From Planctomycetota bacterium (lineage in GTDB: Bacteria; Planctomycetota; SZUA-567; H5-PLA8): a DNA stretch of 64,000 nucleotides. The translations under genes were made by a program, and so were the position numbers. Location of the stretch: NCBI GenBank assembly GCA_038227875.1, contig JBBRPR010000025.1, positions 1 to 64,000 on the forward strand. The letters are read 5' to 3'. The notes beneath the pieces were generated by a model. The model saw nothing but the letters and a program-made list of their open reading frames with translations. It did no database searches and had not been told where the DNA came from. Positions 1 to 64,000 of this stretch are shown here, piece after piece. How positions within the stretch are numbered: position 1 is the first letter of the stretch; each line of letters starts with the position of its first letter.

Positions 1-100
1 CGCTCATTCCTGCTCAAACACGCTCATTTTGAATCATTCCTGCTCATTCGCGCTCATTTGCTATCATTCGCTCTCATTCCTGCTCAAATTAGCTCATCCA
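1..100. repeat. Degenerate 10-bp-period tandem repeat (core GCTCATT), ~10 units, truncated by the window edge
   Basis: cgctcattcc/tgctcaaaca/cgctcatttt/gaatcattcc/tgctcattcg/cgctcatttg/ctatcattcg/ctctcattcc/tgctcaaatt/agctcatcca; TCA at the same phase in every unit. Confidence 0.8.
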
Positions 101-441
101 CCAGATTTCCCTTGATTTTCAGTGTCGAGAGTTGCTTTATATAAGGACACTTTCCACACGACGAAGCTTCATCGCGCGTCCCCGGCCAACAGAACCGAAA
201 ACTGCCCCATGCGAACTGAAAAGCAAAATTCTCATAACTCCTCAACCGCATAAATATGTAGAGGAAATCCACAAACCCGCACTACCGCCCAAACGCCCAG
301 TCCTTTATCAGCTGCAACCTCAAGTCTTATCCGCCAGGAGCCCTCAACATGAACACCCCGCCCTCGGGAGTTCCCACGCCCCGCGCCTTCTTGCGCCCAT
401 TCACAAGTCAGGTTGCAACCTGTCTCGCCGCGGAGACGGGT

Positions 442-486
442 GCCTGCCCTGAGCATGTCGAATGGGCCTGCCCTGAGCATGTCGAA
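442..486. repeat. Tandem duplication of GCCTGCCCTGAGCATGTCGAA (REP-like)
   Basis: Identical 21-mers at 442-462 and 466-486 (24-bp period). Confidence 0.8.
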
Positions 487-531
487 CGGGCGAGAGACGC
501 GCCGCGTTTGCAATTTGGCCCGCAGTTGTGT

Positions 532-810
532 GCCACTGGTGGCTGGCCGTTAAGCCACCAGTGCCGACCTCGCAAACAAACCCCGCCCGTCCGAGTCGCC
601 ACCGATCGCGCGAAGCGCCTGCGGCCTGAAAGGCCGCTCGTCAACAGCCGAGGGCGGCAGCCCTCGGTCCGCCCCACTCGGATCCCCGCGCCCTGGAAGG
701 GCGCCCGATTCCCGCGCAACCGTCGCAACGCGTGGCACGCACCACCCAAACAGGCCTCACCACGCAGGGAGAGTCCCACCCCCGCCGTTCCTTTGCGTCT
801 TTGCGTGAGA
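532..810. repeat. Cluster of REP-like short palindromes in a non-coding region
   Basis: cactggtggc...gccaccagtg, ggcctgaaaggcc, ccgagggcggcagccctcgg, gccctggaagggc, ctttgcgtctttgcgt; no credible ORF. Confidence 0.55.
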
Positions 811-887
811 TGAAAACCCCAGCCCTCATCCCTGTCGCATTTTGTCGCGTTTTGGAACATCGCCCTATGAAAAACCCTGGCAACCGC

Positions 888-2393
888 TCACACCAGTGCC
901 TCCTGCCCGGCGCGCGCCGCGTCGAGCTTCAACAGCGGCACGCCCTCCACCTCCAGCTGGCGGCGCAGCGCGGCGATCTCAACCGCGCGGACGGCGCCGT
1001 CATGCTTCGCGTTGGCCTGAGCCGCGGCGATGCCGGCGGCGTGGCCGAAAGACATCGCATTGATCATCACGCGCAGCGCGCCGGCCGCTTCGTGCGACGC
1101 GGAGGCGCAGCGGCCCGCCACCAGGACGTTGCGCAGGCCCTTGGGGATCAGCGCGCGGTACGGGACGGAATAGCACGGCGTCGTGCGCAGCGGACTGCCG
1201 TCGGGCTGGCCGTCCCAGCGGCGGTCGACGTGGCTGCCGTCGCCGGCGACCGTCCGTTCCTTTCCGTCGAGGTGGCGGAAGATGATCCCGGGACCATCCG
1301 GATTGTGGATGTCGACCGGATAGACGCCCTGCGCGATCGTGTCGTGAAATTGGACGCCTTCGAGCAGCTCCATCTCCTGAACTTCGTACTCGCCCTGCAC
1401 CCGCCGCGTTTCGCGCACGCCAATCTGCGCGCCGATGTCGACGAGGTAACTCTTCTCATACCCGGCGAAGCCACGCAGATGGCCCAGCACCCAGCGCATC
1501 TGGTAGCGAGCCTCAATCTCCGCGCGCGTGAAGTCGTCGGTCTTCGAACAGACCACGCCCGGCACGCGCGTACCGGCGAACATCTGCTCGTCCTTCGTCC
1601 AGACGCTCGTCGCGCCCCACAAAAACGTCGGGTACTTTCCGCCGTTGTAGTCCATGACGTGCTGAAAGAGTTCGCGCTGGATCGAACCCATGCCCACGCC
1701 CGCCGCGTGCGCTTTTTCCGTGTCGATGCCACCGACGCGGAAGCAGAGCGTCGGGGGCTGGCACTTGCCGTCAACGCCGCCGGTGTGGGTGGGCGCCCCG
1801 GCGCGCGCGCAAAGATCCGCGTCGCCCGTTGCGTCGATGAACACCTTGGCGCGAATCGCCCCGCGCCCGGATTTGCTCTCGATGATCGCGGCTTGCATCT
1901 CGCCGCTCTCGTTGCAGACCGCATGAGCAAGCCACGCGTGGAGCATCACGCGCACGCCGCTGCCCAGCACCATGTCATCGAAGGCCAGCTTCGCCGACTC
2001 GGTGCAGATCGTGTAACAGCCCCGCCCGTCCGGCGCGTGGTTGCGCACGGCGCTCATCTTCTCCAGGCGCAGCAGCACCTCCTCAGCCAACCCGCCGATG
2101 ACTTTCACGCTGTGATCCGGCGACCAGAGCTGATGCCAGATGTTGACGTTCGCCGCGCAGGCCATGCCACCGAAGTAGCCATGCCGTTCGACGATGATCG
2201 TGCGTGCCCCGTTCCGCGCCGCCGCGGCCGCCGCCATCACGCCCGCCGGTCCGCCGCCGAAGACCGCGACATCGCATTCGGCAAGGACCGGAATCTCGCG
2301 CGCCGGTTCGAAGACCACCGAGCGGCTCGACGGCGGAATCGGCAGGAACGGCGGCAGCGGACGGGGTGCGGGCTGAGTGTTGGGGGTCTGCAT
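888..2393 (-). CDS. FAD-dependent oxidoreductase (FAD_oxidored family)
   Basis: DVAVFGGGPAG FAD motif, FIDATGDADL, GVRETRR, YSVPYRALIP...NVLVAGRC. Confidence 0.88.
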   Translation of the reverse strand: MQTPNTQPAPRPLPPFLPIPPSSRSVVFEPAREIPVLAECDVAVFGGGPAGVMAAAAAARNGARTIIVERHGYFGGMACAANVNIWHQLWSPDHSVKVIGGLAEEVLLRLEKMSAVRNHAPDGRGCYTICTESAKLAFDDMVLGSGVRVMLHAWLAHAVCNESGEMQAAIIESKSGRGAIRAKVFIDATGDADLCARAGAPTHTGGVDGKCQPPTLCFRVGGIDTEKAHAAGVGMGSIQRELFQHVMDYNGGKYPTFLWGATSVWTKDEQMFAGTRVPGVVCSKTDDFTRAEIEARYQMRWVLGHLRGFAGYEKSYLVDIGAQIGVRETRRVQGEYEVQEMELLEGVQFHDTIAQGVYPVDIHNPDGPGIIFRHLDGKERTVAGDGSHVDRRWDGQPDGSPLRTTPCYSVPYRALIPKGLRNVLVAGRCASASHEAAGALRVMINAMSFGHAAGIAAAQANAKHDGAVRAVEIAALRRQLEVEGVPLLKLDAARAGQEALV

Positions 2394-2485
2394 GAAGGGT
2401 TCTCCTCAAGGTTTCGCGGCATGGATCAGACACACGCACGATACCCGCTCGAAGAGGAGTCCTTCAATAGAGGAGGTCAATGATC

Positions 2486-3310
2486 TTATGGACTAAATGC
2501 ACGATCCTTAACCGGGCTGCGCTTCCAATACGCCGCGTACGCCCGCGAGAAGAACAGTGGATCGCGGCAGCCGACCGAACGCGCGATCTCCTTCACCGGA
2601 AGCACCGTCTCGCGCAGCAACGCCCGCGCGGCACGCATCCGCAAGGCAGTGAGATAATGTTGAGCGCTGCACCCGAAGTGGCGCCGGAAGAGGAGTCGGA
2701 AATGATTGGGACTCAAGTCGATCTGCCGCTGCATCTGAGCCAGCGCATCGAACTCCTGAAAATGCGCGCCGAGCCACGCGCTCGCATCGATCACTGCCCG
2801 TTCGCCGGACGACCGCCGCGCCGGTCCGTTCACCTGCTCTCCCCGCGTATCCGCACGCGCCAGAAACCGGGCGAGCAGCGCTTTGAACTCGCCCTCCGCC
2901 TGCAGCGCCGCAAGCGGACTGCCCAGCGCACACAATTGCGCCAGCCGGCGCAGGCTGGCCTGCTCCAGCGACAGACTGCACTCCGAAGCGAGAAAATGCG
3001 ACTGCCCCGTGAGCGCCGCCGACGCCTCAAACTCCGCCCACCAGAGCGTGAACCCCTTAGGGCCGCGCACCGACCAGTTCCGGCGCGTGCGCGGGAGAAT
3101 CAGCAGCATGTCGCCGCGCTGAAACCGGAACGCCGCGCCTTCAATCGCGTACTGCGCCGAACCGCCGCACGCCAGCAACAGCCGCGCGGTGGGCACGATG
3201 GTGTCGGCGATCGCCTCGCCGGACTTGAATATGCGGCGATGAACATGCGCCAGGTCGATGCGCCCACGGAGCAGTTTCTCAAGAAGCGCGGCGGCGGAAG
3301 ACATGCGCAC
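2486..3310 (-). CDS. AraC-family transcriptional regulator
   Basis: C-terminal LSPNHFRLLFRRHFG...VKEIARSVGCRDPLFFSRAY double HTH; cupin-like N-terminus. Confidence 0.88.
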   Translation of the reverse strand: MRMSSAAALLEKLLRGRIDLAHVHRRIFKSGEAIADTIVPTARLLLACGGSAQYAIEGAAFRFQRGDMLLILPRTRRNWSVRGPKGFTLWWAEFEASAALTGQSHFLASECSLSLEQASLRRLAQLCALGSPLAALQAEGEFKALLARFLARADTRGEQVNGPARRSSGERAVIDASAWLGAHFQEFDALAQMQRQIDLSPNHFRLLFRRHFGCSAQHYLTALRMRAARALLRETVLPVKEIARSVGCRDPLFFSRAYAAYWKRSPVKDRAFSP

Positions 3311-3432
3311 AATCTAACGTCTTCGCGGGAGCGCCGCAGTCAAAAACACCATGCAATTGACCATCGGCGCCATTCCCAACGATCCGCACATGGCATACGT
3401 TAATAGTTTAATCTCACCCGAGGACTGCCTAA

Positions 3433-4731
3433 ATGAACGTGACCGTGATCGGCGAGCGCATTCACGATTTGGAACTTTCTCCCGAGCAGCGCGGCGAGGG
3501 CGGCAGCGGTTGGGTGCGCCGCCTGCGGCACCTTCTCGCGCTTCACGGAAGCGAACAGCAGTTCTCTGTCGTCGATGCCACTGAACCCAACAACACCGCG
3601 CATAATCTACGCGAGCGCTGGACCGATGATGTACTGTTGCCGAAGCCCGACGTGGCGCTGATCAGCATCGGCCTCTCCGACGCCTGGGGCACGGAGCTCA
3701 AGAACAATCAGTACGCCAAGAATCCCGCCGGTGTCGTCGCGATTCTCGAAGACCTCTTCGCGCGCTGCAAAAGCCGCTCGCCAAATACGCGGCTCATCCT
3801 CGTCGAGCCCCAATTGAACTGCATTGACGCCTCGCCGCTGCGCACGGGCCCGGTCTCGGAGAATTTGAAAGCGTACGCCGTGGCCTTCCGCGATCTGGCC
3901 GGCAAGCACGGCCTGACGCTCATTCCCGCCGGCGAACTCATCCGCGCCGCCAAGCATGCGCGCAACGACGACGAGTGGCTCGGCACGGATCCGACGGGCC
4001 TCGACACCTGCGGCAGCCTGCTCCTGGCCGACGCGGCGTACCGCGCGATCACCGGCGCGTCCCCCGCGCCCGCGACGGCCCTGGAACACGGGCAGATGCT
4101 GCTGCTGATCGGCGACAGCATCACCGACGCGGGCCGCCGCGGCACACCTTCCAACATGGGCACGGGCTACGCGCGCGTCTTTCAAGGTCTGCAAGCCGCG
4201 CGCGAACCGAACAAGATTGTGCGCATGATCAACAAGGGCATCGGCGGCGACACGGTTCTTGATATCGAAAGCCGCTGGGAACGCGACGTCACGCCGCACA
4301 ACCCCGACTGGCTGCTGCTCTACACCGGCATCAACGACATGAACACGATCTACGGCAGCCGTCCCGTCCAGGTTCTGCCCGATGTCTACCGCGAAGGCCT
4401 GCGCCGCTGCCTGTCGCGCGTGAAGACCACCTCGCCCAAAGTGAAGCTGGTGATCCTCGCGCCGTACCTTCTGACGCGAGACGACCATCCCGAATCGTAC
4501 CGCCATGAGATGATCCGCCGCATGCCCGACTACGCCCGCGCCGCCGCTACCGTCGCCCACGAATTCGACGCGCGCTTCGTCGATCTCCAAACCGCGCTCC
4601 GCCCGTATGTGGATCGCCTCGGTCATCGCGCGCTGGGCAGCAACCTCGGCGTCGACATCTGCCACCCCGGAGAACTCGGCTGCCTGGCGATTGCGGAGCT
4701 GGTGTATGGAGCGTTCGCGGCTCCACGTTGA
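3433..4731 (+). CDS. Tandem SGNH/GDSL hydrolase-domain protein
   Basis: Second domain has GDSITD, NKGIGGD, GIND and DICHP; first domain is homologous but degenerate. Confidence 0.82.
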   Translation: MNVTVIGERIHDLELSPEQRGEGGSGWVRRLRHLLALHGSEQQFSVVDATEPNNTAHNLRERWTDDVLLPKPDVALISIGLSDAWGTELKNNQYAKNPAGVVAILEDLFARCKSRSPNTRLILVEPQLNCIDASPLRTGPVSENLKAYAVAFRDLAGKHGLTLIPAGELIRAAKHARNDDEWLGTDPTGLDTCGSLLLADAAYRAITGASPAPATALEHGQMLLLIGDSITDAGRRGTPSNMGTGYARVFQGLQAAREPNKIVRMINKGIGGDTVLDIESRWERDVTPHNPDWLLLYTGINDMNTIYGSRPVQVLPDVYREGLRRCLSRVKTTSPKVKLVILAPYLLTRDDHPESYRHEMIRRMPDYARAAATVAHEFDARFVDLQTALRPYVDRLGHRALGSNLGVDICHPGELGCLAIAELVYGAFAAPR

Positions 4732-4736
4732 AACAA

Positions 4737-4766
4737 AACCGGCCGCCCACATTCGGGCGGCCGGTT
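4737..4766. terminator. GC-rich hairpin between convergent genes
   Basis: aaccggccgccc-acattc-gggcggccggtt between the stops at 4731 and 4790. Confidence 0.65.
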
Positions 4767-4789
4767 CTTATGGAAAGTCGTGTGCTCGA

Positions 4790-7700
4790 TTATTTGAACG
4801 ACGTCGTGGTCCCCTTGGTCGAGAACGCCGGCGTCGCCACGAAGGTCGTGGTATTCACCGTCAGGTTCACCGTCTTCGATCCCGTCGTTGGCAACGGCGT
4901 TCCAAATAGCGCACTCGCGTCACCCTTCAAGACGAAATCCAGGTTCTGCCCGTTGGTTTTTAGCGTTCCGGAGCTGCTATGATTCGACTTCTTCGCCACT
5001 ACATTCGCGAACGACGCGGAGAAGGTGTTGATCTTGACCGTGACCACCGAACCGACCGCCGTTCCCGCCGGCAGCGCCACCGAGAGCTTGAACGTGGCCT
5101 TGCCCGTCTTGCTGAACTTCCCGTTGAACGCCGTGGTGTTGATCGCCGGAGGAACGGCCGCCGCAATCACCACCTGCATCGTCACTGGCGTGCCGGCGAT
5201 ACCCTGCGAATTGTACGGCGTCATCGTTACGGTGTAGGTGCCGGCCGACGCATATGTGTGATTCGGCGTGACGCCGAAGCCCTGCGTGCCGTCGCCGAAG
5301 TCCCAGACGTAGAACACCGAATTCGGACTCGAAGTCCCCGCGCTGAACTGTACGGTGCTGCCCGTCAGGATCGTGCCGGTGGTCATCACCGTGGCGTTGC
5401 CGGTCGGCGCAGTGGGCGAGGGCAGGATCGTCACGGTGACCGTCGCGACGTTCGATGTGCCGTTCGCATCGCTGGCCTTGAACGTAAACGTATCTGTAGT
5501 GCTGGCCGCAACCTCGGCGGTTGCCGTATAGGTGAACGCACCCGTCGACGTGTTGGTGACCGTTGCCGTACCCTTCGCCCCATTGGCGACGATGGCGAAG
5601 GTCAGGGCTTCGCCATCGGGATCCATGGCGTTGAGTGTGCCGGTCGTCGCCGTCGTGCCCGTCACCGTCAGATTGCCATTGAACGCGATCGGCACCGGAT
5701 TGGCCGTTACCGTGACGCTCAGGTTAGCCGTGGCAGCCCCGATCGCCAGGTTGCTGCCGTCCAAGTCAGTCGCAGTTACCGTCAGCGGAATGTTGCCGGC
5801 CACCGAGGAGGTGAGCTTCAGTCCCGGCAACTGCGCCGACGTCAGGTTCCAGACGCCGCCGCCAGCGTTCGTGCCCGCCGAGAGCGTCGACGTAGCCGGC
5901 ACGCCGGAGATCGTGACGTTCACGGTCTGCGGGAAGCTGCTCGCCAGAGTCGGCGTGATCGTCAGCGGAATCGCGGAGCCCGCATTGCCGGAACCACCCG
6001 ATGCCGCGAGGGAAATCGCGCTGACATTGGCATCCACCTGGAAGCTCAAGATCTGCCGTTCCGGTCCTGTAACCGACGGTTCGCGGAAGGGCGGAACGTT
6101 ATTGGGAGCTTGAGAGGCCACGCCGTTACCAAAGTAGGCGTTGATTCCGAACGTGCTCACGGTCAAGGTTTTTCCATCAGAGCTGATATCCAGCGTCGCA
6201 TAGTTAAACGTGTCGGGCGAATAGAAGTCGATCGGCTGGCGCAGCGTATCGGAGTTCGGATCGTTTTCACGGACGACGTCATGCAGTCCGGGATACGCCG
6301 GATCCAGTCCGATGGGATTGACGCCCGCAGCTTTCTGCTGATTCGCAAACAGATCGGCAATGGCTTTCAGACTTCCCAAACTGTGATCGGTGACGACCAT
6401 TTCCGGGCCGCTGGCGCCAATCGGACCGGCGACCACCGAGAAGCAACTCGGCACGTACGCGTACGCGGTCGGTGCGTTGACGGGGTCCGGAACATACAGG
6501 ATTTCGTTGACGCGATTCTGATGGTCGTCGGTCGCCAGAAAGACCACGTTGGTGATCTTGTTATCGGCGATGAATTTCAGGAGCGCGTTACGTTCGGCTC
6601 GGTAACCGCCCATCCAGGATTTGGCACTGTCCGTCGCGCCGTTGGCGAGTGCTCCGCCGATCGGACCTTGTTGATCGATGGGATCGGAGACGGTGACGAT
6701 CTTCCACGGCGTTCCGGAAGTTTGTGCATTCAGCAGCGCCTGTTCCAGCCATGCCAGTTGCGTCGCTCCCAGGCGCGTGCGCAGCGGATTGTCGGCGCGG
6801 GCCGTGGTGACATTCATACGAATATCCGCATACGACCGATCATCGGTGTTGACGAAGAGCAGATTCTTGCCCCACTGCTGCGCGTTGTACATCTGCTGCG
6901 TTCCATTCGAGCGGGGATCGCCGGGCGCGTTGATGATGTGTTCGCGGATGGGTTCGTAGTTGCGGAAGGCTTGCTGGCAGGCGATGAACCCCGCGGTCTT
7001 GTTGGCGTAGTTGCCCGTCGTATTGGCATCGTACGTGGTGTTCGACGGCGCATACGCCACGCCGGGATTATCAGGCGTAAACTGCGGTGCACCGCCGCAC
7101 TGGTACTGTCCAGTGCCGACATTGCTGCAGAGTTCATGGTTGTCCAGCAGCGTGTAATTGGCTTGAGCGGCGAAGAAATTCTTGAGGCCCGCGTTGCCAT
7201 TGGTGGTCACCGCCGTGATATTTTCGCGGTACTTGCGGCGCAAATCGGCCAGCGTCTGTGCAGAATTGACTTCCGGAGCCGTCACCACACCCGACGCTGG
7301 CGCAGTGCCCGAGGCGGGCGTATTCGCATTTTCGTACATCGTATCGCCGCAGAATTCGAAAAAGTCCAGTTGCTGCGCAGCGATGTTCGCGACCAGCGGG
7401 AACGGCCGCCACTTGCCGTCCGCGTCGCCGCTGAAGGCGAAGTGCACCGCAGCCTTCACGTTCGCTGCGTACGCCGTCTTGAATGTTCCAACCGTGCTGA
7501 GTTCGCCGTTGGGACCGACGAAGCGGTAAAAGTAGCGCGCTCCGGATGTCAATCCCGTCGGGTTGATCTTCACCGTGTTGTCCTGGATTGGATCAGTCGT
7601 TCCGATGGCCGTGGTAAACGTGACGAAATTCGGATCTTTCGAAAGCTGTGCGGTCAGGAGCACCGAGCCTGCTTCCTGAATGCGGGTCCACAGAATCACA

Positions 7701-10426
7701 TCGCTTGCCGTCACGTCTCCAGCGGCCACCGCGGTGAAATTAACCGTGGGGACAATGGTGAGCGTGAACGATTTCGTATTCGCCAGACCCTGGCCGTCCG
7801 AGTAACTGGCCAACACCGTGAATGTGTACGCACCTGCGGTGGTCGGGGTGCCCGAAACCAGTCCGGCGCCACTGATGTTCAGGCCCGGCGGCAAGGAACC
7901 GGTGAGAATCGAAAACGTGGCCGATCCCGTAGCCGTGCCGGTCGACTCAGTCGCGGTGAGCTGTTGCGAGTAGGTCGAGTTGACCACAGTGCTGGGGAAC
8001 GATCCAAAAATAGTGACAACAGGAGTACCGATGTTGACGAGGTCGGCGCGGGACTTCTGCAGATTTTGCGGTTCGTCCTTGGCCTCCAAGCCGTCTCCGT
8101 AGAAATCCACCGTGCCATTGTCGCTCAGCAGCCACAGTTGAGGATTGGTGGACAGGTGACCCGCCGGCAGCGGCGCAAGAATGCCTTCTGGGGTCATTCC
8201 CGCCTGGTTGAGCGCGGTGATGTTGTTGAGCATGATCGCCGGATGACCGCTGATCCCGTCCCAGGTGAAGAGGCGGAAGTCCTTGGTATTGGCCGGGTCA
8301 CCGGTCGATCCGCCGATGATCAGGTATTCGTCGAAACTGTTACGGACGATGTCGCGAACACCGCGGCCGCCGAGATCCAATTCAATCGGCGCGTTGAACG
8401 TGGGCGCTGTGCCAAGCGCCGACGTGGTGCCGGGCGTCCCGGAAGTGCAGGCGGGATCGTTGACCGCGGCCGAACCCAGCGACGTGGCCATGGTCGAGAA
8501 ATTCGAAATCGAAAGCACCAGCGCGTGTTTGCCGGTACCCACGATCGGCGCGCGGAAGGCCATGAACGCGGCCGTCAAACTCGAGGGCAGGGGCGCGAGT
8601 CCCTCAAGGTCGTAGCCCGTATCCAGTTTCGGATTGCCAACGGAACTGGTGAACAGCCCATAGTGATCGATACCCAGTCCATGGACGTTGGTGTGGTCCC
8701 AATTAATGATTTGATTGCGCAAATTGTCGTACCGTCCGGCGAAAGTCAGCGTGGTCGACGTCCCTGTTCCGGCAAGATCCACCGCGAACAATCGCCCTCG
8801 ATTCGGCGCCAGCAAATTGCTGGAATCGTTGCTCTGCGAACCCATGTAGTAGGCGCGCGTACCGATCAGCATCAAGCCTTCGAAGTCGCACTCCTTGTTC
8901 AGCACGGGCAGGTTCAGCGGCGCGCCCGTGCCCGGCGAAAAATCGGTCGGCGTGATGATCGGGTAACTGGACTGGCGGATGTCGTAGACGTACTTGTTGT
9001 TCGGTGGTTCGTCGTCAGCGATGATGAACGTATTTGGATCGCCGGGGACAGTGACCGCGCCAGAGGCGTTACTCATGCCGTAAAAGTAACGCGTCGTGGT
9101 TCCGAGCGTTGGGACGCCGGCGGTGCTGTGCGTGGAGGAGTTGAGTCCGGAGGCTCCGTAGTGGATCACGCTGCTGGCATTGTTGGCCGGAACGGTTGGG
9201 TCGGCGGCTGTGATCGAAATGTCGGAGAAACCCACCGCCGGTGGCGTCACTTTCACCGTCACGTTGTTGCCGTTGGTGGTGAAGACAATGTTGGCGAGCG
9301 GCGCCACAACCGTATCGCTGGAGGTCACGGTGAATTTCAACTGCGACGTCGTGACCGCGCCGGGATTCACCGTAAACGTATAGGTCGGATTCTGAGGATC
9401 GCCGATGGCGCCGGAGAGATATGTGGGGAGCCCCGTGAAGGCGACCTGGCTGGAATCTGCGATCGTCACCGGTGCGGAATTACCAACGGAGTAGCTGGGG
9501 TCGGGGGTGATAATCAACGAGACAGTTTCCGGGCCCTCTGGCAGTCCGTCTGGGTTCGGCGTGATCGTTTGATCCACGGAGGAAGCGCCAATGGGAATCG
9601 TAACCGTGCCCGTCAGCGACTCTGTGTAGTCGGAGTTGGACGCCTGGCCGGGACCGGTGGCAACCGTGTAGTTCACAGTCAAGGAACTGGTGAGAACACC
9701 GGTGCGAGCGAACCGGAGCGTACCGGCGACAGGACCGACCTCGGATGCTGCGGCGGCTGCGGCATTGATCGACCCAATCGAGACGATGGGCAGCGAGGGT
9801 TGCGTGATCGTTCCTGGCGATCCAGTCTCCGAGCCATCAAATGATTTGGACGCGCCGTTGGTTCCCACCACACTCAATGTCGAGATGACCGGAAGGGGAG
9901 TGGTCGTGCTTCCAATTCCTGCACTGTTATCAAAAGTAGTGCCGTTGGTGGACCCGTTGAACGCGACACCTGTCTGTCGCACGCCGGTGGAGTCAAAGAT
10001 ATTCACATGATCGGCCCCCGTGGACAATCCCACGCCGGCGCCGCTATACGTGCCAATAGTAAAGCTTGCAGGAATAGTGGTTCCGAACCAGGCATACTTA
10101 AAAGCATCGGTGACCGTAGAGGCACTGAGACCAGATCCCACCTCAACGAAAACAACCGATTGACCCGCAGCGATGGAGGTCACGCCGGCGAGGGGAACCG
10201 ACGACGCAAACGCATCAGAGTTATCGTCCATCCTCCAGCCCGTGATATCGATGGCCGCGCCGGTGGTATTCGTCAGTTCAAACCAATCTGCCCCGTACGT
10301 GCCGTTGCCGCTGCCAGAGGGATGAACCTCCGAAATAACGATCGGCGTAGCTCCCATCGCGGAGGAGGCGAACGCCAACACCATCGCCGCTGCAATCAGT
10401 CCCAATTCCTTCGTGCGTAGAAACAT
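4790..10426 (-). CDS. Large secreted multidomain protein: lamin-tail domain, Calx-beta/Ig-like, DUF3616-like propeller, PhoD alkaline-phosphatase domain, cadherin-like and PKD domains
   Basis: Signal peptide; ISEV...DWFELTN (LTD); VAAGDVT..VILWTR, CGDTMY, DNHE, DDRSY, LGATQLAWL, SWMGGYRAER, DDH (PhoD); WDFGDG...HTYASAGTY (PKD). Confidence 0.8.
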   Translation of the reverse strand: MFLRTKELGLIAAAMVLAFASSAMGATPIVISEVHPSGSGNGTYGADWFELTNTTGAAIDITGWRMDDNSDAFASSVPLAGVTSIAAGQSVVFVEVGSGLSASTVTDAFKYAWFGTTIPASFTIGTYSGAGVGLSTGADHVNIFDSTGVRQTGVAFNGSTNGTTFDNSAGIGSTTTPLPVISTLSVVGTNGASKSFDGSETGSPGTITQPSLPIVSIGSINAAAAAASEVGPVAGTLRFARTGVLTSSLTVNYTVATGPGQASNSDYTESLTGTVTIPIGASSVDQTITPNPDGLPEGPETVSLIITPDPSYSVGNSAPVTIADSSQVAFTGLPTYLSGAIGDPQNPTYTFTVNPGAVTTSQLKFTVTSSDTVVAPLANIVFTTNGNNVTVKVTPPAVGFSDISITAADPTVPANNASSVIHYGASGLNSSTHSTAGVPTLGTTTRYFYGMSNASGAVTVPGDPNTFIIADDEPPNNKYVYDIRQSSYPIITPTDFSPGTGAPLNLPVLNKECDFEGLMLIGTRAYYMGSQSNDSSNLLAPNRGRLFAVDLAGTGTSTTLTFAGRYDNLRNQIINWDHTNVHGLGIDHYGLFTSSVGNPKLDTGYDLEGLAPLPSSLTAAFMAFRAPIVGTGKHALVLSISNFSTMATSLGSAAVNDPACTSGTPGTTSALGTAPTFNAPIELDLGGRGVRDIVRNSFDEYLIIGGSTGDPANTKDFRLFTWDGISGHPAIMLNNITALNQAGMTPEGILAPLPAGHLSTNPQLWLLSDNGTVDFYGDGLEAKDEPQNLQKSRADLVNIGTPVVTIFGSFPSTVVNSTYSQQLTATESTGTATGSATFSILTGSLPPGLNISGAGLVSGTPTTAGAYTFTVLASYSDGQGLANTKSFTLTIVPTVNFTAVAAGDVTASDVILWTRIQEAGSVLLTAQLSKDPNFVTFTTAIGTTDPIQDNTVKINPTGLTSGARYFYRFVGPNGELSTVGTFKTAYAANVKAAVHFAFSGDADGKWRPFPLVANIAAQQLDFFEFCGDTMYENANTPASGTAPASGVVTAPEVNSAQTLADLRRKYRENITAVTTNGNAGLKNFFAAQANYTLLDNHELCSNVGTGQYQCGGAPQFTPDNPGVAYAPSNTTYDANTTGNYANKTAGFIACQQAFRNYEPIREHIINAPGDPRSNGTQQMYNAQQWGKNLLFVNTDDRSYADIRMNVTTARADNPLRTRLGATQLAWLEQALLNAQTSGTPWKIVTVSDPIDQQGPIGGALANGATDSAKSWMGGYRAERNALLKFIADNKITNVVFLATDDHQNRVNEILYVPDPVNAPTAYAYVPSCFSVVAGPIGASGPEMVVTDHSLGSLKAIADLFANQQKAAGVNPIGLDPAYPGLHDVVRENDPNSDTLRQPIDFYSPDTFNYATLDISSDGKTLTVSTFGINAYFGNGVASQAPNNVPPFREPSVTGPERQILSFQVDANVSAISLAASGGSGNAGSAIPLTITPTLASSFPQTVNVTISGVPATSTLSAGTNAGGGVWNLTSAQLPGLKLTSSVAGNIPLTVTATDLDGSNLAIGAATANLSVTVTANPVPIAFNGNLTVTGTTATTGTLNAMDPDGEALTFAIVANGAKGTATVTNTSTGAFTYTATAEVAASTTDTFTFKASDANGTSNVATVTVTILPSPTAPTGNATVMTTGTILTGSTVQFSAGTSSPNSVFYVWDFGDGTQGFGVTPNHTYASAGTYTVTMTPYNSQGIAGTPVTMQVVIAAAVPPAINTTAFNGKFSKTGKATFKLSVALPAGTAVGSVVTVKINTFSASFANVVAKKSNHSSSGTLKTNGQNLDFVLKGDASALFGTPLPTTGSKTVNLTVNTTTFVATPAFSTKGTTTSFK

Positions 10427-10663
10427 TTATTCTCCCGAGGCAATCGCCTCTGCTCGCTCAAACGCTGTGATGCGGAAGAACTCGAATTCGATGAAGTGAA
10501 CTCGCGCAGAGTACGCCGTGACTTTGAGCTTCGTGTGTCCGCTCTATGTTTGTTTCTTAAAGTTGAAGAAACTTTTCGCGATTCGTGGAGAGGCAGATGG
10601 GTTTTGGCTTTGCTTCAAAGTATACGAAATGGCGCGCCGCGAAAATTAACAGGATCCTAAAAT

Positions 10664-11593
10664 TCAACGGCGCCGTTTGGGCGCGCTGGCGCGGAGCGTG
10701 GCTTTGTGTTCTTCCAATTCTTCCAGAGTTTTCGGCCAATCACCTTTCAGCAGCCGCGAGAGCGCGCGGTCGGCGAGGAGTTTTCCATGCGTCTGGCACG
10801 TCGGGCAATAGTTACTTTCGTTCTCCGCGTAGACGATGCGCTGAATCGGCGTTCCGCAGACGGGACACGGTTTGCCGAAGCGGCCGTGTACCGCCATACC
10901 CGGCCGAAACGCCGTCACGTCTTTCGGAAAGTCGTCGCCGGTTTCGGCGCGCAAGGTGGCGATCCAGTGCTGCATGGTGTCCTGCGTCGCGTCGAGCAAG
11001 TGCCCGGCATCGGCGAAGCTCAGGGAATTCGTACGCGTGGTCGGCGACATTTTGGCGCGGTGCAGAATCTCATCGGAGTACGCGTTGCCAATGCCACTGA
11101 ACAGGCGCGGATCGGTCAGCGCTCGTTTGAGCGTCCGGTTTTCGCGCTTGAGCGCCGAGACGAATTGATCGCGCGTGGCGGTCAGCACTTCCAGTCTGCC
11201 ACGCGAATGTTCCTCGAGCGCAGCTTCGCCGCGGACGAGATGGAGCGACGCGCGCTTGGTGGTGCTCGCTTCGGTAATGAGCAGCGTGCCGGTCGAAAAA
11301 TCGATCGCGCCAAGCCCGATCTTGCCGACGATTTTCGCGCCCTTCTCCATCCAGCGCAGCCGTCCGGCGATCATCAAATGAATGACGAGAAAAAGTTCAT
11401 CTTCGAGACAAAAAACGATGCGCTTGCCGAGCCGGCGCAGCGCCATTACGCGCTTGCCCAATGCGGCGGAGATAGGCGGATCGTACGAGCGCAGCAGAAA
11501 TGGGCTGGCCAGGCGCACGTGGTCGAGCGTCGCGCCGAGAACGCGACGGTCGAGTGCTTCAATGTAGATCGTAATGTCCGGCAATTCCGGCAT
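10664..11593 (-). CDS. Fpg/Nei-family DNA glycosylase/AP lyase
   Basis: N-terminal MPELP, HLMIAG, H2TH GIGNAYSDEIL, zinc finger CPVC...CPTCQ. Confidence 0.92.
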   Translation of the reverse strand: MPELPDITIYIEALDRRVLGATLDHVRLASPFLLRSYDPPISAALGKRVMALRRLGKRIVFCLEDELFLVIHLMIAGRLRWMEKGAKIVGKIGLGAIDFSTGTLLITEASTTKRASLHLVRGEAALEEHSRGRLEVLTATRDQFVSALKRENRTLKRALTDPRLFSGIGNAYSDEILHRAKMSPTTRTNSLSFADAGHLLDATQDTMQHWIATLRAETGDDFPKDVTAFRPGMAVHGRFGKPCPVCGTPIQRIVYAENESNYCPTCQTHGKLLADRALSRLLKGDWPKTLEELEEHKATLRASAPKRRR

Positions 11594-11738
11594 GGAATAC
11601 GTCTAACGGAAGCGACGCTGCACAGCAACCGCGCACGTCGATATGTCTGGCAAGTTTCGGTTCAAGTTTCGTCTAATGCATCTATGCTTCACACAGTCTC
11701 AATCTGAAGTGTCCATCTTCGGCCTGACAGGAATTACT

Positions 11739-14507
11739 ATGCCTCGAATTACCCGTGTGATTGCGACTGCGCTCTTGCTTGTTTTCGTTTCTTCCACACA
11801 CGCCGCTGAAAGTCCAACGCCCGCGAAACCGGACAAGACTGAAACGCCGGTCGCCGCGCTGCGAACCGCTTCGTTTGCGGCAATCAAGGCCGTGTTGGAC
11901 AAAGCACCGATCAAAGATGTGCCGTGGAACATGGGGGCAACGGCCGACAAGGCAGTCTTTGATAAACTCGACGAATCGCACCAGACTCTGCACGCCGCGT
12001 TCAGCGGCCTGAACATCGACCTCAAGTGGAACAGTCTCGACAACAAGCAAGTCGCCGCGATTCTCCGCGCGGCTGGATGGTCCGGCGACACCATCGACGC
12101 CGATCTCCTTGCACTAAGCGCCGTGCTGCTCGACGCCGATGGCCAGAGCGACGCGGCGGCCGCGATGATCAACCGCGCCAGTTTGAAAGATGCGAAAGTT
12201 TCCGCGGCGTACGAGGCGCTTGCAAAAAAGTACGGCGTCCAAGCTGCGGCGAAGCCCGCTCCAGTTCATGCCGCGCCGACGAATTCAAACACGCCGTCGA
12301 GCAGTTCCGCACCCACACCGCCACCGAGCGCGTGGGAACCCAGCGGCTTATCCGGCGGCGGCTCGATCTTTTCGCCGGCGATCAGTCCCGTCGATCCGAA
12401 AATGGTGATGGTCAACTGCGACATGGGATCCGCTTACATCTCCTATGACAGCGGCGCGAAGTGGCACATGATTCACTACAGCCAACTGCGCTCCAATACG
12501 CGCTGCAAGCCCGCGTTTCATCCCACCGATGTAAACACGATCTTCGCCAGCGCCGGCTGGTCCGGCATGAAAGTCTCCCACGATCGCGGTCAGCATTGGG
12601 AGAATGTCGCCGGTTGCAGCGCGAATTTGCGCGGCGAGATCGCCGTCGATCCGGGCAATCCGGCGCTGATGCTGGCCGGCGCCACCGATGGCGTCTGGCG
12701 CTCAATGGACGCCGGCGTCACGTGGAAAAAATCCGACGGGACGAAGGGCGAGCCCATCGGCTTCCATTTCGATCAGACCAGCCCGGCGGACAAGCGTATC
12801 TGCATCTGCGCGACCAACAGCGGCATCTTCCGCTCCGACGACGCCGGCGCGACATGGTCGGCGAAAGCGAAGGGGCTCCCGGGATCCAGCGTCGTCTGTT
12901 TCTCGGGCGGCTCGAGCGCCAAGGACAAACTCGTGATGCTCTACTGCGCGGTGCCGAGCAAGGACGAGGGCGGAAAATTCACGGGCGGCGTGTACCGCTC
13001 ATCGGACCGCGGCGAAAATTGGGAATCGGCAATGGGCGCGGGCATCAATGTCGACACCAAGGCCGCCGACCAATGGTCGATGGGGCCGATTCCGCAGTAC
13101 AAACAAGTGCTGACCACCAACGCAAAGCCGAACACCGTTTACGCCATGAACACCAACACCGGCATCTATCCGCCGCATCACACGGCCGTTTTTCGTTCCG
13201 ATGACGCAGGTAAAAATTGGCAGGCCACGTTTTATCCCGATCAGCGCTTCAAGCAGCTCAACGTCGCGCACGATTACATGACTGTGCCGTCCGGCCAATT
13301 TTATCAGGGCGAAGCCTACGGCGCGGCGATTGCCCTTAACAATCCCGATGTACTCCTGCAGACCGACGCCGGTCGCGTGTTCCTCACCACCGATGGCGGA
13401 AAAGATTGGCTGAGCGCTTACACGACGCCCGCGCCGGGTGCTGCACCGCCGGACAAGAAAACGACCTGGCTGAACGATGGCTTGGTCGTGACGTCGACGT
13501 GGAATTACTACATCGACCCGTTCGAAGCGAATCGGCACTACATCTGTTACACGGACATCGGCTTCGCCACGTCGCAGGACGCCGGAAAAAGCTGGCAATG
13601 GTGGGGCAGCGGCGCACACGCACCGTGGGAGAACACTTGCTACGAACTGGCCATCGATCCGAAAATTCCCGGCAAGATCTGGGGCGCATTTTCAGATGTA
13701 CACGACATCCCCAACGGCAACATCATCAACGGCGGTCACAATCCCAACGGCGGCGGTGGCGTGTGTCTCAGCACTGATTTCGCGCAGAGCTGGAAGACAT
13801 CGAATAGCGGGCTCCCTGTCGCGCCGGCGCTGGGAATTGTGCTCGACCCGGCGAGCCCTCCGGGCAACCGCACGCTTTATGCGGGAGTTTTCGGGCAGGG
13901 CGTTTTCAAATCGACCGACGATGGAAAATCGTGGACGCGCAAAAGCCAGGGCCTCGGTGCGGCCGCCGACATGCGCGTCTCGAAAATCGTGCTCCATCCG
14001 GACGGCACGCTCTTTGCCGTGGTCACCGCATTAAAGCAGGGCGGCAAATTCGTGAGCGATGGCGTGGGGATATACCGCTCCAAGGACAAGGCGGAGACGT
14101 GGGAAAAGATCAATGCCAGCCAGGCCTTCCTCTGGCCCAAGGATCTCACTGCCGATCCGAAGGACAGCAAAATTCTGTACGTGGGCGTGGCGGATGCCGA
14201 CGATCAGAGCGGCGGGCTCTGGCGTACGCTCGACGGCGGCGCGACGTGGAAGAAAATCCTGCGACAAGGCTCGCAGCACTTCGGCGCGTTCCTGCACCCC
14301 AAGCATCCCGGCTGGATCTACGCAACGCTGGCCGAAGGCGCGTACACGTCCGGCCTGTGGCTGAGCAAAAACAACGGCGAAACGTTTACGCCGATCAACG
14401 ATCTTCCTTTCAGTACCGTCCAACGCATCGCGTTTGATCCGGCGAAGGACAATGTCATTTACGCGATCACCTTTGGCGGGAGCATTTGGAAGGGGCCGGC
14501 GGAGTAA
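11739..14507 (+). CDS. Secreted BNR/Asp-box beta-propeller protein (GH74/VPS10-like)
   Basis: Signal peptide from ATG 11739 (ORF open from 11643); many SxDxGxTW repeats. Confidence 0.8.
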   Translation: MPRITRVIATALLLVFVSSTHAAESPTPAKPDKTETPVAALRTASFAAIKAVLDKAPIKDVPWNMGATADKAVFDKLDESHQTLHAAFSGLNIDLKWNSLDNKQVAAILRAAGWSGDTIDADLLALSAVLLDADGQSDAAAAMINRASLKDAKVSAAYEALAKKYGVQAAAKPAPVHAAPTNSNTPSSSSAPTPPPSAWEPSGLSGGGSIFSPAISPVDPKMVMVNCDMGSAYISYDSGAKWHMIHYSQLRSNTRCKPAFHPTDVNTIFASAGWSGMKVSHDRGQHWENVAGCSANLRGEIAVDPGNPALMLAGATDGVWRSMDAGVTWKKSDGTKGEPIGFHFDQTSPADKRICICATNSGIFRSDDAGATWSAKAKGLPGSSVVCFSGGSSAKDKLVMLYCAVPSKDEGGKFTGGVYRSSDRGENWESAMGAGINVDTKAADQWSMGPIPQYKQVLTTNAKPNTVYAMNTNTGIYPPHHTAVFRSDDAGKNWQATFYPDQRFKQLNVAHDYMTVPSGQFYQGEAYGAAIALNNPDVLLQTDAGRVFLTTDGGKDWLSAYTTPAPGAAPPDKKTTWLNDGLVVTSTWNYYIDPFEANRHYICYTDIGFATSQDAGKSWQWWGSGAHAPWENTCYELAIDPKIPGKIWGAFSDVHDIPNGNIINGGHNPNGGGGVCLSTDFAQSWKTSNSGLPVAPALGIVLDPASPPGNRTLYAGVFGQGVFKSTDDGKSWTRKSQGLGAAADMRVSKIVLHPDGTLFAVVTALKQGGKFVSDGVGIYRSKDKAETWEKINASQAFLWPKDLTADPKDSKILYVGVADADDQSGGLWRTLDGGATWKKILRQGSQHFGAFLHPKHPGWIYATLAEGAYTSGLWLSKNNGETFTPINDLPFSTVQRIAFDPAKDNVIYAITFGGSIWKGPAE

Positions 14508-14657
14508 TGCGTCCTCGCATTGCGTACCGAGATCGCGAAGGATTCGACATGGACGAGCGGAGGCTTTCTCCCAATTAAAGACACTGCACGCCCATGGCAC
14601 AGTGCAGCGTTCCGTAATTGCCATCCCCCGCCACGCCCTTAGCATTATCCACACATC

Positions 14658-15878
14658 ATGCTGATCGCTGGGTTCTACTTCTTCTACTTCCTCGCCGCAG
14701 GGTTGCTCGTCCCATTTCTTCCGCCGTATCTAAAACAGACGCTCGGATTTGACGGCACGCAGGTCGCCACGATTTCGGCGCTCGCATACGCCGGCATGAT
14801 TTTCATTCCGCCGATCTGGGGCATGATCTCCGACCGCACGCGCCAGCCGGCCAAGTTGCTCAAAATCGCCAGCTTCATCACCGCCGTTTCGTTCGTGCCG
14901 ATGCTTTGGGCCAAATCGTATGCGGCCGTGATTGTCGTGATGGGTGTGTACGCGCTGGCCATCGCGCCGATCACGACGCTGGCCGATACCGTCTGCGTCT
15001 TCGAAGCGCGGCGCATCGGCACTGAGTACGGCCGCTTGCGAATGTGGGGCTCGTTCGGGTACGTCGTCAGCGGCACCCTGTTCAGCGCCTATGTCAACCG
15101 GACCGGACGCGACGCCGACGTGGTCCCGCTCTCACTGCTGATGATCGTCGGATACGCCGTGGTCTCCGCGCTGAATAATCCGCCGCTGGCGGAAGCCCGC
15201 CATTCGCCGCCCACGCTTCACGACGCGCGGCGCCTGTTGATGCGCCCGTCGTTCGCGCTGTTTCTGGGCGCGGAGTTCATCCACTGGACGGCGCTCTCCG
15301 CGTACTACTTGCTGTTCACAATTCACATGACCGACCTGCACGCCAAGCAGTACATGTGGATCACGGTCATGATTTCCGTCGCGACCGAGATGCTGCTGAT
15401 GTGGACCTTCGGCAGCATTCGCCGCCGCGTGCCGGTGATGGTGATCCTGGTGGTGGCGAGTGTCGTCAGCAGCGCGCGCTGGCTGCTGGTCTCGCAAATG
15501 ACCGACGGTGTTGCCGTGGCCGCGCTGCAGGGATTGCACTGCTTCTCGTTCGCCGCGTGTTACGTGGGCTCAATTACCTATATGGAACGCGCGGTGCCGA
15601 CGCCGCTGCTCGCCACGGGCCGAGCACTGTTTTCGTCGCTGGTGATGGGTCTCGGTGGCGTCGTCGGCACGATGCTCGCCGGCCGGCAGTACGACATCGG
15701 CCACGGCCAGCGCGCGTATTTCGTTTCTGGAATTCTGGAACTCGGCACGCCCGTGCTGCTCCTGGCGTCGTGGCTTGCGGCGAAGAAATGGGACGACGTC
15801 AAAGCGCAGGAAGCGGCAGCGCTCCCGCCGATGGCCGCCGATGCCGCAGTCGCATCAGTCGCTACCGACGTAGTCTGA
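14658..15878 (+). CDS. MFS transporter (MFS_1-like/HcaT-like)
   Basis: About 12 hydrophobic segments; WGMISDR and YGRLRMWGSFGY motifs. Confidence 0.88.
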   Translation: MLIAGFYFFYFLAAGLLVPFLPPYLKQTLGFDGTQVATISALAYAGMIFIPPIWGMISDRTRQPAKLLKIASFITAVSFVPMLWAKSYAAVIVVMGVYALAIAPITTLADTVCVFEARRIGTEYGRLRMWGSFGYVVSGTLFSAYVNRTGRDADVVPLSLLMIVGYAVVSALNNPPLAEARHSPPTLHDARRLLMRPSFALFLGAEFIHWTALSAYYLLFTIHMTDLHAKQYMWITVMISVATEMLLMWTFGSIRRRVPVMVILVVASVVSSARWLLVSQMTDGVAVAALQGLHCFSFAACYVGSITYMERAVPTPLLATGRALFSSLVMGLGGVVGTMLAGRQYDIGHGQRAYFVSGILELGTPVLLLASWLAAKKWDDVKAQEAAALPPMAADAAVASVATDVV

Positions 15879-15917
15879 GCGACTCATTCATCATTCATAG
15901 TTCATCGTTACGAGTAA

Positions 15918-16006
15918 CGGAAGGTGTGGGGTTCGAACCCACTTGCCCCGAATGAGGGCTGGAGATTAGCAATCTCCCCCGGCGCGCCATTCTCCGGCGA
16001 CCTTCC
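15918..16006 (-). tRNA. tRNA-Ser(GCT)
   Basis: Anticodon arm GGAGA-TT GCT AA-TCTCC, long variable arm, GGTTCGAACCC, G73. Confidence 0.9.
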
Positions 16007-16022
16007 AGATTTTATCCTGCTG

Positions 16023-16050
16023 AGGACTCGGGCCACGTGGCCCGAGTCCT
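16023..16050. repeat. Perfect 28-bp palindrome in a tRNA spacer
   Basis: aggactcgggccac|gtggcccgagtcct. Confidence 0.85.
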
Positions 16051-16068
16051 ATTTCACAATATATTTTA

Positions 16069-16156
16069 CGGAGGACAGAGGACTTGAACCCCACTCCCTC
16101 TAGGGGAGCATACCGTTTTCGAGACGGTCTCGGCGCGCCTGTCCGATTTATCCTCC
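16069..16156 (-). tRNA. tRNA-Ser(CGA)
   Basis: ACCGT-CT CGA AA-ACGGT, long variable arm, GGTTCAAGTCC, G73. Confidence 0.9.
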
Positions 16157-16231
16157 AGAAATACGTCCAGTGTTCGAGGCGGCGCTGCATTCTGGATCTG
16201 CAGCGCCGCAGCTTCACGTTTCTGTTGCGAC

Positions 16232-16822
16232 CTACTCCTTCAATTCCGCATTCCAGTACGCGTCGGAGACAAACTTCTCCCAACTTGCGCGGTACGGGAT
16301 GCGTGCGAGGACCAGCTTTGGCGTCCACGTCGGCTTGCACGGCGCCTTGAAGAGCGTTACGCCAGCCTCCGCGGGCGTGCGATTGGCCTTCTTGAAATTG
16401 CACTTCACGCACGCCACCACGCAGTTGTTCCACGTCGACGTACCGCCGCGCGAACGCGGTTGAACGTGATCGATGGTCAGTTCCTGTGTGCCAGGCTTCA
16501 CGCCGCAGTACTGGCACATGTAGCGGTCGCGGCGGTAGAGATTGCTGCGCGAAAACGCCACGCCGCGGACGGGAACTTCGCCGTACTTCGCCAGCACGAT
16601 CACCTCCGGCACGGGAATTTCCAGCGTCGCTGTGCGCACGCAGCGCTCACCTTCAGCGACGCGCAGCTGCGACCAGGAATCAAAATCGTGGAGCGAGTAA
16701 TCGTCGGACTTGATTACGCGCGCCGAGCCGTCGTAGACCTTGGTGAGCGCGTTGAGCACGGTGGTGATATCCACCGGAACCCAATTGCGATTCAATACCA
16801 GAGTCGCATCTTCAAGAACCAC
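16232..16822 (-). CDS. HNH endonuclease (McrA/HNH_5-like) inside the tRNA array
   Basis: RRDRYMCQYCG...TIDHVQPRSRGG...WNNCVVACVKCNFKK; AGGAGG SD before the GTG start. Confidence 0.92.
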   Translation of the reverse strand: MVLEDATLVLNRNWVPVDITTVLNALTKVYDGSARVIKSDDYSLHDFDSWSQLRVAEGERCVRTATLEIPVPEVIVLAKYGEVPVRGVAFSRSNLYRRDRYMCQYCGVKPGTQELTIDHVQPRSRGGTSTWNNCVVACVKCNFKKANRTPAEAGVTLFKAPCKPTWTPKLVLARIPYRASWEKFVSDAYWNAELKE

Positions 16823-16941
16823 AATCCCCTCCTGAAATGTCGAAGTGCGAATGTCGATTGTCCAATCGCAAGCGCGACAATTCTCGTCCCTGGTTTACTG
16901 ACTTTACTTCACTCCCTTACCACACGTTTCGTACTTCAATT

Positions 16942-17015
16942 TGGCAGAGCGTTAGGGAGTTCAACCCCACCGCAAGGTTTTGGAGGCCTCGCAGGTCCGC
17001 CGACCGTCACGCTCT
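16942..17015 (-). tRNA. tRNA-Trp(CCA), atypical
   Basis: GAGGC-CT CCA AA-ACCTT; T-loop TTGAACT; encoded CCA. Confidence 0.8.
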
Positions 17016-17102
17016 AGCGAATGTTGAAGGATGAATGTCGAATCTCGAATTCACCCAACTCACTTCTTACTCAGTCCTCGGCCCTCAGTCCTTTCGTACA
17101 GA

Positions 17103-17183
17103 TGGAGGCGTGAGGAATCGAACCTCATCAGCCCTGACGGGCGCTCGATTTACAGTCGAGCTCGGCTCCCAGGCCACGTCTCC
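17103..17183 (-). tRNA. tRNA-Tyr(GTA)
   Basis: CTCGA-CT GTA AA-TCGAG, long variable arm, GGTTCGATTCC. Confidence 0.88.
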
Positions 17184-17203
17184 AAACTTTTCGACGTTCC
17201 AAG

Positions 17204-17275
17204 TCCGCCCGCTGGGAATCGCACCCAGACCTCGACTTCCGCAAAATCGCGTGCGGTCTGTTACACTACGGGCGA
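17204..17275 (-). tRNA. tRNA-Arg(GCG), rare anticodon
   Basis: CGATT-TT GCG GA-AGTCG; T-loop TGCGATT; acceptor TCGCCCG/CGGGCGG. Confidence 0.78.
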
Positions 17276-17309
17276 AAAACTTGCGGTCCTTTCCTTCTCG
17301 ATTGTTAAG

Positions 17310-17380
17310 TTCGCCCGCCGGGAATTGCACCCAGTCTTCGATCTCGCAAGATTCGCGTGCTATAGTTACACTACGGGCGA
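17310..17380 (-). tRNA. tRNA-like paralog of tRNA-Arg(GCG) with an ambiguous anticodon (TGC by position); possibly pseudo-tRNA
   Basis: Body nearly identical to the neighbouring Arg(GCG) gene; arm CGAAT-CTTGCGA-GATCG; no G3:U70. Confidence 0.6.
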
Positions 17381-17409
17381 AGCTCTCAGTCCTCAGTCCT
17401 GTCCATTAT

Positions 17410-17484
17410 TGGCGCTCTCGCGAGGACTTGAACCTCGATCAACCGGTTAGAAGCCGGACGCTCTATCCATTGAGCTACGTGAGC
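17410..17484 (-). tRNA. tRNA-Arg(TCT)
   Basis: TCCGG-CT TCT AA-CCGGT; D-loop AATGGATA; encoded CCA. Confidence 0.9.
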
Positions 17485-17519
17485 GCAATTCGATACTCAG
17501 TCCTCAGTCCTTCCGTTCT

Positions 17520-17594
17520 TGGCGCTCCCGCGAGGACTCAAACCCCGATTGGCCGGTTCGAAGCCGGCTGTCCTATTCATTGAACGACAGGAGC
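17520..17594 (-). tRNA. tRNA-Arg(TCG), uncommon anticodon
   Basis: GCCGG-CT TCG AA-CCGGC; encoded CCA. Confidence 0.85.
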
Positions 17595-17618
17595 AAAATT
17601 CCGTATTCCTTTCACACA

Positions 17619-17693
17619 TGCCGCGAGTGGGATTCGAACCCACATAAACCTGGGTCTGAAACAGGCGCCTATGCCATGTTCGGCTACCGCGGC
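17619..17693 (-). tRNA. tRNA-Leu(CAG) with short variable region
   Basis: CCTGT-TT CAG AC-CCAGG; variable region only TTTAT; GGTTCGAATCCC; A73. Confidence 0.82.
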
Positions 17694-17723
17694 GTAACTT
17701 CAGCATCTCCTTCTTCTTCACGA

Positions 17724-17806
17724 TCAGGGCGGGGAGAGTCGAACTCCCATGGGCTTAAACCCGGCGGTATCTCGAACCGCTGCGTATGCCTTTCCGCCAC
17801 GCCCCG
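17724..17806 (-). tRNA. tRNA-Leu(GAG)
   Basis: GCGGT-TC GAG AT-ACCGC (C33), long variable arm, A73. Confidence 0.85.
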
Positions 17807-17831
17807 TGATTTGCACTTCTTGCTTCCTCAC

Positions 17832-17913
17832 TGCTCCCGAGAGGACTCGCACCTCTACGGCCCGACGGCCAGCCAATTTTAAGTCGGCCGCGTCTGCATT
17901 CCGCCACGGAAGC
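17832..17913 (-). tRNA. tRNA-Leu(TAA)
   Basis: GCCGA-CT TAA AA-TTGGC, long variable arm, T-loop TGCGAGT. Confidence 0.87.
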
Positions 17914-17939
17914 TTCTTCCCCTCTTTCCATCACCAATT

Positions 17940-18015
17940 TGGTGGAGACAGTGGGAGTTGCACCCACCTCACCGAGTATGCAAAACTCAGTCGCCCCTAC
18001 GGTACATGTGCCCCC
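17940..18015 (-). tRNA. tRNA-Ala(TGC)
   Basis: TGAGT-TT TGC AT-ACTCG; G3:U70 in the acceptor stem; ACCA end. Confidence 0.82.
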
Positions 18016-18049
18016 AACTCAGTCCTCAGCACTCAGTCCTTTCTGTTAA

Positions 18050-18120
18050 TAGCCACTGAGGGAATCGAACCCCCACCTTCAGTATGTAAAGCTGACATCC
18101 TCCCGTTAGACGAAGCGGCC
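18050..18120 (-). tRNA. tRNA-Val(TAC)
   Basis: TCAGC-TT TAC AT-ACTGA; GGTTCGATTCC; A73. Confidence 0.85.
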
Positions 18121-18131
18121 AGGTACGGCGC

Positions 18132-18263
18132 AGGACTGAGGGCCGAGGACTGCGGACTGAGTTAACTGCGAGCGCGCTTCGCTCTTTCTCAATCACGTTC
18201 CAAATTCAAGATTTCAATGCGCGCCAGCGCGCCGCAGTTACTCAGTCCTCGGCCCTCAGTCCT
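18132..18263. repeat. Long inverted repeat built from heptamer (GACTGAG/CTCAGTC) units
   Basis: aggactgagggccgaggactg...agttaactgcgagcgcgct pairs with agcgcgccgcagttactcagtcctcggccctcagtcct. Confidence 0.8.
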
Positions 18264-18273
18264 TTCTGTAAAG

Positions 18274-18346
18274 TTGCGGGCAACGGAATCGAACCGTCAT
18301 TGCAGGCTTATGAGACCCGCCAGGCGCCCACGCCTAGCCACCCGCC
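18274..18346 (-). tRNA. tRNA-Met(CAT), initiator-like 1:72 mismatch
   Basis: CGGGT-CT CAT AA-GCCTG; G1/A72 mismatch; A73. Confidence 0.8.
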
Positions 18347-18393
18347 ATTCCTCGTTCATCACTAATCACACATCACTTCACTTCACTTCACCA

Positions 18394-18466
18394 TGGGGCC
18401 CCCGGGTTTCGAGCCCGGTTCTTCCGTGCTTCAAACGGACGCAATGACCACACCTGCTCAAGCCCC
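18394..18466 (-). tRNA. tRNA-Phe(GAA)
   Basis: TCCGT-TT GAA GC-ACGGA; T-loop CTCGAAA. Confidence 0.83.
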
Positions 18467-18485
18467 GATCCTTGCTCATCATTTC

Positions 18486-18561
18486 TGGCGCTTCCGGCCG
18501 GAGTCGCACCGGCTAATGCCACCTGGACAGGGGGGCAGCTCCACTCTTTGCCATCGGAAGC
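18486..18561 (-). tRNA. tRNA-Asp(GTC), atypical
   Basis: CCCCC-CT GTC CA-GGTGG (C37); G73 followed by CCA; T-loop TGCGACT. Confidence 0.78.
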
Positions 18562-18599
18562 GACTAAAAATTCCGTACTCGACGTTCATCCTTTCCGAG

Positions 18600-18670
18600 A
18601 GGTCACGGCGGGAATCGCACCCACATCGTTCGCTTTGCAGGCGAATGCCTAGCTTTTCGGCCACGTGACC
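18600..18670 (-). tRNA. tRNA-Cys(GCA)
   Basis: TTCGC-CT GCA AA-GCGAA; U73. Confidence 0.88.
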
Positions 18671-18707
18671 AGCCTGTCTTCGTTCTCTTCCGTGATCGGG
18701 GCGCTGG

Positions 18708-18802
18708 CAGCCCGTTGATGAAAGTCTGTTCCGCCAAATTCGTCCGTGAAGCGCCTGGCCTTAAAACGTTCGCGGCGTGGCAGAAGAATTTTCAACGGGC
18801 TG
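18708..18802. mobile_element. MITE-like element, copy 1 (~95 bp)
   Basis: TIR cagcccgttga...tcaacgggctg; interior matches the reverse complement of the copy at 20901-20998. Confidence 0.7.
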
Positions 18803-18824
18803 CGGCGCGCCCCGATCACTCCGC

Positions 18825-19688
18825 TCACTTGCCTTCAAACGCAGCGGTCTTGAAGTGCTCCTTAAAGAGGTCCGCGGCGCGTCGACCGACGGCGCGCATC
18901 GCTTCCTTGCTTTCCACGATCTCGCCCTTCGCTTCGCGGCGGACGTCTTCGATCATCGCCTCAACGACCGTGCGCGTGTCTTCCATGCCCAAGCCGGCCG
19001 GCAACTTGTCGAGCACATGCTGGAGGCGCATCGGCGTCACCCACTCGTCGGCGATCGTCTTGGCGTCCTCGAGCACCTTCAACTTCGCCGGATCCTGAAC
19101 GACCTGCGGCGTGCGGCGTTCGCTGAAGTCGTCGCGCTTGTGCTTGGCGATCACGCAGCTGCCGTCGTTCGTGCGCAGCTCAATGATCGGGCGGAGCACG
19201 ACGCCTTCCCGCTTGTGTTCGCCCATCCCGTTGCGCTGCGCCTGGACTGACGGCGCGTCGCGCTGAGCATCGATCGCTGCGAGGTCGGTCGTGATGCGTT
19301 CGAAGTGAACGACCTCAAGACCCAGTTCTCGTGCGACTTCGGCCATGTCCGGAACCGAGAGCCAGCTGTCGCCGATCTGTACGTCGAAGACGATGAACTT
19401 CAGCGACGTACCGTAGGCGTCCGACATGTTCTGACACTTGCCACCGTAGGCTTCACCAAAGACCGTGACCTCCGGATGCCCGAGCTTCTCGAAACGCGCC
19501 TTCAGCTCCGCGGCATCGAAGAGCGCCATGAACTTCGGCAGGCTCTCGCCGCCCGGGAAGAAGTCGAGCGCCGCGTTCTTCCACGCTACGTTGGCCGACG
19601 TGCCGTGAAGCTTTTCCAGCGCGTAGCATTCCTTGAACAGGAGGATGTCCTGGCAGCGGTACAGATTTTCGATGTGCATGTAACCCAC
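18825..19688 (-). CDS. ATP-dependent RNA ligase, T4 Rnl2-like, inside the tRNA array
   Basis: Nucleotidyltransferase motifs I EKLHGTS, III FGEAYG, IIIa FIVFDV, IV EGVVL, V IAKHKRDDFSE, plus an Rnl2-like C-domain (WVTPMRLQHVLDKL, MIEDVRRE); GAGGA SD. Confidence 0.85.
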   Translation of the reverse strand: MGYMHIENLYRCQDILLFKECYALEKLHGTSANVAWKNAALDFFPGGESLPKFMALFDAAELKARFEKLGHPEVTVFGEAYGGKCQNMSDAYGTSLKFIVFDVQIGDSWLSVPDMAEVARELGLEVVHFERITTDLAAIDAQRDAPSVQAQRNGMGEHKREGVVLRPIIELRTNDGSCVIAKHKRDDFSERRTPQVVQDPAKLKVLEDAKTIADEWVTPMRLQHVLDKLPAGLGMEDTRTVVEAMIEDVRREAKGEIVESKEAMRAVGRRAADLFKEHFKTAAFEGK

Positions 19689-19718
19689 GGCTTCGTCCTC
19701 CTTTTCTCTTTCCTCAAT

Positions 19719-19794
19719 TGGGGTGACCTACGGGAGTCGAACCCGTTCTTCGAGCTTCACAAACTCGCGTGCGAACCGGCACACTCAGGTCTCC
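19719..19794 (-). tRNA. tRNA-His(GTG)
   Basis: CGAGT-TT GTG AA-GCTCG; G-1:C73; encoded CCA. Confidence 0.88.
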
Positions 19795-19819
19795 AACAAA
19801 TCCTCTCATACTTCTCCGA

Positions 19820-19891
19820 TCGGACGGGGAGGAGTCGAACCTCCACCTGCTGCGTATCAGACAGTTATGCAGACCCCTACACCACCGTCCG
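19820..19891 (-). tRNA. tRNA-Ile(GAT)
   Basis: ACTGT-CT GAT AC-GCAGC; GGTTCGACTCC; A73. Confidence 0.85.
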
Positions 19892-19911
19892 TTTTTCAAC
19901 ATCGTTCCAGA

Positions 19912-19985
19912 TCAGGACGGCCGGATTCGAACCGGCGGTCTCCTGCGCCCAAGGCAGGCGCTCTACCAAGCTAAGCCACGTCCTG
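19912..19985 (-). tRNA. tRNA-Pro(TGG)
   Basis: CCTGC-CT TGG GC-GCAGG; C1:G72; canonical D and T arms. Confidence 0.93.
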
Positions 19986-20020
19986 TTTGTACGTTTCCTT
20001 TCAATCATCGCGTTCGTGAG

Positions 20021-20095
20021 TCGGGATGGCCGGATTCGAACCGGCGACCTCCTGCTTCCGACGCAGGCGCTCTGGCCAAGCTGAGCTACATCCCG
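20021..20095 (-). tRNA. tRNA-Pro(CGG)
   Basis: CCTGC-GT CGG AA-GCAGG (G32, A37); C1:G72. Confidence 0.92.
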
Positions 20096-20111
20096 GTGCC
20101 GTTTTCTGCTC

Positions 20112-20183
20112 TCGGGCGCCCAGGAGTTGAACCCGGCCGGCGAGCTTATAAGACCCGCCAGTGCCACCGGCACATCACGCCCG
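20112..20183 (-). tRNA. tRNA-Ile(TAT), rare UAU anticodon
   Basis: CGGGT-CT TAT AA-GCTCG; GGTTCAACTCC; A73. Confidence 0.8.
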
Positions 20184-20234
20184 GCGCACGCTTACTTCGT
20201 TACTCTCCGCTTCCTGACTTCTCTGCTTTCCGCA

Positions 20235-20305
20235 TTGGCCCGCGAGGTGTCGAACCTCGATTCCCGGGTTCAAAGCCCAGTGTCCTACCGTTGGACGACA
20301 GGCCA
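20235..20305 (-). tRNA. tRNA-Gln(TTG)
   Basis: CTGGG-CT TTG AA-CCCGG; U1:A72. Confidence 0.9.
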
Positions 20306-20413
20306 GGGGAATGTCGAAACCTGAATGGCGAATGTCGAATTTTTTGAATCGCGCACTCTCAATTTGTTGCCTCGTTTCTGTTCTTCGACATTCGTCATTC
20401 GAAATTACCCCGA

Positions 20414-20485
20414 TTGCCGGGCAGGGATTCGAACCCCGCTTTCCTGATTCAGAGTCAAGCGTCCTACCTGATAGACGACCCGGCA
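20414..20485 (-). tRNA. tRNA-Gln(CTG)
   Basis: CTTGA-CT CTG AA-TCAGG; U1:A72. Confidence 0.9.
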
Positions 20486-20573
20486 TTCTTTAATTCAGAA
20501 CTATGAATGATGAGTGATGAATGAACTGCTGGCTGGTCGGTCAATTCATCGTTCATCGTTCATCATTTAGACG

Positions 20574-20646
20574 TGCGTCCCGTGGGGCTCGAACCCACAC
20601 CTCTCCGCTTAAAAGGCGGCTACTCTGCCACTCGAGTTACGGACGC
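20574..20646 (-). tRNA. tRNA-Lys(TTT)
   Basis: GCCGC-CT TTT AA-GCGGA; GGTTCGAGCCC. Confidence 0.9.
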
Positions 20647-20686
20647 AAATTCGATTCATCCTTGCTCATCCTACGCTCAGTGCCCA

Positions 20687-20759
20687 TGCCCCCGGGAGGA
20701 CTTGAACCTCCACCACACGGAGTAAGAATCCGGAATGCTGCCGCTAACACCTCGGAGGC
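20687..20759 (-). tRNA. tRNA-Lys(CTT)
   Basis: CCGGA-TT CTT AC-TCCGT; GGTTCAAGTCC. Confidence 0.85.
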
Positions 20760-20804
20760 GAACTGTCGCTTTATTTCTCCTGACTTCTCTCTACCTGACC
20801 TGAA

Positions 20805-20875
20805 TGGAGCGACCGGGATTCGCACCCGAAACGCGACCGTGCGAAAGTCGAATGATCCTGTTTCACCATCGCCCC
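20805..20875 (-). tRNA. tRNA-Ala(CGC)
   Basis: CGACT-TT CGC AC-GGTCG; G3:U70; T-loop TGCGAAT. Confidence 0.87.
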
Positions 20876-20900
20876 ATCTATTTCTCAACCTGACCCATAG

Positions 20901-20998
20901 CAGCCCGTTGATAGACCCTTGTACTGCGCCGCGAAACGCCTTTACTGCCAGGCGTTTCACGGAGAATCCTGGCGGAACAAGGCTTATTCAACGGGCTG
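20901..20998. mobile_element. MITE-like element, copy 2 (~98 bp) with a 4-bp ATAG flanking duplication
   Basis: atag-cagcccgttga...tcaacgggctg-atag; homologous to copy 1 in the opposite orientation. Confidence 0.75.
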
Positions 20999-20999
20999 A

Positions 21000-21071
21000 T
21001 AGCCCCACGGGGAGTCGAACCCCGGTTTCCGGATTGAAAGCCCAGCGTCCTGACCACTAGACGATGGGGCC
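21000..21071 (-). tRNA. tRNA-Glu(TTC)
   Basis: CTGGG-CT TTC AA-TCCGG; GGCCCCATCGTCTAG 5' end. Confidence 0.92.
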
Positions 21072-21130
21072 GAAGTACTGCCGTCTTGCCCTGCCATCCC
21101 GATCGATCGTTTCTTCCACTCTTCCGCACA

Positions 21131-21201
21131 TAGCCTCACGGAGATTCGAACTCCGGCTTCCGGTTCGAGAGACCAGCGTCCTGCCGCTAGACGATGAGGC
21201 C
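21131..21201 (-). tRNA. tRNA-Glu(CTC)
   Basis: CTGGT-CT CTC GA-ACCGG. Confidence 0.9.
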
Positions 21202-21265
21202 AAACTGTGCCGACTCCTGATTTCTATTCCTCTTCCCGCTTCTCGTTTCCTAATTCCCGAACCCA

Positions 21266-21336
21266 CTGCGAAGGAGGGAATCGAACCCCCATCTCCCGCT
21301 TAACAGGCAGGCGCGCTACCATTCCGCCACTTCGCA
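21266..21336 (-). tRNA. tRNA-Asn(GTT)
   Basis: CCTGC-CT GTT AA-GCGGG; U1:A72; G73. Confidence 0.9.
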
Positions 21337-21448
21337 ATAATTGGAGTTGAGGACTGAGTGTCGTGATTCGATAGTTGCATCACTGGCACTCGTTTGAATA
21401 TCTCAGTCCCCAGGTCTCCGATACTTTCTCCCGTTTCCGTTTTCCCGA

Positions 21449-21517
21449 AGCCGCAGTCAGGAATCGAACCTGCCGAATCTCTTTACGAAAGAGACTTGTG
21501 GCCCAGCACACAGCGGC
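21449..21517 (-). tRNA. tRNA-Thr(CGT), compact D-arm
   Basis: TCTCT-TT CGT AA-AGAGA; 69 nt; GCC 5' end. Confidence 0.78.
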
Positions 21518-21559
21518 GAGCCCGCCTGTTTCGAACGCCGTTCGTGTTTCGGGCTCGAA

Positions 21560-21629
21560 AGCCGCCGTCGGGAGTCGAACCCGCAAGCCCTCTCTACCGA
21601 AGAGGACTGTGAAGCCGTCACACAGCGGC
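21560..21629 (-). tRNA. tRNA-Thr(GGT), compact D-arm
   Basis: CCTCT-TC GGT AG-AGAGG (C33); 70 nt. Confidence 0.78.
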
Positions 21630-21659
21630 AACGATCCAAATGCTACGTCCAGGCTCCAG

Positions 21660-21727
21660 AGCCGCGGGCGGGAGTCGAACCCGCTGCGCCTCTTTACAGG
21701 AGAGGCCCGTGACCCTCACACCGCGGC
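21660..21727 (-). tRNA. tRNA-Thr(TGT), compact D-arm
   Basis: CCTCT-CC TGT AA-AGAGG (C33); 68 nt. Confidence 0.78.
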
Positions 21728-21768
21728 GCGGCGCATTTCACTTCTCTTCCCTTCGAATCCGACTTCTT

Positions 21769-21842
21769 TGGAGCGGTCGGCGGGAATCGAACCCGCATCT
21801 CCAGCTTGGCACGCTAGCGCTCGTCCACTGAGCTACGTCCGC
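21769..21842 (-). tRNA. tRNA-Gly(GCC), first gene of the array
   Basis: CTAGC-GT GCC AA-GCTGG; U73 followed by CCA. Confidence 0.92.
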
Positions 21843-22024
21843 AACAACACCACCGTTTCATTCCTCGCCAGATCAGTAAAGACAATGCGACACCTCACTC
21901 GGGAACAGCGGTCCCCGCGCCTGCACTGCGACTGCGAATACGTATGGACGGACAGACTTTCTAAGCGCCGCCAGCGGGTCGGTTGCCGGCGGTTACTGGA
22001 ATTCGCTTAGTTTGGATTCGGGCT

Positions 22025-22062
22025 AAAAAAAAACCTTCCGGGGTTTCTGGCCCCGGAAGGTT
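22025..22062 (-). terminator. Intrinsic terminator (attenuator) upstream of the tRNA array
   Basis: Minus strand AACCTTCCGGGG-CCAGAAA-CCCCGGAAGG followed by 9 T. Confidence 0.9.
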
Positions 22063-22097
22063 GGACTCTTTTTAAGAAGTCCTTCTCTTCTAGGGCC
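22049..22097 (-). promoter_or_regulatory. Putative antiterminator overlapping the leader-ORF stop codon
   Basis: GGCCCUAGAAG (22097-22087) pairs 10/11, including one G-U, with CUUCCGGGGCC (22059-22049), the terminator 5' arm; encloses hairpin GGACUUCUU/AAGAGUCC. Confidence 0.7.
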
Positions 22098-22266
22098 TTA
22101 GCTTTCTCGTATCGTTTTCCACCACCGCCGCGACTGCCGGATTCTGATAGGTCGATGTACCGATACGTTCCAAACTAAACAGCATGGCGGCTCGTCCGAG
22201 TTGGGGTTGTTTCCCCATTCGTAGAGACCATAGATGCGCAGGTATCGGTGACAGACAGCAAACCAT
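22090..22266 (-). CDS. Putative 58-aa pan-codon leader peptide MVCCLSPIPAHLWSLRMGKQPQLGRAAMLFSLERIGTSTYQNPAVAAVVENDTRKLRP
   Basis: AAGGAG SD 12 nt upstream of ATG; all 20 amino acids and 44 distinct codons; TAG 27 nt before the terminator; below the 60-aa ORF cut-off. Confidence 0.75.
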   Translation of the reverse strand: MVCCLSPIPAHLWSLRMGKQPQLGRAAMLFSLERIGTSTYQNPAVAAVVENDTRKLRP

Positions 22267-22300
22267 TTGAATCTAAAGCTCCTTGTTAAGTCTTAATGTG

Positions 22301-22363
22301 AACTAACCCCGCAACTGATTCGATGTCAAGGCAGCCGCTAATGGATTTGTAAATTATTTTTTT
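22301..22363 (-). promoter_or_regulatory. Putative sigma70-type promoter of the leader/tRNA array
   Basis: Perfect TTGACA (22329-22324), 17-bp spacer, weak -10 TTAGTT, upstream A/T tract. Confidence 0.55.
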
Positions 22364-22380
22364 AGCAAACGGGACTCAGG

Positions 22381-22998
22381 CTACTTCTTGCTTTTCTTGC
22401 GCTCGTTGAAATCGGCTTCCGGATCGGGGAGATCGGAGTTTCGCGTGGGCCTGTTCTTCTCAGCGTTGTCGTCTTTTTCCTTCTCGGGACCGGTGGGTCC
22501 GCCGGAGGGATTGATGACGCCGGTGTAGTACGTGATCGGTTCCTGTTCAGCGTCGGGCTGGTAATCGCGGTAGAGCAGTATGGCGATCTGGTACTGGCCC
22601 TTCGGGTATTCGTGGATCGGCAGCGCGTCCTTTCGCAGATCGAAGCGGTCGATCGCATTGCGGCTGGCGCGGCAGCTCCAGTAGAGTTTGCTCTCGGCGG
22701 AAAGTTTCACCGGCGTGGCGGAATCTCCCGCCTCATGGATCCACTCGTGGCCGGCCAGGATCCGGTTCATGAACAGTTGCGTGCCGGGCTTGGCGGGATC
22801 GGGTTCGGAAAGGATGCGCTGGTAGAGCGCCATCACTTCCATCGACGGACTGACGACGGAGTCGTCGTTCACCAGGACTGGTTCGGGCGCGCGCAGCAGG
22901 AAGGCGTAGGCCAGACCAAAGCAGCAGGCGGCGAGCAGGCCGATCACGAAGATGACTTCGAGCGCTCCGAATTTTCGTGGTGTCGTACTCGTCGCCAT
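22381..22998 (-). CDS. Hypothetical membrane-anchored protein
   Basis: N-terminal TM segment; GC3-biased codon usage. Confidence 0.7.
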   Translation of the reverse strand: MATSTTPRKFGALEVIFVIGLLAACCFGLAYAFLLRAPEPVLVNDDSVVSPSMEVMALYQRILSEPDPAKPGTQLFMNRILAGHEWIHEAGDSATPVKLSAESKLYWSCRASRNAIDRFDLRKDALPIHEYPKGQYQIAILLYRDYQPDAEQEPITYYTGVINPSGGPTGPEKEKDDNAEKNRPTRNSDLPDPEADFNERKKSKK

Positions 22999-23060
22999 GA
23001 GAACCGCAATCCACTATCCGTTTGAACGTAGTAGTTCGCGGAAGGGAAGTTCGGACATGC

Positions 23061-23822
23061 TTACGGAATCGCAAAGCGCTGCTGCTTGGCGTCCCACGCT
23101 CCCTTGGTCGCGTTGACTTTCAGCCACGCGGCGGCCAGATCGGGGCTCGACCAGCGCACGTACAGGACCGGCGTTCCGAACAGCGCTTCCTTGTGTGTCG
23201 CGATCTTCCGCGCGGGATCGCCCTTTTCGGGGGGCGGCAGGTCGGCGGGAATCTCTTCGTACGTGGCTGCCGCGCCGACATTCTTGAGCGCCGTCAGATC
23301 GGAGATCGCGCGCTGCGCAACTCTGCGCACTTCGATGGGTTGAGCGGGATCGAGCGCGCTGCGCAGCAGGTCGTAGTCGGACGCTTCCAGAGCTCCACTT
23401 TCGGCCAGAAACAGACTGCCGTGCGCGGCGATGATCTTGGAGCTGACGTTACCTTCGGTCATCGCTTTTCGGAAGACGCGCAGCGCCATCGCGGGGTTCG
23501 ACCCGCAGTAGGTGTAGTAGCGCGAGACGTCAGCGTCGTTGTTGTGAAACTGAACCAGTCCGAACATCTCGTTCAGGCCGTCGTTGATGACGACGGGTTT
23601 GCCATCGTTGTCCTTCTGGCTGAAGAGCTTCGTGTCGGCGCCCTGCATTCCGGAGTAGACGGACGCTTCATTGATCCCGGGGCGGAGCACCGCGATGATA
23701 ACGCCCAGCACAATCAGAACGGCGCAGACCAGCTGAACGGGCTTGGGGATCACGGCATTCAAGGTGATCGGCGCAGGCTGAATCAACTGTGCCGGCGCGG
23801 GTTCCGAAACGTCTTTGGACAT
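23061..23822 (-). CDS. Hypothetical single-TM protein
   Basis: LVCAVLIVLGVIIAVL TM helix; coding-like codon usage. Confidence 0.7.
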   Translation of the reverse strand: MSKDVSEPAPAQLIQPAPITLNAVIPKPVQLVCAVLIVLGVIIAVLRPGINEASVYSGMQGADTKLFSQKDNDGKPVVINDGLNEMFGLVQFHNNDADVSRYYTYCGSNPAMALRVFRKAMTEGNVSSKIIAAHGSLFLAESGALEASDYDLLRSALDPAQPIEVRRVAQRAISDLTALKNVGAAATYEEIPADLPPPEKGDPARKIATHKEALFGTPVLYVRWSSPDLAAAWLKVNATKGAWDAKQQRFAIP

Positions 23823-23906
23823 GAATTGAATACTCCATACAAAAGACTTCCCGTCGGACGCGACGAGAAGTGGAAAACGGAAGGGCGGATTTTGTCAGAT
23901 GCGGGC

Positions 23907-25136
23907 TTAGAAGTCAAAGCCGCGGCTGGGCTTTTTCTTCTCGGCTCCCGCGCCGCCGGCACCTCCAGCTCCGGCACCGCCGGGTGCGCGCGTCATTGTA
24001 GAGAGCACGTTGCCACCCTTGGCTGGCGTGGCGGCCTGCTGGTGCTGCAGCACTTCGTCGGCCGAGGTGCCGCGCTTGATTCCGCGGAACATCAGCTGCA
24101 AATCTTCCGGTGAAGAACTGGACGCCATCGCCTGTTCTTCGGTGATCACGCCCTTGCCCCAGAGCGCATAGAGCGCCTGGTTGAAGGTCTGCATCTTGTG
24201 ATGCGCGCCTTCCATGATCGCTTTTTCCAGATCGCGCGTCGAACCTTCTTCGATCAGTTGTTTGATGTACGACGTGTTGAGCATAATCTCGATGGCCGCG
24301 ATGCGTCCCTGGCCGTCGGCGCGCTTCACCAGCCGCTGACTGATGACGCCGCGGAGCACCAGCGCCAGTTGCATGCGGACCTGGTTGGCTTCCGGGCCTT
24401 CGAACGTGTCGAGGATACGATCGAGCGACTGCTTGGCGTCGTTGGTGTGCAGGGTCGAGAAGACCAAATGTCCCGTTTCCGCCGCGGTGATCGCGAAATG
24501 GATCGTCTCGGCGTCTCGCATTTCACCCATCAGGATCACGTCCGGGTCCTGGCGCAGTGCGGCGCGGAGGGCGCGGTGCAGTTCGTGCGTATCCAGACCC
24601 AGTTCGCGCTGGTTGATCGTGCTGAGTTCGTCGGTGTAGACGAATTCGATCGGGTCTTCGATGGTAACGACGTGATTCTGGTACTTCTGGTTGATGTACT
24701 GGATCATCGCGGCCAGCGTCGTCGATTTTCCGGAGCCGGTCGGTCCGGTGACGATGCATAGTCCGTTGGGATGGTCGCAGAGTTCCTTCAACGTGTCAGG
24801 CAGGCCCATCTTTTCGATCGTGGGCACTTCCAGCGGCACGAGTCGCATCACCGATCCGATCAGGCCGCGCTGGATGAACGCATTGACGCGGAAGCGCGCG
24901 TAGCCGGGAATTTCATACGAGAAGTCGGCTTCCATTTCCTGCAGAAACACGCGCATGCGTTCGGCGCCCATCAAGCGGGTCATCGACGCCTTCATGTCTT
25001 CGGCGGAGATTTCAGGATAGCTGGTCTGCGGGATGAGATCGCCGGCGACGCGGAAAAGCGGCGGCCGTCCGGTTTTGATGTGCAAGTCGGAGCCTTGATT
25101 CTGGCCCAGTTCAATGAGTAGCTGATCCAAATCCAT
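23907..25136 (-). CDS. pilT: PilT/PilU-family type IV pilus ATPase
   Basis: GSDLHI, RFRVNAF, Walker A GPTGSGKST, TIEDPIE, LRQDPDVILMGEMRD, TGHLVFSTLH. Confidence 0.9.
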   Translation of the reverse strand: MDLDQLLIELGQNQGSDLHIKTGRPPLFRVAGDLIPQTSYPEISAEDMKASMTRLMGAERMRVFLQEMEADFSYEIPGYARFRVNAFIQRGLIGSVMRLVPLEVPTIEKMGLPDTLKELCDHPNGLCIVTGPTGSGKSTTLAAMIQYINQKYQNHVVTIEDPIEFVYTDELSTINQRELGLDTHELHRALRAALRQDPDVILMGEMRDAETIHFAITAAETGHLVFSTLHTNDAKQSLDRILDTFEGPEANQVRMQLALVLRGVISQRLVKRADGQGRIAAIEIMLNTSYIKQLIEEGSTRDLEKAIMEGAHHKMQTFNQALYALWGKGVITEEQAMASSSSPEDLQLMFRGIKRGTSADEVLQHQQAATPAKGGNVLSTMTRAPGGAGAGGAGGAGAEKKKPSRGFDF

Positions 25137-25322
25137 GCGACGATTCCTCCCCGTTTTGCTGGGTGTGGCTGGCGTGGTTGACTAAGGAAACGGTATACGC
25201 TGCACAGTGTGTGGTCAATAGCTAAAGCCACGTACCGCAAGCATACAGCCTGCGTGATGTTGTTTGTTGCTGCGTCGTCTCGGCCGCGGTCACGCGTGCC
25301 CGCGGCCGAGACCAGCATTTCG

Positions 25323-26195
25323 CTACTTTCGGGTATTCAAGAAGTGTTTCGCGCGTTCAACGACTCGATCGAAAATATTCGGATTCTTACGGTCGTCGAA
25401 AAACGCATCCATGTTCAGCCAGACCGGGCCGGGCTCGAGCAGGATCTGCGAGTCCTTTACAATGGTCGCAGACAATCCTGCAGCGTACAGCCGATTCGCG
25501 CATTGACTGACAAAACTTTTGTACTCCCCGCTCACGTCACCAATAATCTTCACGGCTTCTGCGTTACCGATTCCTTTTAGTCTCTGCACGACAGACTCGC
25601 GGCAGCAGCCCTCGGTCGAATCATAAAGTTCGCGAAGTACTTTTACGTATTCCGATGAAAATAGGAATACCGCGAACCGCAATGCATCGGGGAATTGATC
25701 GTCCTTCTGCGACTTCGCGTACGCCATTAATTGTTTTGCAGCACGGATGTCTTCCTCGGTACGATCATTGGTACGAAAATCGGTCCATAGGTCTTCAAGT
25801 TCTTCAACTTCGTCGGCGCGCATGGGGCGGGCAAACGCTTCGAGAAACGACGAGGTTGTGCGAAAGACCAATTGAGGAGAGGCGTCGTGAAAAACGCGAA
25901 CGATGTAACCGTTCAATAATTCACCACAACAGACGCAGAATGGATTTGAATCGTTCTGCTCTGTCAGCGCAACGTAACCAAATTCGTCAGATTGAAAGGT
26001 AAACATTTGATCGAGCGCGACGAATTCAACACGGTACGACTCCAAAACCAAGCCATTCGAGATCGAATACAACTCTCTGACGTCCTTCGGGAACTTCAGT
26101 CTCAGTTTCAACTCAGCCGCAGTCAACTCTTGGTCTGTGGCGCCGGGACGCAGTGTCGCTCCAATCTTACGAAGCTTCTCGATGATGGTTTTCAT
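25323..26195 (-). CDS. SMI1/KNR4 (SUKH) family protein
   Basis: LRPGATDQELTAAELKLRLKFPKDVRELYSISNG N-terminal signature. Confidence 0.75.
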   Translation of the reverse strand: MKTIIEKLRKIGATLRPGATDQELTAAELKLRLKFPKDVRELYSISNGLVLESYRVEFVALDQMFTFQSDEFGYVALTEQNDSNPFCVCCGELLNGYIVRVFHDASPQLVFRTTSSFLEAFARPMRADEVEELEDLWTDFRTNDRTEEDIRAAKQLMAYAKSQKDDQFPDALRFAVFLFSSEYVKVLRELYDSTEGCCRESVVQRLKGIGNAEAVKIIGDVSGEYKSFVSQCANRLYAAGLSATIVKDSQILLEPGPVWLNMDAFFDDRKNPNIFDRVVERAKHFLNTRK

Positions 26196-26244
26196 CTGGG
26201 CTACTCTGGAGTAATTCAGGCTTTAACATAGTTACAGAAATACT

Positions 26245-26276
26245 GCCAATGGCCGCTCGGTCGAGCGGCCATTGGC
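26245..26276. terminator. Hairpin downstream of infB
   Basis: gccaatggccgctcg-gt-cgagcggccattggc. Confidence 0.65.
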
Positions 26277-26292
26277 GCGTTCGTAGTTTACT

Positions 26293-29200
26293 TTACTTCT
26301 TCTCTTCCAGCGTCCGCTTCACCTGCTCGGTCGTGTAGGCTTCGATGACGTCGCCCTGCTTGATGTCGTCGAACTGTTCGAGCTTGATACCGCACTCGAA
26401 ACCGTTGCGCACTTCCTTCGCGTCGTCTTTGACGCGCTTGAGGCTCGCCAGCTTGCCGCTCCACACCGGCTTGCCGTCGCGGACCAGCCGGATGTTCGAG
26501 TTGCGCTGCAGGAGTCCGTCGGTGACGAAACAGCCAGCGATCGTTCCGATCTTCGAGATCTTGAACGTCTGCCGCACCGTCGCGTGCCCCTGGATGACTT
26601 CCTGGTCGATCGGCTTGAGCATGCCTTCCAGCGCCTGCCGCACTTCATCCACGATCTGGTAGATGATGTTGTAGATGCGGATGTCGACGCCGCGTTCTTC
26701 GGCCAGACGCCGCGCGCCAGGATCGGCGGTGACGCTGAATCCGATCACGATGGCATCGGACGTATCGGCCAGCAGCACGTCGGTTTCGTTGATCGCGCCG
26801 ACGCCGTCGTGGATGATGTCGATGCGCGCGTCGTTGGTCGCCAGTTCCGCGACTGCATTGCGCAGCGGAGTGAGCGAACCTTGCACGTCGACTTTCAGCA
26901 CGAGCTTCAAGCTCGCCACCGCGCCCTGCGCCAGCATGTCGCTGAGCGTTTCCAGCGTGACGTGCGTGCGCTTGATCAGGCCTTCCTGGCGCATACGCAT
27001 GGCGCGCTGTTCGGCGATTTCCGCGGCGTGCTCGATCGAATCGAGCACGTGGAATCGTTCACCGGAGAGCGGGACGTCGTTCAGTCCCGTCACCAGCACC
27101 GGCGTTGAAGGCCCGGCCGTTTCCATCTGCTTGCCCGTGTCCGAGAAGATCTGACGGACGCTGCCGTACGCGTGTCCGCAGATGATCACGTCGCCTTCGT
27201 TGAGCGTGCCTTCCTGCACCAGCAGCGTACAGACAATGCCGCGGCCCTGGTCCTTGTGCGCTTCAACCACCGTGCCGACGGCCGGCTTGTTGGGGTTGGC
27301 TTTCAGTTCCAGCACTTCGGCTTCGAGCAGAATACGGTCGAGCAATTCGTCGACGCCCTTTCCGGTCTTGGCCGAGACTTCCACGCAGCCGACTTCGCCG
27401 CCGTAACCTTCGACGAACAGTTCCTTCGACGCGAGCTGGCCCTTGACCTTGTCGGGATTGGATTCGGGCAGATCGGACTTGTTCAACGCGACGACGATCT
27501 TCTTGCCGGCCTGCTTGGCGTGCGAGATCGCTTCTTCCGTCTGCGGCATGACGCCGTCGGTCGCGGCGACGACGAGAACCACGACGTCGGTGACGTTGGC
27601 ACCTCGGGCTCGCATTTCCGTGAACGCGCGATGTCCGGGCGTGTCGAGGAAGGCGATCTGGCCCTTGGTATGGTTGACCTTGTACGCGCCGATGTGCTGG
27701 GTGATGCCGCCGGCTTCGCCCGCGGCCACCTTGGCGTTGCGGATGTAGTCGAGCAGCGAGGTTTTACCGTGGTCGACGTGACCCATGATCGTGACGACCG
27801 GCGCTCGCGGCAGAACGTCGCCGGCGCTGTCCTTCACTTCGGCCTTCTTCAACATTTCTTCTTCGACGTCGCGGGCCTTCTTGATCACGATGCCGAACTT
27901 CAACGGATCGAATTCCAGCGCGTAGAGCATGGCGTCTTCTTCGGACAGGATGGAATTGAGCGTCACCATCTTGCCTTGTTCGAAGAATTTCTGGACGAGG
28001 ATGTTGGCTTTGATGCCCAGCGCTTCGCACAGTCCCTTGATCGAAACGGGCGCGGTGACGTCGGCCGGACCTTCGCGCTTGACGGTGGGTTTCGGAGCCG
28101 GCATGTGCCGCTTGTGCCGCCGTCCGCCTCGGAATCGGTCGTCGTCGCCGCGCAGCAGGGCCACGCCGCGGCGGGGTTGCTGACCGACGCCCTTCATTCC
28201 CGGTCCCATGCGTCCGCCACCCGGACCGCGCCGGACTCCGGCGCCGCCAAGGCCGCGTCCGCGGCGTTCTTCTTCTTCCGCGGAAGTCGAACCGGCCGGG
28301 ATGGCCGGGTAGGAGACCTGCGGTTTGAAATCGTCGGCCGGCTTGGCTTCCACCTGCACGGGCGTCTTGGGTTTGGACTGGCCCGGCGGCGGCTTGCTGG
28401 GTCCGTGAATCTTCTCGGCTTCGGCCGCATGCATCACCACGCCGAAGCGTGAGGGATCGGCCTTGACGTTGCGCTGAATCGGCGGCGCGACTTCCGGTCC
28501 GGTGAGCACGCGCTTGGGCGGCCCCTGCGGTGGAATCATCGGGCCGCGCGGAACGGCCGGCACGTTGGGCGTCTGATGCGTAGGCGTGGTCGTGGGCGAA
28601 GTTGCAGCCAGCGAAGCGCGCATGCCTGTCGACTGCGCGTGTCCATGAGCTGCCGCGGGCGTTGCGGCCGGAGCCGTGGGCGGTGCTGGCGGAGCCACCG
28701 GGGCGGGCACCGTAACGCCGTAGCGCGATGGAGCGGCAGGCACAGCCGGAGCTTCGGATTTCTCGACGGGCTTTTCCACTTCAACGGCAGGTGCCGCCGG
28801 TGTCGAGGCGGTGGCGACGGGCGCGGCTTCGGCGACGGGGGCTACCGGCGCGGCGACGACGGGCGCTGGAGCTTCGACGACGGGTTCGGGTTCATCGATG
28901 ACGGCCGCGGGCGCGGGTTCAACATGCACGGCCGGCTTGGACGAGAAGGTCTCCGGCAGCGTCTCGTCCATCTCTGGAGCGTCGGCGTGCACGGACTCTT
29001 CTTCCGCACCGTCCTCTTCGCCCTTCTTGCCTTTGCCGGCAGCGGGCTTCTTCTTGGTGGCGGCGCGGGTTTTGGTTTCTTCGAGGCCGGCCTTCAGCTT
29101 GGTGAGGCTGCCGAGCTTGGCGCGCAAGCGGTCGGCCTGGCCAGGCGTGAGGATGCTGGCGTGACTCTTCACCTTGATGCCCAACTCGGTGGCCTTTTCG

Positions 29201-29295
29201 ACCAACGCCTTGCTGGGAACACCCATCTCTTTGGCCAGCTCGTGAAGCTTGATTCCGGCTGGAATACTCGTTGCTTTTTCGACCTTGCTGCTCAT
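26293..29295 (-). CDS. infB: Translation initiation factor IF-2
   Basis: [38 protein letters not shown]; long Pro/Ala-rich N-terminus. Confidence 0.98.
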
Positions 29296-29502
29296 CCAGT
29301 CCTTCGCCCCTGTGTCCTGCCTGCGGTCTGCCCGCCGGCATACAGGGCCGGAAGGCTGATTACGTTAGTCGTTCGTTGTTACGTTCCAATTTCGATACCG
29401 GTTCAGCCTTAAGCGCTGAACATCCTGAACCGGGAACCTGCACCGCAACCGTCTGCGTCCGGACCTGAATGAAAGGTCCGCCGACGCGACACGCCGCGGC
29501 GG

Positions 29503-30828
29503 TCACTGCGCGCCGCCCTTTCCATCTGCTGGCGCAGCCGACGCGCCCGCTGATGCTGTTTCCGGGGCCGGGGCTGCTTCGCCGCCGACCGTGACCACAC
29601 CTTCCGGCGAGGCGCTGGCCGCCGCCGCTCGTGCCTGCGCGGCCGTGGCCTGAGCCGCCGCCTGCGCTTCCGCGCGTTCGGTGCCCAGTTCTTCGTCGCG
29701 CTTCTTGCAGTACTCGATCACCGCCGCCGCGTCTTCGTCGGACAGGCTGTGCATCGTCTTGATGAACTCCGCGCCCTTGTAAACAATGGCGCGAAGACTG
29801 GTCAGGCCGCCCAGCAGGAACTTCTCCGCCATGCCCGCCGGCAGCATCGGGATCTTGTAGACTTCCGCGCGTTCGGCTTCGCGGACCTTGCGGGCCTGCT
29901 CTTCGGTCATGATGTCGATGTGCCAGTGCGTCAGCTTGGCCGTGAGGCGCACGTTCTGCCCCTTCTTGCCGATGGCCAGCGAGAGCTGGTCTTCGGGGAC
30001 GATCACGCGGGCGCGCTGTGTTTCGCGGTCGAGTTCGACGGCCGAGATTTCAGCCGGCGAGAGCGCGTTGCGGATGAACAAATCCTGCCCGTCGTTCCAG
30101 CGGACGATGTCGATCTTCTCGCCGTTGAGTTCCTCGACGATGTTGCGGATGCGCGTGCCGCGCACGCCGACGCAGGCGCCGATCGCGTCGACTTTCATGT
30201 CCGAAGAGTGGACTGCGATCTTCGTGCGGTGTCCAGGCTCGCGGACGATGCCCTTGATCTCCACGATGCGGTCGCCGATTTCGGGGACTTCGACCGTGAA
30301 GAGTTCCTTGACCAGGTTCGGGTGCGTGCGGGACAGAATGATCATGACCTTCTGTCCTTTCTTCTGCACCTTGACGACGTACGCGCGGATGCGGTCGCCG
30401 GGCCGGTACTGCTCGTTGAAGACCTGTTCCTGACGCGGCACCACGCCTTCGGTGCGGCCGAGGTTGACGACGATGGCGCCCTTGTCGAAGCGCTGGACAG
30501 TGCCGTTGACCAGCGTGTCGATCTTGGCTTCGTAATCCGAGTAGATCACGTCGCGTTCGGCTTCGCGGATCTTCTGGATCATGATCTGCTTGGCCGTCTG
30601 CGCGGGGATGCGGCCGAAGGAATTGGGATCCATGCGGCGGCCGTCTTCGTAGGCTTCGACATCGCCGGTCAAGCGGTTGATGCGCACGGTCAGTTCGCCG
30701 TGAGCGCCCCAGCGCTTGCGTGAAGCGGTGAGCAACGCCTGTTCGATGGCCTCAAACAGGAGCTCTTTACCAATACCCTTGTCGCGGTGGATCGAGTCCA
30801 CCAGGCGCAGCAAATCACTCGGTTCCAT
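29503..30828 (-). CDS. nusA: Transcription termination/antitermination factor NusA
   Basis: FGRIPAQTAKQ, S1 domain, GACVGVRGTRI, LAIGKKGQNVRL KH domains; upstream of infB. Confidence 0.97.
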   Translation of the reverse strand: MEPSDLLRLVDSIHRDKGIGKELLFEAIEQALLTASRKRWGAHGELTVRINRLTGDVEAYEDGRRMDPNSFGRIPAQTAKQIMIQKIREAERDVIYSDYEAKIDTLVNGTVQRFDKGAIVVNLGRTEGVVPRQEQVFNEQYRPGDRIRAYVVKVQKKGQKVMIILSRTHPNLVKELFTVEVPEIGDRIVEIKGIVREPGHRTKIAVHSSDMKVDAIGACVGVRGTRIRNIVEELNGEKIDIVRWNDGQDLFIRNALSPAEISAVELDRETQRARVIVPEDQLSLAIGKKGQNVRLTAKLTHWHIDIMTEEQARKVREAERAEVYKIPMLPAGMAEKFLLGGLTSLRAIVYKGAEFIKTMHSLSDEDAAAVIEYCKKRDEELGTERAEAQAAAQATAAQARAAAASASPEGVVTVGGEAAPAPETASAGASAAPADGKGGAQ

Positions 30829-31187
30829 CAGTTATGTCTCTCCCACGTCTATGAGTTGCGAGCCCCGTGCTGGCGGCGCAACGTTTTGTCACTATTCAAT
30901 TTTTGCCCGCCAACGTTACGACCCTCAGGCTGACTCTCGCGGCGAGCTCCAATGCGAAAGTGCCTGTCCTACTGCTGTGAAGCCGGCGAAGTATGCATGG
31001 ATCGAGCGGTACGGCAACATCCATACGCACGGACCAAACGGCAAATAAAAGTCTAGACGAAGGGCGAGGGGTGCGCAACACGAGATTGGGGCACGACGCG
31101 TCGCGCGCATTCTTTGGATGGTATTAGGGTATCCCATTCAGCCCGTCCCTTCTTATGCCGATACCTTAATAGACTGAGGGGGGCTTG

Positions 31188-31538
31188 ATGTATCAATCCA
31201 GTTGGACGATTTGCGCCGTACTGCTGATCACGACCGGGGCAGTTCACGCGGAATCGCAATTGGAACGGAACGTCACCGCGTCCGATGCCGCGCATCGCGC
31301 CGACAAGGAGTTGGACAAGGTCTACCTAACCCTGCTGCGAAAAGGGGACGCGCGCAGCACGCCGCAACTCGAACGTGGGCGCGAGCGTTGGCTTGAGTAC
31401 CGACTGAAGGCAAGCGCCCTCGAAGAAGCCGAGTACGAAGGGGGAAGCATCGCGCCGGAAATGTACTGGCGGTGTTACGAACGCCTGACGCGCGAGCGCA
31501 CGGCCCGGCTGATGATCCTGTTGAAAACGTACCGTTGA
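31188..31538 (+). CDS. LprI/DUF1311-like small secreted protein
   Basis: Signal peptide; ADKELDKVY...WLEYR...GGSIAP...C..RLTRER pattern. Confidence 0.7.
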   Translation: MYQSSWTICAVLLITTGAVHAESQLERNVTASDAAHRADKELDKVYLTLLRKGDARSTPQLERGRERWLEYRLKASALEEAEYEGGSIAPEMYWRCYERLTRERTARLMILLKTYR

Positions 31539-31584
31539 GGCGGCTGGCGCGAGCCTTCGCCGAGTCGAATCGCTGACGTAATGC

Positions 31585-33282
31585 TCAAGAGACTGTCGCC
31601 GAGTTGTGGCGACGATACTGGTTAACCAGTTTCCACAAGGTCGGACTGAGAAATTCAAAGCCGTGTTGCTGCAGTCTCACCACAGCAGCACTCTCATAGA
31701 TATTGAACACATCTATTCCATCCTGCAAACAGCGGTCGAAAAGTTCCACGGCGTCCCGCGCCCAATCCTCGTCCGTTGCGCTGTGCATGGATGGCGTCAT
31801 CATCATCGGAATGCCCGCAGCTCGGCATCGCGAGACTGCCTCACCATAGAATGACTCGCGAAACGTGAAGTTCACAAAGTTCGCGATGTCAAAGATGTGT
31901 TCGTCGCACCACTTTCTCCAATCGAAGTGAATTTCATGAAAGCAAAGTTCCTCGGCAGGCCTGTCGTACAGTTTAGACATTTGAAATGAGAGTTTCTTGC
32001 CCTTTGCATGCAGCATCGACCGCGTTTCGTCCAAAAGCATCTCGACATACGAGCCACGCAGGCGCCGCCACTTCGCGCGATCAAATGGCTGTGTACGGAT
32101 ATCCACGCCGTGACGGCGCAGGAACTCCTCGACGACAGGCGCTCCGAAACCATAATTCTCCCAATCCAGGGACTCCGTGTGCGTGGTCATGCGGATGTCA
32201 ACACCATCGCATCCGGCATCAACCGCACGCGAAGCCATGGCTGTCAACCATTGCCGCGCCTGGGGGTACGCCAGTTCGATCACGCCAGACAGATGCTTAT
32301 TCCGACCTCGCGCCAGGCCGAGAAAACTCTGCGGCCCGAGCTCGATGCGGTGCCGCCCGCCGGACTCCGTCATCGTCCAGCCGCGTCCGGGAATGGGCGT
32401 ATTAAACGCCGCGTCGAAAGCGATGCCGGCACTGCGCCAATCGGGAGCACGCTCTTGTGGCGTCCTGACCGGTCCCAATCCAAAGGTGAACGGCACACGC
32501 TCGCCGGCGGAATCCTCGATCTCAACCAGAGCGGCTAGCGTATTGGCGATGGGTTTCGGCCCCGAGTAGGTAACCGCAATAAAAGGTGCGCCGATGTTGA
32601 GGTCTGTGAATTCAAAACACGTGAATGCAGACTCTGCACCGAATGCCTTATCGGGTGCCGGAACGAAGACCGGCGGGCGGCGGTTATGCTCCTGACACGT
32701 GATCGCCAAGTGCATCGCGACGCTTTGATAATCACGATTGTTCTCCGAAATGAACAACTGGAATTCGCCGCCCTTCAGGTCGGCGCTCTCATGCCATAAG
32801 CGGATTTTTCGTATCGGTCGCCGTTCAGTCCTTTCCTGCAGAGTTGGATGTAATTCCGCGCGCATTTCAGGATGTTCGCGGATCCATCGGTGCGCCAATA
32901 CCCCTTCCCCTCCGACAAGCGGAAGTCCCACCGGCGGTTCGTGCCTGTAACCCGCCGGTCGTGTGCACCACGGCATGCCGCAACACAGGTCAAAACACTT
33001 CAGCACGCTGTAGACCTGCATGCCATGCCGGTGCGCTTCATCCGCGACCACGCGGAGCGGATCGGGCACCCGACGAATGAAATCCCACGCGGTCCCCAGT
33101 CGGTCGATGTACCCGTTCTTATCGTGGATGCCGTCGTCTATACCACCTTGGTCCAGCCAGTGAATGCCACGAATACCGCGTTCGGCGTAAGCGCCAATCA
33201 GCCCACGCAATTTCTCTTCATCCCATGCCTGCGACGCGAACCAGAGGTCGTCGTTAAAATCAATACTTACATGGACATCCAT
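31585..33282 (-). CDS. Hypothetical glycoside-hydrolase-like (GHL10-like TIM barrel) protein
   Basis: DPLRVVADEAHRHGM, GCDGVDI, GFGAPVVEEF, FDWRKW; AAGGAG SD before ATG 33282. Confidence 0.6.
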   Translation of the reverse strand: MDVHVSIDFNDDLWFASQAWDEEKLRGLIGAYAERGIRGIHWLDQGGIDDGIHDKNGYIDRLGTAWDFIRRVPDPLRVVADEAHRHGMQVYSVLKCFDLCCGMPWCTRPAGYRHEPPVGLPLVGGEGVLAHRWIREHPEMRAELHPTLQERTERRPIRKIRLWHESADLKGGEFQLFISENNRDYQSVAMHLAITCQEHNRRPPVFVPAPDKAFGAESAFTCFEFTDLNIGAPFIAVTYSGPKPIANTLAALVEIEDSAGERVPFTFGLGPVRTPQERAPDWRSAGIAFDAAFNTPIPGRGWTMTESGGRHRIELGPQSFLGLARGRNKHLSGVIELAYPQARQWLTAMASRAVDAGCDGVDIRMTTHTESLDWENYGFGAPVVEEFLRRHGVDIRTQPFDRAKWRRLRGSYVEMLLDETRSMLHAKGKKLSFQMSKLYDRPAEELCFHEIHFDWRKWCDEHIFDIANFVNFTFRESFYGEAVSRCRAAGIPMMMTPSMHSATDEDWARDAVELFDRCLQDGIDVFNIYESAAVVRLQQHGFEFLSPTLWKLVNQYRRHNSATVS

Positions 33283-33416
33283 CAGCCGCTCCTTCGCCGT
33301 TCGAAATGCAGGCGTCACCAGGCAGACTTTTTAGCACTAAAATCATTTCTCTGACATGTCAGTAGTATCCAACCTGCGGAGCCCTAAGTCAAGCCGGAAG
33401 TTTACTTCACCTCCAC

Positions 33417-34133
33417 TTATCGCAGGCCAACTACGTTTGCCACAAATTGATCTTTGGAAAGCAGCAGGTGTTTGAGCATGGCCTCCGCCGCGGCGTCGGG
33501 ATTCCCACTGCGCAGCGCCTCGACCACCTGGACGTGGCTCGGAATGTTTTCCGGGGGTGGCAACCGGCGCGGCGGAAAGGTTTGACTCATCAAAAATAGA
33601 TTTTCCAGTATCCCGTTTGCCTTCAGCAACTCCAATATCTTGAGATTCCCGCTGGCATTGGCGATGGTGTGATGAAACTCACGCTCAAGCGCGACGAGAT
33701 CCTCGTCACGAGACGCTGAATTTCCGAGTTCCAGCTCCTGTGCCGTCATACGTTCCGCACGATGATCCACACGCTTGGCAACCTTGGTAAGTTTCTCCAG
33801 TTCCAGCGAACTCAATCGCTTGCAGGCAAGTCGGGCAGCCATGCTTTCAAGCGCGGCGCGCAGATCCATCAACTCGCACCACTCCTGCAAGGTTACGCGC
33901 CGCACGAACGTTCCCGACCGCGCAATTCGTTCGAGCAGACCCGCTCGGGCCAGTTGGTCGAATGCCACTCGAACCGGCGCTCGCCCCATCTTCAAGCGTT
34001 TGGCCATCGCCACCTCGCCCAAGCGTTGACCGGCCTTCAATTCCTGTCGGCGAATCAAATCTACGATTTCGCGCGCACACTGCTGGCTCAAGGATGTTTC
34101 GGTAGTCATGGTAAACATCTTACGCCATCTCAC
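33417..34133 (-). CDS. GntR/FadR (FCD) transcriptional regulator
   Basis: wHTH MGRAPVR...GTFV; FHHTIANASGN FCD domain. Confidence 0.9.
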   Translation of the reverse strand: MRWRKMFTMTTETSLSQQCAREIVDLIRRQELKAGQRLGEVAMAKRLKMGRAPVRVAFDQLARAGLLERIARSGTFVRRVTLQEWCELMDLRAALESMAARLACKRLSSLELEKLTKVAKRVDHRAERMTAQELELGNSASRDEDLVALEREFHHTIANASGNLKILELLKANGILENLFLMSQTFPPRRLPPPENIPSHVQVVEALRSGNPDAAAEAMLKHLLLSKDQFVANVVGLR

Positions 34134-34550
34134 ATGGTTTCCAATAGAATCACCCGTTCCAAAGTCACTGAAATGTCACGCTGTTTCGGCATCCCTCGCG
34201 CTCTGCCGGCTATTCAATGTCAAATTACGCAACACTGGACTTATTAACTATGGATCGTATAAATCGCATAGTAGGAATGCCGAGCTAATTTAAATAACTA
34301 TTGAAAGTTAGGTGTCGCGACGGTGGTGCAATCTGCAAAACGTCCCTCTTCCATGTTTCCTGTACTTCTATAAACACATTAGCGCGAATCGACGGTCGCC
34401 GTACGATAGCTTCGGTTCAACAATTCCGTCATCCTCCGTCGTCAGCTCCGCATACTTTCATTGCTCTTTGAATTGGCCTTTGGTCGTTGAGGACACCACA
34501 ATGAAAGGTCACTGGCTTGAGCGCGACTTGTTGACCTGGATGCGTAACGC

Positions 34551-35768
34551 ATGAAGTGGGATGCCTTAATTATCGGCGGAGGCCCGGCGGGATCGACCGC
34601 TGCGTGTCTGCTCGCGCGCAAAGGCTGGCGCGTGGCCCTGCTCGAAAGCAAAGCGTTTCCGCGCCAGAAAGTGTGCGGAGAGTACCTTTCGGCTGCAAAC
34701 CGGCTGTTGATCGAGTCGCTGGGAATTGCAGAGGACTATGACGCGCAAGCCGGGCCGGAAGTCCGGCAAGTCGGACTGTTTGCGGGCAGCCGTTCTGTGG
34801 TCGCCCCGCTGGCGGCTCCAAAAAATCAACGGCATCCGAAGTGGGGCCGGGCGCTGGGACGGGACATCCTGGATACGATGCTGCTCCGGCACGCGCAATC
34901 AGCCGGCGCTGAGATTTTTCAGCCCTGCGTTGCAGAACATCTGGAACTGATCAACGGCGGAGTGCTGTGCAGAACGAAAATGTTGAAGAACGGCGAGCAG
35001 ACCGAGTTTGAGGCGCGGGTGGCCATTGCCGCGCATGGCTCATGGGAGCCCGGTAATCTGCTGACCCAGCATTCGCCGCCGGTGCCGCGGCCTGGGCATC
35101 TCTTTGGTTTCAAAGCCCATTTAACCAATGCCGAGCTTCCGGATGGACTCATGCCGCTGCTCGCATTCCCTGCCGGTTATGGCGGACTGGTTCACAGTCA
35201 AAACGGACGGGTAAGCCTTTCCTGCTGCGTGCGACGGGACATGCTGGTGCGCCTGCCCCGAACTCCGTCCGGTATGGCCGGCGATGCCGTTCTCGCCCAT
35301 ATATGTGAGACCTGCCCTGCAGCGCGAGCGGTCCTGCAGCACGCTCAACTGGCGGACCGGTGGCTTTCGTCCGGGCCGATTCGTCCGGGCATCCGACCCA
35401 TGTATCGCGATGGAATCTTTCGCATCGGCAATGCGGCCGGAGAAGCGCATCCCGTCGTGGCGGAGGGAATCGGAATGGCGATGCAATCCGCCTGGCTCCT
35501 GGCGGAATCGCTGCCCGATCAACCTGCCTCATTTGATGAAGATGCGCGTCAGTGGGCCAGCCGGGAGTATACCCGGCGCTGGCATCAAACCTTTGTCTCG
35601 CGAATCCGCGCTGCGCGGCTTTTTGCGAATCTCGCGATGCGACCGTTGCTTTCAAACTTTGCTGCCGCCTCCATTCAATGCTTTCCTTCCGTGCTGACGC
35701 TGTGTGCGGCGTGGAGCGGAAAAGCGGCATTGCCGTTCTCGATCAGAGAAGTTGGGTATCAAGTCTGA
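34551..35768 (+). CDS. NAD(P)/FAD-dependent oxidoreductase (geranylgeranyl-reductase-like), T3PKS-associated type
   Basis: IIGGGPAGS, FPRQKVCGEYLS, GNAAGEAHPVVAEGIGMA. Confidence 0.87.
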   Translation: MKWDALIIGGGPAGSTAACLLARKGWRVALLESKAFPRQKVCGEYLSAANRLLIESLGIAEDYDAQAGPEVRQVGLFAGSRSVVAPLAAPKNQRHPKWGRALGRDILDTMLLRHAQSAGAEIFQPCVAEHLELINGGVLCRTKMLKNGEQTEFEARVAIAAHGSWEPGNLLTQHSPPVPRPGHLFGFKAHLTNAELPDGLMPLLAFPAGYGGLVHSQNGRVSLSCCVRRDMLVRLPRTPSGMAGDAVLAHICETCPAARAVLQHAQLADRWLSSGPIRPGIRPMYRDGIFRIGNAAGEAHPVVAEGIGMAMQSAWLLAESLPDQPASFDEDARQWASREYTRRWHQTFVSRIRAARLFANLAMRPLLSNFAAASIQCFPSVLTLCAAWSGKAALPFSIREVGYQV

Positions 35769-35871
35769 GCGTTGATTGCTGTTGTGCTGTGAAGAAACTC
35801 TGAAAAGTAATCCGTTTAGCCCGCGAGGCGTCGTAAAGTAATGGCTCGTTAATAGAGGGACGAAACCAATC

Positions 35872-36525
35872 ATGACGCGATACCTCCGTACGCTGCTGCC
35901 CATCCTGTTGGTGTCTTTTACCTGCGCGTCACTCATTGCAGAAGACAACGACGCGCCGAAAACTTCCCCACCGTCGATCAAGGCGGAATGGAAAGACGAT
36001 CTCAAAATCGTGTCCTATCGTGGCCGTGAATATATCGTGGGCGCGCGTAACGATAAGGCCCGGGAATTCCCGCTCGTCGGACGCCGCACGCTACACGCGA
36101 CGGTCTACTCCGCGGACACCTATCCGATGACGTTGCAGGCTCAGGAAACCTTCGTGATCTTCGACAAATCGCGCCAAGTGACGCTGGTTTACAACATCGT
36201 TACTTGCCTGAAAGGCAAGGATACCGAGAACAGCGAGAAGACCGATTGGGTGGGCGAGATTCAGCCGGCCGGCGAGCACTATCAGGGCGACATCATGCTC
36301 TTTCGTAAATACGACAAGAAAGGCCCAGCCATGAAAGCGCCGTATTATTCAATGGGCCGCGATTTTCCGATCGGCCTTAATGGCGAAGGCGGCGTCACCG
36401 TTCAATACAATTATCTCGGTGACGTGAATCTCGATCTTGCGGCGCGCGAAGTCAGCGATGAAATGGTGCAGCGCATCGTCGACGATCACGACAAGCATTA
36501 CAAAAAGCAGGAATCAAAAGACTGA
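35872..36525 (+). CDS. Hypothetical secreted protein
   Basis: Signal peptide; GAGGG SD. Confidence 0.7.
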   Translation: MTRYLRTLLPILLVSFTCASLIAEDNDAPKTSPPSIKAEWKDDLKIVSYRGREYIVGARNDKAREFPLVGRRTLHATVYSADTYPMTLQAQETFVIFDKSRQVTLVYNIVTCLKGKDTENSEKTDWVGEIQPAGEHYQGDIMLFRKYDKKGPAMKAPYYSMGRDFPIGLNGEGGVTVQYNYLGDVNLDLAAREVSDEMVQRIVDDHDKHYKKQESKD

Positions 36526-36590
36526 TCCAGAACCAGGGGAAGAATTCGTCCCCCTGGTTAGAATCCAATACTACCTATTGCCCTACCGGC

Positions 36591-38771
36591 TCAACGCTTT
36601 TCCCAAACTCGGAAAATCTGCACGCAGGCTGGCGTGAGCAGCAGCGTCCCGGCCAGAGCTGTGAGCATGGTAACTGCAGTCAGCACGCCAAAATAGACCA
36701 GGGGTTGAAATTGCGCGAACGCCAGGATGCCGAACCCTGCGGCTGCCACGATGGACGTAAACGTGATTGGTCTGCCGATGCTGTTGAATGTCGACTCCAC
36801 GGCGACGAGCGACGCGATGCCCGAACGCTTCTCGTCGCGGTAGCGTGCGAAAAAGTAGATCGTGTTGTCGACGGCGATGCCGATCGCGACACTGGCGATC
36901 ATGACCGTCGCCGCGTCGAGATGAATTCCGCGCAGCGCCATCCAGCCGAACGTCAGCATGATCGGCACCAGGTTGGGCAGCACCGATGCGGCCGCGGCGC
37001 GTATCGAGCGGAAGAGCAGTGCCATCATCACCACGATAATCCCGAACGCCGACGCGAAGCTCTTGATCTGCGTCTCCACCAGCGCGCCCTGCGCGTCGTT
37101 GAGCAGCGAAACGATGCCGGTGATGCTCACGTTTGCGTCGGGCGGAAAGTCGGCGCGTTTCACGGCGTCGCGGATGGAATCCAGCAGCGGAAAATATTCC
37201 GACGAGCCCATTGCATTCACGAGAATGCAGACGCGAAATGAGACCTGGTCGTTCTCTTCGGAATAAAAGCGGTCGGACAGTCCGCTCAACGGCGACGTTC
37301 CGCTTTTGGTCCTTCCCGCGGACGCGGCGGATTTGGGCAGCGAGTCGATTTTTCCGAGATGATCGACGCGCACAACATGCGCCAGCGTGCTGGCCTTTTT
37401 GTCCAGTCGCTTGATCCCATCGAGCACTTCGTACGCGCGATCGGCGGGGCTCGTGACGTCCAGCTCGACGGTGTAAAACCCGGTGAGACGCGTGCCGATA
37501 AACGCATAGTCGCGCGCCACCGTGGATTCCTCCGGGAAGAATTTAAGCACGTTGGACTCGGCTTGGAGCCGTGGCAGCAGCGCCGCGCATCCGGCGAGAA
37601 TCACCAGCGCGATGCTCAAGGCCAGCCACGGATGCCGCGCGATTGACACACCGCTGCGCGCACTCCAGTGATGGGGCATCGCCTCCGTGGCGCCACTGAG
37701 GGGACTGCCTGGTTTTGCGTGCGGCCGCAGCAGCGTGAGCAAACCTGGTACGATCAGCACATTCGAGAAAAACGCGATCATCAAACCCGCGGCGGAAAAG
37801 GTGCCGAGTTCTACGACGGGATCAAGATCGGAACTCAGCAGCGCGAGGAAACCGATCGCCATCGTCACGCTCATGAACAGCAGCGGCAGAAACAATTCGC
37901 GCAGCGTTTCCCGCACGGCGCGGTCGGCATCGCCGTAACGCTGTAAATTCGTGTCGTAACGCGACGCCAGCCGGATTCCATTGGACAAGCCCAGCACAAA
38001 ATGAAGCGTTGGCATGACGACGGTGACGACGTTGAGCATGTGGCCGGTCATAATCATTAATCCGACCGTCCACGCGGCGCTGACTCCGACGGCGCACATC
38101 GGCGCGACGACACCTGCGACACTGCGAAGCATGATCAGCAGCGTGACGATGCAAACGGCAATCGCCACGGGCAGAAAAATGCGGGAATCGTGTTCGGATG
38201 CCCGGTCGAGAGCGACATTGAGGCGCGGGGTGCCGGCCAGATGAGTTTCAAAATCCGGCTGCGAAAAGCCTCCAAGCACATCCTCGATCTTTCCCACGAT
38301 ATTGCGCCGCGCGTCCGGACCACTGGCGTCGCGCAGGAAGACGAACATGCCGATGGTTTTTCCGTCAGGCCCGAGCACCATATTTTTAAGGAAGGGAGAC
38401 GATTGTGCGTCGTGTTCCCACCCGGGTTTGCCCGCCCAGAGCGCATCTGCCAAATCCGGCAGATCCCAGACCCTGTCGACGCCAGGAACGTCGCGCAATT
38501 TCTGAGCGAGTTTGCGCTGGCGATCCAGCGTATCCGGGGCAAACGGGTCGTTGACCGCGGCGCCCAGAATCACAAATTCGTCCGATCCGTATTTTTTCAA
38601 AAATGCCTTGTACCGCGCGTAGTCGGCACTGGCACGCGGCAACCACACCTCCAGCGAATTGTCGATGCGCAGGCGCGGCAGGTAGAGTGCGGGAATAACA
38701 ACGCTAAGCAGGGCGGAAATCAACGCGACGCGGCGGTGGCGCGTCAAGAAATCGAGCAGGCGATCGATCAC
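36591..38771 (-). CDS. MMPL/RND-family exporter
   Basis: Two repeats of TM + soluble domain + 5 TM; GIAVDNTIYF motif. Confidence 0.9.
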   Translation of the reverse strand: MIDRLLDFLTRHRRVALISALLSVVIPALYLPRLRIDNSLEVWLPRASADYARYKAFLKKYGSDEFVILGAAVNDPFAPDTLDRQRKLAQKLRDVPGVDRVWDLPDLADALWAGKPGWEHDAQSSPFLKNMVLGPDGKTIGMFVFLRDASGPDARRNIVGKIEDVLGGFSQPDFETHLAGTPRLNVALDRASEHDSRIFLPVAIAVCIVTLLIMLRSVAGVVAPMCAVGVSAAWTVGLMIMTGHMLNVVTVVMPTLHFVLGLSNGIRLASRYDTNLQRYGDADRAVRETLRELFLPLLFMSVTMAIGFLALLSSDLDPVVELGTFSAAGLMIAFFSNVLIVPGLLTLLRPHAKPGSPLSGATEAMPHHWSARSGVSIARHPWLALSIALVILAGCAALLPRLQAESNVLKFFPEESTVARDYAFIGTRLTGFYTVELDVTSPADRAYEVLDGIKRLDKKASTLAHVVRVDHLGKIDSLPKSAASAGRTKSGTSPLSGLSDRFYSEENDQVSFRVCILVNAMGSSEYFPLLDSIRDAVKRADFPPDANVSITGIVSLLNDAQGALVETQIKSFASAFGIIVVMMALLFRSIRAAAASVLPNLVPIMLTFGWMALRGIHLDAATVMIASVAIGIAVDNTIYFFARYRDEKRSGIASLVAVESTFNSIGRPITFTSIVAAAGFGILAFAQFQPLVYFGVLTAVTMLTALAGTLLLTPACVQIFRVWEKR

Positions 38772-39031
38772 GCCGGTAACTCCAGCGTGAGCGAGTGTGA
38801 CAGTTCATACGAAGTGCTTGAAAACTGCCATGCGGTCAACGTCATGGCGAGGATTTATAACCGCGCCGCAACGTGACGCAATCGCGCTCAAAACAAATGA
38901 TACTTCGAGGTTCAGTGTTGTAGGCAATGTCAATTTCCGCCCGTTGAGCTATGATTTGGCGCAATATCTGCATGTTCCACCCAACTTCATGAAAGGATGC
39001 GACCCTGCAACGAGAACGTGAAGCTGAAATC

Positions 39032-39691
39032 ATGGATGACGAATCCCTCGATGAGCGCCTGCACGTCGAGGCGCTTCGCGGTTTGGGACGCATCAATCAG
39101 TTGAGTTTCACGGCTCGAACCTTGTGGGACCCAATCGCAGCATTTGCACGGAATGCCGGACGGCCAATACGTGTTCTAGATGTGGCAACCGGCGGCGGCG
39201 ATGTGCCGATCGCGTTGGCCGCAGCGGCCGAACGTCACGGCGCCGATATCACGTTCGCGGGCTGTGACAAAAGTGAGGTCGCGCTCCAGTGTGCGCAGAA
39301 GAAGTGCAAAGAACATTGCCAGCAAGTCACGTTTTTCAAATGGAATGCAATGACTGACTCATTTCCGGTCGATTATGACATTGCGATCAATACACTTTTT
39401 CTCCATCACCTCGATCCACAAGACACAATTAATCTGCTGGTCAAAATGAGTGCAGCCCGGATGGTGCTCGTCAGTGATCTCGTGCGCTGCAAAACCGGGT
39501 TGGCTCTGGCACACGTCGCCACGCGGTTGCTTTCCCGCTCACGCGTTGTTCATGTCGACGGCCCGCGCTCCGTCCGCGCTGCGTACACGTGTCAGGAAAT
39601 GCTAGAGATGGCCGAAGCAGCCGGGCTGCATCACGCTTCCATCCGGCCGTGTTGGCCGTTTCGAATGCTACTCTCCTGGTCGAAGCCTTGA
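39032..39691 (+). CDS. Class I SAM-dependent methyltransferase (T3PKS-associated); true start may be slightly upstream
   Basis: VLDVATGGGD, LFLHHL, DGPRSVRAAY. Confidence 0.87.
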   Translation: MDDESLDERLHVEALRGLGRINQLSFTARTLWDPIAAFARNAGRPIRVLDVATGGGDVPIALAAAAERHGADITFAGCDKSEVALQCAQKKCKEHCQQVTFFKWNAMTDSFPVDYDIAINTLFLHHLDPQDTINLLVKMSAARMVLVSDLVRCKTGLALAHVATRLLSRSRVVHVDGPRSVRAAYTCQEMLEMAEAAGLHHASIRPCWPFRMLLSWSKP

Positions 39692-39746
39692 GCGGCGCGC
39701 TCACTGGTCCCTTCACTTCAACCGCACTCGCAGGAAGCCGGATTTC

Positions 39747-40835
39747 ATGAATGCAACAATTCTGGGTCTGGGCGCCGCGGTTCCTGCGCACACGATCACA
39801 CAACATCAGGCGTTGGAATTAGCGCGCGTCTATTGCGGCGAAGGACACAATCCGCGCGCCCTTGACGTGCTCTACCGCGGAACGCGGATCAAGACGCGCT
39901 ATTCCGTCGTGACTGAATCGGCCGGGGAGGGCCGCGTGCCCTTCTTTCCCCCTCCTATCACCGTAGAAGATCGCGGTCCGGGTACGGCGCAGCGCATGCA
40001 ACGATACGAGCAGGAAGTCGTGCCGATGGCGCTACGTGCCTGCCGCGAGGCGTTCGCCGATTCCCGCGTCGACGCGGGCGCGATCACGCATGTCATTGTG
40101 GTGACGTGCACGGGATTTTTCGCGCCAGGACTCGACATCGCTTTGATCCAGTCGCTGAATTTACGCCCGAATGTACAGCGGCTGCAGGTGGGTTTCATGG
40201 GCTGTCACGGTGCGTTGAATGGACTGCAGGCTGCGCGCGATATCCTGAACGCCAACTCAGACGCATGCGTGCTGCTGTGCGCGGCGGAGCTCTGCAGCCT
40301 GCACATGCAGTACGGAAACCAGGACGGCTCGGCGGTGGCTAATGCGCTTTTCGCCGATGGCGCCGCCGCGGCGATCCTGGGCCGCAGTTCGGACTGCGCG
40401 AGTAGGCTCGGCAGCATCGCGGCCGTTGGTTCGCTAGTGGTGCCGGAATCCCGCGACGCGATGTCGTGGCGCATCGGCGACCACGGATTTGAGATGACGC
40501 TTTCGTCGCGCATTCCCGATCTGATCGAACGGCATGTGCCGCAATGGATGGATAATTGGCTGGGAAGTGCAGGACTGAAGGTCGGGGAGATTGCCGCCTG
40601 GGCCGTTCATCCCGGCGGTCCGCGAATTCTGGATGCCGTCGAAAAGTCGCTCAATCTTCCGTGCCCAATGTTGAAAGTCTCGCGCGAGATTCTGGGCGAC
40701 CACGGCAACATGTCGTCGCCGACGGTGCTTTTTATTCTCGATCGATTGCGGCAGACTGCCGGAAAAATGCCGCTACCGTGCGTGATGCTGGGCTTTGGCC
40801 CCGGATTGACGATTGAAGCTGTGCTTTTACGATAA
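39747..40835 (+). CDS. Type III polyketide synthase (chalcone synthase-like)
   Basis: Catalytic triad GFMGCHG (Cys), VHPGG (His), GNMSS (Asn); GFGPGL. Confidence 0.95.
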   Translation: MNATILGLGAAVPAHTITQHQALELARVYCGEGHNPRALDVLYRGTRIKTRYSVVTESAGEGRVPFFPPPITVEDRGPGTAQRMQRYEQEVVPMALRACREAFADSRVDAGAITHVIVVTCTGFFAPGLDIALIQSLNLRPNVQRLQVGFMGCHGALNGLQAARDILNANSDACVLLCAAELCSLHMQYGNQDGSAVANALFADGAAAAILGRSSDCASRLGSIAAVGSLVVPESRDAMSWRIGDHGFEMTLSSRIPDLIERHVPQWMDNWLGSAGLKVGEIAAWAVHPGGPRILDAVEKSLNLPCPMLKVSREILGDHGNMSSPTVLFILDRLRQTAGKMPLPCVMLGFGPGLTIEAVLLR

Positions 40836-41142
40836 CTAGCGACACGGCATCCGCAGGGCAACCGCAACGGGAACCGGCGGTTAGTCCGGTTACGTCGGGT
40901 GAGAGTAATTTCCAAAATGCCGGCGCTTAGACTGCCATAGAGTAATCCGCCCAACCGGATTGTCGATCTCCCCCCGAAAACACCCCGTACGGATCCCTCT
41001 TAAATTCGCCAGAGCAGCGTGTTAACAGCGTGCATCTCGGTTACGAGACTGCTGGGTATTGTCGGCACTAAAATCCGAGGTGTGGTGTACCTATTATGTT
41101 CGTGTGGTACTCCAAAACTCTGGACGGCTCGAGGAATGTAAT

Positions 41143-44100
41143 ATGCCCATTGTGACTCCGCTGGCGAACGTGCGATGTCTGGCTCTGGCGCTGCTTCTGG
41201 CAATGGGCGTGGCCGGTGCGGCGGAGACGGGGGCGGGGGACTCCGTAAAAGGGCGGTTATCGGCGTCGGAGGTGATCAAAAAATCGGGCGTGGCGGGTGG
41301 GTTCTGCGTGTTTCCGCAGGCTTCCAAAGACGATGCGCCGCTGCTGCTCGAACTGGCGAAGAAGCCGTCGTTCATTGTGCTGGCGATGGCTTCGGACGAA
41401 AAAGTCGTCGCCCAGCTCCGCGCGGCGGCCAGCGACGCGGGATTGCTCGAGCGCTCGCTGTACGTGGAGCAGGGATCGGGAACGGTGTTGCCGTTCGCGG
41501 ATCGGCTCGTGGATCTGCTCGTCGTCACTGAATTGACGGACGCGGCGTTGAAATCGGAACTGCGCACCGAATGGTCGCGCGTGATTGGGCCGGGACGCGG
41601 GACGGTGCTGTTCGGGCGCGCGGCGGCGGCCGGGGCGGGACTGTCGAAGGATGCGTTGACGTCGTTCGCGAAAGTGCTGCCGGCGGCGACGGTCTCCAGC
41701 GACGAGAGCGGAATGTGGGCGGTGTTGCACACGGCGCTGCCGGTGGGCTCCAACGCGTGGACGCACCGGCTGCACGCGGCGGACAACAGCCAGGTGTCGT
41801 CGGACACCACGCTGAAGGCGCCGTTTTTGACGCAGTGGTGGGGCCTGCCGCGGCAGGAAGGATTCTGGGGCACGACGGTGGTGGCCTGCAACGGGCGTAT
41901 GTTCACCATTCGCGGCAGCCGCGGGACCAATGAGCAAGTGACGATGACGGCGCGCAGCCAGAACAACGGCGTGATTCTCTGGCAGCGAGATTTGAGTCAG
42001 AAAGGCCCGAAGGGCGAACGGCTGCTCCACGGTGGCTATGTGCCAGGGCGATCGTGTACGTTTGCCACGGACGACTCGCTGTTCATCGTGGAACATCACG
42101 CAGTGATGCAGCTGGACGCGGAGACCGGTGAGATTCGCACGCGGATCGAAGGTCCGAAGCCGGAAGGGCAGATCAAGTGGATCGCCGGTTCGGGAAAAAT
42201 GCTGGTGATGCTGGCCGGCGAGATCGACGGCGTCACGCCGATTTCGTACCAGACTGTTTCAAACACGCCGGTCGGCCGTGAGCTGGCGGTCTACGATCTG
42301 GAATCGAACAAGGTCCTGTGGCACGAGACGGTCGCCGGGGACATCGACGAGCGGATGATCGTGGTCCGCGACGGGCAGCTGTATTATCTGGCGCAGGGCG
42401 TCGGCGTGGTTGGGCGCGATGTGAAGACCGGCAACGTGGTCTGGACGGATTCCGACGCGGATGTGCAGACGGAATTCAAAACGCCGGAATTGAAAGTGAT
42501 CAAGGAATTTCTGGTTTCGCTTCCGGTGCTGAGCGCACTGCCGGAGGAGCTGGTCTTCCGCGCCAAGTGGGTGAAGAACACGATCGTGCTCTCGCGAAAG
42601 GACGGCGCGATCCTGTGGAAGAAGCCGACCGAAGGCGGTTCGTATCGCGGACTGACGGCGTGCCCGGTGGGCAACCTGTGGATCGGCGGCGGCAAGCCGC
42701 TGGACCTGAAGACCGGCGCGCCGGTCACGGGCCCCAATTTTATTTCCAGCGGCTGCGGCCCGACGACCGGTACGCCGGATTACCTGATCACGTGTTTTGG
42801 CAAGGTGATGGACATCAAGACGCAGAAGGTGGTGCGCTTCGAGGACATCAAATCGCCCTGCGACGTCGGGACGATTGTCTCCGACGGCAACATGATCACG
42901 ATGCCGTCGGAGTGCGGCTGCTATTTTGAAATGAAGGGCTATCGCACGCTTGCGTCCGCCGGATCAATCACGCCGCACACGGCCGGACCGTGGAAGGAGC
43001 GGCTGACGGTTGCCGACCCGGCGGAGCCCGCGGCGCTGGCGCCGACGGACGCGGACTGGCCGTCGTACCGCCATGATGCTCAGCGCAGCGGCGCGAGCGC
43101 GTCGACAATCGGCTTTGCGGGCGTGGCGGCAAAGATTCTGTGGCAATGGGACGCGCCTGGCAGCGGAGCGCACACGTCGCCGTATCCATTTTCAATCGGA
43201 CAGAACGTGCGTCCCGATTTTGTTTCGACGGCGCCGGTCGCGGCTGACGGGCTGGTGATCTTCGGCTCGCCCGACGGGTTGATCCGTTGCCTGAAGGCGG
43301 ACAGCGGCACGGAAGTCTGGAACTTCGCCACGCATAGTCTGCTGTTCAAGCCGCCGACGATCTGGCAGGGGCGCGTGCTGGTTGGCGGCGGCGACGGGCA
43401 CATCTATTGCCTCAGCGCGCAGAGTGGAAAGTTGCTCTGGCAGCTGCAGGCGGCGCCGCACGATCGGCGGATCTTCTGGTACGGGCATTTGATTTCCACG
43501 TGGCCGGTGATGACGGGCGTGGCGGTGCAGGATGGCATTGGGTACGCGATCGCGGGTTATCAGAAGGAGAACGGGCTGCACGCGTACGCGTTCGATCCGA
43601 AGACCGGCCAGGTGATTTGGGAGAACGATGCGGCCGGCTCCGGCGGCGCGGGCGGCCCGGCGGCGGGATTCAGCTCCGGCGGCAGCCTCGCGGTCGGGCA
43701 GGGAAAACTGTGGACGCCCGCGGGCTGCTACGACATCAAGAGCGGCGAACCGAAAGCGTTGAGCGGGCAATTCGGCGGCGAAGTCGCGGTCTTCGACGCG
43801 TGGGTAATCAAGGGCGGCCGTCGTATCAGCGAGACGGAGGACACGCTGTTCAAGCCGATGGGGCAGAGCGGTTTTGCGGCGTCGAACGTCGATCCGAAAC
43901 TGGGCATTGCAACCCTCTCCGACGCGGGCGTCGCGCTGCCGGCGTGGGACGCCAGCGACGTGCTGCTGCCGCCGCGCGCGGTGAGCGGCAGCCTGACGCT
44001 CACGCCGGTCGCGGCGTTTACGAAATGGATGAGCGACTTTCCCGCGGCGCATGTGGCGTACGAGAAAGCGCCGAAAGAGTCGAAGCCGAAGCTCACGGAG

Positions 44101-44352
44101 TTGCCTGACCTGAAGACGTGGGCTAGCGATGTGGTGACGCCTGCGGCGTTCGCGCTGACGAAGGATCAGGCGGTAGTGGCGTACAGCGACGGCAAGAAGC
44201 ATCACGTCAGCGGCTATCTTCGCGCGGACGGGAAGAAAGCCTGGACGATCGACATTCCCGACCAACCGGCGATGAACGGCATCGCAGTGGACCGCGAGGG
44301 GCGGGTGCTGGTGACGCTTTGCAATGGAGGGGTGGTGTGTATCGGGAAGTGA
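41143..44352 (+). CDS. Large secreted PQQ-binding-like beta-propeller protein with an N-terminal methyltransferase-like domain
   Basis: Signal peptide; LPFADRLVDLLV, WTHRLH, DWPSYRHDAQRSG, repeated DxxTGxxxW. Confidence 0.82.
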   Translation: MPIVTPLANVRCLALALLLAMGVAGAAETGAGDSVKGRLSASEVIKKSGVAGGFCVFPQASKDDAPLLLELAKKPSFIVLAMASDEKVVAQLRAAASDAGLLERSLYVEQGSGTVLPFADRLVDLLVVTELTDAALKSELRTEWSRVIGPGRGTVLFGRAAAAGAGLSKDALTSFAKVLPAATVSSDESGMWAVLHTALPVGSNAWTHRLHAADNSQVSSDTTLKAPFLTQWWGLPRQEGFWGTTVVACNGRMFTIRGSRGTNEQVTMTARSQNNGVILWQRDLSQKGPKGERLLHGGYVPGRSCTFATDDSLFIVEHHAVMQLDAETGEIRTRIEGPKPEGQIKWIAGSGKMLVMLAGEIDGVTPISYQTVSNTPVGRELAVYDLESNKVLWHETVAGDIDERMIVVRDGQLYYLAQGVGVVGRDVKTGNVVWTDSDADVQTEFKTPELKVIKEFLVSLPVLSALPEELVFRAKWVKNTIVLSRKDGAILWKKPTEGGSYRGLTACPVGNLWIGGGKPLDLKTGAPVTGPNFISSGCGPTTGTPDYLITCFGKVMDIKTQKVVRFEDIKSPCDVGTIVSDGNMITMPSECGCYFEMKGYRTLASAGSITPHTAGPWKERLTVADPAEPAALAPTDADWPSYRHDAQRSGASASTIGFAGVAAKILWQWDAPGSGAHTSPYPFSIGQNVRPDFVSTAPVAADGLVIFGSPDGLIRCLKADSGTEVWNFATHSLLFKPPTIWQGRVLVGGGDGHIYCLSAQSGKLLWQLQAAPHDRRIFWYGHLISTWPVMTGVAVQDGIGYAIAGYQKENGLHAYAFDPKTGQVIWENDAAGSGGAGGPAAGFSSGGSLAVGQGKLWTPAGCYDIKSGEPKALSGQFGGEVAVFDAWVIKGGRRISETEDTLFKPMGQSGFAASNVDPKLGIATLSDAGVALPAWDASDVLLPPRAVSGSLTLTPVAAFTKWMSDFPAAHVAYEKAPKESKPKLTELPDLKTWASDVVTPAAFALTKDQAVVAYSDGKKHHVSGYLRADGKKAWTIDIPDQPAMNGIAVDREGRVLVTLCNGGVVCIGK

Positions 44353-44420
44353 GCCGAATTGGAATGTCGAACGGCTAACGCGGAATTTTGAATGGCGTGT
44401 GTTTAAAGCCTGAGCTGGGT

Positions 44421-45542
44421 TTACGAAATCGTCTCCTGCCAATTGGCCGCGCCGTCGGACCAGCGTGTGGGAACTTTGAGGTGCTGCGGCGGGCGGGCGG
44501 GTTCGTTCAGCAGGAGTGCAGCGCGGCGGCCGATTTCTTCGAAATCCACGCGGGGGCCGGGCAGGGCGGGGTAGGGTGCGTGAATGCCCTGAAACGTCGC
44601 GACGTAGAGATTGCGCAGACGCTCCTTTCCCAGCGCGCCGGATTGGATCAACAGACGCGCGCCTCGGACGATCAGCGCCGCGATTGTACATTGGACGGTG
44701 AGGATCGCGGTGTACGGCGGAGTAGTTTCGAGCAGGCGGCGGATGGTGACGCTCTGGGGACCATCGGACGGGAATGAATTGTAGATGCATTGCTGTCCGG
44801 CCTTCAGACCGGCGGCGGCCATGCCGCGCAGAAAACCAATCTGGCGCTCCTTGGAATCCGGATCGATCTTGCGCGTCGTAAAATGGACGTACTGCACGAA
44901 GGCAATGCGCTGGTGGCCGAGTGCGGCCAGATGCAGTACAGCGTCGTGCGCGGCCTGCCTGTTATCGACACTGACGGAGTGAATCGCCCAGCCTTCGGCG
45001 GGGCTGTCGCACATGACGATGGGCAGACGGAGCTTTTCGTAGCGCTTGAGCGTGGCAGCGAGGAAACGTCCGTAAAGCAGAATGCCACGCGGCGAGAGCC
45101 GGGGCAGGTGATGCGGGAGATGCGTCTGCAACTCCCGGTCGTGGACGATCAGCAGCGGTGCGTAGAGTTTTCCCACTCCGGCCGTCATGCCGGTTTGCAG
45201 GTCGACGAAGTCGGCATTTCCCATCGCATCGGCTAGCGGTTCGGTGACGAGCTCCAGGATCAGATTGCCGTCGACGTCGAGACTGCGCTTGGGATTGCGC
45301 GCAGTGAGACGGCGCTGAGCGGTGAGCGTAAGCCAGCCGTCCTGCTTGAGCGTGTCGATGGCCAGTGCGGCGGTGCGCTTGCCGACGCGGAACTCTTCGG
45401 CCAATTTGCGCAGCGACGGTAGCAGCTTTCCTCCCGCAAAGGATCCTGCGGCAATTTTGCGCTGCAGCTCCGCGGCGATGCGCCGGTAGAGCGCGTCGGA
45501 ATTTGGCGGACGGCCGGGGCCTCGGGCGGACGGGGCTTTCAT
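44421..45542 (-). CDS. GntR-HTH / LacI-type effector domain regulator (AraR-like)
   Basis: LYRRIAAEL...LPSLRKLAEEF wHTH; SVSVDN...HLAALGHQRIAFV. Confidence 0.85.
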   Translation of the reverse strand: MKAPSARGPGRPPNSDALYRRIAAELQRKIAAGSFAGGKLLPSLRKLAEEFRVGKRTAALAIDTLKQDGWLTLTAQRRLTARNPKRSLDVDGNLILELVTEPLADAMGNADFVDLQTGMTAGVGKLYAPLLIVHDRELQTHLPHHLPRLSPRGILLYGRFLAATLKRYEKLRLPIVMCDSPAEGWAIHSVSVDNRQAAHDAVLHLAALGHQRIAFVQYVHFTTRKIDPDSKERQIGFLRGMAAAGLKAGQQCIYNSFPSDGPQSVTIRRLLETTPPYTAILTVQCTIAALIVRGARLLIQSGALGKERLRNLYVATFQGIHAPYPALPGPRVDFEEIGRRAALLLNEPARPPQHLKVPTRWSDGAANWQETIS

Positions 45543-45692
45543 TTCTGAAGCGTATCCGCGCGATGGTTTCGGGCAACGTATTTAAGGGGACAATAATTAT
45601 CCGAGAGTGGAGCCCAGTGAGTTTCATGGATCACTTCGGTGTAGTCACGGGTACGCTGTGCTGATACGAGCGCGATAAAGGATGGGCTGAGC

Positions 45693-48600
45693 ATGAAGCG
45701 AACTTCGAACGAAAATTCCATATTGCTACTGGCGCTGAGTCTGCTTTTGGCGGCCAACGCCACTGCGGCAGCGAGTGACGCCGCCGGAGATGCGGCTGCG
45801 GCGAAAAGCATTCTCGACGCTGCCAAAGTCAACACGGGACTGTGTGTGCATCTGGGTTGCGGACGCGCGGACTCGCCGGGATTGACAGCGGCGCTGGCGG
45901 AATCCAGCGAGATGGTTGTGCACGGTCTGGCGCTCGACGATGCGGCGGTGACGGCCTCCCGCAAAGCAATCGAAGAGCGCGGCGTTCCGGGACGCGCGAT
46001 GGTGGAGAAGCTGAGCGACAAAGCGCTGCCGTATGTTTCCGATCTGGTGCGGCTGGTAGTTGTCGAAGACCTGGCCGCGGTGACGGCGGCGGGGATCACG
46101 CGCGAGGAAATTCTTCGCGTGACGTGTCCCGGCGGGTCGCTGTGCGTCCGCGAAAGCGGGAAGTGGAACGTCACCGTGAAGCCCCGACTGAAAGAGATGG
46201 ACGAGTGGACGCATCCACACCATGGGGCCGATGAGAATTTGGTCTCCAACGACAAGGCGTTTACATTTCCGATCAACTTGCGCTGGCTCGATGGTGTGCC
46301 AACCAACCGCGGCGGTTTTGGCGAATGCGCGGCGTGCCGGGCGGTGGTGGTTGGCGGCGGCCGCTGTATTACGGTGAGCATGGAAGACTTGAAGAACATC
46401 ACCAACGCCAAGCCTACGGCGTACGTAATGGCGCGAGACGCCTATAGCGGCATTCCACTGTGGAAGCTCAATTGCGAAGGCTCGTACAGCAAAGTCGAGC
46501 TGGACTGGCGGAACGTCTGGCCGATCGTCGTCAACGACACGACGGTGTTCACGGCGCGCAACAGCGAAGTGATTTTTATCAACGCGGCGTCGGGCAAGGT
46601 GGAGACCACATGCGCGACGAAATATCAGCCACGGAGACTTTTGCTCCTGGAGAAGACGCTCGTCGCCGCGTGCTGGGAGAAGACGGAGGATTCTCACGAA
46701 AAAGATGGCTTCGAAAACGATGGCATTCGCGCGGTGTGGTGGCCGGCGGGCAGCGGCAGCGTCGAGGCCTTTGATCCGGAAACGGGAAAGCCGAAGTGGT
46801 CTCTGCCGATCACGGCCGTCACCATCGCTGCGTCCGACGGCACGGTGTATCTGCTGACGCAAAAGGGAAATCCGCCGACCGAGCGCGATCTGATCGCGGT
46901 CGATCTGGCCACCGGCAAGGAAAAGTGGCGCATGCCCTACACGGCATTCGGCGAAGAGCCAGACACGATCTTGAGCTTCGCGGGGCCGTCGTGCGTGGTG
47001 GTGTCGAAATCGAAGGCCAAGGACAAGCACGGCGTGTTTGTGCTGGCAGCGGCCGACGGAAAAGTGATGTTCAATGTTCCCAACACGGCCGCGCGCTGCA
47101 TCGTGAACGGGGAACTCTGGTGCACCGATGGCCGCTACGATCTCAAGACCGGCAAGAAGACGCCCGGCCCGGGTCTGGGTGGCGTCTACGCAGGCACCAA
47201 CGTGATCGGCGGTTGCGTTCCGCCGATCGTGGTGGGCAACAAGTACATCACCGGCTCGCGCGGCTGTGCGTACACTCAACTGGCTGAAAACCCGGAGAAG
47301 CCGTCGACGCGACTGACCTACACCGGCGCGCGTGGCGCGTGCATTCAAGGCATGGTGCCGGCCAACGGCATGTTCTACACGGCTCAGAATAATTGCGCGT
47401 GCGTGGGGGCTCAGGTGCCCGGGTTCCTTGGCATTGGACCCAGTGTTGACGCGCCGAAGCCCGAAGAGTTCGAGAAAAAGCGCCCGGTCGAAAAGGGACC
47501 GGCGTTCGGTGCGTCCGCGGCGCCGCTTTCGGCCGACGAGTGGCCGATGTACCGCCAGAACACGGCGCGCAGCGGTGGGTTTTCCTCGAGCATTCCCGAC
47601 GTCTTGAAAATCCTTTGGACGTCGCCGTGCGTCAAGCCGCCGGAAGGACATCTAGCCGATGCGTGGGATACGCGCATCGGCACGCCACAGCCACTGACAG
47701 CGCCGATCGTGTGCGGCGGCATGGTCATCGTTGCCGGGCTGAACTCCGGGCAGGTCATGGCACTCAATCCAGATTCGGGCTCGAAGTTGTGGACGTCGTC
47801 GCTCGGCAGTCGCATCGATTCGCCACCGACGTACTTCAACGGCCTGCTGCTGGTCGGATGTCACGACGGCTGGGCCTACGCGCTGCGCTCCAAGGATGGC
47901 GTGCAGGCGTACCGCGTGCGGATCGCGCCCATCGAGCGGCGATTGGTCGATCACGGTCTGGTGGAATCAGTCTGGCCGGCGACGGGCGCGGTGCTGGTCC
48001 ATGAGGGCGTGGCCTTCGCCACGGCGGGGCGTTCGACCGAAGCGGATGGCGGCATTGCCATTGTGGCTTTCAAGCCGGAGAGTGGTGAAATGGTCTGGGC
48101 CAAGTCGATGGGCACGGGGAAGGGGATGCTCAATGACATTCTCTCCGTTCAAAACGGAGAACTGGTCTGGCATTGGATGCGCCTGGATCCCAAGACCGGC
48201 GAGCCGCTGACGCCAGCTCAAAAATTCTACAGCCATGGCTCGATGATCGACGGTTCCTGGACGGTGGGTTTTGGCCAGCGCAGTGGTGGCGGGTTTTCTC
48301 TGGGCCGCGTCAACAGCGGCATGATGGCGTGGAACGATCAATTGGTGGTCACGTCGCAGTTCGCCGTTCCGCGAGCGAAAGCTGACGCGCCGAAACCTTT
48401 GCCGACTGCCGCTCCCAAGCATCCCGATGGATTCAAAGCTGAAGAGCTAGCGTGGCGGTTTGAGCTGGAGCCGCACATCGAATGGGCGCGCGTGTACGCC
48501 ATGGCGCTGACGAGCAACACGGCGCTTTACGCCGGAGCAGTGTTCAACGGCTGGGCGAACGGCAAATACGACGGCAGCTTTCTGTGGATCAAGTCGACCG

Positions 48601-48728
48601 TCGACGGCAAATCGCGCCAGGCCCCGTTGCCGCTGGATGCGCCAATCTGCTACGACGGCCTGGCCGTGGCCGGCGGAAAGGTGTTTATGGCGCTGCAGAA
48701 TGGGACGGTGGTGTGCTTGGGGAAGTGA
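45693..48728 (+). CDS. Second large PQQ-binding-like beta-propeller protein
   Basis: Signal peptide; GLCVHLGCG, LPYVSDLV, DEWTHPHHG, ARDAYSG, EWPMYRQNTARSG. Confidence 0.85.
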   Translation: MKRTSNENSILLLALSLLLAANATAAASDAAGDAAAAKSILDAAKVNTGLCVHLGCGRADSPGLTAALAESSEMVVHGLALDDAAVTASRKAIEERGVPGRAMVEKLSDKALPYVSDLVRLVVVEDLAAVTAAGITREEILRVTCPGGSLCVRESGKWNVTVKPRLKEMDEWTHPHHGADENLVSNDKAFTFPINLRWLDGVPTNRGGFGECAACRAVVVGGGRCITVSMEDLKNITNAKPTAYVMARDAYSGIPLWKLNCEGSYSKVELDWRNVWPIVVNDTTVFTARNSEVIFINAASGKVETTCATKYQPRRLLLLEKTLVAACWEKTEDSHEKDGFENDGIRAVWWPAGSGSVEAFDPETGKPKWSLPITAVTIAASDGTVYLLTQKGNPPTERDLIAVDLATGKEKWRMPYTAFGEEPDTILSFAGPSCVVVSKSKAKDKHGVFVLAAADGKVMFNVPNTAARCIVNGELWCTDGRYDLKTGKKTPGPGLGGVYAGTNVIGGCVPPIVVGNKYITGSRGCAYTQLAENPEKPSTRLTYTGARGACIQGMVPANGMFYTAQNNCACVGAQVPGFLGIGPSVDAPKPEEFEKKRPVEKGPAFGASAAPLSADEWPMYRQNTARSGGFSSSIPDVLKILWTSPCVKPPEGHLADAWDTRIGTPQPLTAPIVCGGMVIVAGLNSGQVMALNPDSGSKLWTSSLGSRIDSPPTYFNGLLLVGCHDGWAYALRSKDGVQAYRVRIAPIERRLVDHGLVESVWPATGAVLVHEGVAFATAGRSTEADGGIAIVAFKPESGEMVWAKSMGTGKGMLNDILSVQNGELVWHWMRLDPKTGEPLTPAQKFYSHGSMIDGSWTVGFGQRSGGGFSLGRVNSGMMAWNDQLVVTSQFAVPRAKADAPKPLPTAAPKHPDGFKAEELAWRFELEPHIEWARVYAMALTSNTALYAGAVFNGWANGKYDGSFLWIKSTVDGKSRQAPLPLDAPICYDGLAVAGGKVFMALQNGTVVCLGK

Positions 48729-48740
48729 AGCATGCAGTGT

Positions 48741-50615
48741 TTATTTGTAAGTTGCCGCCACCTTAAAATCGAGCGGCTCGGACTTCATGATTAATTTGCC
48801 GTCCGCTCTGATTTCCCGCTTGAGGGCGTTCATAAACGGTAGCGAGAGAGAATGCCAGACTTGCACGATCTCGACTAATTTCCCATCTGCATTCAGGACC
48901 TCGTACTCCTCCCATGTACAATCCACTTCGCGTCCGCCGATAGGCTGGAGACTGCGACCTCTGGATTTGAGCCTCTGGGTTTGCCCGTCCTCCAGATAGA
49001 CTCCCCCGAAGACGATAGCCTTGGTGAACGTCTCGGAGCTTTTTTTCGAATGGCCATTTATCGTTGCAGTCGTTTCCACGGAAATTTCGTCGCTGGTTAA
49101 TTTTGTCACTACGTAGCGTAGCTGTACCGAATTCGCCAGCGTCCCTTCGTAATAGGTTTCCTTGGAGGAAAACCAATCGCCCACTTGAATTTTATCCGGC
49201 GGCCCAAGTTCTTCGCGGTTCGAAGCACATTGTAGATGCGGCAGCGCGGCTTTGGCGATAAACCATGAACCCATACGGTTGTTCAGCATATCATTGTCCA
49301 GGATTTTGCCATGATTCGTGTCGCTCGCTTCCACGGCGAACATGCCGTTGTCGTGAATCCGGTTTCCGCTGAGGTCCGCGCCGCTTTCATCCATCAATTC
49401 GATGCCGCTGAATAAATTTCCATAGATTTCATTGTTAGTCAGGGTGGCAAATCCATGCCCTTTCAACAGCACGCCGCGATTATTGCTATTGCCATGAATT
49501 TTGCAGTTTTTCACATCGGCCTTGCCGTCCTCCATCACGCAAAATGCGAATCCATTGTCGAAAATTTCACAGCCATCTACTTTGATATTGCCCGTCTGGA
49601 TTACGCACACGCCGTTTTCTTTGTTATTGTGAATCCGGCATCGCGCCATGTCTGCATTGCCCGTAATGCACAGACCGACATTCCTGCACTCAAGGACTTC
49701 GTTGTCCTCTATCCGGCAAATACCTGAACCGTGAGCGCAAATGCCCTTGAAGGAACCTTTAATAGTATTGCCAGTAACGACAGCCACTGCCGTTGAGTTT
49801 ACGGTAATTCCTGCGTATTCATTTTCCGAGTTTGTCACGGAATTCCTTTCGTAAATGCCGCTGGCTGATTGGTCGACAAAGATCCCGGAATTGCCGCTGT
49901 TGAGAATTTTATTTCCGCGCACCGTGGGATTTGCCGTACCGTTCACCATAATGCCAAAGGCCTTATTTTCCGCGATTGAATTGTTTTCGATCAATAGTTT
50001 ATCACCTGAATGATCGATTGTAATGCCGTCGTTCAAATTGGCATTGATTTGCGAATCGTGAATCTCAATTGATCCCACAGAGTTGATGGTCAGACCGGCC
50101 TTGGTATTGGCGGAGATGTCGCAGTGCTCCCCATAAAGCCCGCCAAACACGGAAATTCCACTGGCCTTGCATTCGATCAAATGGCAGTTCTTAAGTCGTG
50201 CAGTGGCTGTGGTGGAAATTAGAAGTCCATTTCCGCCGGCGCTGCTGAGCGTACAATCCTCGGCCGTCAATGTGCCCAATCGGACATCCATACAATCGAA
50301 AGGTGACGTGGAGGTCTCGCGGACGACGAGGTGTTCCAGAGTGACGTCCGACGCCACGATAACGCACGTTCCCGAATGCTTCACGACAACTTCCCCTTCC
50401 GGATTTCCTTTTAAAGTGAGAATTTTGTCGATTTTGAGTTCTTCGTTATAGGTGCCTGTCTTGATCAGGATTGTATCCCCGGACTTGGCCGCTTCCATTG
50501 CTGCATCAATCGTCGCATAGTCGCCACTGCCTCCGGCATCCACGGTCCAGGTGCGCGGACCGCCGCATCCGTCGAGCAGCAGAAGAAGGCTAAGTGTAAG
50601 AAATGCATTTCGCAT
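48741..50615 (-). CDS. Right-handed beta-helix (pectin-lyase-like) probable lipoprotein
   Basis: Lipobox-like LDGC; YATIDAAM...GDTILIKTGTYNE; Asn/Ile-rich NxIxxN repeats; lower GC. Confidence 0.8.
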   Translation of the reverse strand: MRNAFLTLSLLLLLDGCGGPRTWTVDAGGSGDYATIDAAMEAAKSGDTILIKTGTYNEELKIDKILTLKGNPEGEVVVKHSGTCVIVASDVTLEHLVVRETSTSPFDCMDVRLGTLTAEDCTLSSAGGNGLLISTTATARLKNCHLIECKASGISVFGGLYGEHCDISANTKAGLTINSVGSIEIHDSQINANLNDGITIDHSGDKLLIENNSIAENKAFGIMVNGTANPTVRGNKILNSGNSGIFVDQSASGIYERNSVTNSENEYAGITVNSTAVAVVTGNTIKGSFKGICAHGSGICRIEDNEVLECRNVGLCITGNADMARCRIHNNKENGVCVIQTGNIKVDGCEIFDNGFAFCVMEDGKADVKNCKIHGNSNNRGVLLKGHGFATLTNNEIYGNLFSGIELMDESGADLSGNRIHDNGMFAVEASDTNHGKILDNDMLNNRMGSWFIAKAALPHLQCASNREELGPPDKIQVGDWFSSKETYYEGTLANSVQLRYVVTKLTSDEISVETTATINGHSKKSSETFTKAIVFGGVYLEDGQTQRLKSRGRSLQPIGGREVDCTWEEYEVLNADGKLVEIVQVWHSLSLPFMNALKREIRADGKLIMKSEPLDFKVAATYK

Positions 50616-50879
50616 TCAATTTCCCCAGTGGGTAAAAGGACATCAAAATGATAACAAGCCGGCCGGAAAGCGTTGGGGATAAAAAATCGAGACGGCGTAG
50701 CCCGGACGCGCTGTGACACCCCGTAGAACCATTCACGCCCAATACTCAGCATGTAAAATAGTCTGAAAATGACATCCATTAGTCCATCTTTGTCATCCGA
50801 AATCCCATGAACTAGAGTGTATGCTGCACCAGCAGATTGTAGCGGTGGTCGGAGATTGACATTAGTGGAGGGCTTTCCT

Positions 50880-53807
50880 GTGCGCTTCGGCAGAATCCTG
50901 TGCATGGTCGCGTTCGTGTCCGCAACGGGCTCCTGGGCGGCGGATCTCCGGGACGTGACGCCGGTCACGGACACCATCCTGATGGTCCACTTCAACGAAG
51001 GCCACATCGATCAGGCACTCAACGAGAAGGACGCCAAGCCGTACATTTCCAAGCTGGACGTCAAAGCCGCCGTCATCGCCGAGAATTACAGCATCTCGAG
51101 TGAAGACGATCCGCGCTTCAAGTCGGAACAACATCCCACCAAGCTCGGTCGCAAGGCCAAGGCTGTCGACACGCTCTCTTTATTCCGGCCAGAAAAATTC
51201 GTGCTCGACCATTGGATCTACCTGACGCTGCCGCAGGCGCTCCAGCACGGCTGCACATACACACTGCGCGTCGAAAACCTGGCGAGCAACGCGCCGGCGT
51301 TTACGTTTCTATTTCTCGAAAACAGCCTCCACTCCGAAACGATTCACGTTAATCAAATTGGATTCACGCCTGACGGACCCAAGTACGCGTACCTGTCGCA
51401 CTGGATGGGCGACCTGGGCGGCGTGAATCTCGACGCGTACACCGGCAAGCCGTTTCACGTGATTCGCGTCGGCGATGGTGCGACGGTCTTCAGCGGGAAC
51501 GTGGCCAAGCGCAAGGACCTGAAAACGGGCGCGCCGCAGACGTCGGCGCCGGTGGACGGGACGCCGTTCAGTCCCATCAAGAAGGCCAACGTGCCCAGCA
51601 ATTTCACCGAAGCGGATGTCAGTGAGTGCGATTTCTCCGCGTTCAAAACGCCCGGCAATTACCGCGTGGCGGTGGAAGGAATGGGCTGCTCGTTCACGTT
51701 CGCGATCGACGAGGACGTCTACCGCAAAGCCTACTACGTGGCCAGCCGCGGACTCTTTTTTCAGCGCGCCGGCATCGAAAAGGAAATCGAACCCGGCATG
51801 AACTATCCGCGCGATCATCATCCCGACGACGGCATCAACACCTTTGAGTACGACAAGAACTGGCGCTGGATCGACAAGCCCGACCACGGCAACAAGATCA
51901 CCCCGACAGGCACGCTGAAAGTTTGGGGCTGGTACCACGACGCTGGTGACTGGGACGGCTACCCCGGCCACGTCAACGTGCCGATGTGTCTGCTGATGCT
52001 TTACGATCTGGCCGGCGAGAAATTCGCCGATGGCCAGGTTTCCAACCGCTACAAATCGAACACGGACAAATCCTGGATTGACGAAGGCAAGAACGGCATC
52101 CCCGACGAACTGGACGAAGCCAGTTGGCTGATCCAATACTACAAGCGGGCGCGCGCAGTTGGCCTGAAATCCGGCGTGACGACGGGCGGAGTTCCCGGCG
52201 GCTACAGCGGCGTCGATTCCTGCGCCGGAGACGCGTCGTGGAAGGACACCCGCGCGCTGATGTTCTCGGCCGAAGATCCGGCGACAACGTATCAATACGC
52301 CGCCGTCGCCGCGTGGCTGGCGGCCTGCCTGGACAAGGCGGCCGGCGGTTCGAGCCCCGACAGTGCGGAGTGGATCAAGGAAGCGAAGGAATCGTACGCG
52401 TGGTCCAAGGCCAACATGCGCGCCGGGGACGAAGACAAAGTGATCCGTCAGCGCGCGCTGGCCGCGCTGTGCCTCTTCCGCGCAACCAAGGACGCCGCGT
52501 ACCACGAGCAGTTTGCGGCCGACATGCAAAAAGACGTGTCGTTTCAACAGGGTGCCGACGGCTGGTACGGTCCGGAGAACTGGGAATACGCGGCCGCCAT
52601 TTACGCGCTGCTGCCCGCCAGTTTTCCCGGCGTAAACGCGGAGCTCCAGAAAACATTCCGCACCAAGGTGCTCGACGCAACGGAGAAGAAATACATCAAG
52701 ACGGCCGCGGACCGCGGATACCGCCTGGGCTTTGACTGGTTCAAGATGCACCAGCTCGGCACGTTCAGTACGCCGATCCTTTTCGAGCCGGCGATGGCGT
52801 ACAAACTGACGCGGGAAAAGAAATATCTGGACGTGATGCAGACCACCGCGTCGTACTGTCTCGGCGGCAATCCCATGAACATGGTCTGGATGACGGGACT
52901 GGGCCAGCGTTCGGTGAAATCTCCGTTCCACCCCGATTCGTGGGCTCTGTTTCGTTTCAACAGTATGGTCTACGACAATGAGTTCCTCCCAGGCTACGTG
53001 CCCTATGGCAGCACGGACGTCGATTTCTTCGGCCCGGGGTTCCACTTCTCCGGCAGTGAAAATTACAGCCGTTCGTCGGCCTACCCCGCGGTGGAAACGT
53101 GGCCGCTCAGCGAGACGCGTTTCGAAAACCGGTACAGCATCGCCGCCGGTGAATTCACCATCACGCAGAATATGGCGCCGTCCATTTTCGCCTACGGATT
53201 CCTCTGCGCCAACGCTGCGGCGATGAAGTCGCCCGCGTCAATCACGCGTCCGGGCGTCGCGATGGAATTTCCCAAAGACGCAGCCGTTTTCAAAGCTGGC
53301 GGCGATGTGGCGCTGCGCGTCAAAACCACCGCAAACGTCGACCACGTGGAATACTTTTACAACGAGCACTACATCGGCACCGCCGACGCGCCGCCCTTCG
53401 CGCTCACCTGGCACGCCGCGCCGCAGGGCGAATGGCTGATCACCGCCAAAGCTTTCGACAGCGCCGGCAAAGTGTCGAAGCCCAACGATCCGGCCTTCAA
53501 GGTCGACGTAAAAATCCGCGTCGACGCAGCCGCACCGGCGGTTGCGGTGGAGAAAGCGGAAATTCTGAACGCGCCCAAGAATGCGCTGATCGCCAACACC
53601 GAATGGAATCTGGTAGCGTCCGTCCTGCCGCTCACGGCGTCCAATCAGGCCGCCGTGTGGTCGTCGAGCGACGCCGCGATCGCGTCTGTCAACAGTCAGG
53701 GGGTGGTTGTCGCGAAAGCCCCCGGCAAAGCGACGATCACGCTCAAAACCACCGACGGCGGTCGCACGAGCGAATGTCAGATTCAGGTTGCATCGGCCAA
53801 GCCTTGA
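50880..53807 (+). CDS. Glycoside hydrolase family 9 protein with Ig-like domains
   Basis: IHVNQIGF (CelD_N-like), GWYHDAGDWD, LGGNPMN, GEFTI; C-terminal Big_2-like WSSSDAAIASV. Confidence 0.85.
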   Translation: MRFGRILCMVAFVSATGSWAADLRDVTPVTDTILMVHFNEGHIDQALNEKDAKPYISKLDVKAAVIAENYSISSEDDPRFKSEQHPTKLGRKAKAVDTLSLFRPEKFVLDHWIYLTLPQALQHGCTYTLRVENLASNAPAFTFLFLENSLHSETIHVNQIGFTPDGPKYAYLSHWMGDLGGVNLDAYTGKPFHVIRVGDGATVFSGNVAKRKDLKTGAPQTSAPVDGTPFSPIKKANVPSNFTEADVSECDFSAFKTPGNYRVAVEGMGCSFTFAIDEDVYRKAYYVASRGLFFQRAGIEKEIEPGMNYPRDHHPDDGINTFEYDKNWRWIDKPDHGNKITPTGTLKVWGWYHDAGDWDGYPGHVNVPMCLLMLYDLAGEKFADGQVSNRYKSNTDKSWIDEGKNGIPDELDEASWLIQYYKRARAVGLKSGVTTGGVPGGYSGVDSCAGDASWKDTRALMFSAEDPATTYQYAAVAAWLAACLDKAAGGSSPDSAEWIKEAKESYAWSKANMRAGDEDKVIRQRALAALCLFRATKDAAYHEQFAADMQKDVSFQQGADGWYGPENWEYAAAIYALLPASFPGVNAELQKTFRTKVLDATEKKYIKTAADRGYRLGFDWFKMHQLGTFSTPILFEPAMAYKLTREKKYLDVMQTTASYCLGGNPMNMVWMTGLGQRSVKSPFHPDSWALFRFNSMVYDNEFLPGYVPYGSTDVDFFGPGFHFSGSENYSRSSAYPAVETWPLSETRFENRYSIAAGEFTITQNMAPSIFAYGFLCANAAAMKSPASITRPGVAMEFPKDAAVFKAGGDVALRVKTTANVDHVEYFYNEHYIGTADAPPFALTWHAAPQGEWLITAKAFDSAGKVSKPNDPAFKVDVKIRVDAAAPAVAVEKAEILNAPKNALIANTEWNLVASVLPLTASNQAAVWSSSDAAIASVNSQGVVVAKAPGKATITLKTTDGGRTSECQIQVASAKP

Positions 53808-54776
53808 TCAACCTTTAAATTGCTTCCGCCAGAATTGGGGCGGCAAGCCCGCGTACGCTTTGAACGATTTTGAGAACGCGAACGCATCGGAGAAGCCCAG
53901 CGCACAGGCGATCACTTCCACCGTGCGATCGCCTTCGCGGAGCCAGACGCTGGCCTGTTCCATTTTGCGCCAACGCAGGTGCTCTGCGGGCGTGACGTCG
54001 AACCGTGCGCGGTAAGCGCGGCTCAGGTAATCGGGATTCAAATCCAGCGCGGCCGCCAATTCGCCCAGCGACGTGTAGCGCTGGAATTGCTCCTCGATCA
54101 ATTCGCGGCAATGGTCGGCGTGAGCATCGCTGCGCGACCGCGCGGGCAGATCGAGCGTCTGGTCACCCGCGACGATATTCAAGAGCGCCTGAAAATAATG
54201 CAGCGCTGCAACCCGGTCTGTCTCGGACCAGGACGGCGCATGTTGAATCACGTCTTCCAAGTCACGCTCGATTTCCCGTCGCCGGCGAACTTTCAGCAGC
54301 GTGGGGCTTGGACCGCCAAGGGCCTGCCAGAACCGGTCGAACGCGGTTCCGTTGGCGTGAGCGATCGCGAGTTCGAGATCCCCTTTGGGTTCGACCCAGA
54401 AGCGGTAGCGGGTATCGGGCGGCACTGCGATGAACTGCGCGGGACCCACAGTTACCGCACGTTCGCCGCCCGGTGCGCCATGCTCAAGACGACAGGTACC
54501 GCGGTAGACGTACAGCAGTACCGTCGCGTGAATCTGGCTGAAGTAGATGCCTGTATCGCGTACCCATCGCTCGCGTGCGATGCGCTGGATGATCAGATCC
54601 CCTGACTCGGTCTGGAGCGGCTGCGACGACGCGCGGTGCACCAGGACTTTCAGCGGTCCGGCGTCGAAAAGACGGGAAGTTCCCATGGGCGCATGGTCGT
54701 CTATTGACATGCCGGAGTCAATGACTGTGCAGGATTCGCGCGCTGATCCAATCGACAAATCCCAGAGCAGACGCAA
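53808..54776 (-). CDS. AraC-family transcriptional regulator (start may be ATG 54710)
   Basis: LNPDYLSRAY...LGFSDAFAFSKSFK. Confidence 0.87.
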   Translation of the reverse strand: MRLLWDLSIGSARESCTVIDSGMSIDDHAPMGTSRLFDAGPLKVLVHRASSQPLQTESGDLIIQRIARERWVRDTGIYFSQIHATVLLYVYRGTCRLEHGAPGGERAVTVGPAQFIAVPPDTRYRFWVEPKGDLELAIAHANGTAFDRFWQALGGPSPTLLKVRRRREIERDLEDVIQHAPSWSETDRVAALHYFQALLNIVAGDQTLDLPARSRSDAHADHCRELIEEQFQRYTSLGELAAALDLNPDYLSRAYRARFDVTPAEHLRWRKMEQASVWLREGDRTVEVIACALGFSDAFAFSKSFKAYAGLPPQFWRKQFKG

Positions 54777-54885
54777 GTATAAGTTGGGGCGGCCGTTCTA
54801 TAAATATTGCGGCGCTATTGCCGGATTTGCTGTATACAAAAATCTAGGTGGCCTTCCCTGTTTAGTTGAATGAGAAAGGTAGCAG

Positions 54886-55302
54886 ATGAAGAAGCTCCAA
54901 CCCAAAGCGGCCGGCAAAGCCGCCTCAAAACTCATCAGCGAAAAGATTGCCGAACTGGGTGACTGGCGAGGCGCGACGCTGAAAAAAGTGCGCGAGCTGA
55001 TCCACGAGGCCGATCCGGAAGTTCTGGAAGAATGGAAGTGGATGGGAACACCAGTCTGGTCGCATGACGGAGGCATTTGCACGGGTGAGTCGTACAAACA
55101 GGTCGTGAAGCTGACCTTCTTCAAGGGTGCGGCGCTGAAGGATCCGGCCAAGCTTTTCAATTCCAGCCTCGACGGAAACGTCCGTCGCGCGATCGATATT
55201 CGTGAGGGCGAGGAACTTGACGCGACGGCATTCAAAGCGCTTATTCGCGCGGCCATTGCGCTGAATTCTACGGGCGGCAAGAAACCCGCGAAACGGAGGT
55301 GA
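54886..55302 (+). CDS. DUF1801 (YdhG-like) protein
   Basis: DWRGATL..VRELIHEADPEVLEEWKWMGTPVWSHDG...FNSSLDGNVRRAID. Confidence 0.88.
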   Translation: MKKLQPKAAGKAASKLISEKIAELGDWRGATLKKVRELIHEADPEVLEEWKWMGTPVWSHDGGICTGESYKQVVKLTFFKGAALKDPAKLFNSSLDGNVRRAIDIREGEELDATAFKALIRAAIALNSTGGKKPAKRR

Positions 55303-55320
55303 ATTCCTGCGGTTGCTCGG

Positions 55321-56193
55321 GTGAAAAGTCCGCCAGATAATCCGTCACAAGAAGGACCAACGACGCCTATGAATGCTAGTTCACGTAAAATCAAGGTCAA
55401 CGCCACTCGGCGCCGACCGCACAGCGGGTCCTGTTCTTTGGCGATACCGCCATTCGCCGCAACTGTCTGCAAGCTTTTCGAACCGATGGACGATGTTCAG
55501 TTCTGGATCAAGGACACAAACGGACGGTACTGCTGGATCAACCGAAGCTTCTTGCTTAACTATGGGCTGGAGCATGCGCGGGATGTCCTGGGCAAAACAG
55601 ACTACGATCTGTCGCCGGCCCACCTGGCCGATCAATATACGCTTGATGACCGCCGGGTGCTGCGCGGTGAAAGCCTGGCGAAACGCGTTGAACTGGTCGG
55701 ACGGTACGATCACAGCGCCGGGTGGTCCGTCACACACAAACTGCCGCTGCGCGACGCAAAAGGAAAGATCGTCGGAACCACAGGTACTTCGCGAGCAATG
55801 TCGTCCGCCTCACCTCAGGCGGACGTGCAGGATAGCGGTCTGGCGCGCGCGGTGGCCAGCGTGCGTCAGGATCCGTCGAAAAACTGGACCAATCGAGAAC
55901 TGGCAAAGCTGGCCCATCTTTCGGAGCGCGTTTTCGAGCGGCGCTTTCAGCGTGCGTTTCACGTTTCTCCCCACGACTATATCCGCCGTTTGCGCGTGAG
56001 GTTGGCGTGTCACGCGCTTGTTTATAGTGCAGCTACTCTGGCGCAGGTCGCGTCGGACTTTGGCTTCTCCGATCAAAGCCACTTCACGCGCGAATTCCGG
56101 CGTGAGACGGCCGTTACCCCCGGTGCCTATCGGCGACGCTACGGCGCCGCAAAAACAGCAAAAGAAGTGTGGCGGTTTTATTCCAAAACCTGA
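55321..56193 (+). CDS. PAS-domain AraC-family regulator
   Basis: FWIKDTNGRY...GKTDYDL PAS_4-like domain; GFSDQSHFTREF. Confidence 0.88.
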   Translation: MKSPPDNPSQEGPTTPMNASSRKIKVNATRRRPHSGSCSLAIPPFAATVCKLFEPMDDVQFWIKDTNGRYCWINRSFLLNYGLEHARDVLGKTDYDLSPAHLADQYTLDDRRVLRGESLAKRVELVGRYDHSAGWSVTHKLPLRDAKGKIVGTTGTSRAMSSASPQADVQDSGLARAVASVRQDPSKNWTNRELAKLAHLSERVFERRFQRAFHVSPHDYIRRLRVRLACHALVYSAATLAQVASDFGFSDQSHFTREFRRETAVTPGAYRRRYGAAKTAKEVWRFYSKT

Positions 56194-56283
56194 CGGTCTT
56201 CATCTATCTCCAAACCACGCTGCCGATCTATAAGGACCGCGTTGAACGCAGACGTCTCTTATGGTTTTCCCACAGGAGCAGCC

Positions 56284-57156
56284 ATGAAGATTGGAATCGA
56301 CAGCTATTGCTACCACCGCTTTTTTGGCGAGGTCTATCCGCAGCAACAACAACCGCCGCGCCGGATGACACTTGAGAATTTCATCGATCGGGCGAAAGAG
56401 CTCGGGGTCAATGGAGTCTCCCTGGAAACCTGCTTCATCACGCGCAAGGACGACGCGGGATATCTGGAGTCCGTGAAGGCACGGCTGGACGCGTACGGGC
56501 TCGACCGGGTCTATGCGTGGGGACATCCGGACGGCCTGGAGGGCGGACGGAACCGCGCGGAATATCAGAAGATGATCGCCGCCATTCCGCAGGCGCAACG
56601 TATTGGCGCAACCGTGATGCGGATCGTTGGGTCGAGTCTGCAGTTCAGATTCGAAGACCATCGTGAGCAGATTCGAGGGCTGGTGGCGATGTTGCGTGAA
56701 GCGGTCAAAGTCGCTGAGGCGCATGACGTGAAGCTCGCCATCGAGAATCACATCGATTTCACCGCTCGCGAAATTCTGCAGATCATCGAAGAGGTGGGAT
56801 CACCTTACCTGGGCGTGAACTTTGACACCGGCAACTTCGCGCGACTTCTTGACGATCCGATCAAGGCGATGGAATTGCTTGCCCGTCATACTCTGGCCAC
56901 ACACGTTAAAGACCTGCGGGTCAACCGCGCAGCCGCTGTCGACGATTGGTACTTCTTTTCAACCACGCCCGTTGGCGACGGGTTCATAGACAATCTGCGG
57001 CTGGCTCGGCTGTTGAAGCAGGCGGAGTACAAGGGTTTCCTGGCGATGGAATTAGATTTTCTGCATCCCGACTACACCGATGAAGATGCGGCCGTGGCAG
57101 CGAGCGTCGTGGAACTGCGCCGCATCGCCCACCACCTGGCTGAGGAGGTTCGATGA
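56284..57156 (+). CDS. Sugar phosphate isomerase/epimerase (xylose isomerase-like TIM barrel)
   Basis: AIENH, NFDTGN, THVKD, LAMELD; AGGAG SD. Confidence 0.87.
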   Translation: MKIGIDSYCYHRFFGEVYPQQQQPPRRMTLENFIDRAKELGVNGVSLETCFITRKDDAGYLESVKARLDAYGLDRVYAWGHPDGLEGGRNRAEYQKMIAAIPQAQRIGATVMRIVGSSLQFRFEDHREQIRGLVAMLREAVKVAEAHDVKLAIENHIDFTAREILQIIEEVGSPYLGVNFDTGNFARLLDDPIKAMELLARHTLATHVKDLRVNRAAAVDDWYFFSTTPVGDGFIDNLRLARLLKQAEYKGFLAMELDFLHPDYTDEDAAVAASVVELRRIAHHLAEEVR

Positions 57157-58322
57157 AAACTCTGAATGTCGCGATGCTGGGCACAAGTTTCATGGGCCGT
57201 GCACACAGCAATGCCTGGAGCCAGGTGGGGAAATTTTTCTCGCCCGCCATCCAGCCAGTGTTGAAAATTGCGTGCGGCACAGACGTGCAACGCGCGCGTG
57301 AATTCGCCGGTAAATGGGGGTGGGAAGAGTCCTCGACCGACTGGCGCGAAGTCGTTTCCCGCAAGGACATCGACATTGTAGACATTTCACTGCCAACGCA
57401 TCTGCATCATGACGTGGCTGTTGCCGCCGCACGGGCCGGAAAGCATATTTTCTGCGAGAAGCCAATGGCTCTCTCGGCAGTTCAGGCCAAAAACATGGTG
57501 GCCGAGGTGGCGAAGTCGAAGGGTGTCCATTTCATCAATCACAATTACCGCCGTCTGCCGGCGGTGATGGTTGCCAAGCGGCTGATTGCGGAAGGTAAGT
57601 TGGGACGAATTTTTCATTGGCGCGGCGCTTATCAGCAAGATTGGATCATCGATCCGGAATTTCCGCTGACCTGGCATCTGCGCCAGGAAACCGCCGGCCC
57701 GGGACCTCATGCGGATCTGAATTCCCATAGCGTCGATCTGGCCCACTTTCTGATTGGCACCATCCGCAGCGTTGCGTGTATGACCACCTCTTTCATTTCT
57801 GAGCGCCCGCTGCCTGGCAAAGGCGCGGCCACGTTCAGTGCCGGAAAAGCCAGTGACTCCAGAGGCAAGGTCACAGTCGAAGACGCTGCGTTGATGATGG
57901 TCGAATTCGAGAACGGAGCCATGGGCTCCTTCGAAGCGACGCGATTTGCGAATGGCCGGAAGAACCGCAATACCTTTGAGATCTACGGCAGCAAGGGGAG
58001 CATGTGCTTCGACCTGGAGCGCTTGAATGAATTGTCGTTCTATGATGGGACAAACGAAGCTGACGAGCGGGGCTTCAGAAACATTCTCGTGACGGAACCG
58101 ACGCATCCGTATATTCGCCAGTGGTGGCCGCCGGGGCATACCATTGGTTATGAACACACGTTTGTTCATGCCGTGGCCGATTTTCTAGACGCGATCAGCA
58201 CGGGCGAAAAAGCCGCGCCCGACTTTCTCGACGGGTTGCGCGTGATGGAAGTGCTCGACGCCGGCCTGCGTTCGGCCAAAGAAGGTCAGAAGATCAAAAT
58301 TGAATACTCACGGGAGATTTAA
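57153..58322 (+). CDS. Gfo/Idh/MocA oxidoreductase
   Basis: FMGRAHSNAW, CEKP, HNYR, DLNSHSVD, WWPPGHTIGYEH. Confidence 0.92.
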   Translation: MKTLNVAMLGTSFMGRAHSNAWSQVGKFFSPAIQPVLKIACGTDVQRAREFAGKWGWEESSTDWREVVSRKDIDIVDISLPTHLHHDVAVAAARAGKHIFCEKPMALSAVQAKNMVAEVAKSKGVHFINHNYRRLPAVMVAKRLIAEGKLGRIFHWRGAYQQDWIIDPEFPLTWHLRQETAGPGPHADLNSHSVDLAHFLIGTIRSVACMTTSFISERPLPGKGAATFSAGKASDSRGKVTVEDAALMMVEFENGAMGSFEATRFANGRKNRNTFEIYGSKGSMCFDLERLNELSFYDGTNEADERGFRNILVTEPTHPYIRQWWPPGHTIGYEHTFVHAVADFLDAISTGEKAAPDFLDGLRVMEVLDAGLRSAKEGQKIKIEYSREI

Positions 58323-58324
58323 GC

Positions 58325-59203
58325 ATGACAGGCATCGACGTAGACATCGAGACGTACCACAAAAACGGGTTTCTTTTAATCGACGTGTTTCCCGAATCGG
58401 AAGTCGTCCTGATTCGCGACCAGATCGATGAACTTCTGAATCGCTACAGCCAGACCACGAAAACGGAGCGCGGTTTCCATTCGTCAGAGAATCAACACGC
58501 TGGCGATGCGATCGAGAATTTCCGAGCCAAGACCAAGCACTATTATTTCCATCTCCTGACCAACGAGCGCTTCCTGCCGATTCAGCACGTATTCCATCGG
58601 CCGGAAATCCTGAACACGATTGAACAGATCCTTGGCGCACCGTTGATTATCAACAATGCCTCACTCTTCGCTGCAGAACCGGGGACGTGCTACAAACTGG
58701 GCTGGCATCGCGACGTGATCCAGATTCCGCAGGATGAAATCAACGAGGATGCGATTTACAATCCATCGCGCTTTCACAATAGCGTTCAGATCAATCTACC
58801 TCTGTACGACGACGAGACGCTCTGGGTCGTTCCAGGCAGCCATCAGCGAAAGAACACAGCTGATGAAAACACAGCCTTCCGTGGATCGAAGCATTATGCG
58901 CCGATTGATGCGGAGATGCCTGGCGGTGTAAATGTGAAGATTCGGCCGGGTCAGGCGGTGCTCTACAATAACAACCTCATTCACCGCGGTTTCAATGCAT
59001 GCTTCACGGTGCCGCGTCGTTCCTTGCATATGGGTTATCATTGCGCTTTAAAGCCGCCGACCTGGCACTTCTATCTGCTCAACGAGGCCAATTTCACCGA
59101 TAGCTATCGAGCCAAGATGACCCCGCACGTACGTGCGATGATCGATGCGTATTTTGAGTGCCGAAAGTCCTATCCGAAAATGGAAGACACTTGGAAATTC
59201 TGA
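58325..59203 (+). CDS. Phytanoyl-CoA dioxygenase (PhyH)-family 2OG/Fe(II) oxygenase
   Basis: WHRD, VVPGSH, LIHRG, RRSLH. Confidence 0.85.
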   Translation: MTGIDVDIETYHKNGFLLIDVFPESEVVLIRDQIDELLNRYSQTTKTERGFHSSENQHAGDAIENFRAKTKHYYFHLLTNERFLPIQHVFHRPEILNTIEQILGAPLIINNASLFAAEPGTCYKLGWHRDVIQIPQDEINEDAIYNPSRFHNSVQINLPLYDDETLWVVPGSHQRKNTADENTAFRGSKHYAPIDAEMPGGVNVKIRPGQAVLYNNNLIHRGFNACFTVPRRSLHMGYHCALKPPTWHFYLLNEANFTDSYRAKMTPHVRAMIDAYFECRKSYPKMEDTWKF

Positions 59204-59295
59204 ATGGCGCTCGGTCCGAGCCGTCTGCAAATCATCAATTAGAGGAGCGCGCCGGCGTTGCCACGTCGGCGCGGCTTACTCTTCCTTGGGTTGAA

Positions 59296-59754
59296 TCACG
59301 TCGCGTACGTTTTTGTGTATGCGAACGGACCCAGGACCGGTAATCGAAATGCAATTCCGTTATAGGCCTTGGACGCCAGTACACACAAAGTCGCAAGCAT
59401 CGCTAGACCGATCAATGAAAAAAACGGCAGCATCATCGTGGCCAAGGTTGGCATAATTACAACCATTGAGAACACAACGATCTGAAGCGCAATCGAAAGC
59501 GCCATGCAGACCACCTGCACCATAATCATCTGCATGGCATTGAATTTCACAAACTTCGATTCAGAGCTCTTGATGAGCAGGATGAGCAGCGGTCCGACCA
59601 TGAAAAGGGCAGACGCGTTGGCGATCATGCCCCACATCCTTTCGTCCTGCGTCGGCGATTCGGAAAGTTCAGTATCGCCCCAGACAAGTGGAGCGGGACT
59701 CCCAATGTGAACTGGCGGTGGTTCCAATGTCTGTTTGGCATTCTCGTTAAGCAT
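59296..59754 (-). CDS. DUF4870-like membrane protein
   Basis: QDERMWGMIA...GPLLILL...SKFVKFNAMQ...KAYNG..FRLP. Confidence 0.75.
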   Translation of the reverse strand: MLNENAKQTLEPPPVHIGSPAPLVWGDTELSESPTQDERMWGMIANASALFMVGPLLILLIKSSESKFVKFNAMQMIMVQVVCMALSIALQIVVFSMVVIMPTLATMMLPFFSLIGLAMLATLCVLASKAYNGIAFRLPVLGPFAYTKTYAT

Positions 59755-60075
59755 GAGGTATCTCCTTTTGGAATGACGTTCACTGCCCGGTCAAATGGCC
59801 GAACGATAGATCTACGTCCATAGCCGACCTTCCGTGAGACCCTCAAATCACGCGGCGAACTTGTTCTTGGCAGGCAGTGCTGCAAAACAAGCGCCATGGA
59901 TCAATAAATGGAGCGACTCCGGAAGTGTGGGAGCGCGAAAGACTTGAAGCCCGAGCCGGAAACTATGGACGGCTGATCTCTCGTGGTATTGGGAACTTTT
60001 TTCGCAAGTATCGCTCCCACGCGACGATAGCGGGTCCGCAGATTGAGCTTGCGTTTCGCACGGATCTGCATATTA

Positions 60076-60089
60076 TGCCAACGTTGGCA
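60076..60089. promoter_or_regulatory. LacI-type operator, copy 1
   Basis: Perfect palindrome TGCCAACGTTGGCA upstream of the LacI gene. Confidence 0.75.
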
Positions 60090-60122
60090 CATTTGCTGTG
60101 CGGGGCGGCTGGAGCGGTTGAC

Positions 60123-61100
60123 ATGGCGGGCTTGAAGGAAGTAGCTGCTGCGTCCGGAGTGTCGATCCGTACGGTTATGCGTGCACTATCCGGACAAGGC
60201 TACATTGATTCGCAAACGCGCGAGCGAGTGGTCACGCAGGCTCAGCGCCTGGGGTATCGCCCCAATCTTGCTGCGCGCAGTTTGAAGACGGCCAGAAGTT
60301 TTGACATTTCCGTCGTCGCCTGGTCCATGGATGAATTACATATCGCCAAGATCGCAGGCCTCGAGCAGACCCTGCGTCACGCCGGCTATGCGGTCAATGT
60401 GTTGCTGGAAAGTGCCGCGAATACCGGCGGCGATTGGCTTGAAAATGTCCTCCTGCATCGCCCTGCGGGTGTCGCGCTGTTCTCTTCTTCGCAATTCCAC
60501 AACGAACAAGCGTTGAGATTGCTGGATTCCAAGTTGCCGTACATCGTTTTCGACGCGCCAACCGGGCCGTTGGACAGCGTCCGCATAGATCGTCAACAGG
60601 GCGTCTACGAGGCGGTGCTGTACCTCGCCGCCACGGGACGTCGCGCAATTGCATACCTGGGAACGCAAGCCGATCGCTCCCGCCTGGATGGTTACCTGCG
60701 AGCGCTGGGACAACTGTCGCGTCGGCCAATCTATATCGAGCAAGCAGAGGGCGATCAGTACGCCGCGGGTATTGCCGCGTCGCAGCGGTTTTCGGAATTG
60801 CCCAAAGCAAAACGTCCTGATGCGGTTTTGGCCTACGCCGATGAAGTGGGATTGGGGTTCATGGCTGGGTTGCATGAACGCGGGATTAGAATTCCAAGTG
60901 ACGTAGCGGTAATCGGGTTCGACGACCGGCGCGCCGCAGCGCTCAGCTGGCCGCGCCTGACCACAGTGGCGCAGCCCAGTCGAGAGTTGGGCATCGCCGC
61001 TGCAGAAATACTACTTCGTAAAATCAAGGGTGAAGCTGAGCCATCGACAGGCTGGAGCCGCACGATGCCGACGAAGTTGGTGCTGCGGGAATCGGCATAA
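60123..61100 (+). CDS. LacI-family transcriptional regulator
   Basis: LKEVAAASGVSIRTVMRAL...YRPNLAARSL; IPSDVAVIGFDD; GGAG SD before ATG 60123. Confidence 0.93.
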   Translation: MAGLKEVAAASGVSIRTVMRALSGQGYIDSQTRERVVTQAQRLGYRPNLAARSLKTARSFDISVVAWSMDELHIAKIAGLEQTLRHAGYAVNVLLESAANTGGDWLENVLLHRPAGVALFSSSQFHNEQALRLLDSKLPYIVFDAPTGPLDSVRIDRQQGVYEAVLYLAATGRRAIAYLGTQADRSRLDGYLRALGQLSRRPIYIEQAEGDQYAAGIAASQRFSELPKAKRPDAVLAYADEVGLGFMAGLHERGIRIPSDVAVIGFDDRRAAALSWPRLTTVAQPSRELGIAAAEILLRKIKGEAEPSTGWSRTMPTKLVLRESA

Positions 61101-61119
61101 GCGATTTTTTGAACATTTG

Positions 61120-61133
61120 TGCCAACGTTGGCA
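61120..61133. promoter_or_regulatory. LacI-type operator, copy 2
   Basis: Identical palindrome TGCCAACGTTGGCA upstream of the Gfo/Idh/MocA gene. Confidence 0.75.
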
Positions 61134-61183
61134 TAATGAGAACAGAAACCTTTCAATTGCAATCATGGGAAAAGGAGCGCTCG

Positions 61184-62548
61184 ATGGCACGCAGGAAACG
61201 CTTTGTGCAGGTCGGAGTCGGTGGGCGAGCGGGGATGTTTTACGACGCCCTGGCTGGACGCTTTGCCGAAACGTGTGAACTGCTGGCGATTTGCGACCGC
61301 AATGAAGGGCGGCTTAACTTACGCGTACGTCAACTCGCCGAACGCGGTGTTACGGTGCGCGCTTACATCGCCGAAGAATTCGAACGGATGATCGCGGAAA
61401 ACAAGCCGGACACGGTGATCGTGACGACGCAGGACTCGTTTCATGATGTGTATCTTTGCCGCGCGATGGAACTGGGATGCGATGTCATTACCGAAAAACC
61501 AATGACCACCGATGCGCAGAAATGCAATCGCATCCTGAATACGCAGCGCCGCACCGGTCGCAAATGCACAGTTACTTTTAACTATCGCTACTCCCCGCCT
61601 CGCACGCAGGTCAAGGATCTGTTGATGAGCGGCGTGATTGGCGACGTGCGCTCGATGGATTTTCACTGGATGCTCGATACCAGCCACGGCGCGGACTACT
61701 TCCGGCGCTGGCATCGTCAGAAAGAAAATTCCGGTGGTCTGATGGTCCATAAGGCCACGCATCATTTCGATCTGGCCAACTGGTGGCTCTCGGCCGTTCC
61801 AGAAAGTGTCATCGCCACCGGCCGGCGGTCGTTCTACACACCCGAGACAGCCCGCCGCTATGGCCTGAACAACCGTGGCGAACGATGTCTGGACTGCGCC
61901 GAAGCCGCGCGCTGCCCTTTCCGTCTGGATCTTTCGAGCAATGCCAATCTTCGGACGGTCTATTTGGAAAACGAAGCCCACGACGGCTACCAGCGCGACC
62001 GCTGTGTCTTCAGCCAAGACATGGATATCGAAGACGAAATGCAGGCCATCGTTCGCTATTCCAATGGCGCGACGATGTCCTATTCGCTCCACGCGTTCAT
62101 GCCTTGGGAAGGTTACACCGTCGTGTTCAACGGCACTAAGGGCCGGCTGGAACACACGTGTCAGGAATCCGTCTACGTCAACGGTGACGGCACGATTCCG
62201 GGCCAACTCCGGAACGAAGGCACGCAGATCAAGATCTATCCTCATTTTCAAAATGGGTACGCGGTCGATATCTGGCAAGCGGAAGGCGGCCACGGCGGCG
62301 GCGATGCGCCACTGCTGGACGATTTGTTCAGCCCCAAACCGTCGTTGGATAAATACCTGCGCGCGGCCGATCAGCGTGCTGGCGCCTACTCCATCTTAAC
62401 GGGGATCGCGGCCAACCAGTCCATCGCAACGGGTCAGGCGGTGCGCATCGATTCGCTGGTGAACAACATCGGACTGCCCGAGTATCCACCGATGCCGTTA
62501 GCAACCGATCCGCTGCCGTTGCCCAGCGAAGTTGGCGCGCGGGTGTAA
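61184..62548 (+). CDS. Gfo/Idh/MocA oxidoreductase (YteT-like)
   Basis: TEKPMT, FNYRY, HGADYFRRWHR, HKATHHFD, GGHGGGD; AAGGAG SD. Confidence 0.9.
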   Translation: MARRKRFVQVGVGGRAGMFYDALAGRFAETCELLAICDRNEGRLNLRVRQLAERGVTVRAYIAEEFERMIAENKPDTVIVTTQDSFHDVYLCRAMELGCDVITEKPMTTDAQKCNRILNTQRRTGRKCTVTFNYRYSPPRTQVKDLLMSGVIGDVRSMDFHWMLDTSHGADYFRRWHRQKENSGGLMVHKATHHFDLANWWLSAVPESVIATGRRSFYTPETARRYGLNNRGERCLDCAEAARCPFRLDLSSNANLRTVYLENEAHDGYQRDRCVFSQDMDIEDEMQAIVRYSNGATMSYSLHAFMPWEGYTVVFNGTKGRLEHTCQESVYVNGDGTIPGQLRNEGTQIKIYPHFQNGYAVDIWQAEGGHGGGDAPLLDDLFSPKPSLDKYLRAADQRAGAYSILTGIAANQSIATGQAVRIDSLVNNIGLPEYPPMPLATDPLPLPSEVGARV

Positions 62549-62751
62549 GTCGCAGGGCGAGCAGACGTGAAATGTCGGACAACACGAGACTCTCCGCAGG
62601 TGCGGAGAGTTTTTTGTGGGCGCAAGAATTGTAGCGAGTGCAAAATAGTACAATCCCAAGTCAAATTCGTCATATCGAATGCGGGCAAAACGCTGAAACT
62701 TTCGGTGTACTTTCTACGACAGAACTCTTCCCGGTTATTCAAAAGGTAAAG

Positions 62752-64000
62752 ATGATGAGACATCGTGTTCCATGCCATGCTCTGGCATTTGCTATCCTGC
62801 TCTTCGTCTCAAATGCCATTTCACGCCAAGTTCCGGCGGAAGAAGGACAGTGGGTGGCACTGTGGCAGGATGCATACTCAGGCATGCCCAACCCGGGGCT
62901 TGACCCGGAACGAGTCGCGGCGGTTCCAGCCGTCGATCGCACGACCGGCGAGGTATATCTGTCGTTCTGGACATATGGAATCTGGAAAAGCACCGATGAA
63001 GGAAAGAGTTTTGTTCGCGTGGACGGAAAAAGTATTTCGGGTGACGGCTGCGGACCCATTCGCGGCGCGTCGTTCTACATTCATCCCGAGGGCAAGAAGA
63101 TCGCGGCCTTCAACATGAACAACAACCCGGGCCCGTCCGGGTTCTCAACCGACGGAGGTCAATCCTGGACCCGCTTCGAAGCGGTCGGACGTAATTGGGA
63201 TTTTGGCGCGATCGATTGGGAGAGCCAGTTGGTCTTTGCCGCCCGACACGAATTCGAAGCGTTGCATATAAGCGCGGACGCCGGAAAAACGTGGACTCAA
63301 TTGGACCGGGAGCGCTGGCCGGTTTCCGGGCTGGGGGTGGCGGGAAAAAGTCTGCTGCTGGCCACGGCGGAAGGCATTGAACGGAGCGAGGACAACGGCA
63401 AGTCGTGGAAAAAAATTTCAGCGCTTGTCGGTACAGGACCGACTCTGGCCTTCAATGGGAAGCTCTGGTGGCTCTCAGAGGCTGGGAAGGGTGTGCTGGT
63501 CAGCACTGATCAGGGCGCCACATGGGAGATTCAAGGCGTGGCCGCGCCGGGCGCTGTGGAACTCGGACCGTTCTTTGGAAAGGACGAGAACCATCTCGTC
63601 CTGGTGGGAAACGATGGGTTCTATGAGACGCTGGACGGCTGTAAGACATGGAAACTCGCAGTGGCCATGCCGCCTGACTTCAAATTGAGCGGCGCGGCGT
63701 TCGATCCCGTTCACGATATTTTCTATCTCACCGGTCATCAGCTTCCGGTCATGAAATTTCTCCGCGGTCGGAAACCGGAATACGTTACGCCATCCGCTGG
63801 CGGCGCTAACGGCGCAGAGAGCAGCGCGCCGCGCCCGAAAGCGGAATTCGTCGAGACGCCGAATTTCAAGACTCGCTGCACGGTCGGCGCGGCCGACGCC
63901 GTTCTCGACAACTACCTGTTTGTGACGGGCGAGGACGGCTTCATGATTTTCAGACGCGATCTTCAATCCGGCAAGCTGACGTTCATCGAGCAGCAACTCG
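62752..64000 (+). CDS. Secreted BNR/Asp-box repeat protein (3'-truncated by the window end)
   Basis: MMRHRVPCHALAFAILLF signal peptide; STDEGKSF, STDGGQSW, SADAGKTW, SEDNGKSW, STDQGATW; no stop seen before 64000. Confidence 0.75.
   Translation, partial: MMRHRVPCHALAFAILLFVSNAISRQVPAEEGQWVALWQDAYSGMPNPGLDPERVAAVPAVDRTTGEVYLSFWTYGIWKSTDEGKSFVRVDGKSISGDGCGPIRGASFYIHPEGKKIAAFNMNNNPGPSGFSTDGGQSWTRFEAVGRNWDFGAIDWESQLVFAARHEFEALHISADAGKTWTQLDRERWPVSGLGVAGKSLLLATAEGIERSEDNGKSWKKISALVGTGPTLAFNGKLWWLSEAGKGVLVSTDQGATWEIQGVAAPGAVELGPFFGKDENHLVLVGNDGFYETLDGCKTWKLAVAMPPDFKLSGAAFDPVHDIFYLTGHQLPVMKFLRGRKPEYVTPSAGGANGAESSAPRPKAEFVETPNFKTRCTVGAADAVLDNYLFVTGEDGFMIFRRDLQSGKLTFIEQQL

Follow-up and report, generated by a model that had tools for sequence, protein, structure and literature searches.

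A chromosomal long tRNA array of a Planctomycetota bacterium with a candidate ribosome-dependent attenuator in its leader

The closest described systems are the long tRNA arrays ("L-arrays"), whose definition and properties were given by Santamaria-Gomez et al. 2021 (PMC8421152), with the trn operon of Anabaena (Nostoc) sp. PCC 7120 plasmid delta as the prototype. According to the available parts of that article, the operon is a long, uniformly oriented series of extra tRNA genes that stands alongside a dispersed housekeeping set, has RNA-processing genes in or near it and is proposed to act under translational stress; its control is attributed, in the available text of a further article, to the TrcR repressor (PMC10272220). 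A second group consists of the tRNA array units found in mycobacteria, on their plasmids and in mycobacteriophages (Morgado and Vicente 2018, PMC5966550; Yano et al. 2026, PMC12803027). These units carry 26-40 tRNA genes that specify 19-20 amino acids and are redundant with the chromosomal tRNAs; the protein gene most widespread among them is an embedded HNH gene. No leader attenuator was found for these arrays in the available portions of the two articles, and the words "ligase" and "SPFH" are absent from both. Finally, redundant tRNA sets with anticodon stem-loops unlike those of the host have been described, in the part of the source available, as a way for phages to escape anticodon nucleases (van den Berg et al. 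2023, PMC10264068).

We analyzed a window of 64,000 nucleotides (the whole stretch of DNA under study) from a Planctomycetota bacterium (assembly GCA_038227875.1, contig JBBRPR010000025.1; genome G000). Default and relaxed ARAGORN searches together identified 34 co-oriented tRNA genes on the minus strand at 15917-21842, covering every one of the 20 amino acids and arranged as 17 tRNAs, a ligase gene, 15 tRNAs, an HNH gene and 2 tRNAs, in agreement with a preliminary description made from the letters alone. The default search returned 30 of them, all on the minus strand. Relaxing the thresholds brought in four more, likewise on the minus strand: Trp-CCA (16942-17015), a tRNA-like gene (17309-17380), Asp-GTC (18486-18561) and Ala-CGC (20804-20876). 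Two of the four passed the Rfam tRNA gathering score (20805-20875, 44.5 bits; 17310-17380, 43.1 bits), and the Trp and Asp genes had no Rfam tRNA match at E<=1. The position of Trp-CCA directly before the HNH gene is kept in four related arrays. ARAGORN calls the gene at 17309-17380 Ala-TGC, yet it is a near-duplicate of the adjoining Arg-GCG gene, so its identity is uncertain. In the ARAGORN register, position 33 is C rather than U in three array tRNAs; given these and the four genes below the default thresholds, some members may be defective. By ARAGORN gene ends, 8 of the 34 genes terminate in CCA, rather than the seven counted previously, and the anticodons previously listed as missing (Gly-TCC/CCC, Ser-GGA/TGA, Leu-TAG/CAA, Val-GAC) are indeed absent.

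Block 1 (19719..21842, minus strand, 17 genes by ARAGORN and Rfam) reads Gly-GCC, Thr-TGT, Thr-GGT, Thr-CGT, Asn, Glu-CTC, Glu-TTC, Ala-CGC, Lys-CTT, Lys-TTT, Gln-CTG, Gln-TTG, Ile-TAT, Pro-CGG, Pro-TGG, Ile-GAT and His. Block 2 (16942..18670, minus strand, 15 genes by the same programs) reads Cys, Asp, Phe, Met-CAT, Val-TAC, Ala-TGC, Leu-TAA, Leu-GAG, Leu-CAG, Arg-TCG, Arg-TCT, the Arg-like duplicate called Ala-TGC, Arg-GCG, Tyr and Trp. Block 3 (15917..16157, minus strand) holds Ser-CGA and Ser-GCT and closes the unit; a convergent MFS gene has its stop 38 nt away. The spacer between Ala-CGC and Glu-TTC contains a palindromic element of ~100 nt (20898..21001) made of inverted repeats, and a second, related copy lies at about 18690-18800.

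The 30 default calls in 6 kb compare with 51 in the remaining 9.33 Mb of the assembly, so that the clustering is far from chance. Those 51 calls are dispersed, and 28 of the 33 distinct array anticodons have another gene among them in this 88%-complete assembly, which supports the earlier proposal of a single co-oriented unit adding to the housekeeping pool. Array genes share 57-79% identity with their best same-anticodon housekeeping gene; all 28 pairs compared differ in the anticodon stem-loop, and 20 of the 28 in the loop proper. In its redundancy and its divergent anticodon stem-loops the set is like the phage sets (PMC10264068, as far as the available text describes them), but it resides on the chromosome of the bacterium itself and appears old in the lineage. 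No nuclease attacking the housekeeping tRNAs was identified.

Upstream of the first tRNA lies a leader whose make-up, a small ORF and a terminator, the preliminary description had not given. Reading along the minus strand, it begins with a promoter-like -35 box, TTGACA (22324..22329), which is kept in four aligned array leaders, in a second leader copy of the same genome and in the leaders of genomes G011 and G258. A conserved stretch, GGG-TT(A/T/G)..., follows 17 nt downstream, and a canonical -10 is absent; since a consensus sigma-70 scan of 15700-23100 found no promoter, we infer one from conservation only. A Shine-Dalgarno sequence, AAGGAG (22279..22284), precedes by 12 nt a predicted leader ORF of 58 codons (22090..22266) that starts with ATG at 22266 and ends in frame at CCC-TAG (TAG, 22092-22090). 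All seven leaders found have an SD-like purine run, a start, an open frame of 41-58 codons and the invariant CCC-TAG end. The stop-codon motif CCCTAGAAG (22087..22095), also invariant in 7/7 leaders, is complementary to the 5' arm of the terminator in each of them and is the proposed 5' strand of an antiterminator. Between stop codon and terminator a small hairpin (22063..22082) is predicted in every leader; its stem has another sequence in G002 and G258 but still pairs. The intrinsic terminator (22025..22062), with a 12-bp G+C-rich stem, a 7-nt loop and a run of nine T, is near-invariant across the seven leaders, which are all homologous and come from about five lineages. In the G000 genome, the pattern of stop motif plus terminator occurs exactly twice, and its reversed control not at all.

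Judged from its elements, this leader is built like a trp-type attenuator that senses translation. The trpL, hisL and multivalent ilv leaders are leader-peptide transcription attenuators of amino-acid operons; the planctomycete leader has in common with them a small ORF, here predicted to be translated, mutually exclusive antiterminator and terminator hairpins and, as proposed here, a leader end at which a ribosome would mask the antiterminator strand. It differs in that no anti-antiterminator ("segment 1") was identified in the leader and in that the cargo consists of tRNA genes rather than biosynthetic genes. In the minimum free energy (MFE) structure of the G000 nascent RNA, nine of the ten bases of the terminator 5' arm pair with the stop-codon motif; across the seven leaders, 7-10 of 9-10 arm bases do so, at -14.4 to -20.9 kcal/mol. 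The full-length RNA folds into the terminator in the five leaders computed (-30 to -36 kcal/mol; -30.9 kcal/mol in G000). When the upstream sequence was shuffled, z values for the antiterminator ranged from -0.3 to -3.0, and as many arm bases were paired in 5 to 94 of 300 shuffles; the antiterminator is thus only modestly better than chance. Because both strands are invariant, they offer no covariation by which the pairing could be proved. The earlier claim that the array is inducible, which had assumed a repressor by analogy, gains real architectural support from this arrangement of small ORF and terminator.

We propose that the predicted promoter drives the 58-codon ORF and that CCC-UAG plus AAG at its end can pair with the terminator 5' arm about 30 nt downstream. 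In healthy translation, the ribosome would get to the Pro-UAG end and sit there, masking the antiterminator strand, so that the terminator would form and the array stay off. A ribosome that lags or stalls anywhere earlier in the leader, through a missing, uncharged or cleaved tRNA or a translation inhibitor, would let the antiterminator form, and RNA polymerase would read through into the tRNAs, the ligase and the HNH gene, providing under stress tRNAs that might be used in translation. The leader would thus probably set the array on only when ribosomes falter. A search for RNA runs containing this DNA found none. We hold it moderately probable that the locus is an L-array long kept in its family, with a later-inserted phage-type ligase and transcription gated by such an attenuator.

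An unlikely alternative, though the best of those considered, is a constitutive or growth-related supply of extra tRNA, in which the array does no more than increase tRNA dosage or meet codon demand from a promoter of its own, and the small ORF and terminator form an independent small gene. In G000, a second promoter could hide in the poorly conserved 182-nt spacer between terminator and first tRNA (21843..22024); the great stability of the terminator and the weak shuffle controls of several leaders also fit this reading. The other cargoes leave no such room: the second G000 copy has a GNAT ORF starting ~27 nt beyond its T-run, and in G258, from another family, a tRNA-Glu begins 9 nt past the T-run, the cargo there being two tRNAs and an SPFH gene. 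Read-through is therefore the only visible route to these genes. Moreover, the leader goes with the array in four genomes despite their different flanks, and published L-arrays are silent under normal growth in the available account of them (PMC8421152).

The array-associated HNH endonuclease (16232..16822, minus strand, 196 aa), already named in the preliminary description, matches PF01844 at 3e-14 and has orthologues of 63-74% identity in related arrays. It also matches the HNH protein encoded directly upstream of the 24-tRNA operon of the Anabaena/Nostoc PCC 7120 delta plasmid (31% identity, 98% coverage, 9e-20), and one embedded in a Mycolicibacterium plasmid tRNA array. This full-length homology bears out the suspected kinship with the Anabaena trn operon and places the locus, by sequence, among the published L-arrays as a chromosomal member. 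Compared with the Anabaena operon, the tRNA order is unrelated, the HNH gene is placed close to the 3' end instead of upstream, the location is a chromosome and not a plasmid, control appears to lie in a leader-ORF/terminator attenuator rather than in a repressor on direct repeats at the promoter, and an Rnl2-fold ligase is embedded where Anabaena has a co-regulated RtcB located elsewhere (PMC8421152 and PMC10272220, in their available parts). The mycobacterial arrays share a redundant tRNA set and an embedded homologous HNH gene but are located, in the available descriptions, on plasmids or phages.

Slightly less likely again is that the array is mobile cargo from phage, either passive or selfish, which owes its spread and retention to the HNH protein as a homing endonuclease and gives the host no benefit. 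HNH and ligase homologues are common in phage genomes, and homologous arrays with the same tRNA order in four related genomes (G001, G002, G003, G008) have a different gene neighbourhood in each. The flanks are as first described: an MFS gene (14658-15878, plus strand), a PilT-like ATPase (23907-25136, minus) and IF-2 (26293-29295, minus). No integrase was found among the window ORFs tested, and neither a phage structural gene nor flanking repeats at the array locus. HNH identities to G001, G008, G003 and G002 (72, 74, 74 and 64%) track those of IF-2 (73, 77, 79 and 67-69%), which is not expected of a recent transfer. The array tRNAs evolve in a structure-preserving manner: 31 orthologous sets have a mean identity of 70%, compensatory changes occur in 194 of 669 predicted pairs, and 97% of cells are paired versus 43% in the control with the partner column shifted, a pattern that indicates selection. 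The conserved regulatory leader also speaks against mere cargo, and its motif plus terminator was found in none of 49 viral-contig pattern hits. The array thus looks like an old resident of the bacterial family and not recent cargo, as the preliminary description had supposed.

The ligase gene is missing from all four related arrays, and from 40 of 40 relatives searched, so it is an add-on and not part of the core module; its nearest relatives include 21 viral contigs, and 17 of 105 ligase loci have co-oriented tRNAs. These observations would also suit mobile cargo. The ligase itself looks like a later-inserted, phage-like addition. The ORF (18825-19688, minus strand, 287 aa, GTG start, own Shine-Dalgarno site) matches PF09414 at 4e-12 and, over its full length, phrog_548 "RNA ligase" at 1e-27. 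Its AlphaFold2 model (pLDDT 90.3) has as top Foldseek match full-length T4 Rnl2 (2hvr_A, E 8.6e-13), and motif I aligns with that of T4 Rnl2, lysine included, at only 18% overall identity. The modelled protein thus has the full T4 Rnl2 fold, with nucleotidyltransferase and C-terminal helical domains as in 2hvq/2hvr, and shares the phage connection of that enzyme. The proposed identification as Rnl2 holds for the fold; at 41 bits, the protein falls below the NCBIfam Rnl2 equivalog cut-off of 197. Rnl2-type enzymes require 3'-OH/5'-phosphate ends. T4 Pnk and Rnl1 repair PrrC-cut tRNA-Lys with a kinase-phosphatase; no such end-healing gene lies within the present unit, so ends with 2',3'-cyclic phosphate and 5'-OH would not be sealable by the ligase alone. 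The ligase may serve in tRNA repair, and the array may be tied to attack by anticodon nucleases.

The leader peptides are poorly conserved compared with the invariant nucleotides of stop codon, hairpin and terminator, the G000 ORF has no Pfam match, and the last codon is CCC in 7/7 leaders, which implies an RNA-level constraint; a functional small protein of ~51 aa, for example a regulator or membrane peptide conserved for reasons unrelated to attenuation, is therefore improbable, even though four of the seven leaders have exactly 51 codons and some residues are visibly common. Under attenuation, unlike in the amino-acid operons, the peptide has no run of one regulatory codon and samples all amino acids. 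Four of the five array-type leaders (G000, G003, G011, G008) encode all 20, and G002 encodes 19; the null rate for all 20 is 1.2-4.3% at ~51 residues and 3.8-9.1% at 58, but this feature was noticed post hoc, and the counts are not independent, because the seven leaders are homologous. The G000 leader uses 44 distinct codons in 58, matched in none of 50,000 real-ORF windows (P ~ 0.003 against random open frames); codon diversity in G002 is ordinary against random frames. Because its peptide samples 20 amino acids and 44 codons, the leader would respond to decoding failure in general, not to one amino acid only. The leaders of the other cargoes (the GNAT leader and G258) hold 16 amino-acid types each.

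The 30 tRNA genes that ARAGORN called in the window at its default threshold are all minus-strand and fall within 15917-21842. A relaxed threshold added four more in this orientation: Trp-CCA (16942-17015), a tRNA-like gene (17309-17380), Asp-GTC (18486-18561) and Ala-CGC (20804-20876). The total is thus 34 tRNAs in 5.9 kb, covering all 20 amino acids. With the Pfam matches included, the order is 17 tRNAs, a 287-aa RNA ligase ORF (PF09414), 15 tRNAs, a 196-aa HNH ORF (PF01844) and two tRNA-Ser genes, exactly the layout, number and amino-acid coverage that the preliminary description had given. The Rfam tRNA gathering score was passed by 23 array genes, two of the four relaxed-threshold extras among them; the long-arm array tRNAs were sub-threshold in Rfam and tRNA-Sec-like. 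At 17309-17380, the sequence nearly repeats that of the adjoining Arg-GCG gene but has a changed anticodon loop. CCA is encoded at the 3' end of 8/34 array genes. Four DNA runs yielded short contigs only, from this strain or its relatives; one of them, a 291-nt contig from another study's run, covers 18529-18819 with one mismatch.

The array is followed by a convergent MFS transporter gene, whose stop codon is 38 nt from the last tRNA. On the other flank are an ORF of 205 aa assigned to no family and the genes for a PilT-like ATPase, a SUKH-family protein and IF-2. Neither integrase nor phage structural genes were matched by Pfam among the 10 ORFs tested between 11.6 and 29.3 kb, as the description from sequence had held, and direct repeats of at least 16 nt bracketing 15.9-22.4 kb were not found. 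A prophage or integrative island is thus not supported, since no integrase, structural gene or border att repeat turned up in these searches. PADLOC assigned the array to no defence system apart from matches to the HNH motif. The 205-aa ORF (22381-22998, minus strand) lies directly upstream of the array leader and has a hydrophobic N-terminus; G000, the genome under study, carries two paralogues of it, and weak relatives (~32%) occur in six family genomes. An empty site for the array could not be defined, because the relatives give only these ~32%-identical, paralogue-like matches to the upstream protein. The SUKH gene (25323-26195, minus strand) lies in a low-G+C region (49-52%) between the PilT-like gene and infB, and its 290-aa product has a SUKH-1 (SMI1/KNR4) domain. 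SUKH-1 family members are often immunity proteins against polymorphic toxins.

Long extra tRNA arrays (L-arrays), their HNH gene and their spread by transfer are described in three papers (PMC8421152, PMC5966550, PMC12803027), which place them in Verrucomicrobia, Planctomycetes, Actinobacteria, Cyanobacteria and others. The window array has three of their features, namely a same-strand tRNA run with short spacers far beyond accretion length, extra genes that give redundancy rather than new anticodons, and an HNH endonuclease gene of all8564 type linked to the array. Over its full length (98% coverage, 31% identity, 9e-20 by tblastn), the array HNH is homologous to the HNH encoded directly upstream of 24 co-oriented tRNAs on NC_003273, plasmid delta of Nostoc/Anabaena PCC 7120; that this HNH beside the trn operon is all8564 follows from the description in PMC8421152, not from a locus tag. 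It is also homologous to the HNH inside a tRNA array of a Mycolicibacterium plasmid and to hundreds of phage proteins, mostly from mycobacteriophages. Its AlphaFold model has a mean pLDDT of 60.9 and is confident in the HNH core only.

The 9.34-Mb assembly (176 contigs, rated 88% complete, with the window on contig 25) was then scanned as a whole with ARAGORN, the check that had been proposed for separating array from housekeeping tRNAs. Outside the array, 51 tRNA calls over 44 other contigs and a tmRNA were obtained. A further gene was found elsewhere for 28/33 distinct array anticodons, so that the array tRNAs are in general not the only copies and the claim that they supplement the housekeeping pool is borne out. 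The five anticodons with a gene only in the array were Glu-TTC, Ile-TAT, Ile-GAT, Ala-TGC and Arg-TCT, whose second copies may be absent merely through assembly incompleteness. Array genes share 57-79% identity with the best housekeeping gene of the same anticodon, and therefore they are not recent duplicates. The anticodon stem-loop differs between array and housekeeping gene in 28/28 pairs and the seven-base loop in 20/28, and in the ARAGORN register position 33 is a C in three of the array tRNAs.

Array tRNAs were next compared with their orthologues in related genomes. Across 31 orthologous sets the mean identity was 70%, two-sided changes that keep the pair occurred in 194/669 predicted base pairs, and 81/2501 cells were unpaired, compared with 1416/2490 when the 3' partner was shifted by one column; the structures came from RNAalifold on the same alignments, and the sets comprised relaxed ARAGORN calls and the first copy per genome only. 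Because pairing is kept through two-sided changes and few cells are unpaired, the array tRNAs are under selection as tRNAs.

HNH orthologues (63-74% identity) are present in five genomes of the family of G000, and a second HNH paralogue group (~45-50%) in 15/16 family genomes; the overall tally of 28/41 counts one unpublished genome, G017, which carries no conclusion here. Four of the five close orthologues sit inside tRNA arrays, and arrays were found in 4/16 other family genomes (G001, G002, G003 and G008). At default threshold, the arrays of G003 and G002 contain 30-34 tRNAs and that of G008 contains 17; that of G001 is cut by a contig end. The anticodon order is largely common to the window and these relatives: Gly, Thr x2-3, Asn, Glu, Lys, Gln, Ile-TAT, Pro, Pro, Ile-GAT, His, then Cys, Phe, Met, Val ... 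Leu, Arg, Tyr, Trp, HNH, Ser, Ser. The synteny survey thus yielded same-order arrays in all four, and the genes next to them differed in each. In the further relative G007 (L052, 10001-10938), a 63%-identity HNH orthologue has one tRNA-Gly-GCC as its neighbour, the tRNA with which the arrays begin; the locus resembles an array of which only the two ends are left. The spread looks patchy, with a different neighbourhood each time, yet HNH identity to G000 (G001, 72%; G008, 74%; G003, 74%; G002, 64%) parallels that of IF-2 (73%, 77%, 79% and 67-69%, respectively). Given this parallel, the simplest reading is that the arrays were acquired long ago and then inherited vertically, with rearrangements and losses along the way.

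Related arrays contain an SPFH/Band-7 gene (368-376 aa, weak HflK likeness) between the Val/Met block and the Leu block, of which the window's array has none. It was located at L048 7567-8691, L049 11234-12364, L051 11325-12431 and L210 2774-3880, loci of three family genomes and of G258, a genome of another family. SPFH is a recurring partner of these tRNA units, among them the two-tRNA unit that in G258 stands behind the leader described below. The available parts of the L-array literature mention neither an embedded Rnl2-fold ligase nor an SPFH gene; the supplementary gene-neighbourhood figures of PMC8421152 might mention them.

The element that we regard as the most interesting is a putative conserved attenuator in the leader (~22330-22025, minus strand), 5' of the first tRNA. 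Four array leaders have in common a TTGACA-like box, a Shine-Dalgarno sequence, a CCCTAG(G)AAG motif and a near-invariant hairpin followed by 7-9 T. A promoter scan of 15700-23100 returned 0 sigma-70-like sites, and no Rfam family matched the leader at E<=1. A pattern consisting of the motif, 15-50 nt and the 5' arm of the hairpin occurred twice in G000, against 0 in the reversed control. The second copy, on contig 66 (L136, ~930-1760, minus strand), comprises a promoter-like box, a Shine-Dalgarno sequence, a 41-codon ORF ending CCC-TAG, the hairpin and the terminator, and stands directly before a 181-aa GNAT acetyltransferase. The GNAT ORF starts ~27 nt after the T-run and matches PF13302; its likeness to AAC(6'), SpeG and PseH was sub-threshold. 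The two copies suggest a small regulon, array and GNAT, under the same switch. About 330 nt past the GNAT gene (L136 ~560-640, minus strand), ARAGORN called a tRNA with anticodon AAT (Ile), unusual for a bacterium, beyond a long palindrome of 7-nt repeats.

Across the order, the pattern recovered the array leaders of G002, G003 and G008 and a copy at a contig end of G011, a further relative; one other match, in 16S rRNA, was false and was rejected. It matched 10/401 genomes of the phylum, about the rate of the reversed control, and beyond the order the terminator with tRNAs was found only in G258, the one further true copy in the 401 genomes. There, a tRNA-Glu begins 9 nt after the T-run and is followed by a tRNA-Asp and, further on, the SPFH gene. 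The 49 pattern matches in IMG/VR viral contigs included the terminator in none. A DNA search of G000 with the whole leader recovered only the terminator of the second copy, and RNAalifold of the whole leader in four sequences supported the terminator only.

In 7/7 leaders, an SD-like sequence, a start codon and an ORF of 41-58 codons (exactly 51 in four) are predicted. The stop of this ORF is the TAG of the motif, in frame and preceded by a CCC codon, in 7/7. A predicted short ORF with a ribosome-binding site thus lies just upstream of the cargo, and an intrinsic terminator lies between the two, with gaps to the cargo of ~27 nt and 9 nt in two copies. Folding of the nascent RNA to the end of the terminator 5' arm gave the same structure in 7/7 leaders (-14.4 to -20.9 kcal/mol), in which a small inner hairpin is enclosed by pairing of CCCU and (G)AAG with the CUUC and GGGG segments of the 5' arm, and this pairing overlaps the stop codon. 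With the 3' arm present, the terminator won in the five leaders computed (-30 to -36). Dinucleotide shuffles of the upstream part gave modest values (z -0.3 to -3.0, with 5-94/300 shuffles pairing as many arm bases), and there is no covariation for the antiterminator because both strands are invariant. The case for an attenuator is built on conserved, repeated geometry and not on energy statistics; as predicted from sequence, this geometry is that of a trp-type attenuator.

On this geometry, a ribosome on the last codons and the stop of the leader ORF would hide the antiterminator strand, and the terminator would form; with no ribosome arrived at the leader end, the strand would be free. Pro-stop contexts terminate slowly, and slow termination at the CCC-TAG would hold the ribosome in place there. 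A ribosome could stall short of the leader end because some tRNA, whichever it is, has been lost, cleaved or left uncharged, or because an inhibitor acts on the ribosome.

The amino-acid composition of the leader peptides was also determined. All 20 amino acids are present in those of G000, G003, G011 and G008, and that of G002 lacks Trp only; the GNAT leader and the G258 leader, with other cargo, contain 16 types each. All 20 were found in 1.9% of 51-residue windows of long G000 ORFs, in 4.3% of random open frames with the leader base composition and in 1.2% of real ATG-ORFs of 48-60 codons (47/3817); at 58 residues, the proportions were 3.8% (ORF windows) and 9.1% (random frames). The G000 leader uses 44 distinct codons in 58, compared with a maximum of 43 in 50,000 gene windows (P ~0.003 against random frames). 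Distinct codons numbered 41 of 51 in G011, 39 in G003, 37 in G008 and 34 in G002, the last being ordinary for random sequence. Because the leaders are few and homologous and the pattern was seen before testing, the amino-acid-complete leader peptide is suggestive, a lead rather than a result.

Taken together, it is quite possible, although we stop short of calling it probable, that in this bacterial family one shared attenuator controls both a chromosomal operon of spare tRNAs for 20 amino acids and, at a separate locus, a GNAT gene, with a leader peptide selected for every amino acid and a wide codon spread, such that a stall at any codon switches on replacement tRNAs and RNA-repair genes. 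The leader would then be a general 'decoding-failure' sensor, a test ORF in which every amino acid occurs and whose stop codon forms part of the putative antiterminator. The sequence suggests a direct, protein-free link from ribosome performance to tRNA supply, which, if right, broadens the classic attenuation principle, so far one of amino-acid biosynthesis, to include the tRNA pool and offers a simple, testable reporter of 'any-codon' translational stress in a leader of ~300 nt. According to PMC8421152, L-arrays stay silent while cells grow normally and are induced when translation is stressed; the Anabaena array is induced by translation inhibitors, and rtcB is co-regulated with it. Control of long spare arrays has been worked out for one cyanobacterium only, and there the trn operon is under a repressor, TrcR, with tandem 9-nt direct repeats covering the -10 box and start site, whereas a leader attenuator is proposed for the window array, so that the route to induction would be quite different. 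A limited literature search, no proof of absence, found nothing relevant on leader-ORF/terminator control of arrays shared with other cargo, on leader-peptide attenuators of tRNA operons or in follow-up work on L-arrays. Of the interpretation first put forward for this locus, the resident and supplementary character of the array stands, and its inducibility is plausible from the leader/terminator architecture; tRNA repair and the tie to anticodon nucleases stay conjectural.

The embedded ligase matches PF09414 at 4e-12. Its motif I stretch, with the lysine, aligns with motif I of T4 Rnl2, and K26, H28 and G29 are invariant across 42 homologues. The structural model (pLDDT 90.3) has full-length T4 RNA ligase 2 (2hvr_A) as its best Foldseek match (E 8.6e-13, TM 0.60, 328 aligned columns), and phmmer aligned residues 139-258 to Rnl2 186-303; as modelled, the protein includes the Rnl2-type C-terminal helical domain. 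It scores 41.3 bits against the NCBIfam Rnl2 equivalog TIGR02307, below the cut-off of 197, and is therefore Rnl2-like in fold and of a distinct subfamily. This large, uncharacterised family of ~287-aa proteins gave 3839 metagenome matches at E<=1e-5, and the phage family phrog_548 'RNA ligase' matches the ligase end to end. A homologue was found in 0/40 relatives; nearer ligase relatives came from 21 viral contigs (some jumbo-phage-sized), four genomes of unrelated phyla and many metagenome contigs. At least one tRNA gene was present at 17/105 fetched ligase loci, several of the tRNA-bearing ones being the same phage seen twice, and was always co-oriented with the ligase. On L053, a 2.1-kb metagenome contig, a ligase with 72% identity is embedded in an array of this type, between Pro-TGG and Ile-GAT rather than between His and Cys as in the window; ~25 nt upstream of the ligase start are similar in the two. 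The ligase is thus a small cassette, having come into such arrays more than once or shifted its position within them. A phage-type ligase in this place would tie bacterial L-arrays to phage-host conflict over tRNAs. Outside the array, G000 encodes four RtcB-family RNA ligase paralogues (contigs 59, 102, 26 and 3), two of them matched in two pieces, which may reflect insertion or an intein-like interruption.

The spacers of the array contain repeats. A motif of ~30 nt, made of two GGACTGAG-like units on the transcribed strand, lies directly 3' of five tRNA genes, at 17069-17101 (after Tyr), 17377-17409 (Arg-TCT), 17488-17520 (Arg-TCG), 18017-18049 (Val) and 18240-18272 (Met), and other spacers have similar short tandem units, GATGAAC-like and CGACATT-like. 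These repeats may act as processing signals or belong to a family of repeats spread over the genome. Between tRNA-Val and tRNA-Met, GGACTGAG-like units form a near-perfect long hairpin (18132-18263), whose arms of 21 nt are separated by 90 nt and show 100% complementarity. Two related palindromic elements of ~100 nt are located at 20898-21001, in a tRNA spacer, and at ~18690-18800, just after the ligase gene, where the palindrome might be a border of the ligase insertion.

Follow-up and report, generated by a model that had tools for sequence, protein, structure and literature searches.

A long run of tRNA genes lies on the minus strand of the planctomycete DNA analysed here (contig JBBRPR010000025.1, positions 1 to 64,000; this whole stretch of 64,000 nucleotides is the window). 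It contains tRNA-Ile(UAU), tRNA-Arg(GCG) and tRNA-Arg(UCG) genes and no Arg(ACG), and a preliminary description had proposed that these anticodons bypass the modification enzymes TilS and TadA. We asked whether the array really departs from the way in which its host reads AUA and CGN codons. The answer turns on the host's own tilS, tadA, Ile2 and Arg(ACG) genes: tilS and CAU tRNAs were found, and TadA and Arg(ACG) were not.

A chromosomal long tRNA array with diverged copies of host tRNAs

ARAGORN called 30 minus-strand tRNA genes in the window, between 15917 and 21842. Rfam recovered two more that ARAGORN had missed (20805-20875 and 17310-17380), and a further gene, probably Trp(CCA), was read by eye near 16930-17005, Trp(cca) being called at the corresponding slot in relatives. 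The whole array (15917..21842, minus strand) is therefore estimated at 30-33 genes. With 30 ARAGORN genes in 5.9 kb, it has the density of an L-array, defined as at least 20 tRNA genes at no fewer than 2 per kb (PMC4758250). It also has the other marks of this class, namely supernumerary copies of host anticodons (25 of the 30 are duplicated by a housekeeping gene, at 53-79% identity) and a patchy distribution among relatives, such an array being present in 9 of 17 genomes of the family.

The array is chromosomal and adjoins nusA/infB, with no integrase seen near it. The genomic contexts of the related arrays differ, and of seven proteins of the window only an HNH endonuclease was found near them. 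This 196-aa ORF (16232..16822, minus strand; PF01844) is a conserved 3' component, with copies in the arrays of eight relatives at 48-74% identity.

The arginine tRNAs follow the host's reading of CGN codons

The two arginine genes of the proposal are in place on the minus strand. Arg(GCG) was called by ARAGORN at 17203..17275 (Rfam 17204-17275, 44.0 bits), and Arg(UCG), which has an encoded CCA, at 17520..17594 (Rfam 49.6 bits); both exceed the RF00005 gathering score of 29 bits. The body of Arg(GCG) is non-canonical, with a 3-bp D stem and a G at T-loop position 55, and shares 67% identity with its housekeeping counterpart. Its orthologues occur in five other arrays, with compensatory changes in 4 of 22 pairs; those of Arg(UCG) occur in six, with 6 of 17 pairs compensatory. 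The array also encodes Arg(UCU) (17410..17484, minus strand; ARAGORN, Rfam 64.5 bits), and Arg(ACG) is, as had been stated, absent from its 30 ARAGORN genes. One of the Rfam-only genes (17310..17380, minus strand; 43.1 bits) is a paralogue of Arg(GCG) in which an additional base precedes the anticodon; in the Rfam register this anticodon reads UGC. It has G3-C70 and thus no Ala identity pair, and is probably a decaying or shifted copy.

A whole-genome tRNA scan found canonical housekeeping Arg(GCG) (on C18, 64.1 bits) and Arg(UCG) (on C46, 67.1 bits), and the host also keeps Arg(CCG). No Arg(ACG) was detected in the host assembly, although in this single genome its absence is not proof because the assembly is 88% complete. 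Across relatives, housekeeping Arg(GCG) was present in all 17 family genomes and in one genome of a sister family within the order.

TadA is essential in E. coli. We searched 61 genomes with the TadA model NF008113 at a cut-off of 150 bits, 20 of them from the host order (families f1-f3, f1 being the host family) and 41 from sister families (f4-f7). All 38 genomes above the cut-off belonged to the sister families (38/41), and none of the 20 in the order passed it (0/17 in f1, 0/1 in f2 and 0/2 in f3). The best scores in f1 were 46-99 bits, and the 192-aa deaminase of the host scored 55.5 bits. Arg(ACG) was present in the five TadA-positive f4 genomes tested and in none of five f1 genomes. The host lineage thus has the features of TadA-free CGN decoding: no tadA and no Arg(ACG), with housekeeping Arg(GCG) and Arg(UCG). 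In the host order, CGU and CGC would be read by housekeeping Arg(GCG), and CGA and CGG by Arg(UCG) together with Arg(CCG).

With TadA missing from the order, a bypass would have nothing to avoid and an A34 tRNA would be useless; the array reproduces the decoding scheme of its host. The arginine anticodons of the array (GCG, UCG and UCU, with no ACG) are not a bypass. A housekeeping set with the same anticodons had been named beforehand as the outcome that would refute the proposal; it is what we found for Arg(GCG) and Arg(UCG), while for UAU the array was the sole location detected.

A second HNH-linked array, in a genome (G378) of another family, f77, has 31 tRNAs, including Arg(acg) and two Met(cat), and no Ile(tat). 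TadA was present in four of five genomes of that family; none was found in G378 itself.

The array tRNA-Ile(UAU) as a candidate route around TilS

The Ile(UAU) gene (20112..20183, minus strand) was called by ARAGORN with the anticodon loop CTTATAA, discriminator A73, C1-G72 and no encoded CCA. RF00005 gave no match overlapping 20112-20183 even at E≤1. Nonetheless, we regard it as a real gene because ARAGORN predicts a cloverleaf, orthologues occupy the same slot in G001, G002, G003 and G008 (five genomes with the host), and 6 of 24 predicted pairs show compensatory changes on both sides among the five orthologues. The slot, after Gln(ttg), is so occupied in 5 of 9 related arrays; the other four lack the gene, and a GNAT gene fills the slot in one genus. 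Across the five genera the anticodon is unchanged and its loop almost unchanged. The T loop is TTCAACT or TTCGACT in four orthologues and TCCGACT in G008. In the gene of the window the D arm is weak, with a mismatch. Judged from these comparisons of sequence, all three are true genes kept by selection within a chromosomal long array of some 33 tRNA genes.

The isoleucine isotype was assigned from the anticodon alone. The tRNA shares C1-G72, G2-C71 and A73 with the array Ile(GAU) (19820..19891, minus strand; ARAGORN, Rfam 54.1 bits). Over the 18 nt of the anticodon arm it is identical, except for C34/T34, to the array's only CAU tRNA, of Met or Ile2 type (18273..18346, minus strand; ARAGORN). 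Beyond that arm the two are unlike, with an overall identity of at most 64%.

The host carries TilS (N-domain TIGR02432, 160.6 bits; cut-off 93.6), and the model exceeds that cut-off in all 17 family genomes. Of the features of TilS-independent AUA decoding as in Mycoplasma mobile, the gene-encoded UAU is present and the loss of tilS is not. The housekeeping set uses CAU tRNAs, among which an intact Ile2-type gene is putatively assigned. A CAU/UAU pattern scan of five f1 genomes found no canonical housekeeping UAU tRNA, the anticodon being confined to arrays; for the host genome taken singly this is not proof because of its 88% completeness. A degenerate tRNA-like element in G014 was the lone UAU outside arrays.

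Next, we considered the enzyme that would charge this tRNA. The host IleRS is of type 2 (937 bits to 8c8v and 807 to 1ile, against 337 to the type-1 1ffy), has the DUF5915 C-terminal domain and gave no match to zf-FPG_IleRS. The zinc-domain Trp of type-1 IleRS blocks UAU (Taniguchi 2013, PMC3575796), and an enzyme able to charge it would be expected to have Arg or Lys in place of this Trp, or to be of eukaryote type. By that account the host enzyme, which lacks the type-1 zinc domain, may be permissive toward UAU, and the type-1 Trp-to-Arg adaptation is not applicable to it. Type-2 IleRS is found class-wide (30 of 31 genomes); it is only a permissive background and not an adaptation to UAU. 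For one type-2 enzyme the anticodon is described as being read more stringently than by type 1 (PMC13752280).

The host thus presumably reads AUA via TilS and a CAU tRNA, and the array Ile(UAU), most likely charged by the type-2 IleRS, would most likely read AUA without lysidine. Charging with isoleucine, a U34 that is unmodified or restricted to AUA, and expression under stress are what we infer for it, and it is plausibly a real TilS bypass. The isoleucine half of the original proposal therefore stands in this qualified form, with tilS present and UAU array-only, and the arginine half falls. Relative to the host set, UAU appears to be the single clearly unusual anticodon contributed by the array; this is partly inferential because the assembly, at 88% completeness, yielded no housekeeping Glu(UUC) or Arg(UCU).

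Among other explanations, the one that survives best, though we consider it improbable, is that Ile(UAU) arose by a neutral change, either C34-to-T in a duplicated array CAU tRNA or carry-over from a mobile ancestor, and is tolerated in a rarely used array with no dedicated role. The near-identical anticodon arms would fit such an origin, as would the absence of the gene from four of nine arrays, with GNAT in its slot in one genus, and the differing contexts of the arrays, near which only HNH recurs. However, in five genera the gene has kept a complete cloverleaf and the same anticodon, with compensatory changes, which speaks against neutrality, and its body resembles the CAU tRNA only in the anticodon arm, the acceptor end being like that of Ile(GAU).

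A leader ORF and a predicted attenuator precede the array

Upstream of the array, on the minus strand, we observed a leader ORF of 58 codons (22090..22266), which contains all 20 amino acids and 44 distinct codons and ends in CCC TAG. The matching codons reported earlier are indeed there (one ATA, one CGT and two CGA), along with AGA and AGG. In 58 host-like codons, all 20 amino acids would occur by chance in ~5% of cases and at least one ATA in ~11%, ATA being rare in the host at 2.1 per 1000 codons. ATA is present in the leaders of all five UAU-bearing arrays (that of G008 read by eye). It is also present in the leader of G004, whose array lacks Ile(UAU), and the three leaders without ATA all come from one genus. 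The link between ATA and UAU therefore rests on few independent events, since the arrays lacking both are of one genus and G004 breaks the pattern.

An intrinsic terminator with a 12-pair stem and 9 T follows the ORF (22025..22062, minus strand). Its 5' arm can alternatively pair with the last codon and stop codon of the leader in a predicted antiterminator; the computed folds are -30.9 kcal/mol for the terminator form and -25.3 kcal/mol (z -3.9) for the alternative hairpin. Sitting behind such a leader-peptide attenuator, the array would probably be transcribed when ribosomes stall. The trp, his and thr operons have leader-peptide transcription attenuators, and the leader here resembles them in its short ORF, an antiterminator overlapping the ORF end and an intrinsic terminator. 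In contrast to these, the leaders here sample all 20 amino acids with 34-44 different codons and no single amino acid enriched, and the genes gated are tRNA genes.

We tentatively raise, as a prospect with the odds clearly against it, that array and leader form a circuit that senses and bypasses failure of an essential tRNA modification. Failure of TilS or tRNA-Ile2, or loss of that tRNA, would stall the ribosome at the leader AUA; the antiterminator would open, and the array would supply a lysidine-independent tRNA-Ile(UAU) and restore AUA decoding.

The matching leader codons could also suit the wider claim that the whole array is a modification-light emergency set, with anticodons chosen to avoid TilS and TadA. 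It has no A34 tRNA, a single CAU tRNA and a UAU, and its odd tRNA bodies might escape recognition by modification enzymes. However, for arginine this is refuted by a host that lacks TadA and has identical housekeeping anticodons, and the remaining evidence also speaks against it. U34 tRNAs for Lys, Glu and Gln ordinarily depend on wobble modification, and the array retains them; 25 of its 30 anticodons duplicate housekeeping ones; and the G378 array includes Arg(ACG) as well as two CAU genes. Long arrays elsewhere are described as mostly adding redundancy and not new anticodons (Santamaria-Gomez 2021, PMC8421152). We therefore found the general claim of little maturation unsupported, and rate it as rather unlikely.

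Slightly less likely still is that the diverged bodies and the choice of anticodons serve escape from tRNA-cleaving toxins or anticodon nucleases, array and ligase together being a repair-and-replace kit. An RNA ligase family ORF of 287 aa does lie within the array (18825..19688, minus strand; PF09414, 46.9 bits), with a weak match to Rnl2 (41 bits, cut-off 197), and the low identity (53-79%) of array tRNAs to same-anticodon housekeeping genes would suit this idea. The Anabaena array is reported as co-regulated with the ligase RtcB (PMC8421152), and such arrays have been termed a putative antidefence system (PMC12803027). However, tblastn found no match to the ligase in 10 related loci, it is absent from all eight related arrays, and no tRNAs lie close to its relatives elsewhere. 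We identified neither a nuclease nor a toxin gene next to the array, and the match to the host's arginine anticodons would be left unexplained. That the UAU gene encodes something other than an isoleucine tRNA, or is non-functional through mischarging or as a pseudogene, is very improbable: the missing Rfam match, the weak D arm and an isotype taken from the anticodon would allow it, but the kept cloverleaf, six compensatory pairs, conserved T loop, anticodon unchanged in five genera, and A73 and acceptor stem like those of Ile(GAU) argue against it.

The explanation that we consider best as a whole, and probable, is that the array tRNAs duplicate the host decoding set in diverged form, and that the array has tracked the host's modification repertoire.

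Comparison with known systems

The array of Anabaena PCC 7120 is likewise a single operon in which dozens of extra, diverged tRNA genes mostly duplicate host anticodons, and it is linked to translational stress and an RNA ligase (PMC8421152). Verrucomicrobia and Planctomycetes are listed there among the phyla with such arrays. In contrast, its promoter has direct repeats where the array here has an apparent leader-peptide attenuator, and the present array differs from it in being chromosomal, by nusA/infB, with no integrase seen. No mention of UAU, TilS, inosine or a leader was found in that paper.

A gene-encoded UAU anticodon for AUA is described, as here, in M. mobile and in Lactobacillus plantarum and L. 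casei, and both lactobacilli, like our host, also keep tilS (PMC3575796). Unlike in those organisms, UAU here lies outside the housekeeping set, in a spare array with putatively conditional transcription.

The arginine scheme of the host order has its counterpart in the TadA-free CGN decoding of Mollicutes (Yokobori et al. 2013, PMC3711424), and repeated losses of TadA are reported (Diwan and Agashe 2018, PMC6063277). Mollicutes are reduced parasites, whereas the host lineage has a large genome (6-9 Mb) and keeps Arg(CCG). TadA-free decoding is here a property of the host order and not of the array.

Implications

Two of the three supposed bypass anticodons are thus the normal means of reading Arg codons in the host lineage, since the whole order is without TadA; it adds a free-living lineage with a large genome to the cases in which cells live without this enzyme. 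From the comparative evidence, long tRNA arrays seem to follow the set of modification enzymes that their hosts possess, with GCG where TadA is missing and ACG in a TadA-bearing family. A probably lysidine-independent tRNA-Ile(UAU), kept only in a spare array of a TilS-positive host, is a candidate back-up for a tRNA modification that is essential. If the circuit of leader and array were real, the anticodons of the array would co-evolve both with the host's modification enzymes and with the codons of its own leader.

The tRNA array and its surroundings

By ARAGORN, the window contains 30 tRNA genes; they span 15917-21842, and every one is on the minus strand. Among them are tRNA-Ile(tat) at 20112-20183, tRNA-Arg(gcg) at 17203-17275, tRNA-Arg(tct) at 17410-17484 and tRNA-Arg(tcg) at 17520-17594 (all minus strand), and Arg(acg) was absent from the 30 calls. 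The positions that the preliminary description had assigned to the Ile(TAT), Arg(GCG) and Arg(TCG) genes, and the missing Arg(ACG), are borne out by these calls, and the observation of the three genes stands.

Rfam added two minus-strand tRNAs missed by ARAGORN. The one at 20805-20875, with the anticodon read by eye, is probably Ala-CGC with a G3:U70 pair; the other, at 17310-17380, is a copy of the array Arg(GCG) gene. In this copy one extra base before the anticodon leaves a 7-nt loop presenting UGC, without G3:U70, and it may be a decaying duplicate or an odd-loop tRNA. We also read by eye a probable Trp(CCA) at about 16930-17005 (minus), a slot in which relatives carry Trp(cca).

Two minus-strand ORFs lie inside the array, an HNH endonuclease (16232-16822) and an RNA ligase family protein (18825-19688). 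The ligase ORF is an insertion between the His and Cys tRNAs, present only in the array of the source genome. A scan of genome contigs gave four loci with relatives of the ligase (Hymenobacter and MAGs of Verrucomicrobiota, Eubacteriales and Myxococcota). There were no tRNAs near these loci, so that the relatives, the closest of which are in other phyla, are uninformative on arrays and at most a weak taxonomic hint. Ordinary genes of the chromosome flank the array, namely fpg, infB, nusA and genes for an MFS transporter and a type II/IV secretion ATPase, and no integrase or transposase was found among the 20 window ORFs scanned. Planctomycetota was the most frequent label of the protein clusters nearest to NusA, and the host is probably a bacterium of the PVC group.

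The spacers hold two kinds of repeated sequence. A palindromic element of ~110 nt occurs in two of them (about 20890-21001 and 18700-18810), with 87-88% identical copies elsewhere in the genome (C85:17299-17410, C13:151275-151390 and C16:61975-62081), and looks like a small dispersed repeat. By eye, the short motif GGACTGAG(G) was also seen in many of the spacers that separate the tRNA genes (for example 17050-17095, 17395-17410, 17495-17515, 18020-18050 and 18135-18265), frequently in doubled form; it may represent a repeat or a processing signal.

Array tRNAs are real and diverged

The array Arg(GCG) and Arg(UCG) genes scored 44.0 and 49.6 bits, both above the Rfam tRNA threshold; the housekeeping tRNAs of the genome score 64-73 bits. 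For Ile(UAU), Rfam gave no tRNA match at a cut-off as lenient as E<=1; the gene folds into a cloverleaf with the anticodon loop CTTATAA, the T loop TTCAACT and discriminator A73. Related arrays occur in eight other genomes of the host family (f1), that is, in 9 of 17 with the source genome included, and in five of the nine (G000, the source genome, and G001, G002, G003 and G008) Ile(tat) directly follows Gln(ttg). Changes on both sides preserve pairing in 6 of the 24 predicted pairs across the five Ile(UAU) orthologues, whose anticodon is fixed, in 4 of 22 pairs across five Arg(GCG) sequences and in 6 of 17 across six Arg(UCG) sequences. With isotypes assigned from the anticodons, the assembly contains a housekeeping gene of the same anticodon for 25 of the 30 array tRNAs, and identity between the two is just 53-79%. 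The array set is old and has diverged.

At T-loop position 55 (GGTGCRA), where U is nearly universal, some of these tRNAs carry G, and a standard D loop is missing from them too. These are Arg(GCG) (17203-17275), its copy (17310-17380), Cys (18599-18670), Ala (17940-18013) and Leu(TAA) (17832-17913).

Arginine anticodons match a lineage that has no TadA

The preliminary description had proposed that the array anticodons decode AUA and CGU/CGC/CGA without TilS, the lysidine enzyme for tRNA-Ile2(CAU), or TadA, which edits Arg(ACG) to ICG, as would suit an emergency set. For arginine this interpretation fails. Whole-genome ARAGORN (81 calls on 176 contigs, assembly 88% complete) placed Arg(gcg), Arg(tcg), Arg(ccg) and Arg(cct) outside the array, on C18, C46, C5 and C2, respectively, and found no Arg(acg) outside it in this 88%-complete assembly. 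Two more intron-bearing calls, on C33 and C1, were discarded for lack of Rfam support. The C18 Arg(GCG) and C46 Arg(UCG) are canonical housekeeping tRNAs (64.1 and 67.1 bits). We compared the C18 gene with 61 related genomes and read the best 30 loci. A housekeeping Arg(GCG) is present in 17/17 f1 genomes, with 85-100% identity, and also in a single genome from a sister family within the order. The housekeeping set thus carries the GCG and UCG anticodons of the array, the outcome named in advance as refuting the proposal.

We searched the 61 genomes for TadA with the curated model NF008113 at a cut-off of 150 bits. It was exceeded in 38 genomes, all from four sister families (f4-f7), and in none of the 17 f1 genomes, the single f2 genome (G017, unpublished) or the two f3 genomes, f2 and f3 being other families of the order; order-wide, this is 0/20 versus 38/41 in the sister families. 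The best scores within f1 were 46-99 bits, mostly from RibD-sized ORFs. A 192-aa deaminase on C83, considered as a divergent TadA of f1, was rejected at 55.5 bits against the cut-off of 150; among f1 genomes it occurs in the source genome alone. As a positive control, tRNA-Arg(ACG) was detected in 5/5 TadA-positive f4 genomes tested, and the same pattern in five f1 genomes gave non-tRNA matches only (one locus per genome judged by ARAGORN, the rest by eye). The arginine anticodons are no bypass, because the host lineage has no TadA to bypass.

This order, with genomes of 6-9 Mb (G000-G019), is TadA-free and has a canonical housekeeping tRNA-Arg(GCG). The same pattern is known from Mollicutes: passages of PMC3711424 describe the loss of tadA and the replacement of ACG by GCG and UCG. 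Passages of Diwan and Agashe (PMC6063277) report that TadA was lost repeatedly in other lineages. An A34 tRNA, Ile(AAU), occurs in the source genome despite the lack of TadA, as a stand-alone gene of 66 bits (C66:25411-25485; L143 7912-7986, minus). It lies downstream of a gene for a GNAT acetyltransferase, at a distance of ~300 nt. This acetyltransferase shares 55% identity with the GNAT encoded immediately upstream of Ile(GAU) in the array of the related genome G006.

Long arrays appear to track their hosts

Members of the HNH family of the array were found at E<=1e-15 in 325 of the 401 genomes sampled from the phylum. The source genome has a second copy (C94:2277-2867), and viral contigs gave one weak partial match only. 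Every related array has an HNH gene at its 3′ end, as does an unrelated-looking array in G378, a genome of another family (f77); members in the phylum are usually away from tRNA genes. Among the 27 best loci outside f1, 22 had no tRNA within about 1.5 kb, four had a single Gln(ctg), and one, in G378, sits at the end of another long array.

Among the 31 tRNA genes of the G378 array are Arg(acg), Arg(ccg), Arg(tct), two Met(cat) and Ile(gat); Ile(tat) is absent from it. TadA was above the cut-off in four of five f77 genomes, and was not found in G378 itself (93% complete). Four of the five f77 genomes had tRNA-like Arg(ACG) matches, and the GCG pattern gave nothing tRNA-like by eye in these genomes. 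Long arrays thus do not generally avoid modification-dependent anticodons, and their arginine wobble base appears to follow the host lineage. This agrees with the statement, in passages of PMC8421152, that long arrays chiefly bring redundancy rather than novel anticodons.

Ile(UAU) as a candidate lysidine-independent reader of AUA

A check for tilS, suggested in the preliminary description, found it in the genome: TIGR02432, whose cut-off is 93.6 bits, scored 160.6 bits here and exceeded the cut-off in 17/17 f1 genomes. In five f1 genomes we scanned for CAU and UAU anticodon-loop patterns followed by a T loop. The CAU housekeeping tRNAs were an initiator beside Ala-TGC and Ile-GAT and a GGGCCC-type gene; in the source genome, a GCCGGC-type gene on C112 was also found. 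The only UAU outside arrays in these five genomes was a degenerate element in G014. Here the array departs from the host, which has TilS and housekeeping CAU tRNAs, and a bypass of TilS is a reasonable inference for isoleucine.

The G014 element (C3:1362968-1362997; L087 about 1487-1556, minus) was accepted as a true tRNA by neither ARAGORN nor Rfam. This stand-alone tRNA-like element has a UAU loop, its acceptor stem is imperfect and CCA is encoded; inverted ACGTAAAACG-type repeats flank it, and the G014 array has no Ile(UAU). C35:83667-83696 and C108:12860-12889 each hold a truncated 3′ half of a CAU tRNA. One half is Ile2-like and the other initiator-like, and both look like attachment-site remnants of integrated elements.

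A pattern search of the four arrays in which ARAGORN had called no Ile(tat) turned up no hidden UAU tRNA. The slot is taken in one genus by a gene for a GNAT acetyltransferase. The acceptor end of Ile(UAU) (C1-G72, G2-C71, A73) resembles that of the array Ile(GAU). Its origin by a C-to-T change would fit, because its 18-nt anticodon arm equals that of the single CAU tRNA of the array except at position 34.

As for charging, passages of Taniguchi et al. (PMC3575796) show that type-1 IleRS rejects the UAU anticodon through a Trp in its zinc-binding domain; they also note that tilS-less Bifidobacterium and Neorickettsia have a eukaryote-type IleRS, and that two lactobacilli carry Ile-TAT alongside tilS. 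Against 8c8v, 1ile and the type-1 1ffy, the IleRS of the source genome (C16, 1118 aa) scored 937, 807 and 337 bits, respectively. It has DUF5915 as its C-terminal domain and gave no zinc-finger match; by these similarities it is a type-2 enzyme. Such an enzyme is predicted to be permissive for UAU charging and would be no adaptation to it, because the same domain occurs in 30/31 genomes of the class. Stricter anticodon reading by one type-2 enzyme is noted in a portion of PMC13752280.

A leader with attenuator layout precedes the array

A 58-codon leader ORF (22266-22090, minus) precedes the array. It covers all 20 amino acids with 44 distinct codons, among them AGA, AGG, ATA, CGT and, twice, CGA; the last three bear out the earlier remark on its codons. 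Downstream lies an intrinsic terminator (22062-22032, minus, plus nine T). With the 3′ arm removed, the 5′ arm pairs with the last and stop codons of the leader (-25.3 kcal/mol, z -3.9), and in this folding model leader and terminator are arranged as in a classical attenuator.

Equivalent ORFs of 51-66 codons lie ahead of the array in 9/9 genomes, seven with 20 amino acids and two with 19. They end in CCC TAG in eight genomes and in CTC TAG in G004. In the eight genomes measured, 56-58 nt separate the stop codon from the T run that follows; the ninth leader (G008) was read by eye. Across the nine f1 genomes (22025-22266, minus, of the window; L026 and L028-L034) the layout is conserved and the peptide sequence is not.

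Among random ORFs of 51-58 codons with host codon usage, 2-5% contain all 20 amino acids and about 10-11% contain ATA (2.1 per 1000 codons in the host), and the number of distinct codons is about 30-32 versus 34-44 in the leaders. The leader looks like a pan-codon attenuator that would gate the tRNA array. ATA occurs in 5/5 leaders of UAU-bearing arrays and in 1/4 of the others; this possible link is suggestive only, because the three ATA-less leaders come from one genus. Our literature search found no description of leader-controlled tRNA arrays. The parts of PMC8421152 on arrays make no mention of a leader, and UAU or lysidine was not found in the main-text portions of the tRNA-array survey PMC4758250; supplementary tables of the array papers may list anticodons.

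Most economically, the array would be read as a spare operon of tRNAs with anticodons that track host decoding, to which one extra, probably lysidine-independent reader of AUA is added.

Follow-up and report, generated by a model that had tools for sequence, protein, structure and literature searches.

Introduction

What decides whether a long array of extra tRNA genes is transcribed? The question is raised by a locus of a Planctomycetota bacterium, in which the minus strand of a 64,000-nucleotide stretch of DNA (in the following, the window) carries a short ORF and a terminator 180 nt ahead of a tRNA array. The array starts with tRNA-Gly-GCC at 21842 and features 30 tRNA genes on the minus strand down to 15917, a length of 5.9 kb. 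Another 51 tRNA genes are scattered elsewhere in the genome and, hence, the array is a supernumerary set. Silencing and induction of supernumerary tRNA arrays are, to our knowledge, known for one cyanobacterium only, where they proceed via a promoter element. The sequence of the window suggests a direct mechanism, in which the progress of a ribosome over a leader containing all amino acids would decide on transcription of the second tRNA set. The array is probably gated by a ribosome-dependent (leader-peptide) transcription attenuator with a leader in which every amino acid is represented.

Long tRNA arrays (L-arrays) are defined by at least 20 tRNA genes at a density of at least 2 per kb (PMC4758250); the window array fits this definition, with 30 tRNA genes in 5.9 kb that are extra to the housekeeping set. 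The L-array of Anabaena sp. PCC 7120 (trn operon) is described as long, horizontally spread, supernumerary, normally silent, and induced by translational stress (PMC8421152). It is co-regulated with the RNA ligase rtcB, and its control is attributed to tandem 9-nt direct repeats over the −10 box and the start site together with a putative repressor (PMC8421152). The terms attenuat-, leader, terminator, and uORF have 0 occurrences in that paper.

Anatomy of the leader locus

A preliminary description of this DNA had placed a TTGACA promoter, an AAGGAG Shine–Dalgarno (SD) motif, a 58-codon ORF, and a U9 terminator before the first tRNA gene. All four are present on the minus strand (Table 1).

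Table 1. Features of the leader locus and of the array it precedes
Feature	Position	Strand	Remarks
Promoter (predicted)	22301..22329	−	−35 TTGACA 22329–22324; 17-nt spacer; −10-like TTAGTT 22306–22301
Shine–Dalgarno AAGGAG	22279..22284	−	12 nt 5′ of ATG at 22266
Leader ORF	22090..22266	−	58 sense codons + TAG; 44 distinct codons; 20 amino acids; C-terminus Arg-Pro-UAG
Antiterminator 5′ strand GGCCCUAGAAGAG	22085..22097	−	includes stop codon 22092–22090; partner 22060–22049
Small hairpin GGACUU...GAGUCC	22063..22082	−	between ORF stop and terminator; from RNA folds
Intrinsic terminator	22023..22062	−	12-bp stem 22062–22032 (8 G-C); loop CCAGAAA; T9 22033–22025
Spacer element: hairpin, then (U)GUUGUC	21878..21935	−	~45 nt 5′ of tRNA-Gly; from an 11-spacer alignment
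tRNA array (regulated unit)	15917..21842	−	30 tRNA genes (ARAGORN) + 2 further tRNA-like genes
RNA ligase gene inside array	19688–18825	−	
HNH endonuclease gene inside array	16822–16232	−	

The SD-to-start spacing of 11–12 nt is long. The small hairpin caps the predicted antiterminator in the fold of the window RNA and may act as a pause hairpin; in other copies of the leader, its place is taken by a hairpin of other sequence. A generic promoter scan did not have the leader promoter among its calls, and a generic terminator scan of the region yielded 11 terminators versus 9.1 ± 3.5 in shuffles, which is not above chance. An Rfam cmscan of positions 15000–24000 (E up to 1) gave no match in 21843–22400, T-box included. 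One RNA-library contig covers the terminator (21964–22114) and is a weak hint, as such contigs cannot show ends and may come from DNA. Among sequencing runs, the complete stretch is contained in the probable source DNA run alone, RNA runs containing small shares of it.

A unit with a complete promoter and a strong terminator could also be an independent small gene, coding for a peptide or an sRNA, that merely neighbours the array, the promoter of the latter residing in the spacer. This reading can draw on the 180 nt with a conserved hairpin motif before tRNA-Gly, and attenuator RNAs can act in trans, as in the case of rnTrpL. The spacer itself argues against it. Its hairpin differs in sequence among 11 aligned spacers with a TGTTGTC-like motif retained in most, and this alignment features no conserved −10 box 3′ of the motif. 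The preliminary description had named a promoter between terminator and tRNA-Gly as a finding that would speak against attenuation; no family-type promoter motif occurs there or in the array, the whole window holding two occurrences, though the 180 nt may contain a promoter of another type. The absence of an Rfam match in the region likewise weighs against a small gene of its own.

A leader family in Planctomycetota

Judged by its sequence, the window leader is a member of a conserved family of Planctomycetota. A similarity search with the whole-leader DNA in 41 relatives gave matches limited to the last ~50 nt, i.e., the terminator, and led to this family. Its members have the same layout: promoter and SD are followed by a variable ORF, whose stop region (...Ala-Pro-UAG) is nearly invariant, and a small hairpin precedes the terminator. 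This chassis occurs in three copies in the genome of the window. Of 19 other genomes from the order, 10 were accepted as carriers, and an eleventh (G004) was identified via a second model; further copies come from other families within the phylum and from metagenome contigs. A scan with the family pattern was positive in 3 of 17 genomes, a contig pattern scan of genomes added none beyond two relatives already known, and the pattern had 0 matches in viral contigs. One cmsearch alignment (A4) was left out because it was polluted by reverse-strand hairpin matches, and the model matches L028, L025, G053, G143, G069, G115, and G041 were discarded as plain gene-end terminators.

In most cases, the chassis lies 80–260 nt 5′ of tRNA arrays. 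Without exception, the element is located 5′ of its target and on the same strand, the targets being tRNA arrays, single tRNAs, and several gene classes—a further point against an independent small gene, as is the way in which leader content tracks the target (see below). Sibling leaders precede asd, an ABC exporter, a MATE pump, methyltransferases, and single tRNA genes. The leaders that the preliminary description had predicted at homologous arrays do exist, with poorly conserved peptides and a conserved architecture. Its view of the element as an attenuator is supported, in that each of its sequence-level predictions that could be examined was borne out; the chassis, however, is not array-specific, since it also heads single tRNA and protein genes, which makes it a general attenuator family with the ORF content tuned to the target.

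The promoter plan in paralogs and relatives is TTGAC(A/G), 17 nt, and a GGTT(A/G)GTT-like element. The −35 box is 62–63 nt from the start codon in 9 of 11 array leaders from genomes. Family members feature an SD-like motif 9–14 nt 5′ of the chosen start, leader start codons having been picked by eye (SD plus ATG/GTG). The frame ending at the conserved TAG is open from SD to stop in all of the first five copies; the other frames contain 13 stops in 508 codons. A second SD-like motif lies at most 16 nt 5′ of the ORF stop in 37 of 44 copies, compared with 9% of background windows. The stop codon is UAG in 13 of 14 aligned genome copies; in the remaining one, G009, the frame chosen decides between UAG and a UGA close by. 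Twelve of the 14 peptides end in proline. ORF ends diverge in distant members, being Val-Leu-UAG in G004 and UGA in G126b and G107. Several leader peptides carry a weak Y-x-N motif 12–13 residues from the C-terminus, as seen by eye. A +1 frameshift site at CCC-U (prfB-like) was considered and dropped: by eye, the shifted frame runs without a stop through the terminator in the window and in G011 and closes early in G008.

Antiterminator and terminator

The stop region of the ORF pairs with the 5′ arm of the terminator, as the preliminary description had noted, and this pairing reaches further into the terminator loop. In the window RNA cut before the terminator 3′ arm, strand 22097–22085 pairs with 22060–22049 at −25.3 kcal/mol. 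The duplex of stop strand and 5′ arm amounts to −18.5 kcal/mol, compared with −8.1 ± 2.9 kcal/mol for shuffled strands, with GGCCC/GGGCC standing where most copies have GCACCC/GGGUGC. In 14 copies, cognate duplexes have a mean of −19.5 kcal/mol versus −16.4 ± 0.6 kcal/mol for permuted partners, and 0 of 20,000 permutations were as good.

Both helices covary over 44 copies, which bears out a check that the preliminary description had proposed for terminator and antiterminator stems. The upper helix of the antiterminator features 84.7% paired cells versus 79.5 ± 1.1% in shuffles and 17 double-change cells versus 6.6 ± 2.2 (0 of 500 shuffles in either case), while slid controls are 28–55% paired. 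The terminator stem features 97% paired cells and 32 double-change cells versus 9.0 ± 2.3 in shuffles (0 of 500). A poorly conserved peptide with a stop region that covaries with a terminator arm is at odds with a small gene serving its own product, and such a gene is a decidedly unlikely explanation of the locus, even though the full-length RNA adopts the terminator fold that it would require.

The folds follow an order. When the RNA is cut short ahead of the 3′ arm, the antiterminator is its minimum free energy (MFE) structure in 42 of the 44 copies, and the full-length RNA favours the terminator (−35.6 versus −25.3 kcal/mol on average). Since the terminator is thermodynamically preferred in the full-length RNA, read-through hinges on folding kinetics. 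By eye, no conserved upstream strand 1 (anti-antiterminator) that would pair with the stop strand was seen. The design hence predicts read-through without any translation—unlike trp—and read-through in the untranslated state would be plausible for a stress switch. The locus thus features what defines a leader attenuator: an ORF with SD and start between promoter and genes, a terminator before the first gene, and a covarying antiterminator that shares a strand with the terminator. As the stop codon resides inside the antiterminator 5′ strand, a terminating ribosome would be positioned to mask this strand.

The same stop region allows for a different sensor. Ala-Pro-UAG and the SD-like motif could report RF1 activity or a small-molecule arrest in a TnaC-like manner, so that the termination step or the nascent peptide would be sensed and not elongation. 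The prevalence of UAG (13 of 14 aligned genome copies) and of last-residue Pro (12 of 14), the fixed spacing of the SD-like motif, and the weak Y-x-N motif in several peptides are in line with such a sensor. The conserved CCC-UAG-(G)AAG is, however, equally explained by pairing with GGG...CUUCC. Synonymous and compensating changes track the arm (CCU/CUU with ..CCUGAG in G015 and G009), and distant members end in Val-Leu-UAG or UGA. In addition, a ribosome held at the stop favours the terminator and, hence, low RF1 would turn the array off, which is regulatory nonsense. As the all-20 composition would also be left without an explanation, a sensor of termination or of the nascent peptide is very improbable, and sensing of elongation is considered in the following.

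Amino-acid and codon content of the leaders

The codon count of the preliminary description is correct: the window ORF contains 44 distinct codons and 20 amino acids, and 17 codons are missing, among them 12 NNY partners of present codons and, as the other five, TTA, GTA, CCA, GAG, and CGG. With uniform codons, at least 44 distinct ones are reached with a probability of 0.007, and with the base composition of the ORF itself with one of 0.004; the probability of at least 44 distinct codons together with 20 amino acids is ~0.001. Among the 58-codon ATG-ORFs of the genome (six frames), 1 in 532 reaches 44 distinct codons, and this one is the window leader ORF; among those of 50–66 codons, 7 of 9165 do so. 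All 20 amino acids occur in 77 of 5423 ORFs of 50–58 codons (1.4%). By itself, the window ORF is an outlier and not proof, and the weight rests on comparative data.

The amino-acid content of array leaders is under selection. All 20 amino acids are present in 12 of 18 non-redundant array leaders, compared with 0.84, 0.35, and 0.96 expected from three nulls; P is at most 1e-12 if the leaders are independent, but array leaders are homologous, and such P values thus overstate independence. The other six lack one to three amino acids. An additional array leader, that of G004, holds 20 amino acids in 53 codons. In leaders before other genes, completeness occurs in 1 of 14 (Fisher P 0.0008 versus array leaders), L036 and L083 being counted among these 14 without an assigned downstream gene. 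When only the last 41 codons are compared, array leaders have means of 32.1 distinct codons and 17.7 amino acids and the others 28.4 and 16.0 (P 0.003 each). Codon diversity of array leaders yields a Stouffer Z of +4.8 versus uniform usage, and synonymous codons are over-dispersed, with 691 distinct codons versus 636.5 ± 8.8. The median identity among array leaders is 26%. When 70% of the codons are replaced neutrally, the complete set of amino acids survives in 8% of trials, and across drift trials in 8–20%. On these sequences, high amino-acid and codon coverage is a conserved trait of array leaders in particular and not a quirk of the window.

The preliminary description had gone further and proposed a pan-codon sensor. 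Of this, amino-acid completeness and dispersed synonymous codons stand as conserved traits and are the strongest signal. Literal cover of all decoding classes is weaker, since the codon-diversity z ranges from −0.9 to +3.2 versus uniform usage across members, with five array leaders (G002, G009, G014a, L034, and L051) at or below the uniform expectation.

Leaders before asd provide a second case of content that matches the target. They have the three highest Thr fractions and feature Thr runs, from which it follows that ORF content serves as a sensor in this leader family. Regulatory codons that correspond to the regulated function are found here in a new form, namely 20-amino-acid leaders before arrays and Thr-rich leaders before asd. 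A leader preceding an aaRS-type fragment ranks third in Asp/Asn richness, which is a marginal enrichment (P 0.037). Single-tRNA leaders show no cognate-codon enrichment for their tRNA, as judged by eye.

It is conceivable that the element is a general translation-stress attenuator for which any long enough ORF serves, the all-20 composition having no sensing role and its richness stemming from ancestry, length, or lack of constraint. The siblings before the ABC exporter, the MATE pump, and the methyltransferases presumably function without full amino-acid coverage, codon diversity is ordinary in 5 of 18 array leaders, and single-tRNA leaders lack a codon match to their tRNA. Ancestry and neutral drift are, however, hard to reconcile with 26% median identity and the rare survival of completeness in drift trials. 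Length does not account for the contrast either, as equal-length and composition-matched tests hold, and synonymous codons are over-dispersed given the peptide. With 12 of 18 complete array leaders (~1 expected) against 1 of 14 siblings, and with the Thr-rich asd leaders, an attenuator with a compositionally indifferent ORF is rather unlikely.

Proposed mechanism

The preferred reading, an attenuator with the leader as sensor of elongation, can be described as follows. Transcription would begin at the constitutive-looking promoter, and a ribosome would load onto the leader ORF. Upon complete translation, the ribosome would sit on ...Pro-UAG and cover the 13-nt strand that holds the stop codon, where a GGAGG-type SD-like motif 10–11 nt upstream and slow release after the C-terminal Pro probably hold it. 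The masked strand would be unable to pair with the 5′ arm and, consequently, the 12-bp/U9 terminator would form and the array would stay off. If the ribosome stalls earlier or does not load, the stop-codon strand would pair with the 5′ arm and the loop around the small hairpin to form the antiterminator. RNA polymerase would then go on to transcribe tRNA-Gly, some 30 further tRNA genes, and the genes of the RNA ligase and the HNH endonuclease. With 20 amino acids and dispersed synonymous codons in the leader, shortage of or damage to almost any aminoacyl-tRNA, or a general block of translation, would lead to the same output. From this arrangement, we infer that the ORF is translated, which way the switch works, that GGAGG and Pro-UAG hold the ribosome, and what the physiological trigger is.

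In a broader view, toward which we lean slightly, Planctomycetota use one modular chassis again and again, and it is the amino-acid content of the ORF that gives a copy its meaning: Thr runs before asd, ordinary ORFs before efflux and methyltransferase genes, and the 20-amino-acid set with dispersed synonymous codons before long tRNA arrays. Depletion or cleavage of any tRNA, for instance through anticodon nucleases, starvation, or antibiotics, would thereby activate a backup tRNA pool with an RNA ligase.

Comparison with known systems

A literature search retrieved no published description of such control for tRNA genes. If the mechanism is true, the array copies would be the first case to be described in which failed decoding feeds back directly on the transcription of tRNA genes. 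Leader-peptide attenuation would then no longer be confined to one pathway responding to one amino acid but would also monitor decoding capacity in general, and tRNA genes would join protein genes among its targets. Such a leader would, in addition, be a compact natural reporter of translation stress, and tRNA arrays that contain an RNA ligase gene would be connected with defence against tRNA damage. Built-in controls exist in the family, namely the siblings that precede other genes and whose ORFs feature Thr runs or an ordinary composition.

The attenuators of amino-acid operons (trpL, hisL, thrL, leuL, pheL, and the multivalent ilv leaders) share with the window leader the promoter, the SD, the short ORF, and mutually exclusive antiterminator and terminator. 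They likewise have the stop codon placed such that a terminating ribosome masks the antiterminator strand, and the Thr runs of thrL recur in the sibling leaders before asd. The differences lie in the target, which is a tRNA gene array here and biosynthetic genes there, and in the sensor, where runs of codons for a single amino acid are replaced by one or two codons for every one of the 20. In addition, the stop codon of the window leader is inside the antiterminator strand, no 1:2 anti-antiterminator was found—the untranslated state should hence read through, unlike in amino-acid operon attenuators—and no sequence relation to Rfam leader families exists.

PA5471.1/armZ–mexXY of Pseudomonas is a ribosome-stall-sensing attenuator of resistance genes. 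The bmrB–bmrCD system of Bacillus subtilis is described as an attenuator of the same stall-sensing kind, and rare codons are reported to matter in bmrB (PMC4191407). In both systems, translation of the leader links impaired protein synthesis to read-through, as proposed here. Systems of the bmrB type have efflux or resistance genes downstream, and sibling copies of the present family precede an ABC exporter, a MATE (MatE) pump, and methyltransferases, the window copy preceding tRNAs. Whereas bmrB-type leaders and PA5471.1 answer ribosome-targeting drugs, the output here consists of tRNAs and an RNA ligase, and the leader is compositionally complete.

T-box riboswitches, which control aaRS and amino-acid genes, contain no ORF and recognise one uncharged tRNA by direct binding. 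They resemble the proposed leader in that antitermination answers the charging state of tRNA, but no T-box match occurs in 21843–22400. Pro directly before a stop codon is a context for slow release and is found in arrest peptides of the TnaC type. TnaC acts via Rho and free tryptophan. The last residue before the stop is Pro in TnaC as in the window leader; here, however, a ribosome parked at the stop would promote intrinsic termination, and Pro-UAG is missing from distant members.

Compared with the L-array of Anabaena, the window promoter is devoid of direct repeats, 0 of at least 8 nt being present in 22270–22400. An RNA ligase accompanies the tRNA genes in both systems: it is co-regulated with the array in Anabaena, whereas here its gene lies inside the array.

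Architecture of the leader element

The leader element upstream of the tRNA array lies on the minus strand and consists of a promoter, an SD, a leader ORF, a stop region, a small hairpin, and a terminator (Table). A preliminary description based on the sequence alone had proposed a pan-codon leader-peptide attenuator here. Rereading confirms what it observed: the count of 44 distinct sense codons and 20 amino acids is exact, and 12 of the 17 missing codons are NNY partners of codons used. The probability of at least 44 distinct codons in this ORF is 0.004–0.007 under random models. In the same genome, at least 44 distinct codons occur in 7 of 9165 ATG-ORFs of 50–66 codons, and all 20 amino acids in 77 of 5423 ORFs of 50–58 codons. 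Taken singly, the ORF is unusual, not decisive.

Table. Features of the leader element and the downstream array
Feature	Position	Strand	Remarks
-35 box TTGACA	22329–22324	minus	sequence reading
-10-like box TTAGTT	22306–22301	minus	17-nt spacer from TTGACA
SD AAGGAG	22284–22279	minus	12 nt before the ATG
Leader ORF	ATG 22266, TAG 22092–22090	minus	58 codons, ends Arg-Pro-TAG
Stop strand	22097–22085	minus	13 nt, contains the stop codon
Small hairpin	22082–22063	minus	
Terminator	22062–22032 (stem)	minus	12-bp stem, U9 tract
Spacer hairpin, then (T)GTTGTC	21878–21935	minus	motif ~45 nt before tRNA
tRNA array	21842–15917	minus	30 genes, first tRNA-Gly(GCC); starts ~180 nt past terminator

A motif scan of the 64-kb window finds the family-type promoter at the leader and at 38747–38718, with no further site. 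The leader promoter carries no direct repeats of at least 8 nt. The terminator hairpin also scores on the plus strand, where A-rich sequence precedes it, and could therefore work in both directions. A prfB-like +1 frameshift at CCC-U was dropped, as the +1 frame (CCU AGA ...) shuts early in the relative G008; this frame is open through the terminator in the window (22093–22020, minus) and in G011 (compared at L002 and L003).

Occurrence of the family

When relatives were searched with the leader DNA, only its final ~50 nt gave matches; the matched copies, when read out, have the complete architecture in common with the window. The shared promoter features a -35 box TTGACA, 17 nt, and a GGTT(A/G)GTT-like -10 box. 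The ORFs—41–58 codons in the first copies read out—show little amino-acid conservation, and the stop region GCA-CCC-TAG-(G)AAG is near-invariant. It is followed by a small hairpin and a terminator built on CCTTCC-N-GGG ... CCC-N-GGAAGG with a T-run. Homologous arrays carry leaders with conserved architecture and poorly conserved peptides in genomes and metagenomes, as the preliminary description had anticipated.

Within the order, 14 of 20 genomes contain matches (E ≤ 0.01) to a covariance model built on the 3' part. The members accepted after reading are three copies in the own genome (the window and contigs C66 and C16), one each in G001, G002, G003, G006, G008, G009, G011, G012, and G015, and two in G014. 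L028 and L025 were rejected as ordinary gene-end terminators, and a weak match in G017 supports no claim. A metagenome scan by the chassis pattern yielded 69 loci, of which 33 were kept for ORF statistics. The 36 left out are duplicate or cut copies (given as six; named L065, L080, L087, L088, L095, L096, and L099, overlapping with the next group), loci with unclear starts (L033, L044, L049, L057, and L058), and, for the remainder, loci taken for chance hits or the tails of long ORFs. Of 151 genomes sampled evenly from the phylum, 12 have matches to a second model, including 8 of the 94 high-quality ones; G126, G066, G004, G107, and G130 hold true members in other families of the phylum, and five matches were rejected as plain terminators. 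The family sample is drawn from MAGs and metagenomes; the pattern scan found no copy of the chassis in viral contigs.

Two alternative helices

The terminator's 5' arm and the start of its loop are complementary to the stop strand. Most copies pair GCACCC-UAG-(G)AAG with CUUCC-N-GGGUGC, where the window has GGCCC and GGGCC. Over 44 aligned copies, 97% of the terminator cells are paired, and 32 cells are changed on both sides (9.0 ± 2.3 in shuffles, 0/500 reaching this value). The upper antiterminator helix, which is independent of register, exceeds the shuffles (0/500 each) in paired cells (84.7% versus 79.5 ± 1.1), in double-change cells (17 versus 6.6 ± 2.2), and in covariation score (0.189 versus 0.115), and slid controls pair in 28–55%. 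Its pair types include AU 20, GC 9, and GU 4, and further CG 25, UA 4, UG 3, and GC 2; the pattern used to search metagenomes constrained invariant letters but left these covarying ones free. In 14 genome copies, cognate duplexes have a mean of -19.5 kcal/mol versus -16.4 ± 0.6 for permuted partners (0/20000 permutations). The pairing of the stop region with the terminator arm, claimed from the window alone, is borne out by both measures, and both stems covary.

The fold depends on how much RNA has been made. Before the 3' arm is present, the MFE structure is the antiterminator in 42 of 44 copies (mean -24.6 kcal/mol)—a long hairpin with the small one at its tip. Once complete, the RNA favors the terminator (-35.6 kcal/mol, versus -25.3 kcal/mol when the 3' arm is blocked). 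Classical attenuators follow the same logic of folding order. These comparisons establish the anatomy, conservation, covariation, and fold order of the element.

Signs of translation

The leader ORF is probably translated, as judged by its reading frame and stop context. In the first five copies, no stop interrupts the frame of the conserved TAG between the SD and that codon; the other two frames hold 13 stops in 508 codons. With start codons picked by eye, 9 of 11 genome array leaders have the start 62–63 nt from the -35 box, and 9 of 10 array leaders show a higher codon diversity in frame than the average of their other two frames. Of 44 copies, 37 carry an SD-like 4-mer in the 16 nt that precede the stop (background: 61 of 672 windows); in 28 of these 37 it ends 10–11 nt before the stop, which would put the last sense codon in the P site. 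A C-terminal proline slows release. A 151-nt contig from a wetland RNA library, with three differences, covers 21964–22114, that is the stop, the terminator, and 59 nt past it, and in a soil RNA library a 152-nt contig matches the body of the ORF (22095–22249). This is no more than a weak hint of transcription across the terminator in close relatives, as RNA-library contigs can derive from DNA and show no transcript ends.

Composition of the leaders

After removal of seven near-identical rows (L046, L076, G012, L093, L091, L075, and L078), the set comprises 18 array leaders, 14 sibling leaders before other or unassigned genes (L036 and L083 being the unassigned cases), and 8 before single tRNA genes, one of them counted one codon too long. 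All 20 amino acids occur in 12 of the 18 array leaders (46–77 codons). Expected are 0.84 with uniform codons, 0.35 with each leader's position-specific composition, and 0.96 with pooled array-leader composition (Poisson-binomial P = 2e-13, 4e-19, and 1e-12, taking the leaders as independent, which overstates the independence of homologous sequences). Of the other leaders, 1 of 14 is complete (Fisher P 0.0008 versus arrays), and none of the 8 shorter single-tRNA leaders. Common descent cannot, at the divergence of these sequences, explain the 12 of 18, since the median identity is 26% (maximum 53%) and completeness survives random replacement of 70% of codons in 8% of trials.

Codon diversity behaves likewise: Stouffer Z is +4.8 against uniform usage and +8.0 against own composition for array leaders, versus -2.8 and +2.8 for siblings. 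Given their peptides, array leaders spread over more synonymous codons than expected: 691 distinct ones, versus 636.5 ± 8.8 predicted from pooled usage (z 6.2) and 672.7 ± 8.7 if synonyms were used uniformly (z 2.1). In the last 41 codons—a comparison that removes the effect of the chosen start—arrays hold 32.1 codons and 17.7 amino acids versus 28.4 and 16.0 in siblings (P 0.003 each). Leaders added from other families carry 20 amino acids in 53 codons (G004), 19 in 45 (G126a), and 16–18 depending on the start (G066). The composition of array leaders is selected. Codon diversity is kept despite poor peptide conservation, as the preliminary description predicted; some members (G002, G009, G014a, L034, and L051) are ordinary.

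Siblings before other genes

By Pfam, siblings precede an ABC exporter (ABC_membrane and ABC_tran; own contig C16, G014b, and L073), a GNAT followed by tRNA-Ile(AAT) (own contig C66), aspartate-semialdehyde dehydrogenase (asd; L039 and L061), SAM methyltransferases (L040 and L082), a MatE pump (L044), and a fragment with an aaRS-type OB fold (L085); others precede single tRNA genes for Met, Asn, Ser, Lys, Ile, Pro, and Gln. The three Thr-richest of all leaders stand before asd (fractions 0.17–0.21 versus 0.063) and contain Thr runs (P ~0.01), as is classical ahead of a gene of the Thr pathway. Enrichment of Asp/Asn ahead of the aaRS-type fragment is marginal (P 0.037), and inspection by eye finds no cognate-codon enrichment in single-tRNA leaders. 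As far as codon content tells, the siblings show that the ORF content is the sensor.

Single-tRNA leaders on metagenome contigs (L063, L074, L078, L098, L041, and L048) form a subfamily with a TTGACA-17-TACACT-type promoter and peptides beginning M-(K/R)-x-x-A-F-x-x-N-S-L-P; a CCCUCCC...GAGGAG stretch could sequester the SD.

Proposed mechanism and comparison with known systems

What follows on switch direction, on parking at GGAGG and Pro-UAG, and on triggers is inferred from this arrangement. A ribosome at Pro-UAG, parked by the GGAGG-type motif and the C-terminal proline, would cover the stop strand, so that the terminator forms and the array stays silent. With the ribosome absent, or stalled more than ~5 codons upstream, the free stop strand would pair with the 5' arm, enclosing the small hairpin, while the 3' arm is still to be made, giving read-through. 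With every amino acid and varied codons in the ORF, losing nearly any charged tRNA would trip the switch, and so would a general block of translation; the output would be a spare tRNA set and an RNA ligase. The interpretation first offered for the window is supported wherever sequence can test it.

As judged by sequence, the element has the defining features of trp/his/thr-type attenuators. It would work alike and differs in its target, tRNA genes, and in sensing by a complete amino-acid set instead of codon runs; unlike in that type, no anti-antiterminator is detectable in it. The likeness to bmrB-bmrCD (PMC4191407) is the response to general translation impairment, predicted here. The Anabaena L-array is silent and induced by translational stress, a physiology that matches the one proposed from sequence for the window array; its control lies in promoter repeats, which the window promoter lacks, and the paper makes no mention of attenuation or leaders (PMC8421152). 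Neither a leader-peptide attenuator before tRNA genes nor an amino-acid-complete leader peptide was found in the literature outside subscription-only papers and supplements.

The tRNA array and its spacer

Of the 81 tRNA genes that ARAGORN calls in the genome, 51 are scattered outside the 30-gene array, which makes the array a second tRNA set. Among its tRNA genes lie an RNA ligase gene (PF09414) and an HNH gene. Rfam adds two tRNA-like genes, which lie among 20112–20183, 20805–20875, and 17310–17380 (minus), are not called by ARAGORN by default, and appear as Ala at a lower threshold; one of these three positions is a tRNA-Ile with anticodon TAT.

The hairpin and (T)GTTGTC motif of the 180-nt spacer are kept in most of 11 aligned loci (spacers of L013–L023; 21878–21935 in the window), with varying hairpin sequence, and might serve in processing, as a binding site, or as another point of control. 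An independent promoter before tRNA-Gly had been named as an observation that would speak against attenuation; the stretch holds no family-type motif, and the 11-locus alignment no conserved -10 box after (T)GTTGTC.

The arrays of several relatives (L016, L019, L022, and L023) contain a GNAT acetyltransferase (Acetyltransf_3, beginning MKxxFLIGE..), and in the own contig C66 (L031) a leader copy is followed by a GNAT of the same type and then by the tRNA-Ile with its unusual anticodon AAT. Elsewhere in the genome, contigs C67, C13, and C47 carry one tRNA with anticodon CTA (labeled Pyl) and two tRNA-SeC (ARAGORN).
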